From the NCBI GenBank assembly GCA_964612455.1, contig CAZTCB010000005.1, positions 1 through 50,961 on the forward strand: DNA of 50,961 nt. The letters are read 5' to 3'. The notes under the pieces are model-generated. The model had not been told where the DNA came from. It worked only from the letters and a program-made list of their open reading frames with translations, and ran no database searches. This DNA is from an uncultured Subdoligranulum sp. (lineage in GTDB: Bacteria; Bacillota; Clostridia; Christensenellales; CAG-314). Below, piece after piece: positions 1-50,961 of the stretch. Each line of letters begins with the position of its first letter. Within the stretch, counting starts at the first letter, position 1. The translations under genes were made by a program, and so were the position numbers.

Positions 1-14
1 TTTTCGTACAAGAG

Positions 15-235
15 AAAAAAGTGTGACAGAATGTATATTCTGTCTACAAGTTTCTCTTAATTTTCACAATATAAAAAGCCGCGCTGAGTTTACTCTCAAC
101 ACGGCTTTTTTACTAAGGTTTATTAAATCATTCTACGCTTGGATTTGCCCAAAAACGAGAATTTTCCCGTTTCCCCCTTCACCAATACTACATATTAAAA
201 AATTCTCAATTCGGTGCCTTTTATGCCGATTTCAA
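15..235 (+). repeat. Copy A of a repeat of at least 200 bp (paralog of 21317-21540). It starts with an A-run plus palindromic core GACAGAAT-gtat-ATTCTGTC (25-44) and may be cut by the window edge.
   Basis: Aligned by eye to 21317-21540. Nearly identical over about the first 110 bp, then roughly 70-75% similar to about 235. The same core also occurs inverted at 21075-21094. Confidence 0.8.
73..111. terminator. Hairpin flanked by an A-run and a T-run (bidirectional intrinsic-terminator shape) inside repeat copy A
   Basis: Arms AGCCGCG (77-83) and CACGGCT (100-106), A5 upstream, T5 downstream. The copy at 21378-21407 keeps the stem through compensatory changes. Confidence 0.55.
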
Positions 236-344
236 AACATTAAAAACCTTGCTTTTTTTTGACGTATCTGCGGGCTTTTTACTTGGACTGCATTAATCTC
301 AAACATCGCATTGCGTCTACCCCAGTCATCTCGACCATTAATTT

Positions 345-917
345 TTATCTCTCAAAAACCACGAGATAACACCCCAGCACCTTTTCACAAGGGATACTTG
401 CGGCGTTTTGCGGCGTAAAGTTTCTCTTGGGATAAACGGTTTTTATCGGAAGGGATTGTACCGACAAGGTTTTTCCGAGGCTTTTGCCTCGTGCGTCATT
501 CGTCGAAAATTTCCACTCAAAAACGCAGTCGCAAAACTCTTTTTCCGCAGAAATCACCTCGGTTTTCCTCAAAAACTCGCCGTCGGAGACGAAAAAACAC
601 CCGTCATTATCTTTTTCCGCGGGACAACCTCCCCTAATGCCTACAGGACGGAAAGACACGTCGAGAAAATCGTTTTTAAATCTCACGCCGTCGGACGTAC
701 GTTCAAACGGAAAGTTTTTCCAAAACGCAATGTTCAGCCACCCTTTCTTTCCGTCTTTTTCAACCGCCACGTTAAACTCGAGATACCCCTCCTCATCATC
801 GGCAACCTCTGCGTTTATCCTAAAAACAGGTCGCAACGAAGAAAAATCCTCTGGCAAAATCGCGCGAATTTTGTCTTGTTCTACCTCATAAGCCATTACG
901 TATTGCTCTATTTTCAT
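345..917 (-). CDS. Hypothetical protein, 190 aa, no family recognised
   Basis: Longest ORF in the region with balanced, non-repetitive composition. The overlapping plus-strand ORFs are R/F/S-rich antisense artefacts. Confidence 0.6.
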   Translation of the reverse strand: MKIEQYVMAYEVEQDKIRAILPEDFSSLRPVFRINAEVADDEEGYLEFNVAVEKDGKKGWLNIAFWKNFPFERTSDGVRFKNDFLDVSFRPVGIRGGCPAEKDNDGCFFVSDGEFLRKTEVISAEKEFCDCVFEWKFSTNDARGKSLGKTLSVQSLPIKTVYPKRNFTPQNAASIPCEKVLGCYLVVFER

Positions 918-1379
918 ATTCGTCTCCTTTTGTTTAGCACTATTCTCGGCATTAGTTTATCACACCGACAGATAAAACGCAAGTCGTTGCTACGTCTTGG
1001 GGAGCCTTTCGTTGTCGCCAAGCAACTCCACAACCGCGTCGCGACACCGACAATCGATAAAAACAAACAACATTAACCCCTATCGGCGCTAAACGAAGTT
1101 AATTACCAACCAAAAAGTAACAGCATCAAAATGTTTCACGTGAAACGTTTTAACAGACGCCAAACTCGCCGCTACGATTGTTTCACGTGAAACATTTACT
1201 CTACTCACCACTTAAATCCATTGAAATACCCACCCCGTGCACTATAAAACATTTTATATGATACTCCAAGAACGTTAAACCATAACAAACACCAAAACAG
1301 AAAAACTTTAAAACCAAACTTTAATTCAATCCATGCAAAAAAATTGCCTTCTTCGTTTAAATGTTTTCTTGCATATGTT

Positions 1380-1411
1380 AATAATGAACATAATAATATA
1401 TGTTCATTATT
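1380..1411. repeat. Perfect 13-bp inverted repeat with a 6-bp spacer (AATAATGAACATA-ataata-TATGTTCATTATT)
   Basis: Read directly from the sequence. Lies in the most AT-rich part of the gene-free island. Confidence 0.9.
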
Positions 1412-1590
1412 GAGAAAAATTTATCCCTTTTTGGTAAAAAATCACGATTTTAAAACGCAAAAAAAGTGAGGTTTTTCCTTATGTTCAGACTTTTTAAGGC
1501 CCCTAAAACGGTTTCAGGCAGAATATTTTTTAAAATTATCCTTTTGGGTGACCGATTTTGTTGCCATTCTGCTCCAATTGACGCATCAAT

Positions 1591-1637
1591 CGAATAAAAT
1601 TTTATGGTTAGCCATTGCTAACTCGCGATTTTATTCG
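1591..1637. repeat. Nested inverted repeat: outer arms CGAATAAAAT / ATTTTATTCG, inner arms GTTAGC / GCTAAC
   Basis: Outer arms 1591-1600 and 1628-1637. Inner arms 1607-1612 and 1617-1622. Read directly. Confidence 0.85.
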
Positions 1638-2469
1638 CATTTTAGCTTTTTACGCGTTTGCATTTATAATTGTTTCATATGAAACAACAATTTACACCCC
1701 ACAACCACCAATATGTGTGCTTTATCGGCAAAAAAACATCATACGAACCTTATTAATAAGTTATTTATCTCGCTTTTATTTAAAATAAGCGCAAAAATCA
1801 AAACAAACCTCAGATATCGCTGTTTCACGGGAAACAATCGGTGACAAACGTTAATAACCATAAATATTAACATCATTTATGCTGTTTCACGGGAAACAAT
1901 CAGGCGCACCCGATAATAAAAATACAACCGTTATTTATGCTGTTTCGCGGGAAACAATGCGATTTTTTAAAACAAATTAAGATTATTTGTTGATATTGTG
2001 CGATTTTTTTCAAGAGTAATCATTGCCGCCATAAAATTCAGCAGAATATAACCGTAACCTATTTTTATAATCTGTTTTATTGTCGTTTTGTATAATTGTC
2101 TGTTTAATTGTGGCGTCGGCGTTTACTTTTTTATTAGTAGTTTGAAATTAGCTTTTGTATTATAATTTTAATTTAATTTAGGCGTTGTTTCACGCGAAAC
2201 ACAGATTATCATGCCTTATTATACGCATTATTGTTAACAACCTTTTGTGTATTACTTTTTATATAAAACAATATTAAATAAAATGAATAAATTTATTATT
2301 GGCGTGTGTGTTTTGTTGGATTTATTGCCATGTTTCACGTGAAACGCTCGTTGGTTTTTTTGTTTAGTCAGGCGTATTGTTGGTTTTAAGTCGTTTTTTG
2401 CTGTAAAAGAAGGTCGTTTTTTTGTTGTTAAATAATGTTTTCGTTTATTTCGTGTAGCCAATATCTTGC

Positions 2470-2507
2470 GAGCAAAGATAATCTACAAGTGTAGATTTTC
2501 TTTGCTC
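2470..2507. repeat. Long imperfect hairpin (17-bp arms, 1 mismatch, 4-nt loop)
   Basis: GAGCAAAGATAATCTAC (2470-2486) pairs with GTAGATTTTCTTTGCTC (2491-2507). No adjacent gene is assignable to it. Confidence 0.8.
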
Positions 2508-2690
2508 TTTCGTTCTTTCGTTGTGTTTATACGTTTATTCTCTCTGTTAAGGGCACTATTTTCGTCGTTTTTGGGGTTCGCATGCATTTCTTTCGCGAGC
2601 TCTCGTCGAAGGGTTTATTTTTATGTTTATACCTTACTTTTACTTTCTTTGATTTATTGACCATTTATCTTTATTATTTTGTTTTTATCC

Positions 2691-2719
2691 TTGACATTAA
2701 TACGATTTCGTATTATACT
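2691..2719 (+). promoter_or_regulatory. Sigma-A-type promoter of the marR-MATE operon with an 18-bp palindromic operator in the spacer
   Basis: TTGACA 2691-2696, 17-nt spacer, TATACT 2714-2719. Palindrome TAATACGA-tt-TCGTATTA at 2698-2715. Confidence 0.7.
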
Positions 2720-2749
2720 ACCGCTTGTCTGTATGTCTAAGGAGAAAAA

Positions 2750-3190
2750 ATGGACAACAAAAAACTCGTCACAAAGCTTATGCTCGGTATCAATAAACTT
2801 GACGGCATTTATTATCTCTTTGCCAAAAACAGCTCCGTCAATGAAAACGCGCTATCGTTTTTTTACGCATTGTCGGACGGACAGCCTCATTCGCAAAAAG
2901 AAATTTGCGACTCGTGGTTAATACCGCGCACGACCATAAACACGATAGTAAAAACAGCAATGGCAAACGGTTATATTTGCTTTTCGCCAAAAGTCCGCAA
3001 TAAAGAAAAATTCATCCTGTTGACGCCAAAAGGACAAAAATACGCCGACGAGCTCCTGAAGAGCGTCTTTGCGGCGGAAAACAACGCGATGACCGAAACG
3101 TTAACCGCCTTTTCTCCCGATTTTGTCGACGCGATAGAAAAATTCGGCGACTGTTTGCAGCGCGAGCTCGATTTTTACTCTCATCGCTAA
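2750..3190 (+). CDS. MarR-family winged-helix transcriptional regulator
   Basis: 146 aa. Size and helix-turn-helix/wing pattern are typical of MarR. SD AAGGAG lies upstream. Immediately precedes an efflux pump gene. Confidence 0.75.
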   Translation: MDNKKLVTKLMLGINKLDGIYYLFAKNSSVNENALSFFYALSDGQPHSQKEICDSWLIPRTTINTIVKTAMANGYICFSPKVRNKEKFILLTPKGQKYADELLKSVFAAENNAMTETLTAFSPDFVDAIEKFGDCLQRELDFYSHR

Positions 3191-3228
3191 AAAACAAACT
3201 ATTTTTTCAAAAAATAAGGATTAAAAAA

Positions 3229-4563
3229 ATGACAATTCAACTTTCGGACCATTTCAGCTATAAAAAACTGTTAAAATTTACTCTACCTTCTATTGCGATG
3301 ATGATTTTTTCATCCATATACAGTGTCGTGGACGGATTTTTCGTTTCAAACTTTGCAGGAAAAACCCCGTTTGCCGCGGTCAACCTCATTATGCCCGTTC
3401 TTCAGATTCTCGGAACAGTCGGTTTAATGTTCGGTTCCGGCGGCACGGCTCTCGTCAGCAATACCTACGGAGCAGGGGACAAAGAAAAAGCAAACCGCCT
3501 TTTTTCCCTCATTGTTTACGTCGCTTTCGGCGTAAGCATAGTTTTGGCGGTAGCGGGGTTTATTTTTATACGAGACATCGCAATCTTGTTTAAGGCATCC
3601 GGCGAGTTGCTCGACGACTGCGTGTTGTACGCTCGCATTATCCTCTGCGCGCTTCCTTTTTACGTTTTGCAGGTAATGTTTCAAAGCTTTTTTACCGCGG
3701 CGGAAAAACCCCAACTCGGGCTTTACGTCACGTTGTCGGCGGGCTTTATCAATATAATACTCGACGCCGTACTCGTGATTTTGCTCCCACAGGAGTTAAA
3801 ACTCGCGGGCGCCGCCGTCGCTACCGCATTGTCTCAGGCGGTGGGAGGTATAGTGCCGTTGGTTTACTTTTTCAGAAAAAACAGCAGTTTTCTTCGACTC
3901 GGAAAAACCTCTTACGACGGAAAAGCGTTGCTTAAAACCTGTACCAACGGCTCGTCGGAGTTTATGAGCAATATTTCTATGAGTCTCGTCGGCATGCTGT
4001 ACAACGCTCAACTCATGAAATACGCGGGGGAAAACGGAATTGCGGCATACGGGGTAATGATGTACGTCAGCATGATTTTTGCCGCGGCGTTTATGGGGTA
4101 TACCATCGGTATCGCGCCGGTGGTCGGTTTTCATTACGGTGCGCAAAATTTCGACGAGTTAAAATCGCTCAGAAAAAAAAGTCTCCTGCTCGTATCCGTA
4201 TTCAGCGTCGCGATGATTGTTTCGGCAGAACTGCTTGCCTTGCCGATTTCTAAAATTTTCGTCAATTACGACGAAGAATTGCTGTCGCTTACCGTTTCGG
4301 GATTTCGTATTTTTGCAATTAGTTTCGTGCTTTTCGGTTTCAGTATTTTTTCGTCGGGTTTCTTTACCGCGCTCAACGACGGTCTGACTTCTGCACTGAT
4401 AGCGTTTTTACGTACGCTCGTGTTTCAATCGGCAGCCGTTATATTCCTTCCTTTGATTTGGGGGATAGACGGGGTATGGATATCGATTGTCGTGGCAGAA
4501 CTCGCGTCGGTTATTTTCTGTTGTTTCTTTCTTATTATCAAAAGAAAAAAATACCACTATTAA
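3229..4563 (+). CDS. MATE-family multidrug efflux transporter
   Basis: 444 aa, about 12 hydrophobic helices, MATE-like N-terminus (LLKFTLPSIAMMIFSSIYSVVDGFFV). Confidence 0.85.
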   Translation: MTIQLSDHFSYKKLLKFTLPSIAMMIFSSIYSVVDGFFVSNFAGKTPFAAVNLIMPVLQILGTVGLMFGSGGTALVSNTYGAGDKEKANRLFSLIVYVAFGVSIVLAVAGFIFIRDIAILFKASGELLDDCVLYARIILCALPFYVLQVMFQSFFTAAEKPQLGLYVTLSAGFINIILDAVLVILLPQELKLAGAAVATALSQAVGGIVPLVYFFRKNSSFLRLGKTSYDGKALLKTCTNGSSEFMSNISMSLVGMLYNAQLMKYAGENGIAAYGVMMYVSMIFAAAFMGYTIGIAPVVGFHYGAQNFDELKSLRKKSLLLVSVFSVAMIVSAELLALPISKIFVNYDEELLSLTVSGFRIFAISFVLFGFSIFSSGFFTALNDGLTSALIAFLRTLVFQSAAVIFLPLIWGIDGVWISIVVAELASVIFCCFFLIIKRKKYHY

Positions 4564-4581
4564 ATTTCTCGAAAAAAATCA

Positions 4582-4617
4582 ACCGTCCCGTACTTAAACT
4601 ACGGGACGGTTTTTTTA
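4582..4617 (+). terminator. Intrinsic terminator after the MATE gene
   Basis: 11-bp stem ACCGTCCCGTA / TACGGGACGGT followed by T7. Confidence 0.85.
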
Positions 4618-4710
4618 CCGATACGGGGGACGTGTTTGTTTTTATTTTCACCCGTGTGCCCGCTTTTTATTGTTTTTTATTATCCGTGTGCCGTCGTTTT
4701 TAAACCAACA

Positions 4711-4741
4711 AAAAAGAATCCGCTTTTTGCGAATTCTTTTT
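4711..4741. terminator. Bidirectional hairpin terminator downstream of cvpA
   Basis: AAGAATCCGC-ttttt-GCGAATTCTT (1 mismatch), flanked by an A-run and a T-run. Confidence 0.6.
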
Positions 4742-4777
4742 ACCCGTCCACTTCGTTTTATTTTATTTCGCTACCCG

Positions 4778-5500
4778 TCATACGGTTGAAATTAAAGTCA
4801 GCACCCATTCGACAAGCGGTTTTATTATTTTTTCGCCGATTACGCTGTCGGTAAACACGGCACTCTCCACGAAATTTCCTATAATACCGATGAAACTACC
4901 GACGAAAGTCAACGCCGCCGTTGCACATACCACTATTGCCGTTATTTTTATTCCGCCGAGCACTAATCCCAAAAACCTGTTTATCGTACTTATACCGGGC
5001 TGCTTTGCTATTTTTTTCATCGTTAATTTAAGTATAAGCACGGCTATCGAAATAACGATAAACAACACTGCAAACGCTACCGCTTTGTTTACTACATGCG
5101 TCAACGTTTGCGGCAAAACGTCTTTTAACGCCGCTTCGCTTTGCGGAAACTCTTCTATCAGCCAGTTAAATACTCCCAGCTCTACGATTATCCCGGGTAC
5201 GCCGATTTGTTTTATTACCTCTTTTACCGTTTCTTTATTACTCTCGTCGCTCCAGTCTGCGACCATGTCGTAATACTCGCTGCCGCCCAGTTTTTCGTCC
5301 GTTATTTCTACCGTTTTTTCGTATATCACACCGCTGTCTGTCGGAAACAACTCTGCCATAACCCCGCAAAACGATACGGATAAAAGCACGGTAACCAGTA
5401 CCCCCGCAAGACTAAACAACTGGTCGACGAAACCTTTTATTGCGCCTATTATCATAAACACGGCGAGTGCGATTAAAAAACCTACGTCAAACCAGTTCAT
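4778..5500 (-). CDS. cvpA: CvpA-family membrane protein
   Basis: N-terminus MNWFDVGFLIALAVFMIIGAIKGFV is typical of CvpA. Multiple TM helices. SD GGAG upstream. Confidence 0.7.
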   Translation of the reverse strand: MNWFDVGFLIALAVFMIIGAIKGFVDQLFSLAGVLVTVLLSVSFCGVMAELFPTDSGVIYEKTVEITDEKLGGSEYYDMVADWSDESNKETVKEVIKQIGVPGIIVELGVFNWLIEEFPQSEAALKDVLPQTLTHVVNKAVAFAVLFIVISIAVLILKLTMKKIAKQPGISTINRFLGLVLGGIKITAIVVCATAALTFVGSFIGIIGNFVESAVFTDSVIGEKIIKPLVEWVLTLISTV

Positions 5501-5541
5501 TTTTTCTCCTTTTTTTGTTTATTTATTGCCTTTTTTTTGTT

Positions 5542-6906
5542 TTATTTACCGAAAATCATATCTTTTATATCTTTTGCCTGCGCCGCGTACCTCGGATCGT
5601 TTGCCACTAAATCCGCCATTTTGTCGCGCGTATACATTATCGTGGTGTGGTCTCTGCCTCCGAAATATTGCCCGATTGTCAACAGCGGGAGTGTGAGCAA
5701 CTCGGTGACGAGATAAACGCACATTTGCCTCGGCTCTACGATTTCTTTCGTTTTTTTCTTGCCTATTATATCTTTTTTGGTGATATTGGGGTAATATTTG
5801 CAGACGCAGTCCACTATTTTGTCGATAGTCAACGCTTCCGTTTTGTCGTCGTTGTAGTCTTTAAGGGCAGAATTGACGACCTCTATATCGTTTACGTTTT
5901 TACAAATGAGTTGCGAATAACAAATTATTTTTGTCAGCACGCCTTTCATTTCTCTGATATTGGTCGTGACTTTATTTGCAATCATTTTGAGTATTTCGTC
6001 GTCGATGTTTTGTTTTTCAGCCAACGCTTCGCTCTTTAATATCGCTATTCTCGTTTCCAAATCGGGCTCGCTGATATCCGCAACCACTCCGCCCTGAAAA
6101 CGCGTCCTGAGCCTTTCTTCGAGCGGGGCTATTTCATGCGGCGGACGATCGGAGCAGATGATGATTTGTTTGTCTTTATAATACAAATCGTTAAACGTAT
6201 GAAAAAGCTCTTCTTGCGTCGAAACGGTCTTTGCTATAAACTGAATATCGTCTATCATCAACACGTCGACGCTGCGGTATCTTTTTCTGAATTCTTTCAT
6301 TTCGTCGGTGTGTTTATTGCCGCGCAACGCTTCTATCAGTTCGTTCGTAAACCTTTCGCAACTTATATTCATGCATCTTAGTTTAGGATTGGTTTTTCTT
6401 ATATGATTTCCTATCGCGTTGAGTAAATGTGTTTTTCCCAGCCCGACGCCGCCGTATATAAACAACGGGTTGTACTTCGTACCCGGGTTTTGCGCAACGG
6501 CTTTACTCGCAGCGGCGGCAAATTCGTTACTCTTTCCCACTATAAAATTGTCGAAAGTACATTTTGGCGAAAAACTGCAGGTTGTTTCCTCTATTATTAT
6601 ATTTTCGTTGTTTATTTCACCCACGTCGGTATTTGCATATTTTTCGTATTTTTCGCGTTCTTCCTCAAGTATAAACAATACGCCTTCGTTGTGGGGCATT
6701 ACTTTTTTACAACTCTCGGTTATTACGTCCACATACCTTTCCTCGACCACTCTCTTTTTTGCGGGGCTTTCGCACAACAAAACGACGTTTTCTTCATGTA
6801 TACAAACGGGAATAAGCCCCTCTATCCAAGATTCGTAAGCAAAAGCCGTCACTCTCGCTTGTATTTCTATTAATACGTTTTCCCATACCTGCGTAGTAGA
6901 TATCAT
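5542..6906 (-). CDS. dnaA: Chromosomal replication initiator DnaA
   Basis: 454 aa. Walker A GGVGLGKTHL, Walker B LMIDDIQF, C-terminal DNA-binding helix region (GGRDHTTIMY). Confidence 0.97.
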   Translation of the reverse strand: MISTTQVWENVLIEIQARVTAFAYESWIEGLIPVCIHEENVVLLCESPAKKRVVEERYVDVITESCKKVMPHNEGVLFILEEEREKYEKYANTDVGEINNENIIIEETTCSFSPKCTFDNFIVGKSNEFAAAASKAVAQNPGTKYNPLFIYGGVGLGKTHLLNAIGNHIRKTNPKLRCMNISCERFTNELIEALRGNKHTDEMKEFRKRYRSVDVLMIDDIQFIAKTVSTQEELFHTFNDLYYKDKQIIICSDRPPHEIAPLEERLRTRFQGGVVADISEPDLETRIAILKSEALAEKQNIDDEILKMIANKVTTNIREMKGVLTKIICYSQLICKNVNDIEVVNSALKDYNDDKTEALTIDKIVDCVCKYYPNITKKDIIGKKKTKEIVEPRQMCVYLVTELLTLPLLTIGQYFGGRDHTTIMYTRDKMADLVANDPRYAAQAKDIKDMIFGK

Positions 6907-6933
6907 TTTTTTCCTTTCCTTTCCGTTAGATTT

Positions 6934-6961
6934 ATTTTAACATAAGAATCGTTTTTGTCAA
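6934..6961 (-). promoter_or_regulatory. Likely dnaA promoter
   Basis: Minus strand: TTGACA (6961-6956), 16-nt spacer, TAAAAT (6939-6934). Confidence 0.55.
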
Positions 6962-7064
6962 CCGTACTGTTTTATCTTTTTTATTTTTTAGTGTATTTGT
7001 CAACGCTTGCTTTTTTTTAAATTTTGTTATATAATGTATTCGGTGAGTAGACGGGTATCTTGCG

Positions 7065-7139
7065 TTATCCACACCGTACAACTTTTTTTTTCTTGATTTT
7101 TTGTGTATAAAAAAGCGTTTTTTCACAAATTTATCCATA
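7065..7139. promoter_or_regulatory. DnaA boxes in the dnaA/dnaN divergent intergenic region (candidate oriC core)
   Basis: TTATCCACA 7065-7073 (perfect). TGTGTATAA 7102-7110 (1 mismatch, reverse orientation). TTATCCATA 7131-7139 (1 mismatch). Confidence 0.7.
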
Positions 7140-7283
7140 CGTTTCGTTTTGTTTAAAAACTGCTTTTTTAGCTTTATTTTTCAGCGACTTTTCGTCCCTA
7201 AAAAAAAGTTGTCAACAATTCTACATTACCTACTAACACTACTTCTAATTAAAAGAAATGATAAATATAAAGGAGGCAACAAA

Positions 7284-8387
7284 ATGAAATTGATTTGCGA
7301 AGGTATAGATTTAAGCGACGCTATAAATAAAGCAAGCAGAGCACTGCCTGCCAAAGCCGTCAATCCCGTACTCGAAGGAGTTTTTTTAACCGCTAAGGGA
7401 AACACTCTCACCGTGTACGCGTCGGATACCGAAATATCTATAAAGAAAACGATAAACGCCGATATCATAGAAGAAGGGACGGCACTTTTGCCGGGTAGAT
7501 TTTTCGGTGAATATATGCGTAAACTATCCGACCAACAGGTAGAGTTGTTTACAAACGAAAAAAATCAGCTACGTATCAAATACGGCGACAGCGAAGGATT
7601 CGTGCAGTTGCTCGACAAGACGGAATATCCTTTCGCCGAGCAAGAAAAAGGCGATTATAAAGTAACGATTTTACAAAAAGACATTAAAGACGCGATAGAA
7701 AAAACGATATTTTCAGTCGCTCAGGACGACACCCGTCCCGTATTAAAAGGCTGTTTAATGGAGCTTGACGGCAAAAGAATGACTATGGTCGCGCTTGACG
7801 GGTATCGCCTTGCTTTAATAAAAAAACCGTTAACGGAAGAAATAGCGGCAAAAAACGTCATCGTACCCGCAAGGAGTCTTTACGAGGCGTCGAGATTAAT
7901 GGACAGTCAGGATAAACAAGCCGAAATATACGTAACCGGCAAGAGAATAGTTTTTGACTTGCAGGACGCTGAGGTTACCGCGCATCTAATCAACGGCGAG
8001 TTTGTCAACTATCGCCAGATTTTACCGGACAACTACGTCACCAACGTAACGGTAAATAAAAAACTGTTTGAAGAGAGCCTTGACAGAGCGGGATTGGCAA
8101 GCCGTCAGGAAAAAAACAATCTCATTAAACTCGAAGTAAAAGAAAAAGTAATAACGATAAGCGCAACGTCCGAGTTAAGCAACGTAAAAGAAAACCTTGC
8201 GATAAACCTCAAAGGTAAAGATATTACCATTGCGTTTAACGCAAAGTATCTCGCCGATTGCTTGAGGGTGATGGAAAACGAGTTTATAAAAATCAATTTC
8301 ACCTCATCGGTTTCGAGCGCAACCATTACCCCGTGTGAATCGGACGATTGCCTATATCTCGTGTTGCCCGTCAGACTCGTAGGATAA
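7284..8387 (+). CDS. dnaN: DNA polymerase III beta sliding clamp
   Basis: Starts MKLICEG... 7 nt after AGGAGG (7271-7276). The ORF-track start at 7101 is an upstream extension. Typical DnaN N-terminus and length (367 aa). Confidence 0.96.
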   Translation: MKLICEGIDLSDAINKASRALPAKAVNPVLEGVFLTAKGNTLTVYASDTEISIKKTINADIIEEGTALLPGRFFGEYMRKLSDQQVELFTNEKNQLRIKYGDSEGFVQLLDKTEYPFAEQEKGDYKVTILQKDIKDAIEKTIFSVAQDDTRPVLKGCLMELDGKRMTMVALDGYRLALIKKPLTEEIAAKNVIVPARSLYEASRLMDSQDKQAEIYVTGKRIVFDLQDAEVTAHLINGEFVNYRQILPDNYVTNVTVNKKLFEESLDRAGLASRQEKNNLIKLEVKEKVITISATSELSNVKENLAINLKGKDITIAFNAKYLADCLRVMENEFIKINFTSSVSSATITPCESDDCLYLVLPVRLVG

Positions 8388-8410
8388 AAAAAGAAAAACA
8401 AGCAAAATAA

Positions 8411-8439
8411 TTGACAAAAGCAAACAAAAACACTATAAT
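8411..8439 (+). promoter_or_regulatory. Consensus sigma-A promoter of rpmH
   Basis: TTGACA 8411-8416, 17-nt spacer, TATAAT 8434-8439. Confidence 0.8.
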
Positions 8440-8481
8440 GTTTCAGCTATACGTTTTAAGTAAAATACAAGGAGTAAAAAT

Positions 8482-8616
8482 ATGAAAAGAACTTATCAAC
8501 CTAAAAAAAGACAACGCAACAAAGTGCATGGATTCAGAAAGAGAATGTCCACTACCAGCGGAAGGAGAACTTTGGCTCGCAGACGCAACAAGGGACGTAA
8601 AAAACTTTCGGCGTAA
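8482..8616 (+). CDS. rpmH: 50S ribosomal protein L34
   Basis: 44 aa: [44 protein letters not shown]. Below the ORF-track size cutoff, translated by hand. SD GGAG upstream. Confidence 0.95.
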
Positions 8617-8619
8617 AGC

Positions 8620-8943
8620 GTGAAAAGGATATATCGCTTAAAAAGCAATCTGCAATATAAAGCGGTTTACAAAAAAGGAGCGGTAGTACAAAACAAGACA
8701 CTGACTCTTATATTTGTAAAAAACAACAACAACGTCGCAAAATTCGGATTTAATATTTCGGGAAAGTACGGCAAAGCGGTCAAGCGAAACAAACTCCGCA
8801 GACAATTGAAAGCAATATGCTCGGAGTTTGCCGCTTTTACCCGTGCCGGGCATTACGTTTTACGGCCTCGTTTTTCAGCAAGCGAAGCGCCGACTTTTGA
8901 AGTATTAAAAAACAGCGTGACGGAGTTGTTTGGGCGGATATAA
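8620..8943 (+). CDS. rnpA: RNase P protein component
   Basis: GTG start 3 nt after rpmH. Basic 107-aa protein in the conserved position after rpmH. Confidence 0.88.
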   Translation: MKRIYRLKSNLQYKAVYKKGAVVQNKTLTLIFVKNNNNVAKFGFNISGKYGKAVKRNKLRRQLKAICSEFAAFTRAGHYVLRPRFSASEAPTFEVLKNSVTELFGRI

Positions 8944-8944
8944 A

Positions 8945-9187
8945 ATGAAGTATATTTGTATCGCTTTGTTAAAACTTTATAAAGCGACGATAAGTAAAAT
9001 AAAACCAAAAACCTGTCGTTTTCAGCCGTCGTGTTCGGTATACTCGATGGAGAGTTTTTATAATCACGGATTTATAAAGGGGTTTTGGTTAACGGTAAAA
9101 AGACTCTTAAGGTGCAATCCGTTGTCGAAAGGCGGTTTGGATCCGACACCGTACAACTACAAGGGAGTTATTAAATGGTCAATTTAA
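8945..9187 (+). CDS. yidD: Membrane protein insertion efficiency factor YidD
   Basis: Motif CRFQPSCSVYSMES...NPLSKGGLDP. Start taken at MKYICI (the ORF-track start 8930 overlaps rnpA). Confidence 0.85.
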   Translation: MKYICIALLKLYKATISKIKPKTCRFQPSCSVYSMESFYNHGFIKGFWLTVKRLLRCNPLSKGGLDPTPYNYKGVIKWSI

Positions 9188-10497
9188 CGCAATTAATGAG
9201 CGTAGGTATGGACGCGGTAGTCACCACTCTTGAAAACTGGGGCGTTACCGGGCTGAATATCGATTTTGATTTTCAGGCGTCGGCAAACCTTATTTCAAAG
9301 TTGTTGATGTGGATATACGGATGGATGGGTAGTTACGGGTGGACGATAGTTTTGTTTACTCTCGTACTCAGACTGATTACGTTGCCTTTGGATTTTTGGC
9401 AAAAACTGTCAATGAAAAAAAACAGTAAGATAATGGAGGAAATAACTCCGTTTATGACGAAAATCGACAAGGCGTACGCGGACAATCCTCAGGCAGCCAA
9501 CGCCGAAAAGCAAAAGATAATGAAAAAATATCGTTACAATCCTTTTGCGTCGTGTTTACCGATGATTGTGACGATGGTTATTTTTATCGTAATGTTCAGC
9601 GGCCTCAACAACTGTAGCAGTGCGCTCAATATCAAGACGTATCAGGATATACAAGAGGCGTATCTGAGAGGATATTACTCCGTGATAACCGACGAAGCGA
9701 CAATAGCCGCACCCGTAACCGACGAAAACGGAGACGTGATAAAAAACGCGGCGGGCGAACCGACGACCTTGAGATATTTCGTAAATTGGAAAAACGAAAA
9801 AACCGACGACAACGCAAACGAATTTAGTGCAGAGGAATTAACCATTTTAAACGCAAGGTACGACGCCGTCACGCAACAAGCGGAAAAAACGGCAAAAAAA
9901 GAGGCGGTACTCAGGTTTAGTAGCAGCGGCGAAGGTTTTTTATGGATAAAGAGTTTGTGGCGCAGCGACAACTGGCAAAAAGTTTTGCCCGCGTCGGTAA
10001 CGAAATTTGCGAGTGCATTGTCGGGTAACACCGACGTGGCGGGGCTGACGAGCGAAAAAATATACGACAGCATATACGAGGCGTATACCAATCCCGAAAG
10101 TTGTTTCGACGTTGACGACGAGATAGAAGCGCAACAATTAAAACAGGTAAAAAAATCTCTCGGTTACGGTAGCGGAATGTGGAACGGTTTACTTATATTG
10201 CCGGCTCTCGCAATAGTGCTTACGTGGCTGACGACTAAAGTTTCCAACAAGAGTCAGGGTACTATGGGTACCGGAGCACAGTTGGAGTCGGCAAAGAGTC
10301 AACAAAAAACGATGACTTTTATAATGCCGATAATGATGGGTATATTTGCGTTGTTTTACTCGGCGGCGTTTGCGCTGTATCTCGTTGCGAGCAATATAAT
10401 CAATCTTTTGCTTAATCTCATCGAGATGCCGCTTGTCGAAAAAATAGCGGGAAAAACAAAAAGCGTAGTAAAAAAAGAAGCAAGTTATAGGAGATAA
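9175..10497 (+). CDS. yidC: YidC/Oxa1-family membrane insertase with an unusually long extracytoplasmic loop
   Basis: Contains LRLITLPL...QKL, FLWIKSLWRSD and a C-terminal basic tail. 440 aa, against my recollection of about 260-aa Firmicute YidC proteins. Confidence 0.88.
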   Translation: MVNLTQLMSVGMDAVVTTLENWGVTGLNIDFDFQASANLISKLLMWIYGWMGSYGWTIVLFTLVLRLITLPLDFWQKLSMKKNSKIMEEITPFMTKIDKAYADNPQAANAEKQKIMKKYRYNPFASCLPMIVTMVIFIVMFSGLNNCSSALNIKTYQDIQEAYLRGYYSVITDEATIAAPVTDENGDVIKNAAGEPTTLRYFVNWKNEKTDDNANEFSAEELTILNARYDAVTQQAEKTAKKEAVLRFSSSGEGFLWIKSLWRSDNWQKVLPASVTKFASALSGNTDVAGLTSEKIYDSIYEAYTNPESCFDVDDEIEAQQLKQVKKSLGYGSGMWNGLLILPALAIVLTWLTTKVSNKSQGTMGTGAQLESAKSQQKTMTFIMPIMMGIFALFYSAAFALYLVASNIINLLLNLIEMPLVEKIAGKTKSVVKKEASYRR

Positions 10498-10498
10498 A

Positions 10499-11236
10499 AT
10501 GGAAAAAATAACAGTTGGCGGTAGGAATTTGCAAGCCGCAATAGCCAACGGACTCGAAAAACTGTCTGCCACTAAAGAAGAAGTAGAGTACGAAGTAATA
10601 ACCGCAGGAGGGTTGTTCAGACAGTGTAAAATCGAGATATGGAAAAAACAAACGGAAGGAGACCGTTACAGAGAATTTTTACAAACGGTACTCGATAAAG
10701 CCGGGTGGAAAGCCAACGTGGTAAAAACAGAAGACGACGATACCGTTTTACTAAACGTCGAAAGCGAAGAAAGCGGCGATATAATAGGTCACAGAGGCGA
10801 CGTGCTCGAGAGTCTCAGGTTTTTGACCGCGGTCACCGCGCGTATAAGAGACGGGCAAAAACAAGTAATCGTAGATTGCAACGATTATCGCGCAAGACGG
10901 GCGAAAACGTTGGAAAAACTCGCGAAAAATCTCGAACAAAAGGTGGTCAGGACGGGTAAAAAATCTCGCCTCGAACCGATGAATTCTTACGAAAGGCGCA
11001 TTATCCACACGACGTTGAAAAACAGTGAAAAGGTCGAAACGCACAGCGAGGGAGCGGAGCCGTTCAGGTACGTCGTCATTCAAAAAAAATATCGCGAAAA
11101 AAACGACGGTTACTCCGCGACGGCAAGAGATTATTCCGACGTTGACGCCGATGAGACGCAGGCGACCGACCGTCCCAAGCGTAAACAGCTCACTTTCGTC
11201 TATCGCACCAAACCGAAAAAGAAGTTTATGAAGTAG
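10499..11236 (+). CDS. jag: Jag/KhpB RNA-binding protein (Jag_N, KH and R3H domains)
   Basis: GHRGDVLESLRFL (KH-like) and MNSYERRIIH (R3H). Conserved position after yidC. Confidence 0.85.
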   Translation: MEKITVGGRNLQAAIANGLEKLSATKEEVEYEVITAGGLFRQCKIEIWKKQTEGDRYREFLQTVLDKAGWKANVVKTEDDDTVLLNVESEESGDIIGHRGDVLESLRFLTAVTARIRDGQKQVIVDCNDYRARRAKTLEKLAKNLEQKVVRTGKKSRLEPMNSYERRIIHTTLKNSEKVETHSEGAEPFRYVVIQKKYREKNDGYSATARDYSDVDADETQATDRPKRKQLTFVYRTKPKKKFMK

Positions 11237-11257
11237 GCGATTTTGCCTACTTTTTTT
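11233..11257 (+). terminator. Short intrinsic terminator overlapping the jag stop codon
   Basis: GTAGGC-gatttt-GCCTAC followed by T7. The stem is only 6 bp. Confidence 0.5.
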
Positions 11258-11285
11258 ATAAAAAAATTTATTTTCGGAGAAAAAA

Positions 11286-12590
11286 ATGCAAGAAAAAATT
11301 TTCGCACTCGCCACGGCAGCGGGAAAAAGCGCGATTGCGGTGATACGTCTTAGCGGAGATGGGACGAAAGAAGAACTAAAAAAAATATTTAAACCTTTTC
11401 CCGTCGCACCAAACGTTTTAAAGCGCGGCGAATTGATTTTGGACGGATTGACAGATACGGCGATGTTGGTGTATTTTGACGCGCCAAAGAGCTACACGGG
11501 TGAAGAAATGGCAGAAATACACCTGCACGGAAACATGCCTCTCGTGAGGTTGCTTTCCGAAAAACTGTTTTCGCTCGGATTCAGGACTGCCGACAACGGA
11601 GAGTTTACCAAGCGCGCTTACGTCAACGGAAAAACCAATCTTGCGGCGGCGGAGGGACTTGCGGACCTCGTCAACGCAGAGAGTTTTGCGGCTTTACGCG
11701 CGGCGGGTATCATCGCGCGCGGCGAATTGGGAAAGAAAGCAGACGAAATTCAATCGGGGCTCACCGATTGTCTTGCGCGGCTCGAGGCGGCGCTCGACTA
11801 CCCAGAGGAGGACCTCGAAGGCGTCGAAATGCCCGAAGTGGAAAAAATACTCGTCGGACAAAAAGAAAAAATAGAAGATTTACTCGGTACCGTAGCACGA
11901 GGAAAAACGGCTAAATACGGCGTACGGGTAGCAATCGTAGGTAACGTAAACGTCGGAAAGAGCAGTTTACTCAATGCGTTGGTAGGGTACGAGCGCGCTA
12001 TCGTTTCGTCGGTACAGGGTACTACGAGAGATACGATAGAAGAAAGCGCGGATATCAACGGAGTAAAGTTTACGTTTGTGGACACCGCGGGGCAAAGAGA
12101 AACGGACGACGAAATAGAGATGCTCGGCGTGCGTCGCGCAAGACAGGCAATGGACGACGCCGACATGATTATTTTCGTTTCGGACGACGATACGCAAAGT
12201 CCCGATTGGTTAAAAAAGACGACGGTGCCCGTGATTTTTGTCAAGAGCAAGGGAGACGTCGACGGGACAAAAAACAACGCCGATATAGTTGTTTCGAGCA
12301 AGACGGGTAAAAATATAGAGGAATTAAAAAAACAGATTTTCGACGTGGCGGGCGGCAGCGACGTGATTGCCGCGCCTATTTTAATAACCAATCGACGTCA
12401 CGAAGAAAGTTTAATCGAGGCGGACGGGTGCATTAAAGAAGCGATATCTTCGATACGCGACGGTGTTACCGCCGACGTGACGGCAGCCGCAATACGCAGG
12501 GCATGGCAATATGTCGGGCAGATTACCGGCAATACCGACGCGCAGATAGTGGTGGACGCGATATTTTCAAAGTTTTGTCTCGGAAAGTGA
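11286..12590 (+). CDS. mnmE: tRNA modification GTPase MnmE
   Basis: G1 motif GNVNVGKSSLLN, DTAG, C-terminal CLGK. Confidence 0.95.
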   Translation: MQEKIFALATAAGKSAIAVIRLSGDGTKEELKKIFKPFPVAPNVLKRGELILDGLTDTAMLVYFDAPKSYTGEEMAEIHLHGNMPLVRLLSEKLFSLGFRTADNGEFTKRAYVNGKTNLAAAEGLADLVNAESFAALRAAGIIARGELGKKADEIQSGLTDCLARLEAALDYPEEDLEGVEMPEVEKILVGQKEKIEDLLGTVARGKTAKYGVRVAIVGNVNVGKSSLLNALVGYERAIVSSVQGTTRDTIEESADINGVKFTFVDTAGQRETDDEIEMLGVRRARQAMDDADMIIFVSDDDTQSPDWLKKTTVPVIFVKSKGDVDGTKNNADIVVSSKTGKNIEELKKQIFDVAGGSDVIAAPILITNRRHEESLIEADGCIKEAISSIRDGVTADVTAAAIRRAWQYVGQITGNTDAQIVVDAIFSKFCLGK

Positions 12591-12647
12591 TATCGCGGGG
12601 CAAAAAAAATACCGAGCACACAAAGTAAAAAAAAAGAAAAAAACGAT

Positions 12648-14519
12648 ATGCAATACGACGACGATTTTATTTTCGATACGATAGTTATAGGAGCGGGGCA
12701 TGCCGGGTGCGAAGCCGCCCTCGCATGCGCTCGGCTCGGTAAAAAAACGCTTTGTCTTGCGACCAATCTCGACACGGTGGCGTACCTTGCCTGCAATCCG
12801 AGTATAGGCGGCACGGCGAAAGGACAGATTGTCAAAGAGATAGACGCGCTGGGCGGAGAGATGGCTGTCAACGCCGACAAAAGTTTGTTGCAACTGAGAA
12901 TGCTCAACCGTTCTAAGGGACCGGCGGTGTATAGTCCGCGCGCACAGGTGGACAAAAACAAATATCACGCCGAAATGAAACGTACTCTCGAGCGCACTCC
13001 GAAACTTTTTTTAAGGCAAGGCGAGGCAAAAACTCTCGAAAAAACCCAAGACGGCGGGTATCGGGTGACGATTGCCAACGGGCAAACGTATTACGGCAGG
13101 ACGGTTACGGTGGCTACGGGCGTGTACCTTAACGGCAAAACGATAACGGGCAGTCTCGAGAAAGAAAGCGGACCAAACGGTTTCGCGTCCGCATGCGGAC
13201 TGACGGACAGTTTGCGTAATCTCGGTTTTGTCGTCAGGCGGTTTAAAACGGGCACACCCGCGCGGGTAAACGCTCGCAGTATAGATTTTGACCGCCTCGA
13301 AAGGCAGGACGGAGATATCGACATGCCGCCGTTTAGTTTTATCGACGATTTTAAAAACACGGCGGGGCAACCGTGCTATCTGACGTGGACCACGGCAAAG
13401 ACGAAAGAGATTATTCTTGCCAACAAAAGCGCGGCGCCGGTGTTCAGCGGCGCGATAAAAGGAGTGGGACCGAGGTATTGTCCGTCGATAGAGGACAAAG
13501 TGGTGCGTTTTGCCGACAAAGAGAGGCATCAGATTTTTTTGGAGCCAGAAGGAGCGGATACCGACGAGTATTACGTACAAGGCGTATCGAGCAGCATGCC
13601 CGCCGACGTGCAGTATCGGATTTATCGCTCGATAGAAGGGTTGGAGAGAGTAGAAATCATGCGTGACGCTTATGCGATAGAGTACGATTGCATAGATTCT
13701 ACCGCGTTGTATCCGTCGCTTATGTCCAAGTCGCACGAAGGGTTGTTTTTTGCGGGGCAAATCAACGGGACGAGCGGATACGAGGAGGCGGCGGGACAAG
13801 GTCTCGTGGCGGGTATCAACGCCGCACGGTACATAGACGGAAAAAAACCGCTTGTTCTTCGCAGAGACGAGGCGTATATAGGCGTACTTATCGACGACCT
13901 CACCACCAAAGGCACGGACGAGCCGTACCGAATGATGACGGGCAGGGCGGAATATCGATTAATATTGCGGCAGGACAACGCCGACGTGAGACTCACGGAA
14001 ATCGGCAGACAAATCGGTCTGGTCGACGACACCCGTTATCAGGTGTTTAAGCAAAAACTTGCTCGTCTCGACAAAGCTCGGGAGATGTTGAACCGCGTTT
14101 TAAAACCGAGCGAAATCAACGGTTTGCTGGAGAAAAAGGGCGAACCGCTCACGGTAACGGGTATACCCGTACGTGCCGTGTTAAAGCGCGCGACCGTTCG
14201 CATTGCGGATTTGGCGGACTGCGGATTGTTTGAAACGTTTTCGCCGGACGTGCTCGAGCAGATAGAAATAGAAGCCAAGTACGAGGGGTATATATCCAAG
14301 GAAAAATCAGCGATAGAGGCTGCCGCCAAGACCGAAAACAAGCCCTTGCCTGCCGACGTAAACTACGACGAGATAAAGGGGCTAAGACTGGAGGCGCGGC
14401 AAAAATTAAACGCGATAAAACCGCTGACGCTCGGACAGGCGGCGCGTATCAGCGGAGTCAGCCCCGCCGACGTGACGGTGCTGGCAATATATCTCGGCGG
14501 GAGGAAAAACGATGAATGA
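12648..14519 (+). CDS. mnmG: tRNA uridine 5-carboxymethylaminomethyl modification enzyme MnmG (GidA)
   Basis: FAD motif IGAGHAGCEAA. 623 aa, conserved throughout. Confidence 0.97.
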   Translation: MQYDDDFIFDTIVIGAGHAGCEAALACARLGKKTLCLATNLDTVAYLACNPSIGGTAKGQIVKEIDALGGEMAVNADKSLLQLRMLNRSKGPAVYSPRAQVDKNKYHAEMKRTLERTPKLFLRQGEAKTLEKTQDGGYRVTIANGQTYYGRTVTVATGVYLNGKTITGSLEKESGPNGFASACGLTDSLRNLGFVVRRFKTGTPARVNARSIDFDRLERQDGDIDMPPFSFIDDFKNTAGQPCYLTWTTAKTKEIILANKSAAPVFSGAIKGVGPRYCPSIEDKVVRFADKERHQIFLEPEGADTDEYYVQGVSSSMPADVQYRIYRSIEGLERVEIMRDAYAIEYDCIDSTALYPSLMSKSHEGLFFAGQINGTSGYEEAAGQGLVAGINAARYIDGKKPLVLRRDEAYIGVLIDDLTTKGTDEPYRMMTGRAEYRLILRQDNADVRLTEIGRQIGLVDDTRYQVFKQKLARLDKAREMLNRVLKPSEINGLLEKKGEPLTVTGIPVRAVLKRATVRIADLADCGLFETFSPDVLEQIEIEAKYEGYISKEKSAIEAAAKTENKPLPADVNYDEIKGLRLEARQKLNAIKPLTLGQAARISGVSPADVTVLAIYLGGRKNDE

Positions 14520-15258
14520 GCGTACCCCGTGTGCCGACAACCGCACGATAAAAACGGAATGGACGCCGTCGGAAGTGACAGAGGTTTTTAAAAAATACGA
14601 GTTGCCGATTACGGAAGAAAAAGCGCAAAAACTGTGCGTTTTCGGCGCTTTTTTGCAAGAAAAAAACGCATCCGTCAACCTGACCGCCATTACCGAAAAG
14701 GGAGAAATTATTTTAAAACATTTCGTCGACAGCGCGAAAGCGGCGCGGTTTATTCCCGAAGGCGCGGATTTGGTCGACGTGGGGTGCGGCGCGGGTTTTC
14801 CTTCCGTCGTGTTAAAAATATTGCGCGACGATGTCACGGTGACGTGCGTCGACTCGGTGGGTAAAAAAACGGAGTTTGTCAGAGAGGTTGCGGCAAGGAC
14901 GGGTGTCGATTGTCGGGTGCTGCATATGCGAGCGGAGGAACTTGCCGAAAAAAATCGCGAGGGTTTTTCGGTCGCCTGTGCCAGAGCGGTCGCACCGCTA
15001 CCGACGTTGCTCGAGTATCTTGCTCCGTTGGTAAAAAAAGGCGGCAAAATAGTTGCCCTCAAGGGAGCGAGCGGCGAGCAGGAAAGGGACGCGGCGAAAC
15101 CCGCGCGAGTCGAGTTTGGGTTGGACGTGCCGATTACCGTGGATTTTTCGCTTGGCGGGGACAGGCGCACGATTTTGGTGTACGAAAAAATCGCATCGAC
15201 GCCGGCAAAGTATCCGAGAGGACAAAACGCACCGCGAAAAGCGCCGATTTTAAAATAA
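14512..15258 (+). CDS. rsmG: 16S rRNA m7G527 methyltransferase RsmG (GidB)
   Basis: SAM motif LVDVGCGAGFP. Overlaps the mnmG stop by 8 nt. Conserved position. Confidence 0.9.
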   Translation: MNERTPCADNRTIKTEWTPSEVTEVFKKYELPITEEKAQKLCVFGAFLQEKNASVNLTAITEKGEIILKHFVDSAKAARFIPEGADLVDVGCGAGFPSVVLKILRDDVTVTCVDSVGKKTEFVREVAARTGVDCRVLHMRAEELAEKNREGFSVACARAVAPLPTLLEYLAPLVKKGGKIVALKGASGEQERDAAKPARVEFGLDVPITVDFSLGGDRRTILVYEKIASTPAKYPRGQNAPRKAPILK

Positions 15259-15292
15259 AACGCGAAAAGCGCCGATTTTTTTTCAATAAAGG

Positions 15293-15321
15293 TTGCTTGT
15301 ATAAAAATTTTGTGCTACAAT
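15293..15321 (+). promoter_or_regulatory. Likely parAB promoter with extended -10
   Basis: TTGCTT 15293-15298, 17-nt spacer ending in TGC, TACAAT 15316-15321. Confidence 0.55.
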
Positions 15322-15409
15322 TTTTTATATAGGTAAAAGAGGCGAATTTCGTCGAAAAAAGAGAAAAAAACAGACGTCGTAAACGTTCGGAAGAAAAAAG
15401 GTAAAGATT

Positions 15410-16180
15410 ATGTCAAAAATTATCGCCATCAGCAATCAAAAAGGCGGGGTAGGCAAGACCACTACCGCCATCAACATGTCGGCTTGCATTGCCGCCACGG
15501 GGAGAAAAGTCCTGCTCGTAGACCTCGATCCGCAAGGCAACGCCACCACGGGTATCGGTATCGACAAGAGCAAGTTGAAAAAGAACATTTACGACGTGCT
15601 CATCGACAACGATACGGTTGCCAACGTCGTGTTGCCCACGCAGGTCGAAAACCTCGATTTGCTGCCGTGCAACAAAGACCTCGTAGGCGCGGAGATACCT
15701 ATGAGCGGGTTTAACAAGAGGGAGTTTGTGTTAAAAACCGCGCTCGAGAGCGTTTCGGACAAATACGACTACGTCTTTATTGATTGTCCGCCGTCCCTCG
15801 GATTGCTTACTCTCAACGCCCTCACGGCGTGCGACGGGGTGATTATACCCATACAAAGCGAGTTTTTCGCACTCGAGGGGCTTAGTCAGCTGATATATAC
15901 CATTCGTCTCGTTACCAAGCGTACCAATCCCGACCTCAAGGTCAAGGGCGTCGTGATGACGATGTACGACAGCCGCAGTATCTTGACGAGACAAGTCACG
16001 GCGGAAATTCAAAAATACTTTGGCGCGGCGGTGTATACGGTACCCGTCCCGCGTAATATCAAGGTTACGGAGGCTCCGAGTTTCGGCGTACCCGTGTCCG
16101 TCCATGCTCCGCGCAGCAGCGGAGCGGTTGCGTACCAGAGGATAACGCAACAGTTTTTAGCGAAAGAGGAGGGTAACTAA
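15410..16180 (+). CDS. parA: Chromosome partitioning ATPase ParA/Soj
   Basis: Deviant Walker A KGGVGKTT. 256 aa. Confidence 0.94.
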   Translation: MSKIIAISNQKGGVGKTTTAINMSACIAATGRKVLLVDLDPQGNATTGIGIDKSKLKKNIYDVLIDNDTVANVVLPTQVENLDLLPCNKDLVGAEIPMSGFNKREFVLKTALESVSDKYDYVFIDCPPSLGLLTLNALTACDGVIIPIQSEFFALEGLSQLIYTIRLVTKRTNPDLKVKGVVMTMYDSRSILTRQVTAEIQKYFGAAVYTVPVPRNIKVTEAPSFGVPVSVHAPRSSGAVAYQRITQQFLAKEEGN

Positions 16181-17302
16181 ATGGCAGCGCAGAGAAAAGG
16201 TCTCGGCAGAGGATTGTCCGCATTGTTGGGGATGAACGACATGGGCGACGACGTATTGAACACGCCGGTGGCACCCGGTGTCAACACGGGCGATACCGAC
16301 GTTGATAATACGCACACTGAGCTTCTCGACGCGACGGAGGAACTAACCCTGACGCCCGACGAGGTCGTTTCGGACGCATCGGACGCGGAAAAACCCGATT
16401 TGTCCGACGTGACGGAGACGTCGACGGATTTTTCGGACGTTTCGGTTGAGGATTTTTCACCCGCCGACGAAAAAGAAACGACTCAACGCGACGCGATAAT
16501 GGCAATAAACATAGACGTTGCCGATATAGACCCCAACTACGAGCAACCGCGAAAGAATTTTGACGAATCGGCACTCAACGAGTTGGCGGAGAGTATTCGT
16601 CAGCATGGCGTCATTCAACCTATCGTAGTAGTGCGCATGGGCATGCGCTTTATGATTATTTCCGGTGAACGTCGTTGGCGCGCGAGCAAGATTGCGGGGC
16701 AAAAGACCATTCCCGCTATCGTCAAAGACTACACTCCTCAGCAGATTAAAGAAATAGCCATTATCGAAAACTTGCAGAGAGAGGATCTCAACCCCATCGA
16801 AGCCGCCCGTGCGATAAAGCAACTGATGGAAGAGTTTAACATGACTCAGGAGATGGCGGCAGACCGCATAGGCAAGAGCCGCAGTGCGATTGCCAACACC
16901 CTCAGGTTGCTTACCCTCGACGACAGAGTGCTCGACATGATAGGCAAAGGCGAGTTGTCGGCGGGACACGGCAGGACGCTCGTGGTGATAGAAAACAAAG
17001 ACGAGCAGTTTGCTCTCGCAAAGAAAGCCCGCGAAAGCCAGATGAGCGTGAGAGAGCTCGAAAAGAAAGTAAGGGATTATTTAAACCCGGTCAAAGAGGA
17101 TAAAGAGCCTGCCCGCAAGAAAGAAGTCTGCCTCGAGCTCAAAGACCTCGTCGTCAATATGCAGAGGGCTTTCGCCACCAAGGTCACCGCGGTCGGCAAC
17201 AATAAAAAAGGGAGAATCTGTATCGATTATTTTTCAAGCGACGACCTCGACCGTATTTGCGAAATGATACGGGATTGGCAACCGACGTTGCCTAATGCGT
17301 AA
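16181..17302 (+). CDS. parB: Chromosome partitioning protein ParB/Spo0J with an acidic insertion after the N-terminal ParA-interaction motif
   Basis: KGLGRGLSALL, IDPNYEQPRKNF, GERRWRA (arginine patch) and an HTH region. The start codon abuts the parA stop. Confidence 0.94.
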   Translation: MAAQRKGLGRGLSALLGMNDMGDDVLNTPVAPGVNTGDTDVDNTHTELLDATEELTLTPDEVVSDASDAEKPDLSDVTETSTDFSDVSVEDFSPADEKETTQRDAIMAINIDVADIDPNYEQPRKNFDESALNELAESIRQHGVIQPIVVVRMGMRFMIISGERRWRASKIAGQKTIPAIVKDYTPQQIKEIAIIENLQREDLNPIEAARAIKQLMEEFNMTQEMAADRIGKSRSAIANTLRLLTLDDRVLDMIGKGELSAGHGRTLVVIENKDEQFALAKKARESQMSVRELEKKVRDYLNPVKEDKEPARKKEVCLELKDLVVNMQRAFATKVTAVGNNKKGRICIDYFSSDDLDRICEMIRDWQPTLPNA

Positions 17303-17349
17303 ACGGCAGAACGAAAAAACGACAAAAACCGACAAAAAAAGGCAAAAAA

Positions 17350-18930
17350 ATGGAAAAACAAGATAAAAAGTTTTATATAACCACGCCGCTATATTACAGT
17401 AGCGGCAAACTTCATTTAGGACATTGTTACACCACGGTGGTGTGCGACAGCCTTGCGCGTTTTAAACGCAAGGACGGGTACGACGTATTCTTTTTGACGG
17501 GTACGGACGAACACGGTCAAAACATCGCCAAGCGCGCGGAAGAAAAAGGCATTACGCCCAAACAGTTTGTCGACAATCTCTACAAGGACATCACCGATTT
17601 GTGGTCGCTGATGAAAATCACTTACGACAAATTTATCCGCACTACCGACGAGTACCATGAGGCGGCAGTCAAAAAGATTTTTACGAAACTGTACGAGCAA
17701 GGCGATATTTATAAAGCCGAGTACGAGGGGTGGTATTGTTCCCCCTGCGAGTCTTTTTGGTCGGAAACCCAGTTGGAGGACGGCAAATGTCCCGACTGCC
17801 ACAGGGCTGTTTCCCGTGCGAAAGAAGAGAGTTATTTCTTTCGCCTGTCCAAGTACGGCGACAAACTGCTCGAGCTTTACGAAAAAAATCCCGAGTTTTT
17901 GCAACCAAAGTCCCGCGTCAACGAGATGGTCAACAACTTTATCAAGCCCGGTTTGCAGGACCTTGCGGTCAGCCGTACGAGCGTGAGTTGGGGCGTACCC
18001 GTCCCCTTTGACGACAGGCACAGCATATACGTCTGGATAGACGCGCTCGCCAACTATCTGACGGCGTTGGGCTATATGGGTGACGACGAAGAGTTGTTTA
18101 ACAAGTACTGGCCCGCCGACGTGCATATGATGGCGAAAGAAATCGTGCGCTTTCACAGCGTCATATGGCCGAGTATCCTTATGGCGCTGGGTTTGCCGTT
18201 GCCCAAACACGTATACGGTCACGGTTGGCTGTTGCTTGGCGGCGACAAAATGAGTAAAAGCAAGGGCAACGTCGTCGATCCGTATTTTCTCGTCGACAGA
18301 TACGGTCTGGACGCGATACGCTATTATTTGCTTAAAGAAGTGCCCTTCGGCAACGACGGCGTGTTTTCGCTCAGGTCCTTGTTGAGTCTTTACAACGACG
18401 ACTTGTGCAACAGTCTCGGCAATCTCGTCAGCCGCACGATTGCTATGATAGAGAAAAATTTTGACGGCAAAATCCCCGCCACGGGTAGCGGTGAAGACGC
18501 TCTCGACGTCGAGTTAAAGACGATGGCGGAGAGTCTCATAGGCAAGATACGCAACGCCGTAGACGGTTTTAACGTGCCGCAGGCGATGTCCGAAATAATG
18601 TCTTTAGTCTATCGCGCCAACAAATATATCGACGAAACCACCCCGTGGGTGCTGGCGAAAGATCCGAATAGACGAGACAGGCTCGGCGAGGTGCTGTACA
18701 ACCTTGCGGAAGTGTTGCGTTTTGTCGCGGTCGCGATTTCGCCATTCCTGCCCGATACGGCGCAAGGTATTTTTGACAAACTCGGTCTGGGCGCGGTGCC
18801 CGACGACTTTGACGGCGTTTTGCACTTTGGCGGATTGAAAGAAGGCACTCCCGTTACCAAAGGTAAAAACCTTTTTGACCGTATCAATATCGACGAAGAA
18901 CTCAAGCTTCTCGACGCGACAGAGGGTTAA
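17350..18930 (+). CDS. metG: Methionine--tRNA ligase (short form without the C-terminal tRNA-binding domain)
   Basis: HLGH and KMSKS motifs. Zinc knuckle CSPC...CPDC. Confidence 0.96.
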   Translation: MEKQDKKFYITTPLYYSSGKLHLGHCYTTVVCDSLARFKRKDGYDVFFLTGTDEHGQNIAKRAEEKGITPKQFVDNLYKDITDLWSLMKITYDKFIRTTDEYHEAAVKKIFTKLYEQGDIYKAEYEGWYCSPCESFWSETQLEDGKCPDCHRAVSRAKEESYFFRLSKYGDKLLELYEKNPEFLQPKSRVNEMVNNFIKPGLQDLAVSRTSVSWGVPVPFDDRHSIYVWIDALANYLTALGYMGDDEELFNKYWPADVHMMAKEIVRFHSVIWPSILMALGLPLPKHVYGHGWLLLGGDKMSKSKGNVVDPYFLVDRYGLDAIRYYLLKEVPFGNDGVFSLRSLLSLYNDDLCNSLGNLVSRTIAMIEKNFDGKIPATGSGEDALDVELKTMAESLIGKIRNAVDGFNVPQAMSEIMSLVYRANKYIDETTPWVLAKDPNRRDRLGEVLYNLAEVLRFVAVAISPFLPDTAQGIFDKLGLGAVPDDFDGVLHFGGLKEGTPVTKGKNLFDRINIDEELKLLDATEG

Positions 18931-19012
18931 AAACGACGGCGTTTGACAGAAAGAGAGAAAAACGACAAAAAACTAAATTTAAGCCTGACAAGGCAGAGAA
19001 ACGGAAAAAGAT

Positions 19013-20461
19013 ATGGAAAACGAAAACAAACAAATCCGCACGAGGTTTGCCCCCAGCCCTACCGGATATTTACACATCGGCGGTTTGCGTACGGCTCTTT
19101 ACAGTTATTTGTACGCAAAAAAAACGGGCGGCAAATTTATACTGCGCATAGAGGACACCGACAGAGAGAGGCTCGTCGAGGACAGCGTCCAAAAAATAAT
19201 GGACACGATGAAAGAGGCGGGATTGCCCTACGACGAAGGTCCCGACGTTGGCGGCGATTACGGTCCTTATATACAAAGCGAAAGAAAGAACGAGTATCTT
19301 AAATACGCGCAAATTTTGGTTGAAAAAGGCGCGGCGTACTATTGCTTTTGCTCCAAAGAGAGGTTGGACAGCCTGCCCGACGTCAACGGCGCGCGCCATT
19401 ACGACAAACATTGTCTGCACCTTACTAAGGAAGAAGTAGACAGGCGCATTGCCGACGGCGAACCGTGGGTAATAAGGCAAAATATGCCGACCGAAGGGGT
19501 TTCGTCGTATCATGACGCGGTTTACGGCGAAATAGCAGTCAAAAACGAAGAACTCGAGGACAATATCCTCATCAAGTCGGACGGAATGCCTACTTACAAC
19601 TTTGCCAACGTAATAGACGACCACCTCATGGGTATCAACTGCGTCATGCGCGGTATGGAGTATCTGACCAGCACGCCAAAATACAATCTCCTGTACGACG
19701 CCTTCGGGTGGGAGCGCCCCATGTACGTTCATATGCCGCCTATCATGCGCGACGCTCAGCACAAGCTCAGTAAACGCGACGGTGCGGCGAGTTACGAGGA
19801 TTTGATAGAAAAAGGCTATCTCAAAGAGGCGATTATCAATTACATCGCTTTGCTCGGCTGGTCGCCTAAAAATAATATGGAAAAAATGTCCTTTGAGCAA
19901 TTGCAGGAGTTGTTTAGCCTCGAGGGCATCAACAAATCCCCCGCCATCTTTGACGAGGCAAAGTTAAAGTGGCTCAACGGATTGTATATCAAAGAAATGC
20001 CTTTTGAAAAATTTGTCGAAATCGCGATGCCGTATTTTGAAAAGAGCAAGGTTGCCGGCAAGTACGACTATAAAAAACTGTCGGCGTTGTTGCAGAGCAG
20101 GGTTGAGGCACTGACCGAAATCCCCGAAAAAGTAGATTTTTTGGAGGAGTACGGAGTATTTGACCAAAATCTCTACGTCAACAAAAAACAAAAGAGCGAT
20201 ATCGACTCCGCGAAAGAGGTTTTGCCAAAGGTGAGAGAGACCCTCGCGGCGACGGAAAACTGGGACAACGCCTCGGTGTATCAGGCACTCGTGGCACTTG
20301 CGGAGACGCTCGGCAAAAAGAACGCGACCGTGCTGTGGCCCACCCGTGTGGCGATTAGCGGCAGAGAAAGCACTCCGGGCGGGGCAACCGAGCTGGCAGA
20401 GTTGCTCGGTAAAGACGAGACTTTGCGCCGTCTGGACTTTGCGCTCGGATTGTTTGATTAA
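19013..20461 (+). CDS. gltX: Glutamate--tRNA ligase
   Basis: RFAPSPTGYLHIGG and KLSKRDG motifs. Confidence 0.96.
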   Translation: MENENKQIRTRFAPSPTGYLHIGGLRTALYSYLYAKKTGGKFILRIEDTDRERLVEDSVQKIMDTMKEAGLPYDEGPDVGGDYGPYIQSERKNEYLKYAQILVEKGAAYYCFCSKERLDSLPDVNGARHYDKHCLHLTKEEVDRRIADGEPWVIRQNMPTEGVSSYHDAVYGEIAVKNEELEDNILIKSDGMPTYNFANVIDDHLMGINCVMRGMEYLTSTPKYNLLYDAFGWERPMYVHMPPIMRDAQHKLSKRDGAASYEDLIEKGYLKEAIINYIALLGWSPKNNMEKMSFEQLQELFSLEGINKSPAIFDEAKLKWLNGLYIKEMPFEKFVEIAMPYFEKSKVAGKYDYKKLSALLQSRVEALTEIPEKVDFLEEYGVFDQNLYVNKKQKSDIDSAKEVLPKVRETLAATENWDNASVYQALVALAETLGKKNATVLWPTRVAISGRESTPGGATELAELLGKDETLRRLDFALGLFD

Positions 20462-20472
20462 AAAGAAAAAAG

Positions 20473-20526
20473 GGCGGTTAAACCCGCCGCCGAAAACAAA
20501 AACGAGGCCGATATCGGTCTCGTTTT
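20473..20526. terminator. Two hairpins between the convergent gltX and pilin-like genes
   Basis: GGCGG/CCGCC (20473-20488), with a T-run on the minus strand. A 10-bp stem at 20501-20524 has a T-run on the plus strand and an A-run upstream. Confidence 0.7.
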
Positions 20527-20562
20527 ATACTTGTTTGAGATTATTGTTGTTAGCTAACGGTG

Positions 20563-20949
20563 TTAGTCATTACCCTCGCTGGAATTGTTTTGGATTACTG
20601 CAAGAACTTGCTCGCCATTGTCGGTTTTAAGCTCATGAGTGGCGGTTCCGCTATTTACGATCTTAGCTTCGCCGTTTTCGGAAATCTCTACCCAAATCTT
20701 GTCGCTATATTGTACGACGATTTTGCCTTTGTCATATACCACGTCGTCCGATGTGTCGGCGGTGGAGAGGTCGTTGGCGAGAGTTGCTTTGTAAGCATTG
20801 CTTACTTCTTGCAAAGCTTTGGATTCTTTTGCTTTGTCTACTACGCCGCTAAAAGTGGGGATGAGTACAGCCGCGAGGATAGCGATGACTGCGATGACTA
20901 TAACCAACTCGATGATGGTAAAGCCGCGTTTTTGGTTGTTTCTTTTCAT
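20563..20949 (-). CDS. Prepilin-type N-terminal cleavage/methylation domain protein (type IV pilin or pseudopilin-like), orphan
   Basis: MKRNNQKRG|FTIIELVIVIAVIAILAAVLIPTF is a class III signal peptide. SD AAGGAG upstream. The ORF-track start 21096 is an artefactual extension into the repeat. Confidence 0.88.
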   Translation of the reverse strand: MKRNNQKRGFTIIELVIVIAVIAILAAVLIPTFSGVVDKAKESKALQEVSNAYKATLANDLSTADTSDDVVYDKGKIVVQYSDKIWVEISENGEAKIVNSGTATHELKTDNGEQVLAVIQNNSSEGND

Positions 20950-21069
20950 TTTTCTTTTCTCCTTTTTGAAAAATATTATTATTGTTTTCGTCACCTTTTT
21001 CGTGACGTAAAATCCGTTGTTTTCAGCCTGTTTCCGTCGGTATTTCCGTCGAAAAACCGAGAGAATTTT

Positions 21070-21103
21070 TTGTAGACAGAATACACATTCTGTCACCTTT
21101 TTT
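21070..21103. repeat. Left arm of a perfect 34-bp inverted repeat (core GACAGAAT-acac-ATTCTGTC at 21075-21094)
   Basis: TTGTAGACAGAATACACATTCTGTCACCTTTTTT is the exact reverse complement of 21317-21350. Confidence 0.95.
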
Positions 21104-21119
21104 TATTCTTATCGGAGAA

Positions 21120-21148
21120 ATTATAAGCCTATTTTACGAGATAGTCAA
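21120..21148 (-). promoter_or_regulatory. Near-consensus sigma-A promoter inside the repeat-flanked segment, pointing at the pilin-like gene
   Basis: Minus strand: TTGACT (21148-21143), 17-nt spacer, TATAAT (21125-21120). Confidence 0.75.
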
Positions 21149-21316
21149 GCGGACGAGTACAAAAAAATCAAAAATAATCGAAATTTGCCTTGTTTCCGTT
21201 TTGTTTTGTCGTTTTTCCGCCTTTTTTTAAATCTTTTTCCCGTAAAAATGCCGTTGTCTTTGGCGGTATTGTCCCTTTTTATCGGTTTTTCGTTTTCCGC
21301 ACCTTTTTACTGCCCG

Positions 21317-21350
21317 AAAAAAGGTGACAGAATGTGTATTCTGTCTACAA
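21317..21350. repeat. Right arm of the perfect 34-bp inverted repeat
   Basis: AAAAAAGGTGACAGAATGTGTATTCTGTCTACAA. Also the start of repeat copy C (21317-21540), which parallels 15-235. Confidence 0.95.
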
Positions 21351-21373
21351 GTTTCTCTTAATTTTCACAATAT

Positions 21374-21412
21374 AAAAAGCCACGCCGAGTTTAACCTCAA
21401 CGTGGCTTTTTT
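21374..21412. terminator. Bidirectional hairpin terminator inside repeat copy C
   Basis: AGCCACG (21378-21384) pairs with CGTGGCT (21401-21407). Inner GAG/CTC pairs. A5 upstream, T6 downstream. Confidence 0.65.
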
Positions 21413-21582
21413 ACTAAGGTTTATTAAATTTTTGTTTACCGAAATCCCGCCAAAAATCGAGATTTTTCCGTTTTCTCTTTCACCAAAGTTACGTATGAGA
21501 AAAAATATCCTTTCGCGAGGTTTTTGCGGGTGACGAAAGCGATTTTTACCGTGTTTTTCCGTCGTGTTTAAATTTTGCTCGT

Positions 21583-22473
21583 TCAGATTTTGCTCTTTAA
21601 ATCGTCCAGAGCGTTTGACAGCGCGGCAAAGAGTAGGGGCGAAAGACTTTCGCCGCGCAGAGTGCCGTCGACGCCGTTTTCGGCAAGCCATGCGTCTGCC
21701 GTCGCTTTTGTCGTTTTAAAATAGGAGGCGACGTTGTTGCATAGGGTTTTTCGCCGCTGAGAGAAAGCACAGCGGGTGATTTCTCTGAATGACGACCAAT
21801 CCCGCACGCCGAGGGGATTGTCGACGAAACGGCTCGTGACGACCGCACTGTCGACGTTGGGGACGGGATAAAACAAACTTCTGTCGATTACGCGGGTAAG
21901 CGTCGTTTGAGCCACGGAGGCGAGTGCGACGGTTATCGCGCCGTAGTCGGCTGTGTTTTCTTTGGCGACGAGTCTTTCGGCGACTTCTTTTTGCAAGGTG
22001 AGGGTGAGGCTTTTTATTTTTGCGCCGTGACGAACCCGCTCGATAAAGGAGGTTAGCACGGGAGCGGTGACGTAGTAGGGGAGATTGGCGACTACGGCGT
22101 AGTCGGAGCCGAGTTTGTCGGATATCTCGTCGTCGTCCGCGCGTAAAAAGTCTTTAAAAACTATTTCGACGTTGTTGAGGTCGGCAAGATTTTTTGAAAG
22201 CAGCGGCTTTAACGACGCGTCTATTTCGTACGCGACTACTTTTTTTGCGGCGGCAGACAGGTGACGGGTGAGCGCGCCCGCACCGGGACCGATTTCGAGA
22301 ACGGTGTCGTCGGCAGACAGCCCCGCGTCCGCGACAATGTCGGACAGCAACGCGCTGTCGGATAAAAAGTTTTGCCCGAATTGTTTTTTAAAAACATGGT
22401 CGCTATACGCCGCGTCGCGAGTATCGGTGCGTTTGCGCGCGGGGCGTTTGTCGTCGTTTCGTCCGTATTTCAT
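21583..22473 (-). CDS. rsmA: 16S rRNA (adenine1518/1519-N6)-dimethyltransferase RsmA/KsgA
   Basis: KKQFGQNFL and SAM motif VLEIGPGAGALT. Confidence 0.93.
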   Translation of the reverse strand: MKYGRNDDKRPARKRTDTRDAAYSDHVFKKQFGQNFLSDSALLSDIVADAGLSADDTVLEIGPGAGALTRHLSAAAKKVVAYEIDASLKPLLSKNLADLNNVEIVFKDFLRADDDEISDKLGSDYAVVANLPYYVTAPVLTSFIERVRHGAKIKSLTLTLQKEVAERLVAKENTADYGAITVALASVAQTTLTRVIDRSLFYPVPNVDSAVVTSRFVDNPLGVRDWSSFREITRCAFSQRRKTLCNNVASYFKTTKATADAWLAENGVDGTLRGESLSPLLFAALSNALDDLKSKI

Positions 22474-22543
22474 TTTTTTTACCTCGCGTCAATTGTATAT
22501 TAAATCCGGAGTATTGTCAACCCTAATTAAACGGGAAAGGGTA

Positions 22544-22572
22544 TTGACATATCCGACAGGGCGTGGTATAAT
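22544..22572 (+). promoter_or_regulatory. Perfect consensus sigma-A promoter with extended -10, driving the RF-like/helicase cluster
   Basis: TTGACA 22544-22549, 17-nt spacer ending in TGG, TATAAT 22567-22572. ATG at 22596. Confidence 0.8.
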
Positions 22573-22595
22573 GAACGGAGTATAAGGGGTAGTGT

Positions 22596-23480
22596 ATGCC
22601 GACGGAAAACATTGAAAAAGCGAAAACGTTGTTGAAAGAAACGCAGGCGCTTGACGACAAATATCTCGAGTTGTCAAGGCTGTCGGCTTATCCCGAAATC
22701 ATGGCGGACGCAACGTATATGCGTTTTTTAGCGAAGGAGCAAACGGCGCTAAAACCGCTACACGGGTGGCGACAAACTTTGGCGACGTTGGTAGAGGACG
22801 CCGAATTTTGCCTCTCGGAATCGAGTAAAGGCGGCAAGGAGCGCAGGTTTTTTGAAGAGGAGTTGGCTCAAATCGAAAAAAAAGCGGCACCCGTGTGCGC
22901 CGAAATAAAAAAATTTCTTGCCGACGGCGGCGAAATCGACCTGTACGGGTGCACGATAGAAATGTCGGGGGACGCGCGCGGGATAGTTGCGCTCAAGGAG
23001 GAGTTTTTTAAAACGGCGGAGGGCGTTCGTTGTCCGTTGATAGTCGTCAAAAATAGCATGACGGCGGGGGACGGGGGCTACGGATTGTTTAAGGAGCAGG
23101 GCGGACGGCACAAGTTTGTCTATTCCGTCGACGGCAGGCAGGCGTGCGGCGAGGTGCTGGTCGTCGTTTTACCCGATATCGTCGCCAAAAAGGCAGAGTG
23201 GAGCGAAAAAGACTTGCGCATCGATATTTATCATTCGTCGGGCGCGGGCGGTCAAAACGTCAACAAGGTGGCGAGTGCGGTGAGGATAACGCACTTGCCT
23301 ACGGGGATAGTCGTGAGTTGTCAGGAGGAGCGTTCGCAATTGTTTAATAAAGAACGCGCCTTTGCCGCGCTTGAAAAGAAACTTGCCGAAAAATACGGCG
23401 AAGAAGTCGCCGAAAAAAAAGACGAAATCCGCAAGCGGCAAAAAAACTCGGCGGGTTTCGTAGCAACGCACAAAATTTAA
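22596..23480 (+). CDS. Class-I release-factor paralog (PCRF-like N-terminus plus GGQ domain) lacking the codon-recognition elements
   Basis: GGQ at aa 218-220 in SSGAGGQNVNKVASAVRITHLPTGIVVSCQEERSQ. No PxT or SPF tripeptide and no GRIHTS-type segment. The protein ends about 75 aa after GGQ. Confidence 0.8.
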   Translation: MPTENIEKAKTLLKETQALDDKYLELSRLSAYPEIMADATYMRFLAKEQTALKPLHGWRQTLATLVEDAEFCLSESSKGGKERRFFEEELAQIEKKAAPVCAEIKKFLADGGEIDLYGCTIEMSGDARGIVALKEEFFKTAEGVRCPLIVVKNSMTAGDGGYGLFKEQGGRHKFVYSVDGRQACGEVLVVVLPDIVAKKAEWSEKDLRIDIYHSSGAGGQNVNKVASAVRITHLPTGIVVSCQEERSQLFNKERAFAALEKKLAEKYGEEVAEKKDEIRKRQKNSAGFVATHKI

Positions 23481-23502
23481 CTTTTTACGGACAGAGCGAT
23501 AC

Positions 23503-25911
23503 ATGCAGATATTGATAACGGTAGACACGACCGAAACGGTTTTGTCGGGAAAAAGCAGAATATTTAAAACGGGGCGTTTTGCGAAAGACACCCGCCGTAA
23601 AGGCGGTATCGACGACTTTGTGTCAAAGGTCGCCGAGGGCTTTTTACGGGCGGGGGAGTCGGAATTCTTTTTTGGCGAAAGCCGCGCAAAGAGTTTTTCG
23701 GCGACGACTACCGAGGGCGCGCACACGTTGTTTTTTAAAACGGGCACACAGATAAAGGGCAACGACGCTATAAACCCGACGGACTTTGTTTTTTTTGGGT
23801 ACGATGGCGAAAAAAATACGAAATCCGACGAGAGGTTTATCGCCTTTATGCGAAACAATCCGTCCTTTGCGGTGACGGTCGCCGACAGTGACGAAACTAC
23901 CGACGACGACGATTTTAACAAAGTGTATTCCGTCGTCGGCGGGGGCGGAGTCGGTTTTCCGCTGTTAAGCGACGAGCAAACGAAAATAGTGACGGGCGAG
24001 GAGGGCAATATCCTCGTACAGGGCGTAGCGGGGAGCGGTAAAACCAACGTGTGCGTCGACAAAATCATATATTGCGCTTGTCGGGAGTACGGGGGAAGGG
24101 TTTTGTACACCACCTACTCTCGGGGGCTGATTGTGGATACGAAAAACCGAGTCGCGGCTTTTCGCGACGCCGTCAGACGCCTTATCGACGAGTTTCGCGA
24201 CGGGAAAGTCGTTTTCGTCGGTACCGATTATAAAAAGGCGGTGGAAAACAAACTCGGTATTTTTTTGAGCGAGGACACGGTAGAGCGCATACGGGACAAG
24301 CTCATTCGGGTAGTTGACTTTCTCGACGAAAAAGTCGATTATTTTTTGCCTGAGGATTTGTACGAAAGGATAACGGGTAAACACGCGGATATCGTCGACG
24401 AAAGGTATTTCGTGTCGGAGTATGCCGAAAATATAAAAAACTATACTTTAGTCGGCAATCTCGAAAAAATAAAACAACTTTCGCTCGAGGTGGTGTTTAA
24501 AGAGATATTCGGGCTTGTTTACGGGAGCGCGGACGGCAATCCGTGTCTTTCGCGGGAGCAATATCGCGAAAAAAGGCGGGAGAGTTTTAGCGCGACGGAA
24601 ACGGATACGATATACACGGTTGCCGTCGACTACGGCAAGCACCTCGAAAAAAACGGAAAGACGGACAACAATTTTATTTGTCGCGAAATGCTTTCTTTGC
24701 CGTCGTTGCCAAAGTATTCTCTCGTCGTCGCGGACGAAGTGCAGGATTTTACCGAAATAAACCTCGTCTTTTTAAAGGCGATAGCGGTAAAAATGTTTTG
24801 CGTGGGCGACGGGCTGCAGATGATAAATCCGTCCTTTTTCAGCTTTGCCGCGTTGAAACGGATAATGTTTCAAAAAGACGTGACGGCGGTCAAACAACTC
24901 GTAAACAACTACCGCAATACCAAGCGTATAGAAGAAGTTGCGGACGCGCTGAGTGCCGTCAACGAAAAGATATTCGGCGTGCACAGTTTCGTTTTAAAAG
25001 GCAAGAGCGTAGAGGCGGATATACCGACGCAGACGGTGTTTGTCAGGGACGAAAACTTTGCGGAGCGCGTTGCGCGGGAAAATCCGGACAACCTTACCTT
25101 TATCGTCGGTAGCACCAAAAAGAAGGAATCGATAAAAAAAGCGTTGCCGTATCATGAGGTGTTGACCGTATCGGAGATAAAGGGACTCGAGCGAAACGCC
25201 GTCGTCATGATAGACGTTTTGTCGGACAACGCCGACGAATGGGCGGAACTGAAGCGACGCAGGGTAAACCGAAAGACGGCGGACGAAAACTCCGTGTATC
25301 GGTATTATTTCAACCTGTTTTACGTGGGCGTGACGCGTGCCGGTCAGTACCTGTACGTTGCGGAAAGCAATCCGCCCGAACAGTTTGAAGAGTTTTTTAA
25401 AAGCGAGTTTACCGTGGCGACGGCGAAAGACGCGGTAAAAATGCTATCGGAGATTTCTTCCGTGATGGCGGTAGACGACGTCGAGATGAAGGAGCGCATA
25501 GAGCGGTTTCTGGCTTTCGGGCAGTATGAAAACGCGCGCTTTGCGGCACAAAAGATAGCGGACGGGTACGAACGAAACCTGCAATTGTCTCGCGTGGACA
25601 CGTACGAAAAATACGTAGGCAAAGGCGATTATACGAGAGCGGGGATCGAGTTGTGGAAAGCGGGCTTGACCAATGACGCACGTCGACAATTGGTCGTTGC
25701 CAACCAAAAGGGGTTGGTGGCATTGCTTGACGAGGGACTGGCGCAGGGCAAGAAAAAATTTGACGCCGACGTCGTGACGCTTTTGCCGCGTATTTCGTCG
25801 GACGACGGGGTACGGGATGCGGTCAAGGCATTGCTTGACGAGGATTTGGCGGAATTGACCAAACGGCAGGAAGATATAGAAAAACTTTTTATCGCAAAGA
25901 GAGGGCAGTAA
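23503..25911 (+). CDS. SF1 UvrD/Rep-like helicase with about 165 aa of unrecognised N-terminal domain and about 200 aa of helical C-terminal extension
   Basis: Motif I GVAGSGKT, motif II VVADEVQDF, NYRNT, EIKGLERNAVVM, motif VI YVGVTRAGQYLYV. The start is uncertain: weak SD at 23503, and an alternative Met at 23848. Confidence 0.82.
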   Translation: MQILITVDTTETVLSGKSRIFKTGRFAKDTRRKGGIDDFVSKVAEGFLRAGESEFFFGESRAKSFSATTTEGAHTLFFKTGTQIKGNDAINPTDFVFFGYDGEKNTKSDERFIAFMRNNPSFAVTVADSDETTDDDDFNKVYSVVGGGGVGFPLLSDEQTKIVTGEEGNILVQGVAGSGKTNVCVDKIIYCACREYGGRVLYTTYSRGLIVDTKNRVAAFRDAVRRLIDEFRDGKVVFVGTDYKKAVENKLGIFLSEDTVERIRDKLIRVVDFLDEKVDYFLPEDLYERITGKHADIVDERYFVSEYAENIKNYTLVGNLEKIKQLSLEVVFKEIFGLVYGSADGNPCLSREQYREKRRESFSATETDTIYTVAVDYGKHLEKNGKTDNNFICREMLSLPSLPKYSLVVADEVQDFTEINLVFLKAIAVKMFCVGDGLQMINPSFFSFAALKRIMFQKDVTAVKQLVNNYRNTKRIEEVADALSAVNEKIFGVHSFVLKGKSVEADIPTQTVFVRDENFAERVARENPDNLTFIVGSTKKKESIKKALPYHEVLTVSEIKGLERNAVVMIDVLSDNADEWAELKRRRVNRKTADENSVYRYYFNLFYVGVTRAGQYLYVAESNPPEQFEEFFKSEFTVATAKDAVKMLSEISSVMAVDDVEMKERIERFLAFGQYENARFAAQKIADGYERNLQLSRVDTYEKYVGKGDYTRAGIELWKAGLTNDARRQLVVANQKGLVALLDEGLAQGKKKFDADVVTLLPRISSDDGVRDAVKALLDEDLAELTKRQEDIEKLFIAKRGQ

Positions 25912-25914
25912 ATA

Positions 25915-26625
25915 ATGGATAACAAAGAAGAATTTGCATCGCTCGCGGCGGCGTTTAAGGGATATCGCGATTTGCTGACGCCCGTGCAGGCTCATTTGCG
26001 CGAGCTGGTAGTCGGGTACGACTTGTTGCAAAACGACCTTAAAAAGCTCGACGAGTCTATCGGCGGCGGCGAAAAGCTCGACAGGATTTATCAAACGATA
26101 GTCGACCAAAATCGAAAAAACGGCGAAATAAGCGAAAAAATCGACACTTTTCTCCAAATCGGCGACAAGTACGCCCGACAAATGACCGCTTTAAGCGACG
26201 TGTTTGAAAAAACGGAGCGCAAACTCGAAGAGATGGACGAAATCGAAGCAAGGGCGCGGGAGCAACTGGCTCGGCTCGACCGACTGACGGAAGAAAAAAA
26301 GATAAATTACGACGTCCGAGAGCTTGAAAAAACGATAGACGGGTACAACGAAAACGTAAAAAAAATAAGTGACTTTATCAACAGGGATGTTGCCGCGTCG
26401 CTTGCCGACAACGCCAAAAAGATAGAGACGGTCAGAGTCAACAGCGAGAGTCTGGCAAAGACGGTGTCGGCGGAAAGCGAAAGCATAGACAAGCTCCTCG
26501 CGTCTTTTTCGGCCACCAACGCATTGTTAAAGACGCTCGTCGAAAAAGGAGATGTGGACAAAGAGTATCTGTACGATTTGTTGGACGGCTGGGCAAACCA
26601 ACGGCGGGTAAAAATAAAAAAGTAG
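25915..26625 (+). CDS. Coiled-coil protein of unknown function (236 aa)
   Basis: Heptad-like E/K/L-rich sequence. Starts 3 nt after the helicase stop. Confidence 0.7.
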   Translation: MDNKEEFASLAAAFKGYRDLLTPVQAHLRELVVGYDLLQNDLKKLDESIGGGEKLDRIYQTIVDQNRKNGEISEKIDTFLQIGDKYARQMTALSDVFEKTERKLEEMDEIEARAREQLARLDRLTEEKKINYDVRELEKTIDGYNENVKKISDFINRDVAASLADNAKKIETVRVNSESLAKTVSAESESIDKLLASFSATNALLKTLVEKGDVDKEYLYDLLDGWANQRRVKIKK

Positions 26626-26635
26626 AGAGACGACT

Positions 26636-28528
26636 ATGGCAGACAACGAGTTAAACCAATTGTACGAGGCTATCAAAAACGACGATTGCGAGACTTTTTA
26701 TTCTTTGACTAAAAACACGCGCCTCGCGTCCACATGTTTCGGTCGGTTTCCCGTGTTGTCGCTCATGTATTTGTACGGCAGCGACAAACTCGTAAAAAAT
26801 TTTGAAAAAAACCTGCTCGAGATATCGGCGTACGCTTTCGCGGACGAAACGGAAGAGTCCTATCTTTTGTTTAAAGAAAAGGCGAAAAAGTGTCTGAGGT
26901 TGTACGTCGACAAAGGGGCGGTCGTTTCGCCCCTCGAAATGTTACTCATACTCGGACGGGGAGCGCATTTTTGGCATATTTATCCTTCGGTTGCCAAAAA
27001 CATGACGATAAAAAACAACGTAAACGTCATTTGCAACATGATATACGGTGCTCCTCCGAAAAAGAAAGACGGAAGATTGGCGGCACCCGTATTGCCGCTA
27101 AAAAGGAAAAATCGCCTGTTGGCAACTTTGGCGTTGTTAATGAGCGGGGTGTTTGTCTTAGGGTCGGTGTTCGGCATAATTTTCGGCGTTGCGACCAACG
27201 GAAAAAGCCAAAATACGCCGTACGTCGTGGCGGGCGAAAACAGTCTCGTGCAAGCGTTGAATGCCGCGCAGGAGAGATATTATGCGGCACGGGGGGAAGG
27301 AAAGAAATCAAAAACGTATATAAAGCTGACCAAAGATATAACGGTGGACGACCTGTCGGGGTTTACCGAACACCTTTTTGCCGATATCGACGGCAACGGG
27401 TACACGATAACCGTCAAGCAGACGTTGACTGAGAGTTTGTTCGGTTATATAGTGGGCAGCGTCACCGACACGACTTTCGTTTTGACCGTCGACGCGACGA
27501 TAAAGGACTACACGGGGGTGTTTGCCACGGTATCGATGCAGGACGCTTTTGTCAAAAACTGTACTTTCGTAGTGGGCGGAAAGATATCGGTAGAGCAAAA
27601 TTTTGAATACTCGTCCGACTATTACCCCGTGGGCGTCGCAATAGGCGCAAACGGAGGTAAAGTGGTCGGGAGCAACGTGATTGCTTCGGATTTGACGGTG
27701 ACGGGGTACGAGCACGCCAATTTTGTGGTCGGCGGCATAGCGGGCGTAAACGAGGGCGAAATAACCGACAGCACGGCGAGTATCGCCGCAAGCGTCGATA
27801 CGGTTGATTTCGGCGGTATAGCCGCTTTCAATCAGTCGGCAGGCAAAATATCAAACTGTCGCAGCGAGCTTAAATCGGTTTGCGTGACGACGTCTGCAGA
27901 GGACTGGTCGATAAACGTCGGCGGAGCGTGTTACTCCAATCTTGCGGAAATTTCGTCATGTTCGGTATCGGGAAACCTGACCGTCGAGTCTTTGGCTGCG
28001 ACGGGGGTATTTGTCGGCGGTGTGACGGTGTACAATTACGGCGTATTGTCCGAGTGCTCAAACAAAGCGGACGTCGGGATAAAAACCGTTGCGACGTCGG
28101 TATACGTTGGCGGCGTCGCGGTGTTTAACAACGAAGAAAACGACGATTATTCCGACGGAAAGATTGCCGACAGTCACGCCGACGGAAGCGTTTCCGTCAA
28201 TCTCGTCGGCGAAAACAACCGTCTTTGCGTTATCGGCGGAGTGTGCGCGCAAAACTCGGCGGAAATGAAAAACAATTATTTTGACGGAAAAATAACGACT
28301 AACGCTACGGACACGGCAAAAATCGGCGGAGTAGCGGCGGGGTTGAGCGCGAGGGTTGTTTCAAATCCGACGGAGTATCTGGCGGAAAACTATTACACCG
28401 ACGACCGTTACGCGGGAGTGGCGTTTGAGTTTGACGCCGACGGGCGCATTACGCCGCTGGACAAAGCCGACGGGATAATTTTTTGCACGGAAGAGCAATT
28501 GAAAACCAAGGAGGTATACGGTCAATGA
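26636..28528 (+). CDS. Single-pass membrane protein: about 165-aa cytoplasmic N-domain, a TM helix, and an extracytoplasmic GLUG-like beta-helix repeat region
   Basis: TM helix LLATLALLMSGVFVLGSVFGIIFGV. Repeated units include VGGIAGVNEGEITDS, FGGIAAFNQSAGKISNC, VGGVTVYNYGVLSEC and IGGVCAQNSAEMKNN. Confidence 0.75.
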   Translation: MADNELNQLYEAIKNDDCETFYSLTKNTRLASTCFGRFPVLSLMYLYGSDKLVKNFEKNLLEISAYAFADETEESYLLFKEKAKKCLRLYVDKGAVVSPLEMLLILGRGAHFWHIYPSVAKNMTIKNNVNVICNMIYGAPPKKKDGRLAAPVLPLKRKNRLLATLALLMSGVFVLGSVFGIIFGVATNGKSQNTPYVVAGENSLVQALNAAQERYYAARGEGKKSKTYIKLTKDITVDDLSGFTEHLFADIDGNGYTITVKQTLTESLFGYIVGSVTDTTFVLTVDATIKDYTGVFATVSMQDAFVKNCTFVVGGKISVEQNFEYSSDYYPVGVAIGANGGKVVGSNVIASDLTVTGYEHANFVVGGIAGVNEGEITDSTASIAASVDTVDFGGIAAFNQSAGKISNCRSELKSVCVTTSAEDWSINVGGACYSNLAEISSCSVSGNLTVESLAATGVFVGGVTVYNYGVLSECSNKADVGIKTVATSVYVGGVAVFNNEENDDYSDGKIADSHADGSVSVNLVGENNRLCVIGGVCAQNSAEMKNNYFDGKITTNATDTAKIGGVAAGLSARVVSNPTEYLAENYYTDDRYAGVAFEFDADGRITPLDKADGIIFCTEEQLKTKEVYGQ

Positions 28529-28746
28529 AAAAAGACGGAGCGTATATCGCGTTTTTAATAGGCGCGGCGACGGCTTTCGTTGCCGACGTGATTTTTGCCG
28601 TCTGTCTGGCGGCGGGCTTGACGAGGATGTTTGGCGGCAACGTCCCCGCGATAGAGGGGCTTGTATTTTGTTCGGCGGTCGTGCTCGTCGTCAATATCGC
28701 CTGCGTCGTGCTCACGATTTTTTACTTTAAACAAAGAAAAGAATAG
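28525..28746 (+). CDS. Small two-TM membrane protein (73 aa), translationally coupled to the preceding gene
   Basis: ATGA start/stop overlap at 28525-28528. Two hydrophobic helices. Confidence 0.6.
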   Translation: MKKDGAYIAFLIGAATAFVADVIFAVCLAAGLTRMFGGNVPAIEGLVFCSAVVLVVNIACVVLTIFYFKQRKE

Positions 28747-28861
28747 AGGTTCGGATAATCGGTCGGCGGGGAAAACGTAGGGACGACAAAAACGAGCTTT
28801 TTGTTTCGTTCGTCGGTTTTTTTTACGTCATCGGCGCAGACGGTAAATAGCCGAAAAAGTA

Positions 28862-28890
28862 TTGACTTTAATCAAAAAGTGTGTTATCAT
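28862..28890 (+). promoter_or_regulatory. Promoter of the first small lipoprotein gene
   Basis: TTGACT 28862-28867, 17-nt spacer ending in TGT, TATCAT 28885-28890. Confidence 0.6.
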
Positions 28891-28932
28891 CAAAACGTAT
28901 ATCGGCGACAAGGTCGATATCGGGGAGGCAAT

Positions 28933-29376
28933 ATGAAAAAGACGTTTTTTGTTAACGCGATTGCGATACTTTTGCTGATTTGTACGGCGGCTGTTTTGGT
29001 TGCCTGCGGCGGCACGGATAAAAAACGCGACGAGCGCGTCGCAGAGTACGAGAAAGACGGTTACGTCGTATCGGTTAAAGACGACGCTTTCGTGGACGAG
29101 CACAACACTGCTTACGGCGGGAAGAAAGCCGACACCTTAAAATGGTGTTTCGTCGCCACGAAAAACGAAGTGTTAAACGATGACGGCGCGCATTACACCA
29201 ATTACGTCGTGACGGTGTATTATTTCGACAAAATCAGTTGCGCCGAAAACTTTGGCAAAATGAAAAACGCGGAGGAGCCGACGAGCATGTCGGGGTGCGA
29301 GTATTCGTGTCGCATCGATTGGGAAAACAATCTCGTCACCGTTACCGAGGGATTTACCTACGCTATCGACGCGTAA
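28933..29376 (+). CDS. Small lipoprotein of unknown function
   Basis: Signal peptide with lipobox LVAC|G. Start at MKKTFF after GGAGG. The ORF-track start 28801 is an upstream extension. Confidence 0.75.
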   Translation: MKKTFFVNAIAILLLICTAAVLVACGGTDKKRDERVAEYEKDGYVVSVKDDAFVDEHNTAYGGKKADTLKWCFVATKNEVLNDDGAHYTNYVVTVYYFDKISCAENFGKMKNAEEPTSMSGCEYSCRIDWENNLVTVTEGFTYAIDA

Positions 29377-29396
29377 AAGTATTTTCGGTCAAAAAC

Positions 29397-29425
29397 TTGT
29401 CAAAACGCTTAAAGTGTGCTAAAAT
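29397..29425 (+). promoter_or_regulatory. Promoter of the second small lipoprotein gene
   Basis: TTGTCA 29397-29402, 17-nt spacer ending in TGC, TAAAAT 29420-29425. Confidence 0.6.
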
Positions 29426-29454
29426 AACTTTTACTGAAATAAAGGAGTACGAAA

Positions 29455-29868
29455 ATGAAAAAGATAATCAGAGCTTTACTTTGTGTCGTTGCGGTCGTCT
29501 GTCTGACCATGGCTTTGTGCGGTTGCAGTGCAAATAAAGAAGATTACGTAAGCGACTATAAGGCGAAAGGGTACGCGATTGCCGATTTCGATTCCACCAA
29601 GATGGCGGAGCTCAGCAACTACTGCGACGTTTACGTCAACGATATCGACGCGGTGGAGTGGGCTGTATACGGGCAAAAAGAAGGTAGCGACGATTGGGTG
29701 GAGATTATCGGATTTAAATCCGCCAAGCGTGCAAGTCAATATAGCGTCACCACCAGATATAAAGATTTGGAGAAGTCTTATACCGACCCCGTTACGGGCG
29801 AAAAAGTTTCCGTTCACAAGTCGGTCAAGGGAAAAGTCTTTATTTTAGAGGTCGTTTACGAAAAATAA
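29455..29868 (+). CDS. Small lipoprotein, distant paralog of 28933-29376
   Basis: Lipobox ALCGC. Shared motif Y-x-K-x-G-Y just after the lipobox. Confidence 0.75.
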   Translation: MKKIIRALLCVVAVVCLTMALCGCSANKEDYVSDYKAKGYAIADFDSTKMAELSNYCDVYVNDIDAVEWAVYGQKEGSDDWVEIIGFKSAKRASQYSVTTRYKDLEKSYTDPVTGEKVSVHKSVKGKVFILEVVYEK

Positions 29869-29904
29869 TTTTTCGTAGCGGAAAAAGGTCTTAAAACGAA
29901 AAAA

Positions 29905-29957
29905 AGAGTATGAATACGGAGACGAGTCCGTTTGTTCATACTCTTTTATTTTTTTCT
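29905..29957. terminator. Bidirectional terminator between the lipoprotein and tetR genes
   Basis: AGAGTATGAA...TTCATACTCT outer stem with inner ACGGA/TCCGT. A-run upstream, T-run downstream. Confidence 0.8.
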
Positions 29958-29986
29958 GACGGCGCACGTGCCGCGCGATAAAAAAA

Positions 29987-30568
29987 TCAAATAGGTCTGA
30001 CGCAGTCGATTATTATTTTTTCGACAAACTCGATTTCGTCGGCGCAACCGCCGTTTATCCACTCGTTTATTATTGCGGTAATGCCGTTGAGATAATATTT
30101 AATCATATAGTTTGCCGTTTTTTCGTCTACGTCAAATCTGTCGAATATCGGTTTAAATACATGTCGGTTGAGCGCGACAAACTTTTTGTCGGAGTGCATG
30201 AGCGTCCGATGCCTGACGGCAACCTGATGAAGGACTTTGTTGTCCCTTATAAACTCGAGGTAAGGCGTCAGGTACTCGGGGGTGATTAAAATCAACTCTT
30301 GTTTGGAGCAAGTCGCGAGTTTTTTACAAAAAGAAGCGGAGTTGACTGTAAAATACTCGAGAAAACGCTTGTTGGTGTTGTCTATGCACTCTTGCAACAG
30401 GTCGTCTATCGTTTCGTAATGGAGATAAAACGTCGAGCGATTGACGCCGGCTTTTTCGCAAATTTCCTTTACCGTGACGTAATCGAAATCTTTTTTTTGC
30501 AACAGCTCTACGAGAGCCTGATTCATCAACAGTGCGGTATTGTAGTATTTGCTTTCCGATTTATTCAT
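29987..30568 (-). CDS. TetR/AcrR-family transcriptional regulator
   Basis: N-terminal HTH region TVKEICEKAGVNRSTFYLHY. Confidence 0.88.
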   Translation of the reverse strand: MNKSESKYYNTALLMNQALVELLQKKDFDYVTVKEICEKAGVNRSTFYLHYETIDDLLQECIDNTNKRFLEYFTVNSASFCKKLATCSKQELILITPEYLTPYLEFIRDNKVLHQVAVRHRTLMHSDKKFVALNRHVFKPIFDRFDVDEKTANYMIKYYLNGITAIINEWINGGCADEIEFVEKIIIDCVRPI

Positions 30569-30593
30569 GAGTCGTCTCCTTTGTCGACGAGCG

Positions 30594-30953
30594 TCAGTTT
30601 TCTTCTTCTTCGCTTATTTCTTTGGCTAAACGCAGGATATCCGAGCCGTATTTGTTTTTGCCTCTTTCTCTCAGTTTTTTATAGATAGGGTAGTTTACGC
30701 AGCAGCCGACGATACCGACGATACCTATGGCGATACCGACAATCGTTGCGCCTACGCCGCTGCCTATGACGCCCATAGAGAGACACATGCCCGTGCCGAG
30801 CACGAGAGAACTTGCTATGCCGAAGGTATAAGCAAATATGTTTGCTCCTTGTTTGGCTTTGGCGTCGAGTTTTTTTAGTTGTCTTACTTTGGTGGTTTCT
30901 TTTTTAGAATACTCGTTTGCGATTTGTTCCGCGTAGATTTTATCTGTGTTCAT
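30594..30953 (-). CDS. Small membrane protein (119 aa, two Gly-rich TM helices), upstream of tetR in the same operon
   Basis: Start MNTDKIY after GGAGGA. The ORF-track start 30992 is an extension. Confidence 0.65.
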   Translation of the reverse strand: MNTDKIYAEQIANEYSKKETTKVRQLKKLDAKAKQGANIFAYTFGIASSLVLGTGMCLSMGVIGSGVGATIVGIAIGIVGIVGCCVNYPIYKKLRERGKNKYGSDILRLAKEISEEEEN

Positions 30954-31092
30954 TTTTTTCGTCCTCCTTGTTTTCACGCTTGTAGTATACACGAGGTAAA
31001 GGCGAAAGTAAACGACAAAAAAGCCCGAAAACGTCGATTTGAAAAAGAAAAAGCCCGTTTAAACGGTATGTGTGACGATTATTCGGCTTTTT

Positions 31093-32274
31093 TTAATCTA
31101 TCCGCAAAACGACAAACTTGAGATACAATCCCTCTTGCGAGGTCAGCGACGGGGCGTGGCAGGGCGATTGGGTTTTTATTTCCATGAGTCTTGCCGTCCG
31201 TCCGCTTGCCTCCACTGCCTCGCGGACGGTTTTTAAAAATAAATTGAGGTCGACGTAGTGGGAGCAACTGCAGGTGACAAGATATCCGCCGCGATTGACG
31301 AGCTTTATCCCCGCCAGATTGATATCGCGGTATCCCCTTACCGCGTCTGCGACTCTGTCCGCCGTCTTGGTAAATGCGGGAGGATCGAGTATAACCACGT
31401 CAAACGTTTTGCCCGACGCGCGGTAAAACCTCAACAACTCAAAGACGTCCGCTTTGACGACGGCGACGTTGGATAATGCGTTTAAATCGGCGTTTTTTAT
31501 CACAGAGTCGAGGGCGACTTGCGAAACGTCCGCCGCGATTACCGATTTTGCGACCGTCGCCGCGTTTATCGAAAAACCGCCGCAGTTGCAAAAACAGTCC
31601 AGGACCGTTTTGTTTTTGCAATAGGTTTTTATTGCGAGACGGTTAAATTTTTGGTCGAGAAAGTACCCCGTCTTTTGTCCTTTTGCCACGTCTACCTCAA
31701 GCGACAGTCCGTTTTCATGTACGATTACGTCGGAGGGCAGTTTTCCGTACAGCACGCCTTCGGCTTGCGGCAAACCTTCTTTTTCGCGTACGGCGACGTC
31801 GCTGCGCTCGTAAATACAGACGGGTTTAAACACGTCTGCGAGGACGTCGACGAGCATTTTTTTTCGTAAATCCATGCCGAGGGATAAAAACTGAACGGAC
31901 AGCACGTCGGCGTATTTGTCGACGATAAAGGCGGGCAGATTGTCCTCCTCGGCAAATACCGCGCGATAACAATCGTCCCCTGTCCCGTCAAATACGTCTT
32001 CTCTCAATGCCTTTGCTCGTTTAACCCGCTCGACAAAAAACTCTCGGTCGTCGGCTTGGTTTTCGTCTCGGATAAAAATGCGCACGAGGATTTTTGATAA
32101 AAAATTGATATATCCTTTGCCGACAAATTTTCCGTCGGTGGTAAAAACGGTTGCCAAGCTGCCGTTTTTTTCTTTGTCGGGGTTTTCCGTCCTGTCGACC
32201 TCGTTGGCAAAAACCCTGCAACTGTCGAGAGGCGAGTGTCTTTTTGCAGTTTTTTTCAATATGACTTTTATCAT
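31093..32274 (-). CDS. Class I SAM-dependent rRNA methyltransferase (RlmI/RlmK-like, PUA plus MTase)
   Basis: VLDCFCNCGGFS (SAM motif I) and VILDPPAF (motif IV). Start at MIKVILKK after AGGAAA. Confidence 0.82.
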   Translation of the reverse strand: MIKVILKKTAKRHSPLDSCRVFANEVDRTENPDKEKNGSLATVFTTDGKFVGKGYINFLSKILVRIFIRDENQADDREFFVERVKRAKALREDVFDGTGDDCYRAVFAEEDNLPAFIVDKYADVLSVQFLSLGMDLRKKMLVDVLADVFKPVCIYERSDVAVREKEGLPQAEGVLYGKLPSDVIVHENGLSLEVDVAKGQKTGYFLDQKFNRLAIKTYCKNKTVLDCFCNCGGFSINAATVAKSVIAADVSQVALDSVIKNADLNALSNVAVVKADVFELLRFYRASGKTFDVVILDPPAFTKTADRVADAVRGYRDINLAGIKLVNRGGYLVTCSCSHYVDLNLFLKTVREAVEASGRTARLMEIKTQSPCHAPSLTSQEGLYLKFVVLRID

Positions 32275-32428
32275 CGTCGGATTTCCTTTTTTTGTCGTCT
32301 TTTTTATTACTTTACTATTTTTCGTCCGTTTTGTCAACGATAGCGACCTTCAGGCGCGCAAAAAACCCAAAAAACAAAAAAACGCGCAAGGTCGTTTAAA
32401 AAACGTCAAAAGGGGCAATAATCGACCT

Positions 32429-32869
32429 ATGAAAAAAGCGTTTGGATTTTTTTTATCGACGGTTGTCGTCGCGGCGGCGTGTTTCGCCGCACCGAGGTCT
32501 CCGTTGGCTTGTTTTAAGGGTGACGAGGCGGAGGTGTATTATACGTACGCCGTAAAGACGAGCTACCCGTCCGTAGAGTTGGGACAAGGCTGTCTCGTGC
32601 GCTGTCCCGTCACGTGTATTCAAGAGTTGCCGCAGGATTACTTTGCCGTGAGCGTGACGACTACCCAATCGGAATGGCAAAAAGCAAAAAAAATCCTGCG
32701 CGTGCGGGAGTTAAAGACGGAAGAAGGAGAGGATTTTTTTGACAGTTTGTGTTACAGCCCCGCGGTGAAAGGCGGCGTGCGCGTCGACGGAATGACGATA
32801 AACATGCAGGTTGCATTGACGGGGGACGGGGTAAAAATCGGTTTTCCCTTTATAGTCGGTTCTTTTTAA
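32429..32869 (+). CDS. Secreted hypothetical protein (146 aa)
   Basis: N-terminal signal-like segment MKKAFGFFLSTVVVAAACFAAP. The ORF-track start 32078 lies antisense to the methyltransferase gene. Confidence 0.6.
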   Translation: MKKAFGFFLSTVVVAAACFAAPRSPLACFKGDEAEVYYTYAVKTSYPSVELGQGCLVRCPVTCIQELPQDYFAVSVTTTQSEWQKAKKILRVRELKTEEGEDFFDSLCYSPAVKGGVRVDGMTINMQVALTGDGVKIGFPFIVGSF

Positions 32870-33067
32870 AAAAAGCCATACGGGTAACGAATAACCTTTA
32901 CCGAAAGCGGCGACGGAAAACTCTTTCGCTTTACGTGTCGGTAAAACGACTAACGTGGTCTGTTTAATAAAAACACCCTGACGGGTGGCAAAATAACAAA
33001 AACAAGGTTTACTTTTTTTTAAACGGTAAACAATAAAACCAACAAAAAATATGGAGGACGAAAAAAA

Positions 33068-33742
33068 ATGGAAAAAACCAGCAAATTTGGCGGGGTAATA
33101 AGGTTTTTAAAGAGAAACCTCGCAATAATCATCGTTGTGGCGTGTGCTTTGGCGGTCATAGGTATCGCATTGGCGATAAAGTCGTCTCAGGTACAGCCGG
33201 ATATAGACGTGCCGCCCGTGACGGGGGACGGGGACGCGTCGGAGCCGTCGGGTACGGTTAATCCCGACGTGCCGGTAGTCAAGCCCGACGACAATCAGCC
33301 GAGCGAACCGACGCCGACGACCAAGGACTACGTTTTACCCGTTGCAAGCTATACGATAGGTATGGATTACTCCCGCGACAGCGAGTACGTGTTGGTCTTT
33401 AAAAAGACGCTCAACGAATACAGCGTCCACAACGGTATCGACTTTTTGGCGGAAGAAGGCACGGCTGTCGTCGCCGTCAACGACGGTACGGTTACGGCGG
33501 TGACCAACGATTTCGGTATGGGGTACACGGTAGAAATTACCCATGACGACGGTTACGTTTCGTATTACAGCAGTCTCGGCGAAAACGTCAGCGTCAGCGT
33601 CGGCGACGTCGTCGAGTGCGGACAGACCATCGGTTGCGTGGCAAACACGGCGACCTACGAAAACCTCGAGGGCAGTCACCTGCACTTTGAGTTAAAAAAA
33701 GACGGCGAGTACGTCAATCCGAGACAAATATTGGACGTTTAA
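33068..33742 (+). CDS. M23-family metallopeptidase with an N-terminal membrane anchor
   Basis: HNGID (HxxxD) and HLHFE (HxH) zinc motifs. TM helix near the N-terminus. Confidence 0.9.
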   Translation: MEKTSKFGGVIRFLKRNLAIIIVVACALAVIGIALAIKSSQVQPDIDVPPVTGDGDASEPSGTVNPDVPVVKPDDNQPSEPTPTTKDYVLPVASYTIGMDYSRDSEYVLVFKKTLNEYSVHNGIDFLAEEGTAVVAVNDGTVTAVTNDFGMGYTVEITHDDGYVSYYSSLGENVSVSVGDVVECGQTIGCVANTATYENLEGSHLHFELKKDGEYVNPRQILDV

Positions 33743-33804
33743 AAACGGTCGATGCGTTGCGTTTTAAGATATCCGTAACAAAAAACCGTTTGAAAAACAA
33801 CAAA

Positions 33805-33845
33805 CCCCCTTTTCGTGATTTGTTTCTCCGAAAAGGGGGTTTTTG
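33805..33845. terminator. Bidirectional terminator between the M23 peptidase and LRR genes
   Basis: 11-bp stem CCCCCTTTTCG / CGAAAAGGGGG followed by T5, with an A-rich stretch upstream. Confidence 0.85.
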
Positions 33846-33908
33846 TCGGGGAAGGAGGTCCCGCTCGCAAAACCAAAGACTTGTTAAAAGCCGTTATTTG
33901 TTAAAAAA

Positions 33909-36776
33909 TCATTGTTCTTTTATCCACACCACGGGTTTGTTGTCGGAGTCGTAGTGCCAGTAGTTGCCGCTCGTGCTCGGCTCAGTTGCCGAGTAAAAAT
34001 ATACCGAGACGCCGAGATATTCTTCCGCGCTTGCCCATGTATAGGACGTGGGAGTAAGACCGGATTGATATATTTTGAAAGTATCCGTAGACTTACCGAG
34101 GTAATAAATAACAAATCCCTGCGGCAAGCCGCCAAAGCTGTTGGTGTAAAAAGTGGTCATGCCTTGAGGTAAAACGACGTACTTTAGTGACGAGCAGCCG
34201 TTAAACGCCAAGTATTGGATGCCTTTAAGCTGTGCAATGCCGTTGCTGAATTTTTTTATTTCCACGCTCTCGAGCGAAGTGCAGTTTCCGAAAGCGTTTG
34301 TCGCTACAGAGGTTGCGCCGTCGATGACGACCGTCTTGAGGTTTACGCACCCGTAAAACGCGTTTTCATGTATCAAGTTGATATTCTCTCCGCAATAAAA
34401 CTCAGTCAGTCCGATACACCCGTAAAACGCCGATTTGCCTATCAAGACGACGTAGTTGAGTTTGGCGGAAACGACGAGTTTTTCGCAACCGTAAAACGCG
34501 TTTGAGCCTATCTCTTTCAGTTTTGACGGGAAATTGACGACCATGTTTTTACATCCGGAGAAAGTACCGCTGCCTATGATGGTCAGGTTGTCGTTGAGGA
34601 TTACTTCCGTAATTGACTCGCATCCTTTAAAAACGCCAGATTCTCCCAACGTCGCGTTTTTTATCTCGATTTTGCCCGTCAATGCCGCGCAGTTCTCAAA
34701 GGCATACGATCCGAGTTCCGTCAGTTTGTCGGATAAAGTGACGGTGGTCAGCGAGGTACAGTTGCGAAAAGCTTTTTCGCCTATCTTCGTAATATTGGCG
34801 AGGGATATTTCAATCAGTGCCGTGCAGCCGGTAAAGGCAGAAACACCGATTTCTTTTACCGAGTCGGGTAGGGTGACTTTTGTCAGTGCCGTGCAGCCCT
34901 CAAAGGTAGACTCGCCGAGCCCTGTCAGTTTGTCGGATAGGGTGATTGTTGTCAGTGCCGTACAACCTTTAAAGGCATAATCACCGATTTCTTTCACCGA
35001 GTCGGGTAGGGTGACTTTTGTCAGTGCCGTGCAGTTTGCAAACGCATAATTGCCTATGGATGCCGAGCCGTCAAGTAAAGTCAGTTCCGTCAGGCCACTG
35101 CATGAGTAGAAAGCGGATTTGCCGATTTCGGTAATGACGGCAGAGATAGTAAACGCAGCTTTCACGCTGGCAAACGCGTAGTCGCCTACGGTGTCGAGTC
35201 GTTTCGTCAGGATGGTAAGGCTCGTTAAAGATGTGGGAAAACAAGAGCTGCCTATTTCTTTCACCGATGCGGGGATGGTCAACTCGGTACATTGTATAGA
35301 GTAAAAAGCATTCGAGCCGATTTTTGTCAGTCCCGACGGTAAATCTATTTCCGTCAGGGCGGTTCCGTAAAACGCGTAATCTCGTATTTCTTCGACGGTA
35401 TCGGGTAACGTCACGGAAGTCAATCCGCTATTACGAAAGAGATAATCGGCGATTACTTTGACGTTGCCCAAAAAGGTAACGCTTTTTAGCCCTTTTTGTT
35501 TTTCAAAGGCTCCGCCGGCGATTACTTTGACGTTTGCCGGCAAAGTAAGATGGGTTTCGTCGGCGAGAGTGCCTACTTGTTTGTAAAGAACACTGCCGAT
35601 AAAGAGCTGTCCGCCTTCGCCTATCGCGGCTTCCTGTTTGGTCAACCATGGAGTAGATGCAAACACCATGTAACCGACGTGGCGGAGGTTGTCGCCGTTG
35701 TTGCCGATAGTGAGAGAGGTTATCGAAGTATCTCTAAAGGCGTAATTACCGATACTTTCTACGGTATCGGGGATGGTCAACTCGGTACATTGTACAGAGT
35801 AAAACGCAGAGTCGTCTATTTCCTTTAATCCGACGGGCAACTCAAGTTGTTTAACGTTGCTACAATAACTGAATGCGCCGTTACCGACATGCTCTACTCC
35901 GTCGGGGAGATTGATTTCGGTAAGAGCACACAGCGAAAAAGCGCAAATACCGATTTTTTTGAGTCCGAGAGGTAGTCTTACGTCCGTGATGTCGTTGAGC
36001 GTCAATTTTTGACCGCCGACTATAAGAGTCGGTTGGGTACCGAAAGCCCAGTCGCCGATTTCGGTGACAGGTTTACCGAGATAGCTGTCGGGGATGACTA
36101 TGCGCCCCGATTTCGGTCCCTTTGTGGCAACGTACCCGTCGCCGTCGTCGTTGAGAGCGAAGATGATAGACGACGCTTTTTCGGTGGAGATTGTTTTGGA
36201 CTCGGTCACCGTTTCGCCGGTTCCGTCGTTGTAAACCAACGTGCAAGTGTACGAGGAGGAAGGCGACAAACGGTCGGATAAATCGATTGACGTGTCGGTA
36301 GTCGTCACCTCATAGGTGTCTTTGCCGACGGTGCCGTCTTGTTTGTTAAAAAAGTCGCCTTCGACGGAAAGGGTGTACTGCGTGCCTTTTTTATAATTGT
36401 CCCAAGACAGGACGTAACCTGTCAGTTTGATTGTCGAAACAGGGGCAACGGGTGCGGTGTAAACCACCGTGGCGGAATACTCGCTGTCGAGATAATCGGT
36501 GCGATTGCCTACCGCTTTGACCTTGATGCTCTGACCGTCTTTAAGTTGAATTTGCAGTTTAGAAGTGGACGTTTCGTTGGTGAGGTTTATTTTGTACAGA
36601 TATCTGACGGCGTTGGGTATCGCTTCCCAGCTTGCGACGCCGTCGTCGTCGACGGTGACGACGGGGGTATCGAGCTGAACGGGGTCTTTCGGCTTTTCTT
36701 CTTCGGTACAGCCAAACAGACAAAACGCCGTAACCAATATCAAAAGAATGAGAAAATAAACTTTTTTATTTTTCAT
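33909..36776 (-). CDS. BspA-type leucine-rich-repeat surface lipoprotein (955 aa)
   Basis: Lipobox LFGC. N-terminal Ig/FN3-like region, then many units of about 23 aa of the form IP/LPDSV..IG..AF..C..LT. Confidence 0.88.
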   Translation of the reverse strand: MKNKKVYFLILLILVTAFCLFGCTEEEKPKDPVQLDTPVVTVDDDGVASWEAIPNAVRYLYKINLTNETSTSKLQIQLKDGQSIKVKAVGNRTDYLDSEYSATVVYTAPVAPVSTIKLTGYVLSWDNYKKGTQYTLSVEGDFFNKQDGTVGKDTYEVTTTDTSIDLSDRLSPSSSYTCTLVYNDGTGETVTESKTISTEKASSIIFALNDDGDGYVATKGPKSGRIVIPDSYLGKPVTEIGDWAFGTQPTLIVGGQKLTLNDITDVRLPLGLKKIGICAFSLCALTEINLPDGVEHVGNGAFSYCSNVKQLELPVGLKEIDDSAFYSVQCTELTIPDTVESIGNYAFRDTSITSLTIGNNGDNLRHVGYMVFASTPWLTKQEAAIGEGGQLFIGSVLYKQVGTLADETHLTLPANVKVIAGGAFEKQKGLKSVTFLGNVKVIADYLFRNSGLTSVTLPDTVEEIRDYAFYGTALTEIDLPSGLTKIGSNAFYSIQCTELTIPASVKEIGSSCFPTSLTSLTILTKRLDTVGDYAFASVKAAFTISAVITEIGKSAFYSCSGLTELTLLDGSASIGNYAFANCTALTKVTLPDSVKEIGDYAFKGCTALTTITLSDKLTGLGESTFEGCTALTKVTLPDSVKEIGVSAFTGCTALIEISLANITKIGEKAFRNCTSLTTVTLSDKLTELGSYAFENCAALTGKIEIKNATLGESGVFKGCESITEVILNDNLTIIGSGTFSGCKNMVVNFPSKLKEIGSNAFYGCEKLVVSAKLNYVVLIGKSAFYGCIGLTEFYCGENINLIHENAFYGCVNLKTVVIDGATSVATNAFGNCTSLESVEIKKFSNGIAQLKGIQYLAFNGCSSLKYVVLPQGMTTFYTNSFGGLPQGFVIYYLGKSTDTFKIYQSGLTPTSYTWASAEEYLGVSVYFYSATEPSTSGNYWHYDSDNKPVVWIKEQ

Positions 36777-36852
36777 AAATATCGTCTCCTATTAGTATTA
36801 GTTTATTATTTTTAGTCTACAAGTATTTTATGCCGATACGGGAAACAAAATC

Positions 36853-38082
36853 CTAAGAAATCAGATCTTCGATAAGTCCTAAAAACCCTGTTCCGTTGTT
36901 ACCGACGTTTTGTACCATCAATCCCAGCGGTTCGTAAGTCATGTATCCGTAAACGTACACGGGAAATTGCCATGAGTCGATACGAACAGAGCCGCCGCCC
37001 GGGTATTGCATATCGTATAAATCACCGTAGAATTGTTCGGAAATATGGACGGCGGTCAATGCGAGTTGCGGTCGGGAAAAATCATTGAAGGTTGATGCAG
37101 AAAGAGTGCTTAAAGTGCGAATGTTTATGTATTGTTCGCTTGAATTTTCTTCACCCGGGTAAAAGACGTATATATCTATATCGTATTCGTCAAAGGTTGT
37201 TTCCCACGGGGTATCATTGTTGCCGCAGTGACTGCAGATTGCGTCAACAAGATGTTTAATGTTGTACAGTTTGGCGTACATTTCGTCCGTCGGCATACCG
37301 GGATACCAACCCGGGATCATGTTGCTGTCTATGAAAATATCGGTATGTTCTATCGTGCCGTATCCGTCGTCAGCCTCTATAACGTCTTGGACAAAGTCGT
37401 CGACCGCGTCAAAGATAAAATCTCTCTCGGAGTAGATACTCATGGGTCGATAAAACAAGTATTGTTCGATTTCATCGATAACGTCCGCGTAGTCGGAAGT
37501 ATCGTCTGCCAAAAATAAAACTTCGTGCCCGTAACGCTGTGACCAGTACTGTAACTGGTTTGATAAGTAACCGGACGGAGCGCGATAATTGCCGAGTTCT
37601 AAAATAATGAAACAAGGACCGCTATCCGGCGAACGCGGAGCATCGCCTTGTCGTCCTACCAATACGCCGCTACCAAAGTTATCGCCGCCCCACTCGTCGT
37701 TTGCGTACAGGCTACGGAAAAGCTTGTTGTACAAAAAGTCGAGCATCTGATAATATACTTCTTCAACCGTACCGGAAGTCGGGGTAAAGTCGCTCGTGTC
37801 GCTGTCGTAAACGTAGTCCCATGTGTCTACGTCAAAGACGGCTTGGACGTATCTCGGGGTACAATTTGCGATGACTTCTATCGGTATGGACGGATTAGCC
37901 ATATCGCTAAAGTAGTATACCGACTTGTGCCCGTATTCGTCATAAGCGTCGACGTCGTAACGTTCGTCGTCGGGATCGGCTTTCGCTCGAGTTGTCGGCA
38001 GACAAGCAAATAGCGTGACTGCAAATACGAGAGCCATAAAAATAGCAAAGGTTTTGTTGAGTCGTTGTTTTTTGCTGTTCAT
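36853..38082 (-). CDS. Secreted lipoprotein of unknown function (409 aa), D/Y-rich
   Basis: Signal peptide with lipobox LFAC. SD AGGAGG. Sits between two LRR genes. Confidence 0.7.
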   Translation of the reverse strand: MNSKKQRLNKTFAIFMALVFAVTLFACLPTTRAKADPDDERYDVDAYDEYGHKSVYYFSDMANPSIPIEVIANCTPRYVQAVFDVDTWDYVYDSDTSDFTPTSGTVEEVYYQMLDFLYNKLFRSLYANDEWGGDNFGSGVLVGRQGDAPRSPDSGPCFIILELGNYRAPSGYLSNQLQYWSQRYGHEVLFLADDTSDYADVIDEIEQYLFYRPMSIYSERDFIFDAVDDFVQDVIEADDGYGTIEHTDIFIDSNMIPGWYPGMPTDEMYAKLYNIKHLVDAICSHCGNNDTPWETTFDEYDIDIYVFYPGEENSSEQYINIRTLSTLSASTFNDFSRPQLALTAVHISEQFYGDLYDMQYPGGGSVRIDSWQFPVYVYGYMTYEPLGLMVQNVGNNGTGFLGLIEDLIS

Positions 38083-38213
38083 AAAGTTACCTCCTTTTTG
38101 TGAAAAATTTATTATTAATCCATATTATACACAACGCGGCGAGGTTTGTCAATATGTGCCAAAAAAAACTCATAAAAAATGCGCTTTATTTTAACAATTA
38201 TTTGCCGTCGTTT

Positions 38214-40586
38214 TTATCCGACGGTTTCATCGGTGTGAGTATTGTGGTATATTATGACGGCTTTGGCAATGACGTCGTTGTTTTTGCCGATTTCTATGAG
38301 GTCAAAGTCTTCTTGCGTACCGTAGTATTGTATTTGCGTGAGTTTGTTGCAGTTGATAAAAGCCGCGTCGCCTATATGAGTCAAGGATTTTGACAAATTT
38401 ATCGTCGTCAGGTTGTAGCAAGAAGAAAAAGCCGCGTAGCCTATGGTGGTCACGTTGATGCCGAGGGTGACGGACGTCAGGTTGTAGCAAGCGGAAAAAG
38501 CCGAGTCGCCTATCGTCGTCACGTTGTCGCCCATAGTGACGGACGTCAGACTCAAGCCGCGGAAAAAGGCGTTTGTGCCTATCGTCGTCACGGCGTCGGG
38601 GACGGTAAACGTCGCGGCGGTTTTGCCGACGGAGTATTGGACGAGAGTGGTCATGTCCTTGGTATAGAGATTGCCGTCGACGGATTTGTAATAAGGATTG
38701 TCGTCGGAGACCAATATCGACGACAGGGAGTCGCAATGAACGAACACGTCCGTGCCTATGCTGTTTACGCCGCTGCCGATGTCGATTAAAAACAGAGAGG
38801 AGCAGTAGGCAAAAGTTTCGTCGTTGATTGTTTTTACTCCGTCGCCCACGGTGACGACGACGAGAGAGTCGCAGCCGAAAAACATATTGGCGCCGAGAGA
38901 GTTTATTCCGTTGCCTATCGACATCGCAGTCAGTGAGGTGCAACCGTAAAAAGCGCCTTGGTTGACGGCGGTTACGTTGTCGGGAATAACGATTCTTTCC
39001 AGCGAGGTGCAGTTTAAGAAAGCAAAAGAACCGATAGTTTCGATATTGTTGCCGATAGTTACGCTTTTTAAGGACGTGCATCCTTTGAGCAAACCGATTG
39101 ACATGACGGAGAGTCCGTCACCCGTCGCTATCGAGGTCAGCGACGAGCAGTAAGCAAAGGCGGAACGCCCCAACTCGGTCACGGTATCGGGGACGACAAA
39201 GTCAATCAATCGGGAGCAAAAAGCAAACGCTCCGACGTGTATTTCGGTCACGGTATCGGGAAAGGTTATTTTTTCAAGCGCGGAGCCCGCAAAAGCGGTT
39301 GCCATTATTGATTTTACCCCGTTTAGGACGACAAACTCGGTATCGGTTTTGCCGATGGCATACTGATACATGGCGGTGACGTCTTTGTCGTACAGATTGC
39401 CGTTGACAGAGGTGTATTTCGGGTTTTCTTCGCTGACGATAATATTTTTAAGCGATATGCACTCGCCAAAGAGCGGACTGACCGTTGCGGTCGATTCCGT
39501 CATTTCGTTGCTTGATTCAAGCGTTTTGCCGCTATACAATGTTTCGAGGTTGTTTACTCCGCTACCTATGGTCACGGTCGTCAAGGACGAGCAATAATAA
39601 AAAAGGTCAAAGCCCAACGACGTTATATTGTCGGGAATGGTTATTTGTTTAAGGGAGGAGCAACCGTAAAAGAGTTCGCGAGGCAAATCCGTCAAACCCG
39701 ACGGAATATCGACGCTTGTCAACAGGTAGCAGTTGTAAAAAGCGCCTTCGCCGATATCGGTTATGCTGTCGGGTAGGGTGATTTTTTTGAGCGACGAGCA
39801 GTTTAAAAACGCGTTATCGCCTATTTGTTCGACGCCGTCGTACATGACGATTTCTGTCAGGTTGAAACATTCTCTGAATGCATAGTCGGCAATATGCGTT
39901 ACGGTGTCGGGGACTTCAAACGAGGTGGCGGTTTTTCCCATGGCGTAGCGTATGAGCTCGGTTGCGTCCTTGTCATAGAGGTTGCCGTCTATGGTTTGGT
40001 ACTTGGTGTTGTGTTCGCCGACGTAGATACCCGTCAACGCGCGACAGCCCGAAAAACGGTCGGAAATAGTGACCACGCTGTCGGGTATGGTGATGGTGCG
40101 CATGTATTTTGCGCTGCTGAAAGCGCCCTTTTTGATTGCCGTGACGGGAGTGCCGTTGTACGTATCGGGAATGACGACGTCTACTTCTTCTTCGGTGTAG
40201 TAGACGCAATCGATGACGGTGTAGCGTTTGAGATCGCTCCGCCCGTCGTAAACCAACTCGTACGCTCCGCTCCACTTGGCGTAAACGAAAGTGTCCGACG
40301 ATATCGGCGTATACGTGAGAGTGGTCGAGGTAAACGGAGCCGTCCACTCGCCTTCGTCGTAATACCAGCCGTCAAAAACGTAGTTTTCTTTTGTCGGGGC
40401 TTCGGGCAGGGGGACTATGCTGTTGCCGTCGGTTGTGACGATTGCGCGGGTTTTGCCGTCAACCACGAAAGAAATCGTATAATTTTGTTGTTTGTCGGTG
40501 CTGCATGCGGAAAAAGCCAACAGCGCAAAAACAAACGCAAAAGTCGTTAAGGCGAGCAAAATGCCGCGACGGGATAAGTTTTTCAT
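38214..40586 (-). CDS. BspA-type leucine-rich-repeat surface lipoprotein with an N-terminal Listeria-Bacteroides-type repeat
   Basis: Start MKNLSRR after AAGGAGG. Lipobox FSAC. YVFDGWYYDEGEW motif, then LRR units. Confidence 0.88.
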   Translation of the reverse strand: MKNLSRRGILLALTTFAFVFALLAFSACSTDKQQNYTISFVVDGKTRAIVTTDGNSIVPLPEAPTKENYVFDGWYYDEGEWTAPFTSTTLTYTPISSDTFVYAKWSGAYELVYDGRSDLKRYTVIDCVYYTEEEVDVVIPDTYNGTPVTAIKKGAFSSAKYMRTITIPDSVVTISDRFSGCRALTGIYVGEHNTKYQTIDGNLYDKDATELIRYAMGKTATSFEVPDTVTHIADYAFRECFNLTEIVMYDGVEQIGDNAFLNCSSLKKITLPDSITDIGEGAFYNCYLLTSVDIPSGLTDLPRELFYGCSSLKQITIPDNITSLGFDLFYYCSSLTTVTIGSGVNNLETLYSGKTLESSNEMTESTATVSPLFGECISLKNIIVSEENPKYTSVNGNLYDKDVTAMYQYAIGKTDTEFVVLNGVKSIMATAFAGSALEKITFPDTVTEIHVGAFAFCSRLIDFVVPDTVTELGRSAFAYCSSLTSIATGDGLSVMSIGLLKGCTSLKSVTIGNNIETIGSFAFLNCTSLERIVIPDNVTAVNQGAFYGCTSLTAMSIGNGINSLGANMFFGCDSLVVVTVGDGVKTINDETFAYCSSLFLIDIGSGVNSIGTDVFVHCDSLSSILVSDDNPYYKSVDGNLYTKDMTTLVQYSVGKTAATFTVPDAVTTIGTNAFFRGLSLTSVTMGDNVTTIGDSAFSACYNLTSVTLGINVTTIGYAAFSSCYNLTTINLSKSLTHIGDAAFINCNKLTQIQYYGTQEDFDLIEIGKNNDVIAKAVIIYHNTHTDETVG

Positions 40587-40756
40587 GTCAATGCCTCCTT
40601 GTTTTTGGTACGCGTACACGTGAAATTTGTATTGATTTTGATAAAGTGATTATATTATACACAATAGAAGGCGGATTAGTCAATACCGAAACAAAAAAAA
40701 TTTTTATCGATTTAACTCAGGTGAAAACGACGTTATGATTTACGTCTGCGGAGCAA

Positions 40757-40789
40757 TAAAAAAAACCCCGCCGTCGTCAGACGGCGGGG
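40757..40789 (-). terminator. Intrinsic terminator of hpt
   Basis: 10-bp GC-rich stem CCCCGCCGTC / GACGGCGGGG, with T9 on the minus strand. Confidence 0.88.
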
Positions 40790-40818
40790 GATGGGGTAGA
40801 GGTTTAAACAGCGGGCTG

Positions 40819-41352
40819 TCAGTGTTTTAAAACGCAGACTTCGGGAATATTGCGGTATTTTTCGTCAAAATCGAGTCCGTAACCCACGACGAACTCGTTG
40901 GGAATGACAAAACCGACGTATTTGGGGTGTACGTCGCGTTGACGACGTTCCGGCTTGTCGAGAAGGGTACAAATCTCTACGCTCGCCGCGTTGCGGGCTT
41001 TAAAGAGATTGATGAGGTAGTTGAGCGTAATGCCGCTGTCGACTATGTCCTCGACAAAGATAACGTGTCTGCCCTCGACGGACGCACTCGTATCCTTGAT
41101 GATTTTTACCTCGCCGCTGCTCGTCTTGCTTGCGCCGTAACTGCTGACTACCATAAAGTCCATTTCGCAGTCGACGCCGACGTTGCGGATGAGGTCGCTG
41201 TAAAACATTACGCACCCCTTGAGTATGCCGATAAAGAGGGGACGTTTTTCCTGATAGTCCCGAGTGATTTTTGCGCCGAGCTCTTTGCATTTGAGTTGCA
41301 GGTCTTCTTTTCCGATAAGAGTACCCTGTATATCTCTCATCAAGTCTTCCAT
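40819..41352 (-). CDS. hpt: Hypoxanthine phosphoribosyltransferase
   Basis: PRPP-binding motif VIFVEDIVDSGITL. 177 aa. Confidence 0.93.
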   Translation of the reverse strand: MEDLMRDIQGTLIGKEDLQLKCKELGAKITRDYQEKRPLFIGILKGCVMFYSDLIRNVGVDCEMDFMVVSSYGASKTSSGEVKIIKDTSASVEGRHVIFVEDIVDSGITLNYLINLFKARNAASVEICTLLDKPERRQRDVHPKYVGFVIPNEFVVGYGLDFDEKYRNIPEVCVLKH

Positions 41353-41452
41353 AGCGAAATTGTCCTCCGTGGTAAAAAATACTTTTTGGTTTTTTTTATT
41401 TTATTAAAATGCGCTTTTTGTCGGGGATAGCCGTCACCCGTCCTTTATGTTT

Positions 41453-42292
41453 TTAACGATTTGACGATTTAATAAACTTTTTGAGCTTTTTGAGCATCGT
41501 CTTGGCTTTCGGATTGCCGTGCTCGGCGGCTTTTTTAAACCACTCGGCGGCTTTGGCTTTGTCTTTCGCCACGCCTTTGCCGGAGTAGTAGCAGTTGCCG
41601 AGACCGTATTGAGCTTCCGCAAAGCCTTGTTCGGCAGCTTTGGTATACCACTCGACGGCTTTTTGGTAGTCTTTTTTCTCTACGCCTTTGCCGAAAAAGT
41701 AGCAATCGCCCAAGCCGCTCTTTGCGAGGACGTGACCTTGCTGTTCGGCGAGAGAAAACAACTCGTGCGCCTTAAAGGGATCTTTTTTTACCCCCTGACC
41801 GTTGTAGTAACAGACGCCGAGGTTGTACTGAGCCTCCGCATAGCCTTGTTCGACCGCTTTGGTGTACCACTCGACGGCTTTTTGGTCGTCTTTCGGGAGA
41901 CCGTTTTCACCGCCGTCGTAATACCAGCCGAGCATGTCCTGAGCGACGGCATAGCCTTGTTCCGCCGATTTCATCAACCACTCGACGGCTTTTTGGTCGT
42001 CTTCTTCGACGCCGCGTCCCCAGTGGTAACACTCGCTGAGCATGTATTGAGCCTTGGCGTTGTTTTGGGCGGCAGCCGCGAGGTATAGCTTTGCCGCTTC
42101 GTCGTAATTTTTGGTAAAACCGAAACCCTCGTAGTAGCAGTTGCCGGCGCGGTACTGAGACTCGGAGTGTCCTTTGCCCGCCGCATCGAGAAAAAGAGAC
42201 GCCGCGTGATAGCGGTTGCCTGCCTTGACGGCATTTTCTGCCTGCTCGTAGAGGCTTTGCGCGGTTTCGTTTTGTCTGGTTAATTCTTCCAT
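41453..42292 (-). CDS. Sel1/SLR tetratricopeptide-like repeat protein
   Basis: About seven units of A.YNLG.CYY.G.GV.KD..KA.EWY.KAAEQG. Start MEELTRQ after AGGAG. Confidence 0.85.
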   Translation of the reverse strand: MEELTRQNETAQSLYEQAENAVKAGNRYHAASLFLDAAGKGHSESQYRAGNCYYEGFGFTKNYDEAAKLYLAAAAQNNAKAQYMLSECYHWGRGVEEDDQKAVEWLMKSAEQGYAVAQDMLGWYYDGGENGLPKDDQKAVEWYTKAVEQGYAEAQYNLGVCYYNGQGVKKDPFKAHELFSLAEQQGHVLAKSGLGDCYFFGKGVEKKDYQKAVEWYTKAAEQGFAEAQYGLGNCYYSGKGVAKDKAKAAEWFKKAAEHGNPKAKTMLKKLKKFIKSSNR

Positions 42293-42419
42293 CGGTTTCT
42301 CCTGAATAGCGAAAAAAGTAAATGCAAAAAAAGAATGCTTTTTTATTATAGCCGTTTTTGGCGATAAGGGCAAGGTTTTTAAACAAAAAAATAAATTTTC
42401 GGAAACTTTTTTAAAACGG

Positions 42420-42448
42420 TTGCATTAACGGACGATATTTGTTATAAT
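42420..42448 (+). promoter_or_regulatory. Promoter of rpsF-ssb-rpsR with extended -10
   Basis: TTGCAT 42420-42425, 17-nt spacer ending in TGT, TATAAT 42443-42448. Leaves an approximately 85-nt leader, a possible S6:S18-binding leader that I did not verify. Confidence 0.7.
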
Positions 42449-42539
42449 ACCTTAGATTTCAATCAAAATGCGGTAGTTTCGGTTGAAGTCGTCCTTGCGC
42501 TCGCCGAGCGCCATTTTAGTCCAAAAGGAGGTATACGCG

Positions 42540-42821
42540 ATGAACAGTTATGAATTGCTTTATATTCTTGACAACGGCTTGTCAGACGAAAAGAAAGAAG
42601 AGCTCGTCAACAAGTTTAACGACGTCATTACTAAAGCCGACGGTACCATCGACACGGTCGACAAGTGGGGCACCAAAAAACTTGCCTACGATATCGACTA
42701 CAAGAGCGAAGGGTATTATGTTCTCATCAACTTTAAGGCAAACAGCGATTTGCCCAACGAGCTGGAAAGAATAATGAAAATCACCGACGGCGTAGTTCGC
42801 TTTATTGTTTTGAAAAAATAA
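42540..42821 (+). CDS. rpsF: 30S ribosomal protein S6
   Basis: MNSYELLYIL... after AAGGAGG. 93 aa. Confidence 0.95.
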   Translation: MNSYELLYILDNGLSDEKKEELVNKFNDVITKADGTIDTVDKWGTKKLAYDIDYKSEGYYVLINFKANSDLPNELERIMKITDGVVRFIVLKK

Positions 42822-42830
42822 GGTGGTAAA

Positions 42831-43256
42831 ATGAACAAGGTTATTTTAATCGGAAGATTAACCAGAGATCCCGATCTGCGCAACGTGGGCAACAATATCC
42901 CCGTCTGCAGATTCAGTTTGGCAGTAGATCGTCCGTACCGTGCCAACAACGGTCAGGGCGACGTGACGGCGGACTTTTTCAATATCGTGGTGTGGCGTAC
43001 CCAGGCGGAAAACTGCGCTCGATATTTGCAAAAGGGCAGTCAATGCGCCGTAACCGGCAGGATTGAAAACCGCTCTTACGATAAAGACGGCGAAAAACGC
43101 TATCTTACCGAAATAGTTGCCGAAAACGTAGAGTTTTTGAGCCGTGCGACCGGCAGTACCGCAGTCGGCGGGGCGGACGTAGACGAGTTTGGCAAGAGAC
43201 AAGCGGTAGAGGACCTTAAACCGGTTGAAGACGCAGACGACGATTTGCCGTTTTAA
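42831..43256 (+). CDS. ssb: Single-stranded DNA-binding protein
   Basis: MNKVILIGRLTRDPDLR OB-fold N-terminus. C-terminal acidic tip DDDLPF. Confidence 0.96.
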   Translation: MNKVILIGRLTRDPDLRNVGNNIPVCRFSLAVDRPYRANNGQGDVTADFFNIVVWRTQAENCARYLQKGSQCAVTGRIENRSYDKDGEKRYLTEIVAENVEFLSRATGSTAVGGADVDEFGKRQAVEDLKPVEDADDDLPF

Positions 43257-43281
43257 CTTTCACTAAAAAAAGGAGAATATT

Positions 43282-43530
43282 ATGAGCGAGGAAAAAAAGG
43301 TCGCGCGTCCCGCACGCCGTCCGATGAAGAAAAAAGTTTGCGCTTTTTGCGTGGCTAAAAAAGAGTCCATCGATTATAAAGACGTAGCCACCCTCAAAAA
43401 ATATATTACGGAAAAAGGCAAGATTTTGCCGAAACGTATGACGGGTACTTGCAGCAGACACCAGAGAGAGTTGGCTGTTGCGGTCAAGCGCGCAAGACAA
43501 ATGGCATTGCTCCCCTATATCGGAGACTAA
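43282..43530 (+). CDS. rpsR: 30S ribosomal protein S18
   Basis: CAFC...IDYKDV..LKKYI...[10 protein letters not shown]...HQREL motif series. Confidence 0.95.
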
Positions 43531-43541
43531 TAAAAAAGAGA

Positions 43542-43570
43542 AACACCCCCTTTGTGAGGGTGTTTTTTTT
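43542..43570 (+). terminator. Intrinsic terminator after rpsR
   Basis: AACACCC / GGGTGTT stem followed by T8. Confidence 0.8.
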
Positions 43571-43616
43571 GTTTCGTTTTGCGGATAAAATAAAAAACGA
43601 TTTTTTGATTTACCCG

Positions 43617-43645
43617 TTGCGGAAAAGCGAGAGGCATGGTATAAT
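43617..43645 (+). promoter_or_regulatory. Extended -10 promoter placed so that the sbcD-like mRNA would be leaderless
   Basis: TTGCGG 43617-43622. TGgTATAAT has its hexamer at 43640-45. The ATG at 43652 is 6 nt after the -10, and there is no SD. Confidence 0.55.
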
Positions 43646-43651
43646 TTTTTT

Positions 43652-44734
43652 ATGAAGATTTTACATTGTGCGGATATACATCTCGAGAGCAGGCTCGGCG
43701 CATTGCCACACAACAAGGCTTTGTTGCGGCGCGACGAGATACTCGAGAGCTTTTGCAACCTCGTAAGGCAATCGCAAATCAACGGTTTCGGCGCGTTTGT
43801 CGTGGCGGGGGATTTGTTTGAAGGCGACGTCGTGTCGCCCTCCACCAAGGCGTCGTTGATATCGGCGTTTAAAGACAGCCCTGACGTCGATTTTCTTGTT
43901 CTTGCCGGCAATCACGACGAGGACGCTTTCGGCGACGATTTTTTGAGGCGTCTGCCGAGTAACGTTCATTTGCTCGGGCGTGACGGAATACAGGAGTTTA
44001 TCAAGGACGGGGTATGTTTCGTTGCGGCGGACATGACCGAGACGGCAATGGCGGACGTGCAGGCGTATCCATGGCGGAGCGAGTACTACAACGTCTTTAT
44101 TTGTCACGGCGATATCGGCAAGACGGGAGAATACGGAGCGATAGACCTCGACGGTTTTTACGATTTACCGGTGGACTACGTCGCGATGGGGCACATACAT
44201 TCTTTTTACAAAGAAGGCGCGGGACGCGGTTTTGCCGCATACAGCGGTTGCCTCGAGCCGCGAGGGTACGACGAAACGGGACTGAAAGGATTTGTCCGTA
44301 TAGATACCGACGTGTTGAACCGCGACGACAGCGTTTCTTTCGTCAGGTATGCCAAACGCGTCGCATGGCAGATTAAACTCGACGTTTCGGATTGCGCGGA
44401 CAAAGCGGCGATAGCGGACAAGGCTCGGGCGGTGCTGGACGCGGGCGAAATAAGCGAATACGATATGGTTGAGTTTTATCTCGTCGGCGAAGTAGAAGAA
44501 GACTGCGTTTTTACCGAAATGCAGATAAAGAGTCGGTTGGAAGACCGCTTGTTTGACGTCAAGGTAAAGGACAAAACAAAAGTCAAGACGGATATCGAGG
44601 CGTTAAAAGTCACGCCGTCTATAAAAGCCGAGTTTTTAAGGCTTGCGGAAGAAATTTCCGACGAAGAAGAGCGCAATACCGTCGTAAGGTATGCGTTAAA
44701 CGCCCTTGGCGGCGAGGAGATAGACGAGTTATGA
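43652..44734 (+). CDS. Mre11/SbcD-family metallophosphoesterase (YhaO-like DNA repair exonuclease)
   Basis: HCADIHL, VVAGDLFE, LAGNHDE, ICHGD and MGHIHS phosphoesterase motifs. Confidence 0.88.
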   Translation: MKILHCADIHLESRLGALPHNKALLRRDEILESFCNLVRQSQINGFGAFVVAGDLFEGDVVSPSTKASLISAFKDSPDVDFLVLAGNHDEDAFGDDFLRRLPSNVHLLGRDGIQEFIKDGVCFVAADMTETAMADVQAYPWRSEYYNVFICHGDIGKTGEYGAIDLDGFYDLPVDYVAMGHIHSFYKEGAGRGFAAYSGCLEPRGYDETGLKGFVRIDTDVLNRDDSVSFVRYAKRVAWQIKLDVSDCADKAAIADKARAVLDAGEISEYDMVEFYLVGEVEEDCVFTEMQIKSRLEDRLFDVKVKDKTKVKTDIEALKVTPSIKAEFLRLAEEISDEEERNTVVRYALNALGGEEIDEL

Positions 44735-46602
44735 GGTTGCTTTCGCTTTACGTCAGGAGTTTCGGTAAACTCCGCGATTTTTCTTACGAATTTACCGACG
44801 GATTTAACGAAATAACGGAAAACAACGGATTCGGCAAGACCACTCTGGCGGCTTTTATCAAGGCGATGTTTTACGGTTACGCCAACAACAAAAAAACGGA
44901 CGTCGACCAAAACGATTTTAAACACTACCGCCCGTTAAACTCCACCGAAAAATTCGGCGGGTGGTTGCGTTTTGAACATTCGGGGCGCGAGTTTAGGGTT
45001 GAGAGATACTTTGGCTCGACGCAAAAAGAGCATACCTTTAAATTGATAGAAGAAAGCACGGGCAAAGTGTCGATGACCTATGAGGACGACAAAAAAGTAT
45101 TGGGCGTCAGACTGTTCGGTATAGACGGGGACGCTTTCGAGAGATGTCTTTATTTGCCCCAACGCGCCGTTGCGGTAGAAAACAACGACAGTTTCGTCAG
45201 TCGCTTGTCCAATCTCGCCGAAAACACGACGGAAAAAAACAATTGCCAGAAAGCCTGCAAGGCTTTGAGCGATTTTTGCCGAAACTTTAAACTCATGCGG
45301 GGAGACGGAGGCGTTATCGGCGACCTCGAGCGTAAAAAAGAAGAAAAACAACGATTGTTGAAACAGAGTCACGACGCGGAGGCGACGATAGAAAGGCTCA
45401 ATAAAAAGATTATTTTTGCCGCGCAGGAAATAGAAAAAGCCGACGTAAAAAGACAACGGGCAGAATCCGACCTTTCGCGCATCGAGGCGGAATTGGCGAA
45501 AGCGTCGTCGGCACCCATGGCAATGAGAATAGAAAGCCAATTGAAAGATAAAGAGCGGGAATACCGCTCGCTTAAAGAGCGCGCGGCAAGTATAAAGAGT
45601 CCCGTCGCGCCTCAACGCCCCACCCCGTCCCCGACGGTTTCGCTTGTCGGGCGTATGGGTATCGGTTGGTTGGTACTCGCCGTCGTTTTGGCTGTGGCGG
45701 GTATTGCGACGACCTTTTTCGTTCCGTTTGTCGGATTGCCGATGCTTGCGGCGGGTATTGTCGTTGCGATATGGCGTTTGGCAAAAGCCGACAGAGAGAA
45801 AAAGGCGGCGGAAGCACGAATAAAAGAAAACGAACGCGCGTACGAAATCGCGCGGGAGGCTTTCGACCGCGAGTGCGCCGAGGTAAACGCATCGCGCGTC
45901 GATATAGAAGGACGACTGGCGGCGATAGAAATGGCGAAAAAGGATCTTTCCGAACAACTGGCGGCAATCGCGCCTGACGGGGTAAAGACGTTGACCGACC
46001 GTTATGACCGACTCACCGTGGAAAGAGAAAACGACAAGGGCTTTATCAAGCGTCTTGCGGCGGAAATAGAAAGCAATAAAACGCAATTGGCGGAAGCGCG
46101 CAGAGAACTGTCTTTGCGCTCCGAGACTTTCGTTTTGCCGAGCGACGTCGAGGGTGAAATCGAGCGTATCGACGAGGATTTGGCTCGCGCGCGGCACAAG
46201 TACGAGTGCGCTAAAAAGGCGGGGGAACTGTTGCTGAAAGCCAAAGAAAATCTTACGGAGTCCTATTTGCCGCGCCTAAACGAAGCGTTTGTAAAAAACC
46301 TTTCCGCGCTGAGCGACGGGGTGTTGACTACGGCGACGGTCGATGCTTCTTTCGACGTAAAGATACAGCAAGAGGGGCGTTTGACCGAGACGGGGTATTT
46401 GTCTACGGGCTACCGCGAGATTTGCAATTTTGCTTTGAGACTTGCGCTCATGCAGTGCATTTACGGAAACGATTTGCCTTTTGTCGTGCTGGACGATCCT
46501 TTTGTCAATTACGACGGCCGCAACTTTTCTCTCGCGAAAAAAATGCTGACGGAACTTTCAAAAAATACGCAAGTAATATATCTGACCTGCAGAGAGAGAT
46601 AA
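44731..46602 (+). CDS. SbcC/Rad50-like (YhaN-like) AAA ATPase with a central coiled coil interrupted by a two-helix hydrophobic hairpin
   Basis: Walker A ENNGFGKTT, signature-like LSTGYRE, Walker B FVVLDDPF. Overlaps the sbcD-like stop by 4 nt. Confidence 0.85.
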   Translation: MRLLSLYVRSFGKLRDFSYEFTDGFNEITENNGFGKTTLAAFIKAMFYGYANNKKTDVDQNDFKHYRPLNSTEKFGGWLRFEHSGREFRVERYFGSTQKEHTFKLIEESTGKVSMTYEDDKKVLGVRLFGIDGDAFERCLYLPQRAVAVENNDSFVSRLSNLAENTTEKNNCQKACKALSDFCRNFKLMRGDGGVIGDLERKKEEKQRLLKQSHDAEATIERLNKKIIFAAQEIEKADVKRQRAESDLSRIEAELAKASSAPMAMRIESQLKDKEREYRSLKERAASIKSPVAPQRPTPSPTVSLVGRMGIGWLVLAVVLAVAGIATTFFVPFVGLPMLAAGIVVAIWRLAKADREKKAAEARIKENERAYEIAREAFDRECAEVNASRVDIEGRLAAIEMAKKDLSEQLAAIAPDGVKTLTDRYDRLTVERENDKGFIKRLAAEIESNKTQLAEARRELSLRSETFVLPSDVEGEIERIDEDLARARHKYECAKKAGELLLKAKENLTESYLPRLNEAFVKNLSALSDGVLTTATVDASFDVKIQQEGRLTETGYLSTGYREICNFALRLALMQCIYGNDLPFVVLDDPFVNYDGRNFSLAKKMLTELSKNTQVIYLTCRER

Positions 46603-46626
46603 AAATATCTTAAACAAAAATAAAAA

Positions 46627-46670
46627 ACGCACCCCGTGAGCGTTAAATACTCTCGGGAGTGCGTTTTGTT
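46627..46670. terminator. Bidirectional terminator between the convergent sbcC-like and flavoprotein genes
   Basis: ACGCACCCCGTGAG...CTCGGGAGTGCGT stem, A-run upstream, T-run downstream. Confidence 0.8.
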
Positions 46671-46707
46671 TTGTCGAAAAACGGGACACGGGTATCGGCG
46701 ACGTTTG

Positions 46708-47244
46708 TCAGACCTTTAATCCTGCGTTATACGCCCGAACAACGGCGTCGGTGTTTTTTATTTCGCCTTTTTCATACGCGCCCGTGCCGTAAATAACACC
46801 TTTTTCTACCGCGCCTTCTACGCAATCGGCGTACCCGCGCATACAGGCAATCGTGGTTTCCGCCGCCGCTCTGTCGGTATCCGCGCATGTGGCGATATAA
46901 TAAAACTCTTTGTTTTTTACCTCGAGCCAGCGAGCAACCGTCCGGTCGATGACGGCTTTTAACTGGGCGTCGATTGAATAAAAATACACCGGGCTGGACA
47001 ACACGAGGACGTCGGCGGCGATTATTTTGTCGAGGATTTGCGCCATGTCGTCTTTAAAAGCACATTCTCCCCCGTGGTCGCGGCAGTAGTAACAGCCGAT
47101 ACAGCAGTGGACGTCTTTTTCGGCAACGCGAATTTTTTCGACCTCGTTTCCGCTTTCTCTTGCTCCGCGCGCAAACTCGTCGCACAGGATATCCGAGTTG
47201 CCGTCTTTGCGCGGACTACCGGATAAAATCAACACTTTTTTCAT
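46708..47244 (-). CDS. Flavodoxin-like NAD(P)H-dependent FMN reductase / iron-sulfur flavoprotein family
   Basis: LILSGSPRKDGNS motif, Cys cluster CCIGCYYC...EC, SPVYF. Confidence 0.82.
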   Translation of the reverse strand: MKKVLILSGSPRKDGNSDILCDEFARGARESGNEVEKIRVAEKDVHCCIGCYYCRDHGGECAFKDDMAQILDKIIAADVLVLSSPVYFYSIDAQLKAVIDRTVARWLEVKNKEFYYIATCADTDRAAAETTIACMRGYADCVEGAVEKGVIYGTGAYEKGEIKNTDAVVRAYNAGLKV

Positions 47245-47311
47245 TTACATACTCCTTCGATACGTTTAACCGTCGTGCGAGGCGGCACGGGCGGTTGTAG
47301 GGTTTAATGCG

Positions 47312-48418
47312 CTATATTCCGTTGACGCTAAACGTGTTGACGTCGTCCCAGTTGCGACGAATAACTATCTTTACCGACAGGTCGGTGTTGTTGAAAACTA
47401 TCGACCACTGAGTGTTGCTCGTTATTTCGGTTTCGCTCGGGGTTTGCGACGACGCTTTTAACGCGTCCCATGCCGTGGTTTCGGTATGATTTCCTTCTTG
47501 TTGACTAAGGATTGTTTTGACGGCGTCGTAGCGTTCTTTTCCGTGGCCGTACATGTCGTTGCGTTGATTGGGCAATACTTTGTCGGCGTAAATAGTGTAA
47601 AAGTTGGTTACGACGTCGACGGGGGTGGCGACGAGCTCCCTCGTCGGGCTTAAACAGTCCCACTCGACGACTCTGCCGTCGCCCGAGGCGTCGTTGATAT
47701 AAAAGTGATAGTCCTTGCCGGAGGATGCCATCATGTCATACCCCTTGAGGATGTCTATTGCTTCCTGAGTGGTGGCGGCCCTGTCGAGGACGAGACGTAT
47801 TGCCATAGTCGTAAATATAGTGGCTTTTCCCGTATCCTGATGGACGGGAGTGCTGTCAACGACGAGTACGGCTATGGATACTCCTTTTTCGTTCATGCCG
47901 TCAAGGCAAATAAAGGGAGCTGTCAAAGATGACAGTTTTTTCTTGATGCTTGCCTGCGGATCGTTTGCGGATACGTTGTCAAGTGCGGCAAAGGCTATGG
48001 ATTTGTAACCTTTTTTCGGCGAGCAGTAAACGAGCATTGACGAAGTATTCTTTTTAAAATCGTAGTTGCGCCCCATGAGTTTGACTCCGTCGGTCGTCGT
48101 CATGTTGAAGGCAGTACAACCGAAAGAAGGGGCTTTGATGGACACGGGCAACAGCGGTAACGCCTCTTTGATTATTGCGTCAAACATGTCCTGATCGTCG
48201 TCTATGCCGTAATCGATGACGTCGTCGAGGTCGTAATCGTACTTGACCTCCATCGTGTAGAGATTAAAGCCGTCTTCGTACGACGTCACTTTGGTAATGC
48301 TCGATAAAGTGCTCAGACGGGACGCATATATGCCCAAAAATACAAGTACGGCGGAAAGCAACAATCCGAACAGCACTAAGAGAGACCAAACAATGGTTTT
48401 TTTGACTTTAGATGACAT
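47312..48418 (-). CDS. Membrane-anchored Ntn hydrolase of the choloylglycine hydrolase / linear amide C-N hydrolase family
   Basis: N-terminal TM helix. FGCTAF...GRNYDF places the nucleophile Cys after a pro-region. Confidence 0.78.
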   Translation of the reverse strand: MSSKVKKTIVWSLLVLFGLLLSAVLVFLGIYASRLSTLSSITKVTSYEDGFNLYTMEVKYDYDLDDVIDYGIDDDQDMFDAIIKEALPLLPVSIKAPSFGCTAFNMTTTDGVKLMGRNYDFKKNTSSMLVYCSPKKGYKSIAFAALDNVSANDPQASIKKKLSSLTAPFICLDGMNEKGVSIAVLVVDSTPVHQDTGKATIFTTMAIRLVLDRAATTQEAIDILKGYDMMASSGKDYHFYINDASGDGRVVEWDCLSPTRELVATPVDVVTNFYTIYADKVLPNQRNDMYGHGKERYDAVKTILSQQEGNHTETTAWDALKASSQTPSETEITSNTQWSIVFNNTDLSVKIVIRRNWDDVNTFSVNGI

Positions 48419-48620
48419 AATTTCCTCCTTTTTTTGCGACGGACGCGTTTTTTCGTTTGTCGTCGCGGTTACGATATATTATATTTATTTTTTATCTTTT
48501 GTCAACGTTTTTTCTTTTTTTAAAACAGAAGTCGATTTCGCCGTCGGTCAAAGACGACGGAGCAACGGCGTTGTCGGCAGGCAAAGGTTGAGCAAGGTTG
48601 AGCAGAGTTGCTTTTTTTTG

Positions 48621-48662
48621 AAAAAAAACCACCGACTCGGGGTTGTCGCCGATGCGGTGGTT
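48621..48662 (-). terminator. Intrinsic terminator of the third LRR gene
   Basis: AACCACCG / CGGTGGTT stem, with T8 on the minus strand. Confidence 0.7.
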
Positions 48663-48677
48663 TATCTTTAAATTAAG

Positions 48678-50961
48678 TTAACCTTTTTTCCAGTAGTCCG
48701 TGTATTTAAGCAAGTACGTCGCGTTTTGGGCATTGTCGGTCAGCGTGAGTTTGTAGCCGCTCGTGGCGGTGGAATAACTTGCCACAAACCAACCGTCGGG
48801 GCTTTTAAACTCGGCGCTCGTCAATGCGGAGCAATAAGCGAACGCGTTTTTGCCTATTGACGTTACCGCCGTGCCTATCGTCACCGTCGTGAGACTCGAG
48901 CAACTGTAGAAGGCGTAGTCGCCGATACTCGTTACTTTGTCCGGTATGACTATTTCTTTTAGCGACGAACAACTGTTGAAGGCAGAACCGCCTATCGTCG
49001 TTACGTTTGCGCCTATCGTTACTTCGGCGAGTTCGCTACAACCGGAAAACGCTTTTTCGCCTATCGTCTTGACGCCGCTGCCTATCGTTACTTTGGTAAT
49101 CGCCGTACGCCTGTAAAACGCGTTGTCTTCTATCGCGGTGACTTCGTCGGGGATGGTTACTGCTCCTTTGAGTGCCGTAGGGGCGTGTACTATCTTGGTT
49201 TTTGCCTTGTTGTACAATACTCCGTCTACGCTGCAAAAAGCGGTATTGTCGGCGTGTACCGATACGCTTTCGAGTGCGACGCAATCGTCTATGGCACCGC
49301 TGCCTATGGTTTTTACGGTAGCGGAAACGGTTACCGTCTTTAATCCGAGACATTGCGAAAACAGTCGCATGGGGACGTTAACGACGCCGTCGCCTATCGT
49401 CGCGGCGGTGAGGTTGGAACAACCGGAAAACGCGGGAGCGGAGTAAGAACCGGCGGTGCTTACCGATACCGCGCACCACTCGACGGAAACTAAATTTTTG
49501 CAATAACCGAAAGTTTCTTCTCCGACCTTGGTTACGCCGGAACCGACTTTTACGCTCGTAATGCTCGCGCAGCTAAAGAAAGCGTACGCGCTTATTTCCG
49601 TAACGTCGTCGGGAATGACGAGGTTGTTGACCAGCGTGCCGCCGACGTACAAATTGCCGCTGTCGTACAAAGGATTTGCGTAACGGTCGGCAAATTTAAC
49701 GGCACACCATTGAGAGATGCTGCCGACGTATATCGATACGCCGCAACCTCCGCCTATTGCGTTACTGTTCAGCTTTGCCAAGCCGGAACCTATCACTACC
49801 TTTTTGAGGACGTCGCAACCGGCAAACGCGCCTTCTCCTATTTCCGTCACGCTGTCGGGAATAGTTATTTCCTGCATGGCGGTAGTACTTCCGTAAAAAG
49901 CGTAGGCAGGCAAACTCGTTACGTTTTCGCCGATGTTTATCGTCGTCAATGCCGTACACACTCTAAACGCGGGCTTGGTTTTTGTCCCCGCATAGGTGCA
50001 AGCCGTTGCGTTCCAATTGACGGTTGTCAACGCGGAGCAGCGGATAAATGCAGAATCAGGCAGATAAACGACGTTGACGCCGACGTTGACGGTAGTGAGG
50101 GCGGTGAGCTCGTCCATTACGGTGTCGGAAATCGAAGATTTGCAGTTGATTGCGTTCCATGTGATGGTCGTCAACGAATTTGACCATGCAAACGGATTGT
50201 GCATGATATCCGTGACGCCTTCGGGAATAACGACTTCCGTAATGCCGACACTTGCGAAAGCCTGCGTGGCAATAGTCTTGACGCCTTTACCTATCGTCAG
50301 AGTCTTTGCCGACGAGCAGCCGGAAAACGCTTCCATCTCTATCGTCTCGACGTTGTCGGGAATGATTATTTCCGTCAACGCCGTACCGGCAAACGCGCCG
50401 CGGGTGATAGTCGTTAAACCTTTGGGGATAGTAATCGCCGTCAGTTTAGTGCAATCGTAAAAGGCGTATTGTTTTATCTCCGTGATTGCATCGTGGAGAT
50501 TGACGGTGGTCAGGTTTTTACATTCCCAAAAAGCCCTTTCTCCGATACTCGTTACGCTGTCGGGGAGTTTTACGCTCTTGATGTTTTCGTGGGATTTAAA
50601 GCCGCTGTCCGCTATTGTCGTTACCGGCAGATTTTGCCAGGTAGACGGTATCACGACGTCGGAGTCAGAGCAAGAACCTATGGAAACGGAATAATACTTG
50701 CCGTCGTCGCTCAGAGTAAAGACAAGCCCTTGAGAGTAGAGTTTGTCGCCGCAACGACTGCATTTGCCGTTTACGTAGTCGTGACCGCCTTTGACGGTGA
50801 GGTCGCTTAACTCTGCCTTGTTTTGGTCAAAGTATTTGCCGCAGACAGAGCAGGTGTAGTGACCTTTCGTACCGTCGCTTTCGCAGGTTGCGTCGACGGC
50901 GTTTATCCATTCGCCGTAAACGTGACCGCCTTTGACGGTGAGGTCGCTTAACTCTGTTTTG
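48678..50961 (-). CDS. BspA-type leucine-rich-repeat protein, 5'-partial (the frame stays open to the window end)
   Basis: Hand translation upstream of the ORF-track GTG at 50654 gives ...ELSDLTVKGGHVYGEW...CSVCGKYF...ELSDLTVKGGHDYVNGKCSRCG...VVIPSTWQ with no stop codon. LRR units follow downstream. Confidence 0.88.
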   Translation of the reverse strand, partial: KTELSDLTVKGGHVYGEWINAVDATCESDGTKGHYTCSVCGKYFDQNKAELSDLTVKGGHDYVNGKCSRCGDKLYSQGLVFTLSDDGKYYSVSIGSCSDSDVVIPSTWQNLPVTTIADSGFKSHENIKSVKLPDSVTSIGERAFWECKNLTTVNLHDAITEIKQYAFYDCTKLTAITIPKGLTTITRGAFAGTALTEIIIPDNVETIEMEAFSGCSSAKTLTIGKGVKTIATQAFASVGITEVVIPEGVTDIMHNPFAWSNSLTTITWNAINCKSSISDTVMDELTALTTVNVGVNVVYLPDSAFIRCSALTTVNWNATACTYAGTKTKPAFRVCTALTTINIGENVTSLPAYAFYGSTTAMQEITIPDSVTEIGEGAFAGCDVLKKVVIGSGLAKLNSNAIGGGCGVSIYVGSISQWCAVKFADRYANPLYDSGNLYVGGTLVNNLVIPDDVTEISAYAFFSCASITSVKVGSGVTKVGEETFGYCKNLVSVEWCAVSVSTAGSYSAPAFSGCSNLTAATIGDGVVNVPMRLFSQCLGLKTVTVSATVKTIGSGAIDDCVALESVSVHADNTAFCSVDGVLYNKAKTKIVHAPTALKGAVTIPDEVTAIEDNAFYRRTAITKVTIGSGVKTIGEKAFSGCSELAEVTIGANVTTIGGSAFNSCSSLKEIVIPDKVTSIGDYAFYSCSSLTTVTIGTAVTSIGKNAFAYCSALTSAEFKSPDGWFVASYSTATSGYKLTLTDNAQNATYLLKYTDYWKKG

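Follow-up and report, generated by a model that had tools for sequence, protein, structure and literature searches.

A dense array of eight predicted parS sites in a gene-free island near dnaA of an uncultured gut Clostridia lineage

Known parS arrangements and how the array compares

Plasmid centromeres of tandem repeats, such as F sopC, are non-coding arrays of close ParB-type sites. The array described here comprises eight predicted parS sites and lies close to dnaA in a stretch of 50,961 nucleotides (hereafter the window) from an uncultured member of the Clostridia. It resembles the F sopC type in being a closely spaced non-coding array that stems partly from tandem duplication, but its sites are of the chromosomal consensus and would be served by a chromosomal ParB, its spacing is irregular (47-492 bp), and its context is that of dnaA, cvpA and housekeeping genes. 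In Bacillus subtilis, many parS sites lie inside genes. The four strongest sites of this species are 5-39 kb apart (PMC5815017). The window has the same consensus, its ParB finds its closest solved structure in the Spo0J of B. subtilis (6SDK, 3.7e-54), and ParA/Soj and SMC-ScpAB are present as well. In contrast with B. subtilis, all sites of the window are confined to a non-coding stretch of 1.2 kb, and Noc is missing from the genome.

Clustered sites are known from other chromosomes. Caulobacter crescentus has 5-7 parS sites within ~5 kb, ~8 kb from ori, and ParB spreads ~2 kb per site; the rationale given for clustering is that it raises the local ParB concentration, as each site supports only ~2 kb of spreading (PMC5815017). 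Both arrangements consist of clustered sites near the origin with graded predicted strength, whereas the sites of Caulobacter are inside essential or high-fitness-cost genes and ~4x sparser, and those of the window occupy a dedicated non-coding island. In Myxococcus xanthus, 22 parS repeats are found in ~3 kb, ~4 kb upstream of parA (PMC3899335). The likenesses here are the same 16-bp parS family, a density of about 7 sites per kb versus 6.6 in the window, and the layout as a single cluster close to the origin, within a few kb of parAB, whose edges carry variant sites. The window differs in having 8 sites, in AT-rich gene-free DNA, 13 kb from parAB across oriC; over half of these sites are variant-centred, and they are predicted from sequence, whereas ParB binding has been demonstrated in Myxococcus. 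Reviews regard parS number as variable and treat clustering as general and not yet understood (PMC7333895, PMC5815017).

The sites, the island and the neighbouring genes

The window is contig C5 of a fragmented MAG (53 contigs, 1.26 Mb, 97.8% complete). Searching it with TGTTTCACGTGAAACA at ≤2 mismatches returned exactly eight 16-mers between 1132 and 2346 (Table 1), the same eight that the initial annotation had listed as parS-type sequences with no more than two deviations. Dinucleotide shuffles gave a mean of 0.01 matches, and 0 of 100 shuffles reached eight. The rest of the assembly contains no other 16-mer within 2 mismatches of TGTTTCACGTGAAACA; the array is thus the sole cluster, with no equally good matches dispersed over the 1.26 Mb. 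All eight sites agree with the palindromic parS consensus tGTTtCAcGTGAAAca at 0-2 mismatches. Their ten arm bases (GTTTC/GAAAC) are intact in every case, differences between sites being restricted to the outermost bases and the central four, and the canonical 14-bp core is found only in the three outermost sites (1132, 1179 and 2331). The arms-only motif GTTTCNNNNGAAAC has 12 copies genome-wide, 8 of them in the island. The other four are isolated, on contigs C8:810, C51:1442, C4:17409 and C10:18229; the first of these (TGTTTCGTGCGAAACA) has the flanking T and A as well and may act as a weak secondary site.

Table 1. Coordinates of the features discussed in the text (window numbering)
Feature	Position	Strand	Remarks
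unknown 190-aa gene	345-917	minus	left neighbour of the island
gene-free AT-rich island	1077-2749		1673 bp, GC 0.317 (contig 0.473)
parS site 1	1132-1147		TGTTTCACGTGAAACG, canonical 14-bp core; left half of doublet, 47-bp spacing
parS site 2	1179-1194		TGTTTCACGTGAAACA, perfect consensus match
89-bp non-coding core	1448-1535		76% identity to G005; between parS doublet and larger site group in both species
parS site 3	1671-1686		TGTTTCATATGAAACA, symmetric CATATG centre
tandem duplication	1806-1958	plus	unit ~60 bp, carries sites 4-6
parS site 4	1821-1836		TGTTTCACGGGAAACA, CACGGG centre; C at position 7 in one half-site
parS site 5	1883-1898		TGTTTCACGGGAAACA, CACGGG centre
parS site 6	1941-1956		TGTTTCGCGGGAAACA, CGCGGG centre; 2 mismatches, both central
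parS site 7	2186-2201		TGTTTCACGCGAAACA, CACGCG centre
parS site 8	2331-2346		TGTTTCACGTGAAACG, canonical 14-bp core
MarR-like gene	2750-3190		right of the island
MATE gene	3229-4563		after the MarR-like gene
cvpA	4778-5500	minus	
dnaA	5542-6906	minus	divergent from dnaN
dnaA/dnaN spacer, probable oriC core	6907-7140		DnaA boxes 7065 (perfect), 7102, 7131
dnaN	7101-8387	plus	heads cluster, then rnpA, yidD, yidC, jag, mnmE, mnmG, rsmG, parA, parB
parA	15410-16180	plus	soj-type Walker ATPase; AAA_31 2.2e-70, CbiA, ParA
parB	16181-17302	plus	373 aa; adjoins parA

The copies of the tandem duplication, 1806-1900 and 1869-1958, are 78% identical (E = 1.6e-13), which accounts for sites 4-6 and shows local duplication at work in the growth of the array. 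Site 8 with its flank forms an inverted repeat with site 2 (22 nt, 91%).

The five inner sites keep both GTTTC/GAAAC arms and vary in their centres, at positions 7-10. A base other than A occupies position 7 of one half-site in four of the five, and in the sites at 1821, 1883 and 1941 this base is C, with G retained at position 2. According to the literature, parS differs from the Noc site at two places of the half-site, G to A and A to C (positions 2 and 7 in the numbering of the 16-mer), and a Noc-binding site (NBS) is defined as having, in each half-site, A at position 2 together with C at position 7 (PMC7383237). An assignment of the inner sites as Noc-NBS was rejected: no Noc is encoded, position 2 is G in all eight sites, and just three of them have C at position 7, each in a single half-site. 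Across 1030 predicted sites, position 7 was reported to be highly conserved (PMC3899335); binding may therefore be weak or absent at the sites that vary there. The same variants do turn up in other genomes. The CCCGTG variant, as in site 4, is also found inside the parS clusters of G014, G025 and G072, and the CATATG variant TGTTTCATATGAAACA is the only site type of a 5-site array in G173. This last genome (1.2 Mb, another Clostridia family) carries five TGTTTCATATGAAACA within 225 bp (C1:19935-20158) and no canonical parS, and its lineage appears to use the CATATG-centre variant as parS. We think that the inner sites of the window are probably functional but weaker.

The initial annotation had also described an AT-rich zone free of ORFs at about 1080-2690, and this zone can now be delimited to 1077-2749. 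It is the longest stretch of the assembly without an ORF of at least 90 aa (the runner-up has 1226 bp) and also its most AT-rich long stretch. Several other readings of this zone were tried and discarded. A hidden small gene was rejected, as ORFs of at least 20 aa lack conservation and the core that can be aligned with the sister species (G005; DnaA protein 96% identical, DNA ~76%) has stop codons in its translations in both species. Decayed genes were rejected with tblastx against relatives and the genome itself, in which the only sequence shared was one core in G005, and a mobile or repeated element was rejected because copies of the island are absent elsewhere in the genome. The island contains two further inverted repeats. 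One is perfect, with 12-nt arms (1380-1411, AATAATGAACAT(8 nt)ATGTTCATTATT), and is placed where the island is richest in A+T; conservation in G005 is lacking. The other has 18-nt arms, 94% complementary, with a 2-nt loop (2470-2507, GAGCAAAGATAATCTACA / TGTAGATTTTCTTTGCTC); it is ~200 bp upstream of a promoter-like site of the MarR-like gene (2691-2719) and could be an operator or a hairpin.

The parAB genes had been placed about 13 kb to the right of the array, which is where they are (15410-17302). ParB is formed by an N-terminal KGLGRGLSALL peptide, an acidic insert, a GERRWRA CTP-binding motif, an HTH and a C-terminal dimerisation domain, and its recognition segment reads GKSRSAIANTLRLLTL ... 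GHGR. It scores above the cut-off of TIGR00180 and below that of the Noc model (228, cut-off 315). As this is the only ParB-family gene of the genome, no Noc paralogue was found there. SMC, ScpA and ScpB are all encoded. G005, in which most sites are canonical, has the same HTH and GHGR segments in its ParB as the window. Altered ParB specificity was thus rejected as the origin of the variant centres, which are not paralleled by a change in the protein. The acidic insert, of low complexity and ~85 aa long (residues about 20-105), separates the N-terminal peptide, which stimulates ParA, from the CTPase domain. It exceeds that of G005 by 29 aa, and the ParB matches at most other loci of the family span just ~250-310 aa.

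From the end of the array, the distance to the dnaA 3' end is 3.2 kb and that to the dnaA/dnaN spacer 4.6 kb. The spacer contains the three DnaA boxes with ≤1 mismatch that are closest to the island and, at ≤2 mismatches, five boxes versus 1.3 ± 1.1 in shuffles. The cumulative GC skew of the window has its minimum near 7000, in this same spacer. Boxes and skew minimum together put the array within ~5 kb of oriC, on the side opposite parAB. The densest DnaA-box cluster of the assembly is located on another contig (C10:9155-9555, 4 boxes with ≤1 mismatch in 400 bp, exceeding the spacer) and, by synteny with G005, would sit some 15-20 kb from the island.

Relatives and the wider class

In the same family and order, parS sites are present in 29 of 31 genomes, usually 2-7 of them, nearly always on one contig and within 0.1-2 kb. 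Examples are 4 sites in 130 bp (G011), 4 in 185 bp plus 1 more (G004), 5 in 700 bp (G017) and 7 in 1.3 kb (G005). Across the genus of the window, the counts are 2, 2, 2, 5, 7 and 8. A gene-free island of more than 1.5 kb is found only in the species of the window and in G005, where the ORF-free island measures 2.6 kb. The two islands can be aligned solely at the parS sites and the 89-bp core. Clustered parS has thus been kept in the relatives while the flanks diverged, and this retention of the sites in replaced surroundings is the strongest computational support for a function of the predicted array.

Mapping the proteins of the window onto 20 loci gave a family layout of ...mnmG-rsmG-parA-parB-cvpA-(parS cluster), and at most relatives' loci the parS cluster adjoins cvpA and/or parAB. 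In the genus of the window, the cvpA-parS block comes after an inverted dnaA and not after parB, which points to a genus-specific rearrangement at the origin; the cvpA-parS linkage outlasts this suggested rearrangement.

The survey of the class indicates how unusual such an array is. Of 295 high-quality Clostridia genomes, 59 (38 of 175 genera) contain a pair of perfect 14-bp cores at a distance of 29-59 bp; a control with the reversed pattern gave none. The left doublet of the window (1132/1179, 47 bp) is of this type, and local duplication has probably turned an ancestral Clostridial doublet of parS sites into the present array. At ≤2 mismatches, 150 genomes of the class have mostly 1-5 matches and two others have 8 or 9; judged by position, such high totals are mostly scattered chance matches, true tight clusters having 2-6 sites. 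The array of the window is the largest among ~180 Clostridia genomes tallied, followed by G005 (7) and G170 (5-6). It is an unusually large example on a continuum of a layout that is common in Clostridia. The initial annotation had started from the premise that parS sites of Firmicutes are few and dispersed, and had likened the array to a plasmid centromere. Neither idea survives the frequency of close doublets: the premise of dispersed sites reflects Bacillus only, and the array is the extreme of an ordinary Clostridial layout.

The predicted centromere and alternative readings

We think that the island is very probably the single centromere of the chromosome, of the ParABS type. A dedicated chromosomal centromere had already been suggested initially, and the suggestion is strengthened by what was observed: the sites themselves, their uniqueness in the genome as sole cluster, the proximity to the origin, the conservation versus the diverged flanks, and a complete protein set with one ParA/ParB pair and SMC-ScpAB. 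The binding and sliding of ParB, the loading of SMC and the ranking of the sites by strength we infer from established ParABS biology. ParB dimers would recognise the parS palindromes, with the strongest preference for the three outer sites of canonical sequence, and, on binding CTP, would close into clamps that slide onto the adjacent gene-free DNA. Eight loading sites in 1.2 kb could in this way build one dense partition complex ~4.6 kb from oriC. ParA, stimulated through the N-terminal peptide of ParB, would act on this complex to separate the sister origins. The partition complex is also the likely entry point of SMC-ScpAB, which makes the array a probable SMC-loading zone.

One property of the island, its mirrored strand composition, does not fit into this model. 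In 1000-2750 of the window, the left part of the plus strand is enriched in A+C (keto skew about -0.3) and the right part in G+T (about +0.3). G005 (contig C72, 40400-43100) has the same polarity despite its non-aligning sequence and switches within its group of parS sites; in G004 the polarity is weaker, and the parS clusters in the other genera of the family lack it. The polarity is much stronger than in other intergenic spacers, which mostly have |keto skew| < 0.15, and ordinary replication skew was therefore rejected as its cause. Flanking transcription was rejected as well, since the genes on either side point away from the island here but towards it in G005, and so was inverted duplication, as parS-masked local alignment gave scores within the shuffle range.

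This polarity bears on two other readings. The island could belong to the replication origin, as an additional oriC module or as the place where the forks really diverge, with the palindromes as iterons or another origin-linked element. It would then make sense that, read 5' to 3' outward from its centre, the strand is G+T-rich on both sides, in G005 likewise; that the cumulative GC skew on the 74-kb contig of G005 falls over 40 kb, stays nearly flat from the island to the dnaA/dnaN spacer and then rises; and that the island surpasses all long stretches of the assembly in AT content while the spacer has three boxes only. Against this, the repeats are exact matches to the universal parS consensus, the polarity is missing from the parS clusters of other genera, and no DnaA box (TTATCCACA) with ≤1 mismatch occurs in the island, where boxes with ≤2 mismatches are not enriched either (9 versus 7.3 ± 2.4 in shuffles). 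With the box scans negative there and the boxes clustering in the dnaA/dnaN spacer, an oriC or iteron identity was rejected, and we regard this origin reading as very improbable, in line with the lower rank that iterons had been given at the outset. Hardly more probable is an evolved "regional" centromere with an architecture of its own, with strong canonical sites at the edges, weaker variants inside, a transcription-free track for the clamps and a conserved outward G+T polarity. If it applied, the polarity could guide or retain ParB or SMC, or mark the real point of fork divergence; with the latter, this genus would have a fused centromere and origin.

A different division of the array deserves more weight, although we consider it unlikely too: the three canonical sites alone would be the centromere, and the five variants would be decaying or neutral duplicates or would have another ParB role, such as silencing the flanking MarR-MATE operon. 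The inner centres deviate from the consensus at positions 7-10 while the DNA-reading residues of ParB are unchanged with respect to G005, and the MarR promoter-like site is only 345 bp from site 8; in Pseudomonas aeruginosa, ParB at intergenic parS sites represses neighbouring genes (PMC7022226). Neutral decay is nevertheless hard to reconcile with both 5-bp arms being intact in five of five inner sites, far above chance, nor does it fit well with CATATG as the sole site type in G173 or with the recurrence of CCCGTG in three other clusters, and arrays also occur in relatives with no MarR nearby. To the idea that a structured non-coding RNA has the palindromes as its stems, or that the island is the remnant of an integrated plasmid or phage with its own centromere, we give hardly any credence. 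The island is indeed long, AT-rich and unlike its flanks in composition. Still, Rfam gave no match inside it at E ≤ 1, the lone hit (mir-46, E 0.69) being at 1-72, outside the island, and neither strand of the 89-bp core folds more stably than shuffles (z = +0.30 and +0.23). A conserved RNA, which the initial annotation had named as what could explain the palindromes away, is thus not apparent. As for a remnant, the search for mobile-element genes, pseudogene remnants and repeat copies was negative, there is just one ParB gene in the genome, and the chromosomal context is conserved family-wide, with the array next to cvpA, dnaA or parAB.

The centromere reading implies no new mechanism, and what sets the array apart is limited to its size, the dedicated gene-free island and the variant centres among its sites. 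The reading would locate the centromere and the rough origin in an uncultured lineage of gut Clostridia with small genomes. Moreover, the dispersed pattern of Bacillus appears unrepresentative of the phylum, tight non-coding clusters being common in Clostridia. The range from 2 to 8 sites within one genus, together with the visible tandem duplication, offers a natural series for studying why parS sites multiply and cluster, a question that is open according to the reviews (PMC7333895, PMC5815017). Tandem parS arrays exist outside Clostridia too: an uncultured Bacilli MAG (L016:19005-19179) carries four TGTTCCACGTGAAACA sites with an exact 53-bp period, ~7.7 kb downstream of dnaA.

Follow-up and report, generated by a model that had tools for sequence, protein, structure and literature searches.

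A 281-bp unit made of two inverted-repeat arms and of the 213-nt segment enclosed between them is considered, on balance, as a probable invertible promoter switch of an orphan type IV pilin-like gene, and as a probable member of a dispersed family of switches served by a trans-acting invertase. It lies in the 50,961-nt stretch of DNA analysed here (the window), which corresponds to a whole contig, and its features are listed in Table 1. An invertible promoter had been proposed at this position in the initial annotation: the sequence features of such an element were all found, and the junction predicted for the flipped state is present in a contig of another assembly (L002), i.e. a natural copy in the flipped arrangement exists, but at a paralogous locus. 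The most likely reading of the unit is that of an ordinary switch turned ON and OFF by inversion, and the inversion of promoters of surface structures is a textbook mechanism rather than a new principle.

Table 1. Coordinates of the features of the proposed promoter switch and of the third copy of its arm and flank in the window.
Feature	Position	Strand	Remarks
Orphan type IV pilin-like CDS, 128 aa	20563..20949	-	ATG 20949, Pfam N_methyl
5' leader, from left arm to start codon	20950..21069	-	RBS GGAG 20962-20959, small hairpins
Left arm, proposed recombination site	21070..21103	none	34/34 match
Left-arm dyad core	21075-21094		GACAGAAT-ACAC-ATTCTGTC, then ACC-T6 on the inner side
Proposed invertible segment, 213 nt	21104..21316	none	No credible gene; rich in A/T-tracts upstream of the promoter
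Sigma-70-type promoter, TTGACT-17-TATAAT	21120..21148	-	11/12 consensus match
Terminator-like hairpin and T-run within the segment	21247..21270	+	10 pairs, 3 GC pairs; pattern match only
Right arm	21317..21350	none	Dyad core 21326-21345
Conserved linker GTTTCTCTTAATTTTCACAATAT, from right arm to terminator	21351..21373	+	23/23 in window-start copy, 21/23 in L002
Strong bidirectional intrinsic terminator	21374..21411	none	Proposed OFF-side stop for the flipped promoter
Rest of conserved outer flank module	21412..21503	none	73-95% identity by sub-region, common to three loci
Third copy: arm, linker, terminator and flank	14..202	none	82% over 190 nt

The perfect 34-bp inverted repeats first reported around 213 bp were recovered with exact coordinates, all 34 nucleotides of one arm being complementary to those of the other. 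This pair is the longest inverted repeat of the 51-kb contig, which contains no other perfect one separated by a spacer, and its repeat score (34) is to be compared with a maximum of 14 obtained in mononucleotide shuffles of ~75 related upstream regions. As expected for an invertible promoter, the repeats surround a short non-coding segment. The latter had been described as free of ORFs: it does contain no credible gene, but mechanical ORFs cross it (e.g. 21017-21361 on the plus strand, with a TTG start). The spacings of the A-tracts within the segment are mostly of 9-12 nt. The minus-strand promoter of the initial annotation was confirmed as the sole promoter-like site between positions 20300 and 21800, as was its direction, through the left arm and into the pilin-like CDS; the segment carries a promoter that would drive the adjacent gene in one orientation only, as judged by its match to the consensus. 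Sites that match at least 11 of the 12 consensus positions are 25-fold enriched in the whole window (10 observed vs 0.4 expected), and each of the other 9 lies either 5' of an ORF or between divergently oriented ORFs. Considering the usual spacing after the -10 box, pilin transcription is predicted to start near position 21113. The terminator-like hairpin located within the segment would, once flipped, oppose leftward read-through towards the pilin gene.

The pilin-like gene is located between gltX and rsmA. Its product was recognised by the Pfam N_methyl profile (E=3.6e-8, 33.1 bits vs a cut-off of 21.2), and its N-terminus, MKRNNQKRG followed by FTIIELVIVIAVIAILAAVLIP, corresponds to a class III signal peptide with cleavage between KRG and FTIIE. 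It displays the characters of type IV pilins and pseudopilins, namely the Gly of the leader, Phe at position +1 and Glu at position +5, followed by the hydrophobic alpha-1 helix. In solved structures of type IV pilins, the family profile aligned with the N-terminal helix (residues 1-50 of the PilA and geopilin chains). The search for homologues retrieved 3521 proteins, and in their sources some of these go by the name of PilA or of type II secretion system protein. This gene is the sole ORF of the window with a prepilin motif, and none of the pilus assembly genes searched for in the 51 kb (prepilin peptidase, PilB-type ATPase, PilC platform, minor pilins) was found; the assembly machinery may be encoded elsewhere in the genome. 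Comparison of the leader and flank with Rfam gave nothing above the gathering score, and a Magnesium-II match (27.5 bits vs 40), on the strand antisense to the leader, was treated as chance.

The proposed mechanism is as follows. The assembled orientation would be the ON state: the promoter would fire leftwards, and its transcript would cover the left arm and the 120-nt leader before reaching the pilin-like CDS. A recombinase encoded elsewhere in the genome would bind the GACAGAAT-NNNN-ATTCTGTC dyad present in each arm, and strand exchange between the two inverted sites would flip the segment. In the OFF state, the flipped promoter would read rightwards through the right arm and the 23-nt linker into the terminator, yielding a transcript of ~100 nt only. 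That the segment flips in living populations is an inference, as are the transcription start, the invertase involved with its class, and any consequence of the switch for the phenotype of a pilus or pseudopilus.

The dyad of each arm is composed of two 8-bp half-sites on both sides of an asymmetric 4-nt centre (ACAC or GTGT), 20 bp in total, which is the form that would be expected of the site of a recombinase dimer. The assignment of the arms to lox/dif-type core sites with a 6-8-6 layout, made in the initial annotation, fits poorly, because the dyad is 8-4-8 and the 6-8-6 layout is merely one possible parse of it. Core sites of the lox/dif/FRT type were defined as two inverted elements of 11-13 bp around an asymmetric spacer of 6-8 bp, and the binding arms obtained with the 6-8-6 parse are far shorter than this definition. 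A 9-2-9 parse, of the serine-invertase type, fits the dyad equally well. The 8-4-8 dyad being shorter than classical lox/dif/FRT sites is a point against the inversion reading. As initially stated, no recombinase gene is present in the window: a Pfam scan of 40 window ORFs revealed no domain of the Phage_integrase, Resolvase, Recombinase or DEDD/transposase type, which also counts against the inversion reading. A threshold of E <= 0.5 was applied to 10 of these ORFs, among them six that the default cut-off had left without a match.

Further copies of the arm, which had only been raised as a possibility, do exist, and the multi-copy status of the element had been missed: a third arm is present in the contig, and arms identical on 34 nt were found in two other assemblies (L002 and L020), i.e. 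the family comprises at least 2 copies in this contig, plus L002 and L020. In L020, a 77%-identical pilin-like paralogue is preceded by the same arm and 5'UTR; the leaders of the two genes share 83% identity over 132 aligned columns, and the first ~20 nt beside the arm look identical (by eye). L002 belongs to the MAG of an uncultured Ruminococcus and represents a different (paralogous) locus. Its positions 3-172 are 97.6% identical to the 213-nt segment, in reverse complement relative to the arm, linker and terminator. The junction in L002, CTCCGATAAGAATA joined to AAAAAAGGTG, is exactly that predicted for recombination inside the arms (promoter end, arm, linker, terminator), and the promoter is identical, intact and points into the terminator. 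The predicted flipped junction is thus observed at a paralogous locus and in another assembly, the far side of the switch lying past the end of the contig.

Conservation across copies is highest in the arms (34/34 in L002 and L020, 33 matches over 35 aligned columns in the window-start arm, vs 73-95% in the distal flank). In the window-start arm (positions 15-49), the dyad centre is GTAT and not GTGT. For scans of sequence collections, the arm was used as GTAGACAGAATNNNNATTCTGTCAC: one match was obtained among the GTDB representative genomes (L002), and none in the metagenome contig collection or in IMG/VR, and the comparative depth is therefore very thin. Exact-protein look-ups (pilin, rsmA, gltX and a 190-aa ORF) returned nothing, or fragmentary Logan contigs, of which L001 stops in the flank module and L003 in the conserved N-terminus of the pilin; Logan contigs of run SRR10277277 carry rsmA and gltX identical to those of the window. 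A point in favour of the switch is that contigs are interrupted at it or within it in 4 assemblies (the window start, L001, L002 and L020). At an assembly k-mer of <=55, the L002 junction might have been attached by mistake to the flank of another paralogous locus; a junction of this kind would still have to be present in the reads.

On the outer side of the right arm, the hairpin and T-run indicated in the initial annotation correspond to the bidirectional terminator of Table 1 (-17.7 kcal/mol on the plus strand, -26.2 kcal/mol on the minus strand), which also serves as the terminator downstream of rsmA. The outer flank containing this terminator is conserved at three loci, one of them being the third copy, in which ~150 nt of outer flank (linker, terminator) extend beyond the arm. 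In this window-start copy, the linker is better conserved than the terminator, of which one stem pair is changed from A-T to G-C (by eye), apparently in a compensating manner. The contig starts 13-14 nt inside the window-start switch; the segment end beside its arm gave an alignment score of 4 with the promoter end vs 2 with the far end, on 13 nt only. Two plus-strand ORFs that start in an arm (21324-21533 and 23-262) were rejected as coding: they are devoid of an RBS and contain the terminator, and where the two copies differ, the amino acid is altered in most cases.

A multi-copy family with conserved outer flanks strengthens the idea of an invertase acting in trans, and it also opens the way to another explanation, that of a static multi-copy promoter cassette of the MITE or Correia type, which we regard as unlikely. 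Such a cassette would be non-autonomous, non-flipping and constitutive, with 34-bp terminal inverted repeats (TIRs) and an outward promoter, and would insert in either orientation at a preferred repeated target, here the terminator-bearing flank module. Correia elements of Neisseria are short and multi-copy, and have terminal inverted repeats; they may provide outward promoters, and hairpins or terminators in the transcripts. The present element is likewise a short multi-copy unit with perfect terminal inverted repeats of 34 nt and an outward promoter near one end, and near-identical arms and segment recur between loci and between samples. As the two arms are exact reverse complements of each other, an insertion in the opposite orientation would yield exactly the L002 arrangement, and repetition alone would explain the contig breaks at the element. 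In Correia elements, however, a TA duplication is found on both sides and the contexts of insertion are unrelated, whereas no target-site duplication of 2-11 nt was found at the arm ends here, and both outer flanks are conserved between copies. These flanks abut the arm at the same nucleotide (3/3 loci for the flank module, 2/2 for the leader), so that strict site-specific insertion would be needed, and not ordinary transposition. Furthermore, no empty target was seen in the very little DNA that was searchable, no similarity to the element was found in plasmid and phage collections, and the parallel locus type described below (L014) adjoins a tyrosine recombinase and not a transposase.

It could also be that the arms are chiefly RNA/DNA hairpins, i.e. 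weak inward terminators that keep read-through from gltX or rsmA away from the pilin promoter; in the left arm, a 5'-terminal stem-loop might then stabilise the pilin mRNA, and the symmetry would be a by-product of the duplication of an insulator. Both arms do match a weak terminator pattern (hairpin and T-run) reading inward to the segment, with -9.4 kcal/mol for the left arm and -10.6 kcal/mol for the right arm (minus strand, inward) and z-scores near -3.5, and the hairpin of the left arm would come soon after the start of the predicted pilin mRNA. This explanation is nevertheless held as improbable. The stem has 8 bp with 3 GC pairs only, when a stable GC-rich hairpin directly followed by a U-run is expected of a Rho-independent terminator, and is far weaker than the nearby terminators (-17.7 to -26.2 kcal/mol); the 34 identical nt extend beyond the hairpin by 5 nt and 9 nt, which termination does not need; and the reverse-complemented segment in L002 is left unexplained. 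Such a role is compatible with inversion, as the arms could do both. A last explanation, very improbable, is that the 20-bp dyads are paired operators for a looping dimeric or tetrameric repressor in the manner of Lac, Gal or Deo, the gene being regulated and not phase-variable (one operator at ~+20 to +40 from the start, the other at ~-220, with 251 bp looped), for which the near-perfect palindrome of each arm, typical of operator sites, the centre-to-centre distance of 251 bp (near 24 helical turns, from coordinates) and the A-tracts of the segment, suggestive of bendable DNA, would speak, but 34/34 nt are mirrored when operators need neither identity outside the dyad nor an inverted asymmetric centre, the flipped segment of L002 and the conserved OFF-side terminator module are unexplained, and no regulator gene is adjacent (the nearest one, of the TetR family, being 9 kb away).

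The invertible switch that we favour was compared with known systems. It resembles fimS of E. coli, on which the FimB/FimE tyrosine recombinases act, in being a short intergenic segment between inverted repeats that carries the promoter of a surface-filament subunit, ON or OFF by orientation. The repeats of fimS are of 9 bp, its recombinase genes are adjacent and its target is a chaperone-usher fimbrial subunit, whereas here the repeats are of 34 bp around a 213-bp segment, the 51 kb contain no recombinase, the element occurs in several copies and the gene is of type IV pilin-like nature. The principle of the type 1 fimbrial switch is summarised in PMC5386303, and the published lengths of fimS are of ~296-314 bp (296 bp excluding repeats; PMC5903667).

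The RecV-dependent switches of C. difficile (cwpV, flgB, Cdi1-7) are also small segments located upstream of surface-structure genes, and C. difficile is of the class Clostridia, like the present host, judging from the MAG name of L002 and from the annotations given to the homologues by their sources. The flgB 'flagellar switch' has a 154-bp segment and 21-bp repeats, several dispersed switches are served by a tyrosine recombinase whose gene lies elsewhere, and the repeats of Cdi2 are identical to those of Cdi5 (PMC5386303, PMC5903667). The flagellar switch was first recognised by reverse-complement comparison between genomes (PMC5386303), a precedent for the comparison made here with L002. 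According to PMC5386303 and PMC7446863, the cwpV and flgB switches contain no promoter and act after transcription initiation, via terminator formation or Rho; by contrast, the promoter is here inside the segment, as in fimS, and the repeats are of unrelated sequence. That master invertases can act in trans is established (PMC5903667), and Clostridia contain invertons that share repeat sequences (PMC11892184).

Dispersed promoter-bearing segments with a shared repeat sequence are also found in the Mpi system, which differs by relying on a serine recombinase of Bacteroidota and by its 10-bp repeat-core consensus, and only 3-4 copies are known here. To our knowledge, a conserved OFF-side terminator module and arms with a hairpin and T-run have not been described for Mpi systems. 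As cited in PMC5386303 and PMC5903667, Mpi of Bacteroides fragilis is one trans-acting master invertase for many dispersed promoter segments of capsular polysaccharide loci, which share a consensus inside their inverted repeats and give combinatorial surface variation. By analogy with RecV or Mpi, the near-identical arms of the present copies would fit a single 'master' invertase acting in trans. DNA inversion is tied to the expression of type IV pilin itself in the Piv system of Moraxella. There, a ~2-kb segment with pilin coding sequence inverts, which swaps the pilin C-termini, and Piv, a DEDD/IS110-type invertase, is encoded beside this segment; here, in contrast, only the promoter would flip and the coding sequence would be untouched. 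Site-specific inversion governs type IV pilin expression in Moraxella bovis and M. lacunata (Marrs et al. 1988, cited in PMC5903667).

A repeat-flanked promoter is not general to the pilin family: among ~75 metagenome loci, only L041 and L043 exceeded the shuffle background, and neither was retained. The arms of L041 lie on a perfect 16-nt palindrome and align almost equally well as direct repeats, and those of L043 correspond to a REP-like hairpin present three times. The layout is absent from most of the ~75 homologous pilin loci of other organisms, a point against the inversion reading, and would therefore be a lineage-specific arrangement. Five close paralogues (P0011, P0004, P0013, P0015 and P0018) were also discarded as instances, because their upstream architecture differs and consists of tandem pilin genes, an operon, or a promoter with tetranucleotide repeats behind it; the arm of the window is upstream of none of them. 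The homologues P0008 and P0019 sit in pilin operons. Three loci (L014, L016 and L017) present the following order: tyrosine recombinase gene, minus-strand terminator, arm, 132-nt segment, arm and pilin operon. The 132-nt segment carries an extended -10 promoter (11/12) aimed at the OFF-side terminator, and the pilin of the operon is 68% identical to that of the window, the repeats being of unrelated sequence. These loci are an independent parallel to the switch of the window, which speaks for inversion; no flipped copy of the L014-type switch was found among the loci compared.

A broader and rather doubtful proposal is that one trans invertase toggles several near-identical switches located before different orphan pilin-like paralogues, which would allow a cell-by-cell choice of subunit in gut Ruminococcus; the arms would serve as inward insulator terminators, and the linker and terminator as a 'landing pad' giving a defined OFF RNA of ~100 nt that might be regulatory. 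We know of no description of such insulating arms, or of a landing pad with a defined OFF RNA, for classical invertons. As the switches break short-read assemblies (window start, L001, L002, L020), pilin paralogues and their regulation are systematically under-represented in MAGs. In a genome-wide survey, the invertible sites of Clostridia were mostly found near signalling and chemotaxis functions (PMC5903667), and pilin-like genes would, if the switch is real, add a new class of targets beside these. In ruminococci, proteins of the type IV pilin family are major extracellular proteins that act as cellulose or surface adhesins, and spontaneous variants of R. flavefaciens differed in pilin abundance, for a cause that was not known (PMC3672088). 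Orphan pilin-like genes placed behind promoters that are flipped by a shared invertase would, if true, provide a testable mechanism for cell-to-cell and strain-to-strain variation of adhesion in fibre-degrading gut Firmicutes.

A promoter inversion switch is considered the most likely, and a reasonably probable, explanation of the 281-bp element lying 5' of the pilin-like CDS (20563-20949, minus strand). As described in the initial annotation, perfect 34-bp inverted repeats enclose a 213-bp segment: the two arms are complementary at 34/34 positions with 213 nt between them, and a scan of the full 50,961-nt window detected no second perfect spaced inverted repeat and no other as long. The arm score of 34 compares with at most 14 in mononucleotide shuffles (upstream regions of ~75 homologous genes). 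Each arm contains a 20-bp dyad, GACAGAAT-ACAC-ATTCTGTC; since its half-sites are 8 bp and its asymmetric centre 4 nt long, the 6-8-6 site layout proposed initially is a possible parse, the natural one being 8-4-8. An ACC and a T6 run adjoin every dyad on the inner side, so that the arms also match a hairpin and T-run terminator pattern directed into the segment.

Coordinates and composition of the candidate switch, of its window-start copy and of the layout 5' of the operon encoding the pilin homologue P0008 (P0008 positions are those of its own loci)
Feature	Position	Strand	Description
Left arm	21070-21103		TTGTAGACAGAATACACATTCTGTCACCTTTTTT
Right arm	21317-21350		
Promoter-like site	21148..21120	minus	TTGACT-17-TATAAT; 11/12; sole such site in segment
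Strong bidirectional terminator, right of right arm	21374-21411	both	-17.7 kcal/mol (plus), -26.2 kcal/mol (minus)
Window-start copy, arm			33 matches / 35 aligned columns
Window-start copy, linker (23 nt)			23/23
Window-start copy, terminator			33/39
Window-start copy, past terminator			~73%
P0008 operon 5' region, 1st			tyrosine recombinase gene (Phage_integrase)
P0008 operon 5' region, 2nd	84..67	minus	terminator
P0008 operon 5' region, 3rd	97-119		repeat arm
P0008 operon 5' region, 4th		minus	132-nt segment with TTGACA-17-TGnTATACT; 11/12
P0008 operon 5' region, 5th	252-274		second arm, embedded in 16-nt palindrome

The near-consensus minus-strand promoter reported in the segment was recovered, directed at the ATG at 20949, from which it is separated by the left arm and a leader of 120 nt (GGAG at 20962-20959), and the terminator hairpin was found where it had been placed. 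Promoter matches this good number 10 in the window (both strands), against 0.4 in Markov simulations; by comparison with the ORF list, the remaining nine all lie 5' of an ORF or within a divergent intergenic region, dnaA, rsmA, two BspA-type genes and the RF-like gene being among those preceded by one. Because such matches are rare and the other nine are so placed, the segment's site was taken, on sequence grounds, as a real promoter. On the plus strand of the leader (20962-21068), antisense to the pilin transcript, a sub-threshold match to the Rfam Magnesium-II aptamer (27.5 bits, gathering score 40, E=0.005) is probably due to chance.

The putatively controlled gene is a 128-aa ORF with a prepilin motif (KRG|FTIIE, Pfam N_methyl). 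It is fairly described as an orphan type IV pilin-like gene, no other prepilin-type ORF being present in the window. It lies in the gltX-rsmA interval of the chromosomal origin region, which also carries dnaA, dnaN, yidC, jag, mnmE, mnmG, rsmG and parAB. More than 3,500 homologues were retrieved, mostly from gut-type metagenomes and some of them named PilA or 'type II secretion system protein' in their sources; the family profile matches solved type IV pilins in the N-terminal alpha-1 helix only. Most of the 120 best homologues are known only on contigs of ~0.5-2 kb, consistent with fragmentation of assemblies by repeated or variable flanking DNA. Of the features of the invertible-promoter class, repeats and promoter are present in the window and a recombinase is not, in agreement with the initial annotation: no recombinase domain was detected across the 40 ORFs scanned (10 of them at E <= 0.5, including six without a match at the default threshold).

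A scan with GTAGACAGAATNNNNATTCTGTCAC of one genome per GTDB species returned a single match, in L002 (CAZKXB010000062.1, a contig from the MAG of an uncultured Ruminococcus sp.), and none came from the metagenome or viral collections. The L002 locus differs from that of the window, continuing into a large AAA-type-ATPase-like ORF and a 1617-aa helicase-like ORF (by eye). Its positions 3-172 correspond to window 21104-21272 reverse-complemented (97.6% identity), 173-206 are identical to the right arm, and 207-360 match the window's outer flank in direct orientation (86.5% identity). The junction, CTCCGATAAGAATA|AAAAAAGGTG, is the window's left junction reverse-complemented and joined to the right arm, exactly as arm-arm recombination would be predicted to produce. 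The promoter of L002 is intact (position 128, TTGACT-17-TATAAT) and aimed through arm and linker at the terminator; the predicted OFF arrangement is present, at a different locus of another assembly. If L002 was assembled at k <=55, the junction could have been given the flank of another paralogue, given that the flanks first differ 22 nt past the 34-nt arm; even so, the flipped junction must exist in the reads. L020 (Logan SRR25400521), which encodes the closest homologue (P0002, 77% identity), opens precisely with the inner end of a 34-nt arm identical to that of the window; behind this arm comes a leader with 83% identity to the window leader. Both outer contexts thus recur, leader and pilin gene on one side and linker and terminator on the other, in every case abutting the arm at the same nucleotide, and the segment between them is seen in both relative orientations (window versus L002, at different loci).

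An alternative is a static MITE-like promoter cassette: each arm being the exact reverse complement of the other, a 281-bp unit inserted the other way round would be indistinguishable from an inverted one, as in L002. Such a cassette is considered unlikely, as target duplication is absent, both outer flanks are conserved to the same nucleotide in all copies, and no resemblance was found in plasmids or phages. That the arms act only as hairpin insulators or 5' stabilisers is quite improbable: their match to the terminator pattern is real, but the stems are weak (-9.4 and -10.6 kcal/mol, versus true terminators close by), the identity extends past the hairpin, and L002 is left unexplained. Dyads serving as paired palindromic operators of a looping repressor, with centres 251 bp apart (~24 helical turns by arithmetic), would account neither for the mirrored identity outside the dyad nor for the flipped L002 copy, and are very improbable.

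Under promoter inversion, transcription in the assembled (ON) orientation would start near 21113, judging by the normal distance of a start site from its -10 box, and the transcript would cover left arm, leader and pilin-like gene. A recombinase encoded elsewhere would bind the dyads, synapse the inverted sites and exchange strands within the arms, looping across only ~250 bp being perhaps aided by the A-tract-rich segment (A-tract spacings mostly 9-12 nt). Once flipped (OFF), the promoter would read rightwards through arm and linker into the terminator. Protection of the switch and of the OFF-state gene against read-through may come from the inward hairpin and T-run of each arm and from a further hairpin inside the segment (21247-21270); a function of the OFF transcript itself is speculation.

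The multi-copy state of the element had been overlooked: in a self-comparison, 21316-21503 (right arm and ~150 nt outside it) recurred at 14-202 with 82% identity. In this copy one stem pair of the terminator is changed from A-T to G-C (by eye) and the dyad centre is GTAT, versus GTGT. The window being a complete contig, its start falls 13-14 nt inside this third arm, and the partner arm and any gene controlled are off the contig; the flank module (1-202) lies downstream of an unannotated 190-aa ORF (345-917, minus strand). Of two Logan contigs, L001 (identical rsmA) terminates within the flank module and L003 (identical gltX) within the pilin gene, in the conserved part coding for the N-terminus. 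Evidently the source organism carries several members of the family, and assemblies break at them. At the opposite contig end, past the last BspA-type gene, a 42-nt direct repeat (50774-50815 / 50915-50956, 95% identical) was observed, and the contig may end in repetitive DNA there too. Near-identical arms versus 73-95% distal flank identity would fit one shared invertase, with C. difficile RecV and B. fragilis Mpi as precedents (PMC5386303, PMC5903667).

A comparable layout precedes the pilin operon containing P0008 (68% identical; several gut metagenomes, L014-L019). This candidate inverton (L014 1-520; also L015, L016 and L017) has repeats unrelated to those of the window, with CGCCTAATA half-sites; in 3/3 spanning assemblies its extended -10 promoter faces the terminator and not the operon, the end of a fourth contig coincides exactly with the right arm, and no flipped copy was found among the loci examined. 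Both loci have arms that contain dyads, a promoter inside the segment and a terminator on the OFF side, and the L014-type locus also has a neighbouring recombinase gene; the design thus seems to recur in the pilin family, though it is absent from most homologous loci. At two orphan homologues from other gut metagenomes (L108 150-220, L022 590-670), a consensus promoter is directly followed by a tetranucleotide tract ((AAGC) ~10x and (GACA)n, respectively), which may be a different ON/OFF route, perhaps slipped-strand phase variation; two further contigs with the L022 protein both break at an identical upstream position. Upstream of a homologous pilin gene from another metagenome (L043), the apparent inverted repeat arises because a REP-like palindrome, CCTCCCTCCCGGAGGGAGG, is present three times (27-51, 201-225, 347-371).

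Elsewhere in the window, three genes (33909-36776, 38214-40619, 48678-50654) encode large surface proteins of the BspA leucine-rich-repeat type and contain internal DNA repeats; two of them lie just downstream of 11-12/12 consensus promoters (40683, 38152). A palindromic box, (A)TGTTTCACGTGAAAC(AT), occurs in three copies (1129-1197 and 2330-2351) within an ORF-poor, repeat-rich stretch of ~1.7 kb (~1080-2750). Genes for a MarR-family protein and a MATE transporter come directly after this stretch, and the boxes may form a set of operators or be related to the origin. The RF-1-domain protein at 22596-23480 (294-aa ORF; PCRF-domain match weak, below cut-off) could be a prfB-type product, with the 5' part of its gene connected by the programmed +1 frameshift usual for such genes, or else a shortened paralogue of a release factor.

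The proposed switch is not a new principle. It is fimS-type in working principle, because the promoter lies inside the invertible segment, and resembles the RecV and Mpi systems in genomic organisation (a master invertase), Cdi2 and Cdi5 of RecV having identical repeats. For Clostridia, groups of invertons with common repeats and ties to tyrosine recombinases are on record (median of 3 invertons per genome; PMC11892184), and genes near invertible sites were mostly signalling and chemotaxis genes in one genome-wide survey (PMC5903667). No report of an inverton 5' of a type IV pilin gene in Firmicutes was found in the literature searched, and the element is of moderate interest for ruminococcal adhesion biology (PMC3672088).

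Follow-up and report, generated by a model that had tools for sequence, protein, structure and literature searches.

Structure of the gene cluster

The analysed window is a stretch of 50,961 nucleotides of DNA from an uncultured Subdoligranulum sp. (contig CAZTCB010000005.1). Between positions 22544 and 28823 of its forward strand, it contains five co-directional ORFs, preceded by a promoter and followed by a probable terminator. The ORFs encode a release factor (RF)-like protein (22596-23480, 294 aa), a helicase (23503-25911, 802 aa), a coiled-coil protein (25915-26625, 236 aa), a membrane protein with a GLUG-type region (26636-28528, 630 aa) and a small membrane protein, starting from the ATG at 28525 and ending at 28746 (73 aa). 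The first four are separated by gaps of 22, 3 and 10 nt, while the start of the last overlaps the preceding stop codon in an ATGA at 28525-28528. A purine-rich RBS precedes each start.

The promoter, at 22544-22572, is of the sigma-70 type with an extended -10 (TTGACA-17-TG-TATAAT); it matches the consensus at 12 of 12 positions and is the best site found in the region 21400-29600. A divergent promoter for ksgA, matching at 11 of 12 positions, lies at 22520-22492. The unit probably ends with an intrinsic terminator, an imperfect hairpin followed by GGTTTTTTTT at 28783-28823, with a run of 8 T; a new promoter, for the next gene, is found at 28862-28890. The hairpin is weak: it was not picked up by a strict scan for terminators, and the 86-nt stretch folds no better than its random shuffles (z = -0.15).

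The five ORFs, the gaps, the ATGA overlap, the promoter and the weak hairpin with its T-run had been described in an earlier note, made from the sequence alone, and its observation is confirmed. Two of its statements need to be qualified. The first is the absence of internal signals: a scan for consensus matches lists a few within the cluster, such as a promoter-like site matching at 10 of 12 positions at 27425 and a terminator-like one at 28565, inside the last gene. Their number is only modestly above that obtained with shuffled sequences (11 promoter-like sites against 5.8 +/- 2.4 expected, and 22 terminator-like sites against 13.6 +/- 3.3), and none lies in an intergenic gap, so that the statement is reasonable, although not proven. 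The second is the "GLUG-like" label, which is below threshold for the copy in the window (E 0.026), but is supported by its relatives: 9 of 51 members hit Pfam Glug (best 2.5e-15), and the family profile hits the GLUG beta-helix of PDB 3n6z at 2e-6.

Conservation of the cluster

The earlier note gave equal weight to a functional link among the five genes and to the chance packing of unrelated genes, and indicated the conservation of the gene neighbourhood as a way to check this. This comparison was performed on GTDB species genomes, where 205 relatives were found, and the best 80 loci, each from a species-representative genome, were analysed in detail. The carriers are uncultured gut and rumen Clostridia, in which the genes are kept together in over 80 species. 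The helicase gene is followed by the coiled-coil gene in 79 of the 80 loci, and by the membrane protein gene in 73; the remaining loci run out of contig after the coiled-coil gene or are not resolved. The RF-like gene lies directly upstream of the helicase in 69 of 76 assessable loci; of the 11 loci where it is missing, 4 are contig ends. Order and orientation are kept at a helicase identity of only 40-47%, and junctions are overlapping or nearly so, with medians of -1, -4 and +3 nt. Only these four families recur across the loci: flanks differ between lineages, and no flanking gene family is found in more than 8 of the 80. An ORF of 60-114 aa (typically 73-75 aa) with predicted TM segments starts within about 25 nt of the stop codon of the membrane protein gene, mostly overlapping it, in 41 of 65 assessable loci; one more lies 105 nt downstream. 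The conserved core is composed of helicase, coiled-coil and membrane protein, whereas the RF-like gene and the 73-aa gene are frequent but not universal members, which corrects the earlier description of the cluster.

The RF-like gene also co-occurs with the helicase when it is not linked to the operon. All five genomes retrieved because their operon lacks the RF-like gene carry one of the same family elsewhere (HMM E 1e-87 to 1e-96), and co-occurrence was observed in 15 of 15 genomes checked. Within the family to which the window belongs, 5 of 82 genomes have the helicase, and exactly these five have an operon-linked RF-like third gene. Two poor-quality genomes (G080 and G092) also show a third RF hit without the helicase; the pair listed for G080 covers in both cases only residues 154-282, at 47% identity, and is read here as fragments or duplicates of canonical RF genes, although this was not checked further.

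All five genes are under purifying selection. At unsaturated dS values (0.3-0.4), dN/dS is 0.15 for the RF-like gene, 0.09 for the helicase, 0.05 for the coiled-coil protein, 0.17 for the membrane protein and 0.2-0.35 for the small protein, to be compared with 0.15 for the neighbouring ksgA.

The genome is small (1.26 Mb) and its intergenic gaps are short everywhere, as would be expected if unrelated genes had been brought together by genome compaction. This reading is, however, refuted by the order kept across 80 species with non-conserved flanks, and by the matching phyletic profiles. The interpretation given in the earlier note, an undescribed and functionally linked cluster possibly involved in ribosome/RNAP rescue or linked to the envelope, is thus partly supported: the neighbourhood data come out clearly for linkage, while the function is still inferred. 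Co-transcription, also named there as a point to verify, was not examined, as no RNA runs hold this sequence.

The encoded proteins

The RF-like protein hits the Pfam RF-1 domain, including the GGQ motif, at E 3e-30, and, weakly, the PCRF domain. It is the third RF gene of a genome which also contains prfA, next to prmC, and prfB. In an alignment of 61 sequences of the family, the GGQ block, with H233, R246 and N251, is invariant, while the decoding loop is deleted: the PxT loop and the alpha5 tip, which read stop codons, are deleted or not conserved. Domain 1 is retained, but the copy in the window is truncated at its C-terminus and lacks most of domain 4, so it may bind the ribosome differently or not at all. 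The family profile matches RF1 over its full length (E 1e-81), and a single branch, with an SH-aLRT of 98, separates the family from RF1 and RF2; it is a fast-evolving offshoot of RF1.

The helicase gave only weak hits to UvrD-type SF1 profiles, but all SF1 motifs (GSGKT, DEVQD, GDxxQ, NYR, KGLER, VGVxRA) are invariant in 53 sequences. An AF2 model (pLDDT 85.9) was compared with known structures by Foldseek, and the top hits were UvrD, PcrA and Rep, at E 1e-12 and 12-14% identity. The protein is a divergent SF1A (UvrD/PcrA/Rep-like) ATPase/helicase, with an alpha/beta N-terminal domain (residues 1 to about 150) and a helical-repeat C-terminal domain (about 640-802). The N-terminal domain occurs only in this family among 1.84 billion representatives. 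Its best fold matches, which are ribosomal A-site binders of the RelE/HigB fold and Cami1 on the 70S, are not significant (E 0.1) and have no sequence support.

The coiled-coil, or helical-bundle, protein shows 36-44% identity among loci, with 15 invariant columns, and only generic coiled-coil matches in Pfam and PDB. The 630-aa protein has a conserved cytoplasmic N-terminal domain (about 1-155), which holds the invariant residues (G36, R37 and others), a single TM segment (160-178) and a variable extracellular GLUG-type beta-helix; the ectodomain is 600-1000 aa long, at 22-29% identity. The sequence KRKNR, just before the TM segment, indicates an N-in topology. The 73-aa protein is a hairpin of two TM segments (5-23 and 37-55), 53% identical to the copy of the same genus, with a dN/dS of 0.1-0.35.

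Possible functions

The comparisons described above show that the genes are inherited and kept together under selection, that the RF-like protein keeps its catalytic domain without the elements reading stop codons, that the helicase keeps every ATPase motif, and that the large membrane protein combines a conserved cytoplasmic head with a fast-evolving ectodomain. The five genes are one operon, and very likely a real functional module. What follows is, in contrast, inferred. The operon probably encodes a membrane-tethered complex, able to end translation without a stop codon, for peptide release or ribosome rescue. In this view, the cytoplasmic head of the membrane protein, stabilised by its two-TM partner, and the coiled-coil protein would dock the SF1A motor at the membrane; the motor would use ATP to engage a stalled or targeted translation complex, by pulling on mRNA or on an RNAP-mRNA-ribosome assembly; the dedicated RF-like factor would then enter the A site and hydrolyse peptidyl-tRNA without reading a codon, freeing or aborting the ribosome. 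That the RF-like protein is a codon-independent peptidyl-tRNA hydrolase acting on the ribosome is considered slightly more likely than not, whereas the whole scheme, although preferred to its alternatives, is only tentative. There are precedents both for a helicase rescuing ribosomes, HrpA (PMC11419001), and for codon-independent RF paralogs with partners, PrfH-RtcB (PMC1586002, PMC9223846). Ribosome contact, hydrolase activity, complex formation and even co-transcription have not been shown, no biochemical or expression data exist, and other observations do not favour the scheme. The core of the module stays together in lineages where the RF-like gene has moved away, so this factor may be an accessory rather than the point of the system; the genome already has tmRNA, SmpB and RqcH, so there is no obvious need for another rescue path; and nothing explains why a rescue system should have a large, fast-evolving extracellular domain.

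One alternative is an envelope-triggered conflict or anti-phage system, where the variable extracellular beta-helix senses phage attachment or envelope damage, the signal passes through the cytoplasmic head and the coiled-coil protein to the helicase, acting on invading nucleic acid, and the codon-blind RF-like protein is the effector, aborting translation globally or on phage mRNAs, as in abortive infection. The ectodomain evolves fast and varies in size, genomic contexts are variable, a search with PADLOC, as a defence-system scan had been suggested beforehand, gave weak GajB-like hits, only at superfamily level, and weak DRT-helicase hits, and the distribution is patchy in some lineages: the 5 carriers out of 82 in the window's own family belong to two genera, whose copies are only 44% identical, and in another genus the module is carried by 17 of 28 genomes. 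An unleashed codon-independent RF would plausibly be toxic, but this is an inference. On the other hand, the module is single-copy and essentially universal in whole families and genera, being found in 14 of 14 high-quality genomes, across 4 genera, of one family, and in every listed genome of two genera (22 and 6, respectively), which is unusual for defence systems. PADLOC gave no system-level match, and no hit at all for the RF-like, membrane and small proteins. The flanks are housekeeping genes, rather than defence islands or mobile elements, no relatives were found in 2.9 million viral contigs, and no nuclease or other classical effector is present. This alternative is considered unlikely, although not excluded.

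A DNA- or RNAP-directed machine is judged somewhat less likely still, although it also remains open. In this case, the UvrD/HelD-like motor would clear stalled RNA polymerase or protein-DNA blocks at membrane-attached (transertion) sites, or serve DNA repair or uptake, and the RF-like protein would only deal with the ribosome trapped behind the block, or have a non-ribosomal role. The best sequence and fold matches are indeed to PcrA, UvrD, Rep and to the RNAP-recycling factor HelD, and not to RNA helicases; the core is kept together without an adjacent RF-like gene in 6 loci; and blocked RNAP is known to trap coupled ribosomes, which then need rescue (PMC13584721). However, identity to DNA helicases is only 12-14%, all NCBIfam equivalog cut-offs are missed by more than 10-fold, the N-terminal domain is alpha/beta and not the secondary-channel coiled coil of HelD, and the 2B region looks strongly reduced in the model, from which this is inferred. 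Strict genome-level co-occurrence with an RF paralog is also hard to explain by a purely DNA-directed role.

Finally, the RF-like factor could terminate or recode translation of the membrane protein of its own operon, or of a few special mRNAs, the other genes being its cargo and not its partners. Translational coupling is seen throughout the operon, and a similar idea was the first proposal for PrfH (PMC1586002). This possibility is considered very unlikely, since no conserved recoding signal or in-frame oddity was seen in the ORFs, the RF-like gene can be unlinked from the operon, and no replacement residues are conserved in the decoding loop, which argues against a new codon specificity.

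Comparison with known systems

The earlier statement that the cluster does not match any known operon or defence system also holds: besides the PADLOC results, literature searches found nothing, and the combination has not been described before.

PrfH (RFH), acting with RtcB2 in the rescue and repair of ribosomes damaged by colicin E3-type cleavage (PMC1586002, PMC9223846), is likewise an extra class-I RF paralog with GGQ and without canonical stop-codon reading, present beside RF1 and RF2 and encoded in an operon with a dedicated partner enzyme. PrfH is, however, short (about 200 aa) and lacks domain 1, whereas this family keeps domain 1 and is RF1-sized (about 335 aa; 294 aa in the window), and the partner is an SF1 helicase plus membrane proteins, not the RNA ligase RtcB. 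The score against TIGR03072 is 77 bits, with a cut-off of 167, and the family profile matches PrfH (1e-37) far less well than RF1.

ArfB / ICT1 / C12orf65 and ArfA-RF2 perform a GGQ-dependent, stop-codon-independent peptide release on non-stop ribosomes, which is the activity inferred here. ArfB is a lone GGQ domain with a basic C-terminal tail, working without partners (NF006718: 44 bits against a cut-off of 100), and ArfA recruits canonical RF2, while this family is a separate offshoot of RF1 with a conserved operon. RF1 itself (PrfA, TIGR00019) is the closest sequence relative, at about 35% identity; the profile match covers domains 1-4 in most family members, and the GGQ domain is nearly identical in its key residues. 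The RF-like protein differs by the loss of the PxT loop and alpha5 tip, scores 134 bits against a cut-off of 423, and is not encoded next to prmC.

UvrD, PcrA, Rep and HelD share with the helicase the SF1A core fold and all ATPase/translocase motifs, but not its N- and C-terminal domains. HrpA, an E. coli DEAH helicase which splits collided ribosomes, and the eukaryotic eRF1-eRF3-Upf1 are precedents for an ATP-driven helicase working with the termination or rescue machinery on problem ribosomes. The analogy is of logic only and no homology is implied: HrpA is an SF2 enzyme, neither paired with an RF paralog nor membrane-linked, and Upf1 is SF1B and eukaryotic. As for Gabija GajB and other UvrD-like defence helicases, and for Zorya, a membrane complex with a helicase, the resemblance consists of weak, partial hits to the GajB model (E 1e-14) and of an overall Zorya-like logic of membrane anchor plus cytoplasmic motor; GajA, ZorAB-like proteins and a nuclease are absent, and the distribution in several families is core-gene-like.

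Organization of the gene cluster

The RF-like gene (22596-23480, 294 aa), the helicase gene (23503-25911, 802 aa), the coiled-coil gene (25915-26625, 236 aa), the gene for the large membrane protein, BIG (26636-28528, 630 aa), and that for the small membrane protein, SM (28525-28746, 73 aa), are co-directional. They are separated by 22, 3 and 10 nt, and then joined by an ATGA overlap; each start is preceded by a purine-rich ribosome-binding site. A perfect extended -10 promoter (TTGACA-17-TG-TATAAT) is located at 22544-22572, back to back with an 11/12 sigma-70 promoter on the minus strand (22492-22520), which serves the divergent ksgA/rsmA gene (21583-22473). The two promoters are 24 nt apart and may compete or be co-regulated. 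The last gene is followed by an imperfect hairpin and eight T's at 28783-28823. Consensus matches internal to the cluster are few, fall inside coding sequence and are near chance numbers. The arrangement described in the earlier note, five compactly packed genes behind one promoter, is therefore confirmed.

Two small genes follow the cluster (28934-29376 and 29455-29868), each with its own promoter-like site (28862-28890 and 29397-29425, respectively). Both are conserved with it in the same-genus relative (66-75% identity), but they are not part of the module in other lineages. The G+C content of the first 10 kb of the window (1-10000) is 38-42%, against 47-52% in the rest, with a change of skew; this may be a foreign or differently evolving segment.

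The window is contig 5 of a 1.26-Mb draft genome, 97.8% complete. Records carrying related loci are labelled Christensenella, Christensenellales or Clostridia, and come from gut and rumen metagenomes. The genome has a normal prfA, next to prmC, and a normal prfB, so that the RF-like gene is a third paralog. The longest ATG-started GGQ-containing ORF at the prfB locus (L002, on contig C15 of this genome) is only 272 aa, although the open frame spans 350 aa, which is consistent with the usual +1 programmed frameshift in prfB. SmpB and RqcH are also present, as is tmRNA: ARAGORN (-m) found none in any of the 53 contigs, whereas Infernal with RF00023 identified a full-length tmRNA at 123 bits (contig C20, 22255-22627), so that the ARAGORN result is a false negative for this lineage. 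The idea that the cluster replaces missing rescue systems is rejected for this genome.

Conservation of the gene neighbourhood

Conservation of the neighbourhood across related genomes had been proposed in advance as the test of linkage between the five genes. The same genes, in the same order and with the same flanks, were found at 53-77% protein identity in one other species of the genus and in metagenome contigs. At larger distances, the helicase has hundreds of full-length relatives at 40-47% identity. A scan of one genome per GTDB species identified 205 relatives, of which the best 80 loci, all from metagenome-derived genome bins and none from a cultured strain, were analyzed. The coiled-coil gene follows the helicase in 79 of 80 loci, and the large membrane protein follows in 73 of 80; the other loci run out of contig after the coiled-coil gene or are not resolved. 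The RF-like gene lies directly upstream, on the same strand, in 69 of 80. Of the 11 loci without an upstream RF-like gene, four are contig ends, one has it divergent, and six truly lack it at that position. Median junctions are -1, -4 and +3 nt, which indicates translational coupling. A small ORF (60-114 aa, typically 73-75 aa) with predicted TM segments starts at, or within about 25 nt of, the stop of the membrane-protein gene in 41 of 65 assessable loci; one more lies 105 nt downstream.

In order to look for a conserved extra partner, all flanking ORFs were clustered. None was found: only the families described here recur, and the next most common flank family occurs in 8 of the 80 loci. Contexts range from ksgA/gltX in the window to metH/dnaE or mnmA elsewhere.

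The phyletic profile was then examined. In the window's own family (f1), 5 of 82 genomes have the helicase, and exactly those five have the operon-linked third RF gene. Two low-quality genomes, labelled G080 and G092, also list a third RF hit without the helicase. The two G080 hits shown both cover only residues 154-282 at 47% identity and were read, without further verification, as fragments or duplicates of canonical RF genes. Of the six genomes whose operon starts at the helicase, five were retrieved, and all still carry an RF-like gene of the same family elsewhere (HMM E 1e-87 to 1e-96). RF-like and helicase genes thus co-occur in 15 of 15 genomes checked.

In one of these five genomes (L109:6431-13797, the genome of locus L027), the RF-like gene lies convergent just after the membrane-protein gene, and in another genome (L080:5844-6833) it lies divergent just upstream of the helicase; in both it is still adjacent after local inversions. 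In two others (L107:6346-9629 and L111:6603-9884, the genomes of loci L028 and L024) it lies next to argG/argH, and its stop overlaps (ATGA) the gene for a 546-aa beta-helix protein, GLAA-B-type glycoside-hydrolase-like, which is followed by an MBL-fold gene. The translational coupling is odd, but this is probably an unrelated neighbourhood.

Selection was evaluated at unsaturated divergence (dS 0.3-0.4). The dN/dS ratio is 0.15 for the RF-like gene, 0.09 for the helicase, 0.05 for the coiled-coil protein, 0.17 for the membrane protein and 0.2-0.35 for the small protein; the housekeeping neighbour ksgA gives 0.15.

Clean insertion or deletion boundaries were sought in same-genus genomes lacking the cluster. 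In one such species (locus L105, G004:C4:58000-74000, compared with window 22473-33068), ksgA is followed directly by an inverted homolog of window ORF 33068-33742. About 10.6 kb is absent or moved, comprising the operon, two lipoprotein genes, tetR, a small membrane protein and a PUA-methyltransferase, and not just the five genes, so that the comparison is uninformative. A single transcript, also named beforehand as a criterion, was sought in public sequencing runs, but only four DNA gut metagenomes, and no RNA runs, hold the sequence. On the neighbourhood data, the possibility that unrelated genes are merely packed together, to which the earlier note gave equal weight, is refuted. The interpretation given in that note was partly supported, in that the linkage holds while the function is inferred.

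Distribution

In a sample of the order, 40 of 401 genomes and 13 of 173 genera carry the cluster. In one family (f26), carriers are 26 of 28 genomes, 14 of 14 high-quality ones, in all 4 genera. In a second family (f35), carriers are 52 of 81, with every listed genome of genera g75 and g52, 17 of 28 in genus g90, and none in several genera. The five carriers in the window's own family belong to two genera, whose copies are only 44% identical to each other. One genome (G467) shows two helicase copies with identical scores on two contigs (C1:134977-137337 and C15:8204-10564); its contamination estimate is 6%, and this is probably an assembly or binning duplicate rather than a true second copy. 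No relatives were found in viral contigs. The cluster therefore behaves like a lineage-specific, mostly vertically inherited and dispensable module, with some transfer or repeated loss.

Features of the encoded proteins

Across 61 members of the RF-like family, the SxGAGGQNxNK block and H233, R246 and N251 are invariant, and much of domain 3 matches canonical RF1. When aligned to the genome's own RF1 (RVPETESQGRIHTS), the PxT loop is shortened, with no conserved position, and the alpha5 tip is largely deleted. The family profile aligns to RF1 structures over the full length (E 1e-81), while RF2 scores 1e-66, PrfH 1e-37 and ArfB 1e-11. In a quick maximum-likelihood tree, one branch (SH-aLRT 98) separates all RF-like sequences from RF1+RF2. 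The RF-like tip branches are long, with a median of about 0.5 and up to 1.66 substitutions per site, against mostly below 0.1 (maximum 0.49) for canonical RF1. Most members are about 335 aa and keep a recognisable domain 4 (F/Y-D ... T-D-x-R), whereas the window's subfamily (294 aa) ends just after the first strand of domain 4 and has further deletions in domain 2; it is still under purifying selection.

In the helicase, all SF1 motifs (Walker A, DExx, GDxxQ, YR, KGLE and VxxTRA) are invariant in 53 sequences. The AlphaFold model is good (pLDDT 85.9) and shows the two-RecA-domain SF1A fold; by Foldseek it matches UvrD, PcrA and Rep best (E 1e-12, probability 1.0, 12-14% identity), then HelD and Upf1-type enzymes. 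The C-terminal 160 residues are helical repeats. The 150-aa N-terminal domain (model pLDDT 90) has a mixed alpha/beta fold and no significant structural match. Its top Foldseek hits are the RelE/HigB-fold toxins HigB2 and RelE, and ribosome-bound Cami1, at E of about 0.1 (probability 0.82, TM 0.6 relative to RelE). No support came from sequence: hhalign against E. coli RelE, with a sequence not taken from a database record, gave a probability of 0.3%, and no Pfam hit was found, so that relationship to the ribosome-dependent toxins is left undecided and is retained only as a lead. The domain seems to occur only in this helicase family; stand-alone homologs were sought among 1.84 billion representative proteins, and all 94 hits look like full-length family helicases or fragments of them, judging from their lengths and positions.

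The coiled-coil protein is conserved (36-44% identity, 15 invariant columns), but Pfam and PDB profile searches returned only generic coiled-coil matches, such as ATG17, MCP and designed bundles, which were considered compositional. The large membrane protein has a conserved cytoplasmic head, carrying invariant G36 and R37, and a single TM segment, preceded by KRKNR, which indicates N-in topology. The extracellular GLUG-type beta-helix ranges from about 600 to 1000 aa, at 22-29% identity. Evidence for GLUG repeats (PF07581) is divided: the window copy is below threshold (E 0.026, 15.3 bits against 20.5), whereas nine of 51 relatives pass (best 2.5e-15) and the profile hits PDB 3n6z at 2e-6, which does not settle the matter for the window copy. 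The small protein is a predicted 2-TM hairpin with basic ends.

Possible function

The sequence data show an active-looking GGQ factor without codon readers, an active-looking SF1A motor with private accessory domains, an adaptor-like coiled coil, a membrane anchor with a conserved cytoplasmic head, tight operon coupling, and strict co-occurrence. What is inferred from them is a membrane-tethered complex, in which the motor would engage a stalled or targeted translation assembly, and the RF-like factor would then hydrolyse the peptidyl-tRNA without reading a codon. Precedents exist for each half. Codon-independent RF relatives with partners are represented by PrfH-RtcB (PMC1586002, PMC9223846), ArfB and ArfA-RF2, and a helicase that rescues collided ribosomes by HrpA (PMC11419001). 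The scheme is the preferred one, but it is tentative. There is no experimental or expression evidence; the nearest relatives of the helicase act on DNA or RNAP; the core formed by helicase, coiled-coil and membrane protein keeps together where the RF-like gene has moved away; nothing explains the large, variable ectodomain; and tmRNA/SmpB and RqcH are already present in the genome. A bolder version, considered doubtful but compatible with the data, is a previously unknown kind of machine acting on translation from the membrane. The bitopic envelope protein and its 2-TM partner would anchor the coiled-coil adaptor and the SF1A motor, which would seize jammed assemblies at the membrane, such as ribosomes stuck on the translocon or whole RNAP-mRNA-ribosome 'transertion' complexes. 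It would then hand them to a dedicated, codon-blind fifth family of bacterial class-I release factors, beside RF1, RF2, ArfB and PrfH, which would cut the nascent chain loose; the extracellular beta-helix would let envelope state tune this activity.

A DNA- or RNAP-directed machine, possibly resolving blocked transcription-translation-insertion complexes, is an alternative, although an unlikely one. Also unlikely, if slightly less so, is an envelope-triggered defence system, with the RF-like protein as a translation-aborting effector. Patchiness in some lineages, the variable ectodomain and weak GajB-like hits favour it, while core-like distribution elsewhere and housekeeping flanks disfavour it, as does the scan for defence systems that had been suggested as a check: PADLOC gave only partial GajB/DRT-helicase and SMC-like coiled-coil hits, and no system. 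Should this reading be right, the RF-like protein would represent a new abortive-infection effector type, based on premature peptide release. Translation control specific to the operon is considered very unlikely, and chance packing less likely still.

Bacteria end translation without a stop codon through tmRNA, ArfA-RF2, ArfB, PrfH-RtcB and RQC. A release-factor paralog hard-wired to a helicase motor and to membrane proteins would add a new branch to ribosome rescue and quality control, and would be the first bacterial case of an RF relative paired with an SF1 helicase; the pairing recalls, by analogy only, eRF1 with Upf1 in eukaryotes. Since the operon is core-like in whole families of abundant but uncultured gut and rumen Clostridia, it probably matters for their physiology. 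Both the GGQ factor and the ATPase are easy to assay, and the defined gene set can be moved into a model Firmicute.

Comparison with known systems

The operon is real, conserved and undescribed; the earlier note, too, had matched it to no known operon or defence/rescue system. No paper in the library searched links an RF paralog to a helicase, a membrane protein or a defence system, and the broad RF survey PMC6514570 does not mention helicases at all. Codon-independent release or rescue factors with partners are already known; a categorically new, membrane-coupled translation-surveillance machine is considered doubtful.

Comparison with Gabija showed only partial GajB-model hits (best 8.9e-15 over 69 residues), and no GajA-like hit, the OLD-family nuclease of that system, among the five proteins. 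Curated families were compared by means of their equivalog cut-offs. The RF-like protein has the GGQ motif within an RF-1 domain (Pfam RF-1, 3e-30), but lacks the PxT 'anticodon' loop and the alpha5-tip GxGGxE that read UAA/UAG, and scores 134 bits against 423 for RF1 (prfA, TIGR00019) and 131 against 400 for NF001859. It scores 77 bits against 167 for PrfH (TIGR03072), a short protein lacking domain 1 and encoded next to rtcB; here domain 1 is retained (PCRF hit over residues 20-127, with the profile aligning from RF1 residue 13), and the neighbours are a helicase and ksgA, not RtcB. It scores 44 bits against 100 for ArfB (NF006718), a stand-alone GGQ domain with a basic C-terminal tail, matching only the GGQ stretch 197-232, and it also has RF domains 1 and 2. 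As for the helicase, the best scores against named SF1A enzymes are 31-35 bits, against cut-offs of 419-1144. With HelD (NF041464) the score is 34.5 bits against 419, and the alpha/beta N-terminal domain is not the coiled-coil domain by which HelD enters the RNAP secondary channel. The RF-like protein is thus best described as a separate RF1-derived family, and the helicase as an SF1A member, but not an ortholog of any named enzyme.
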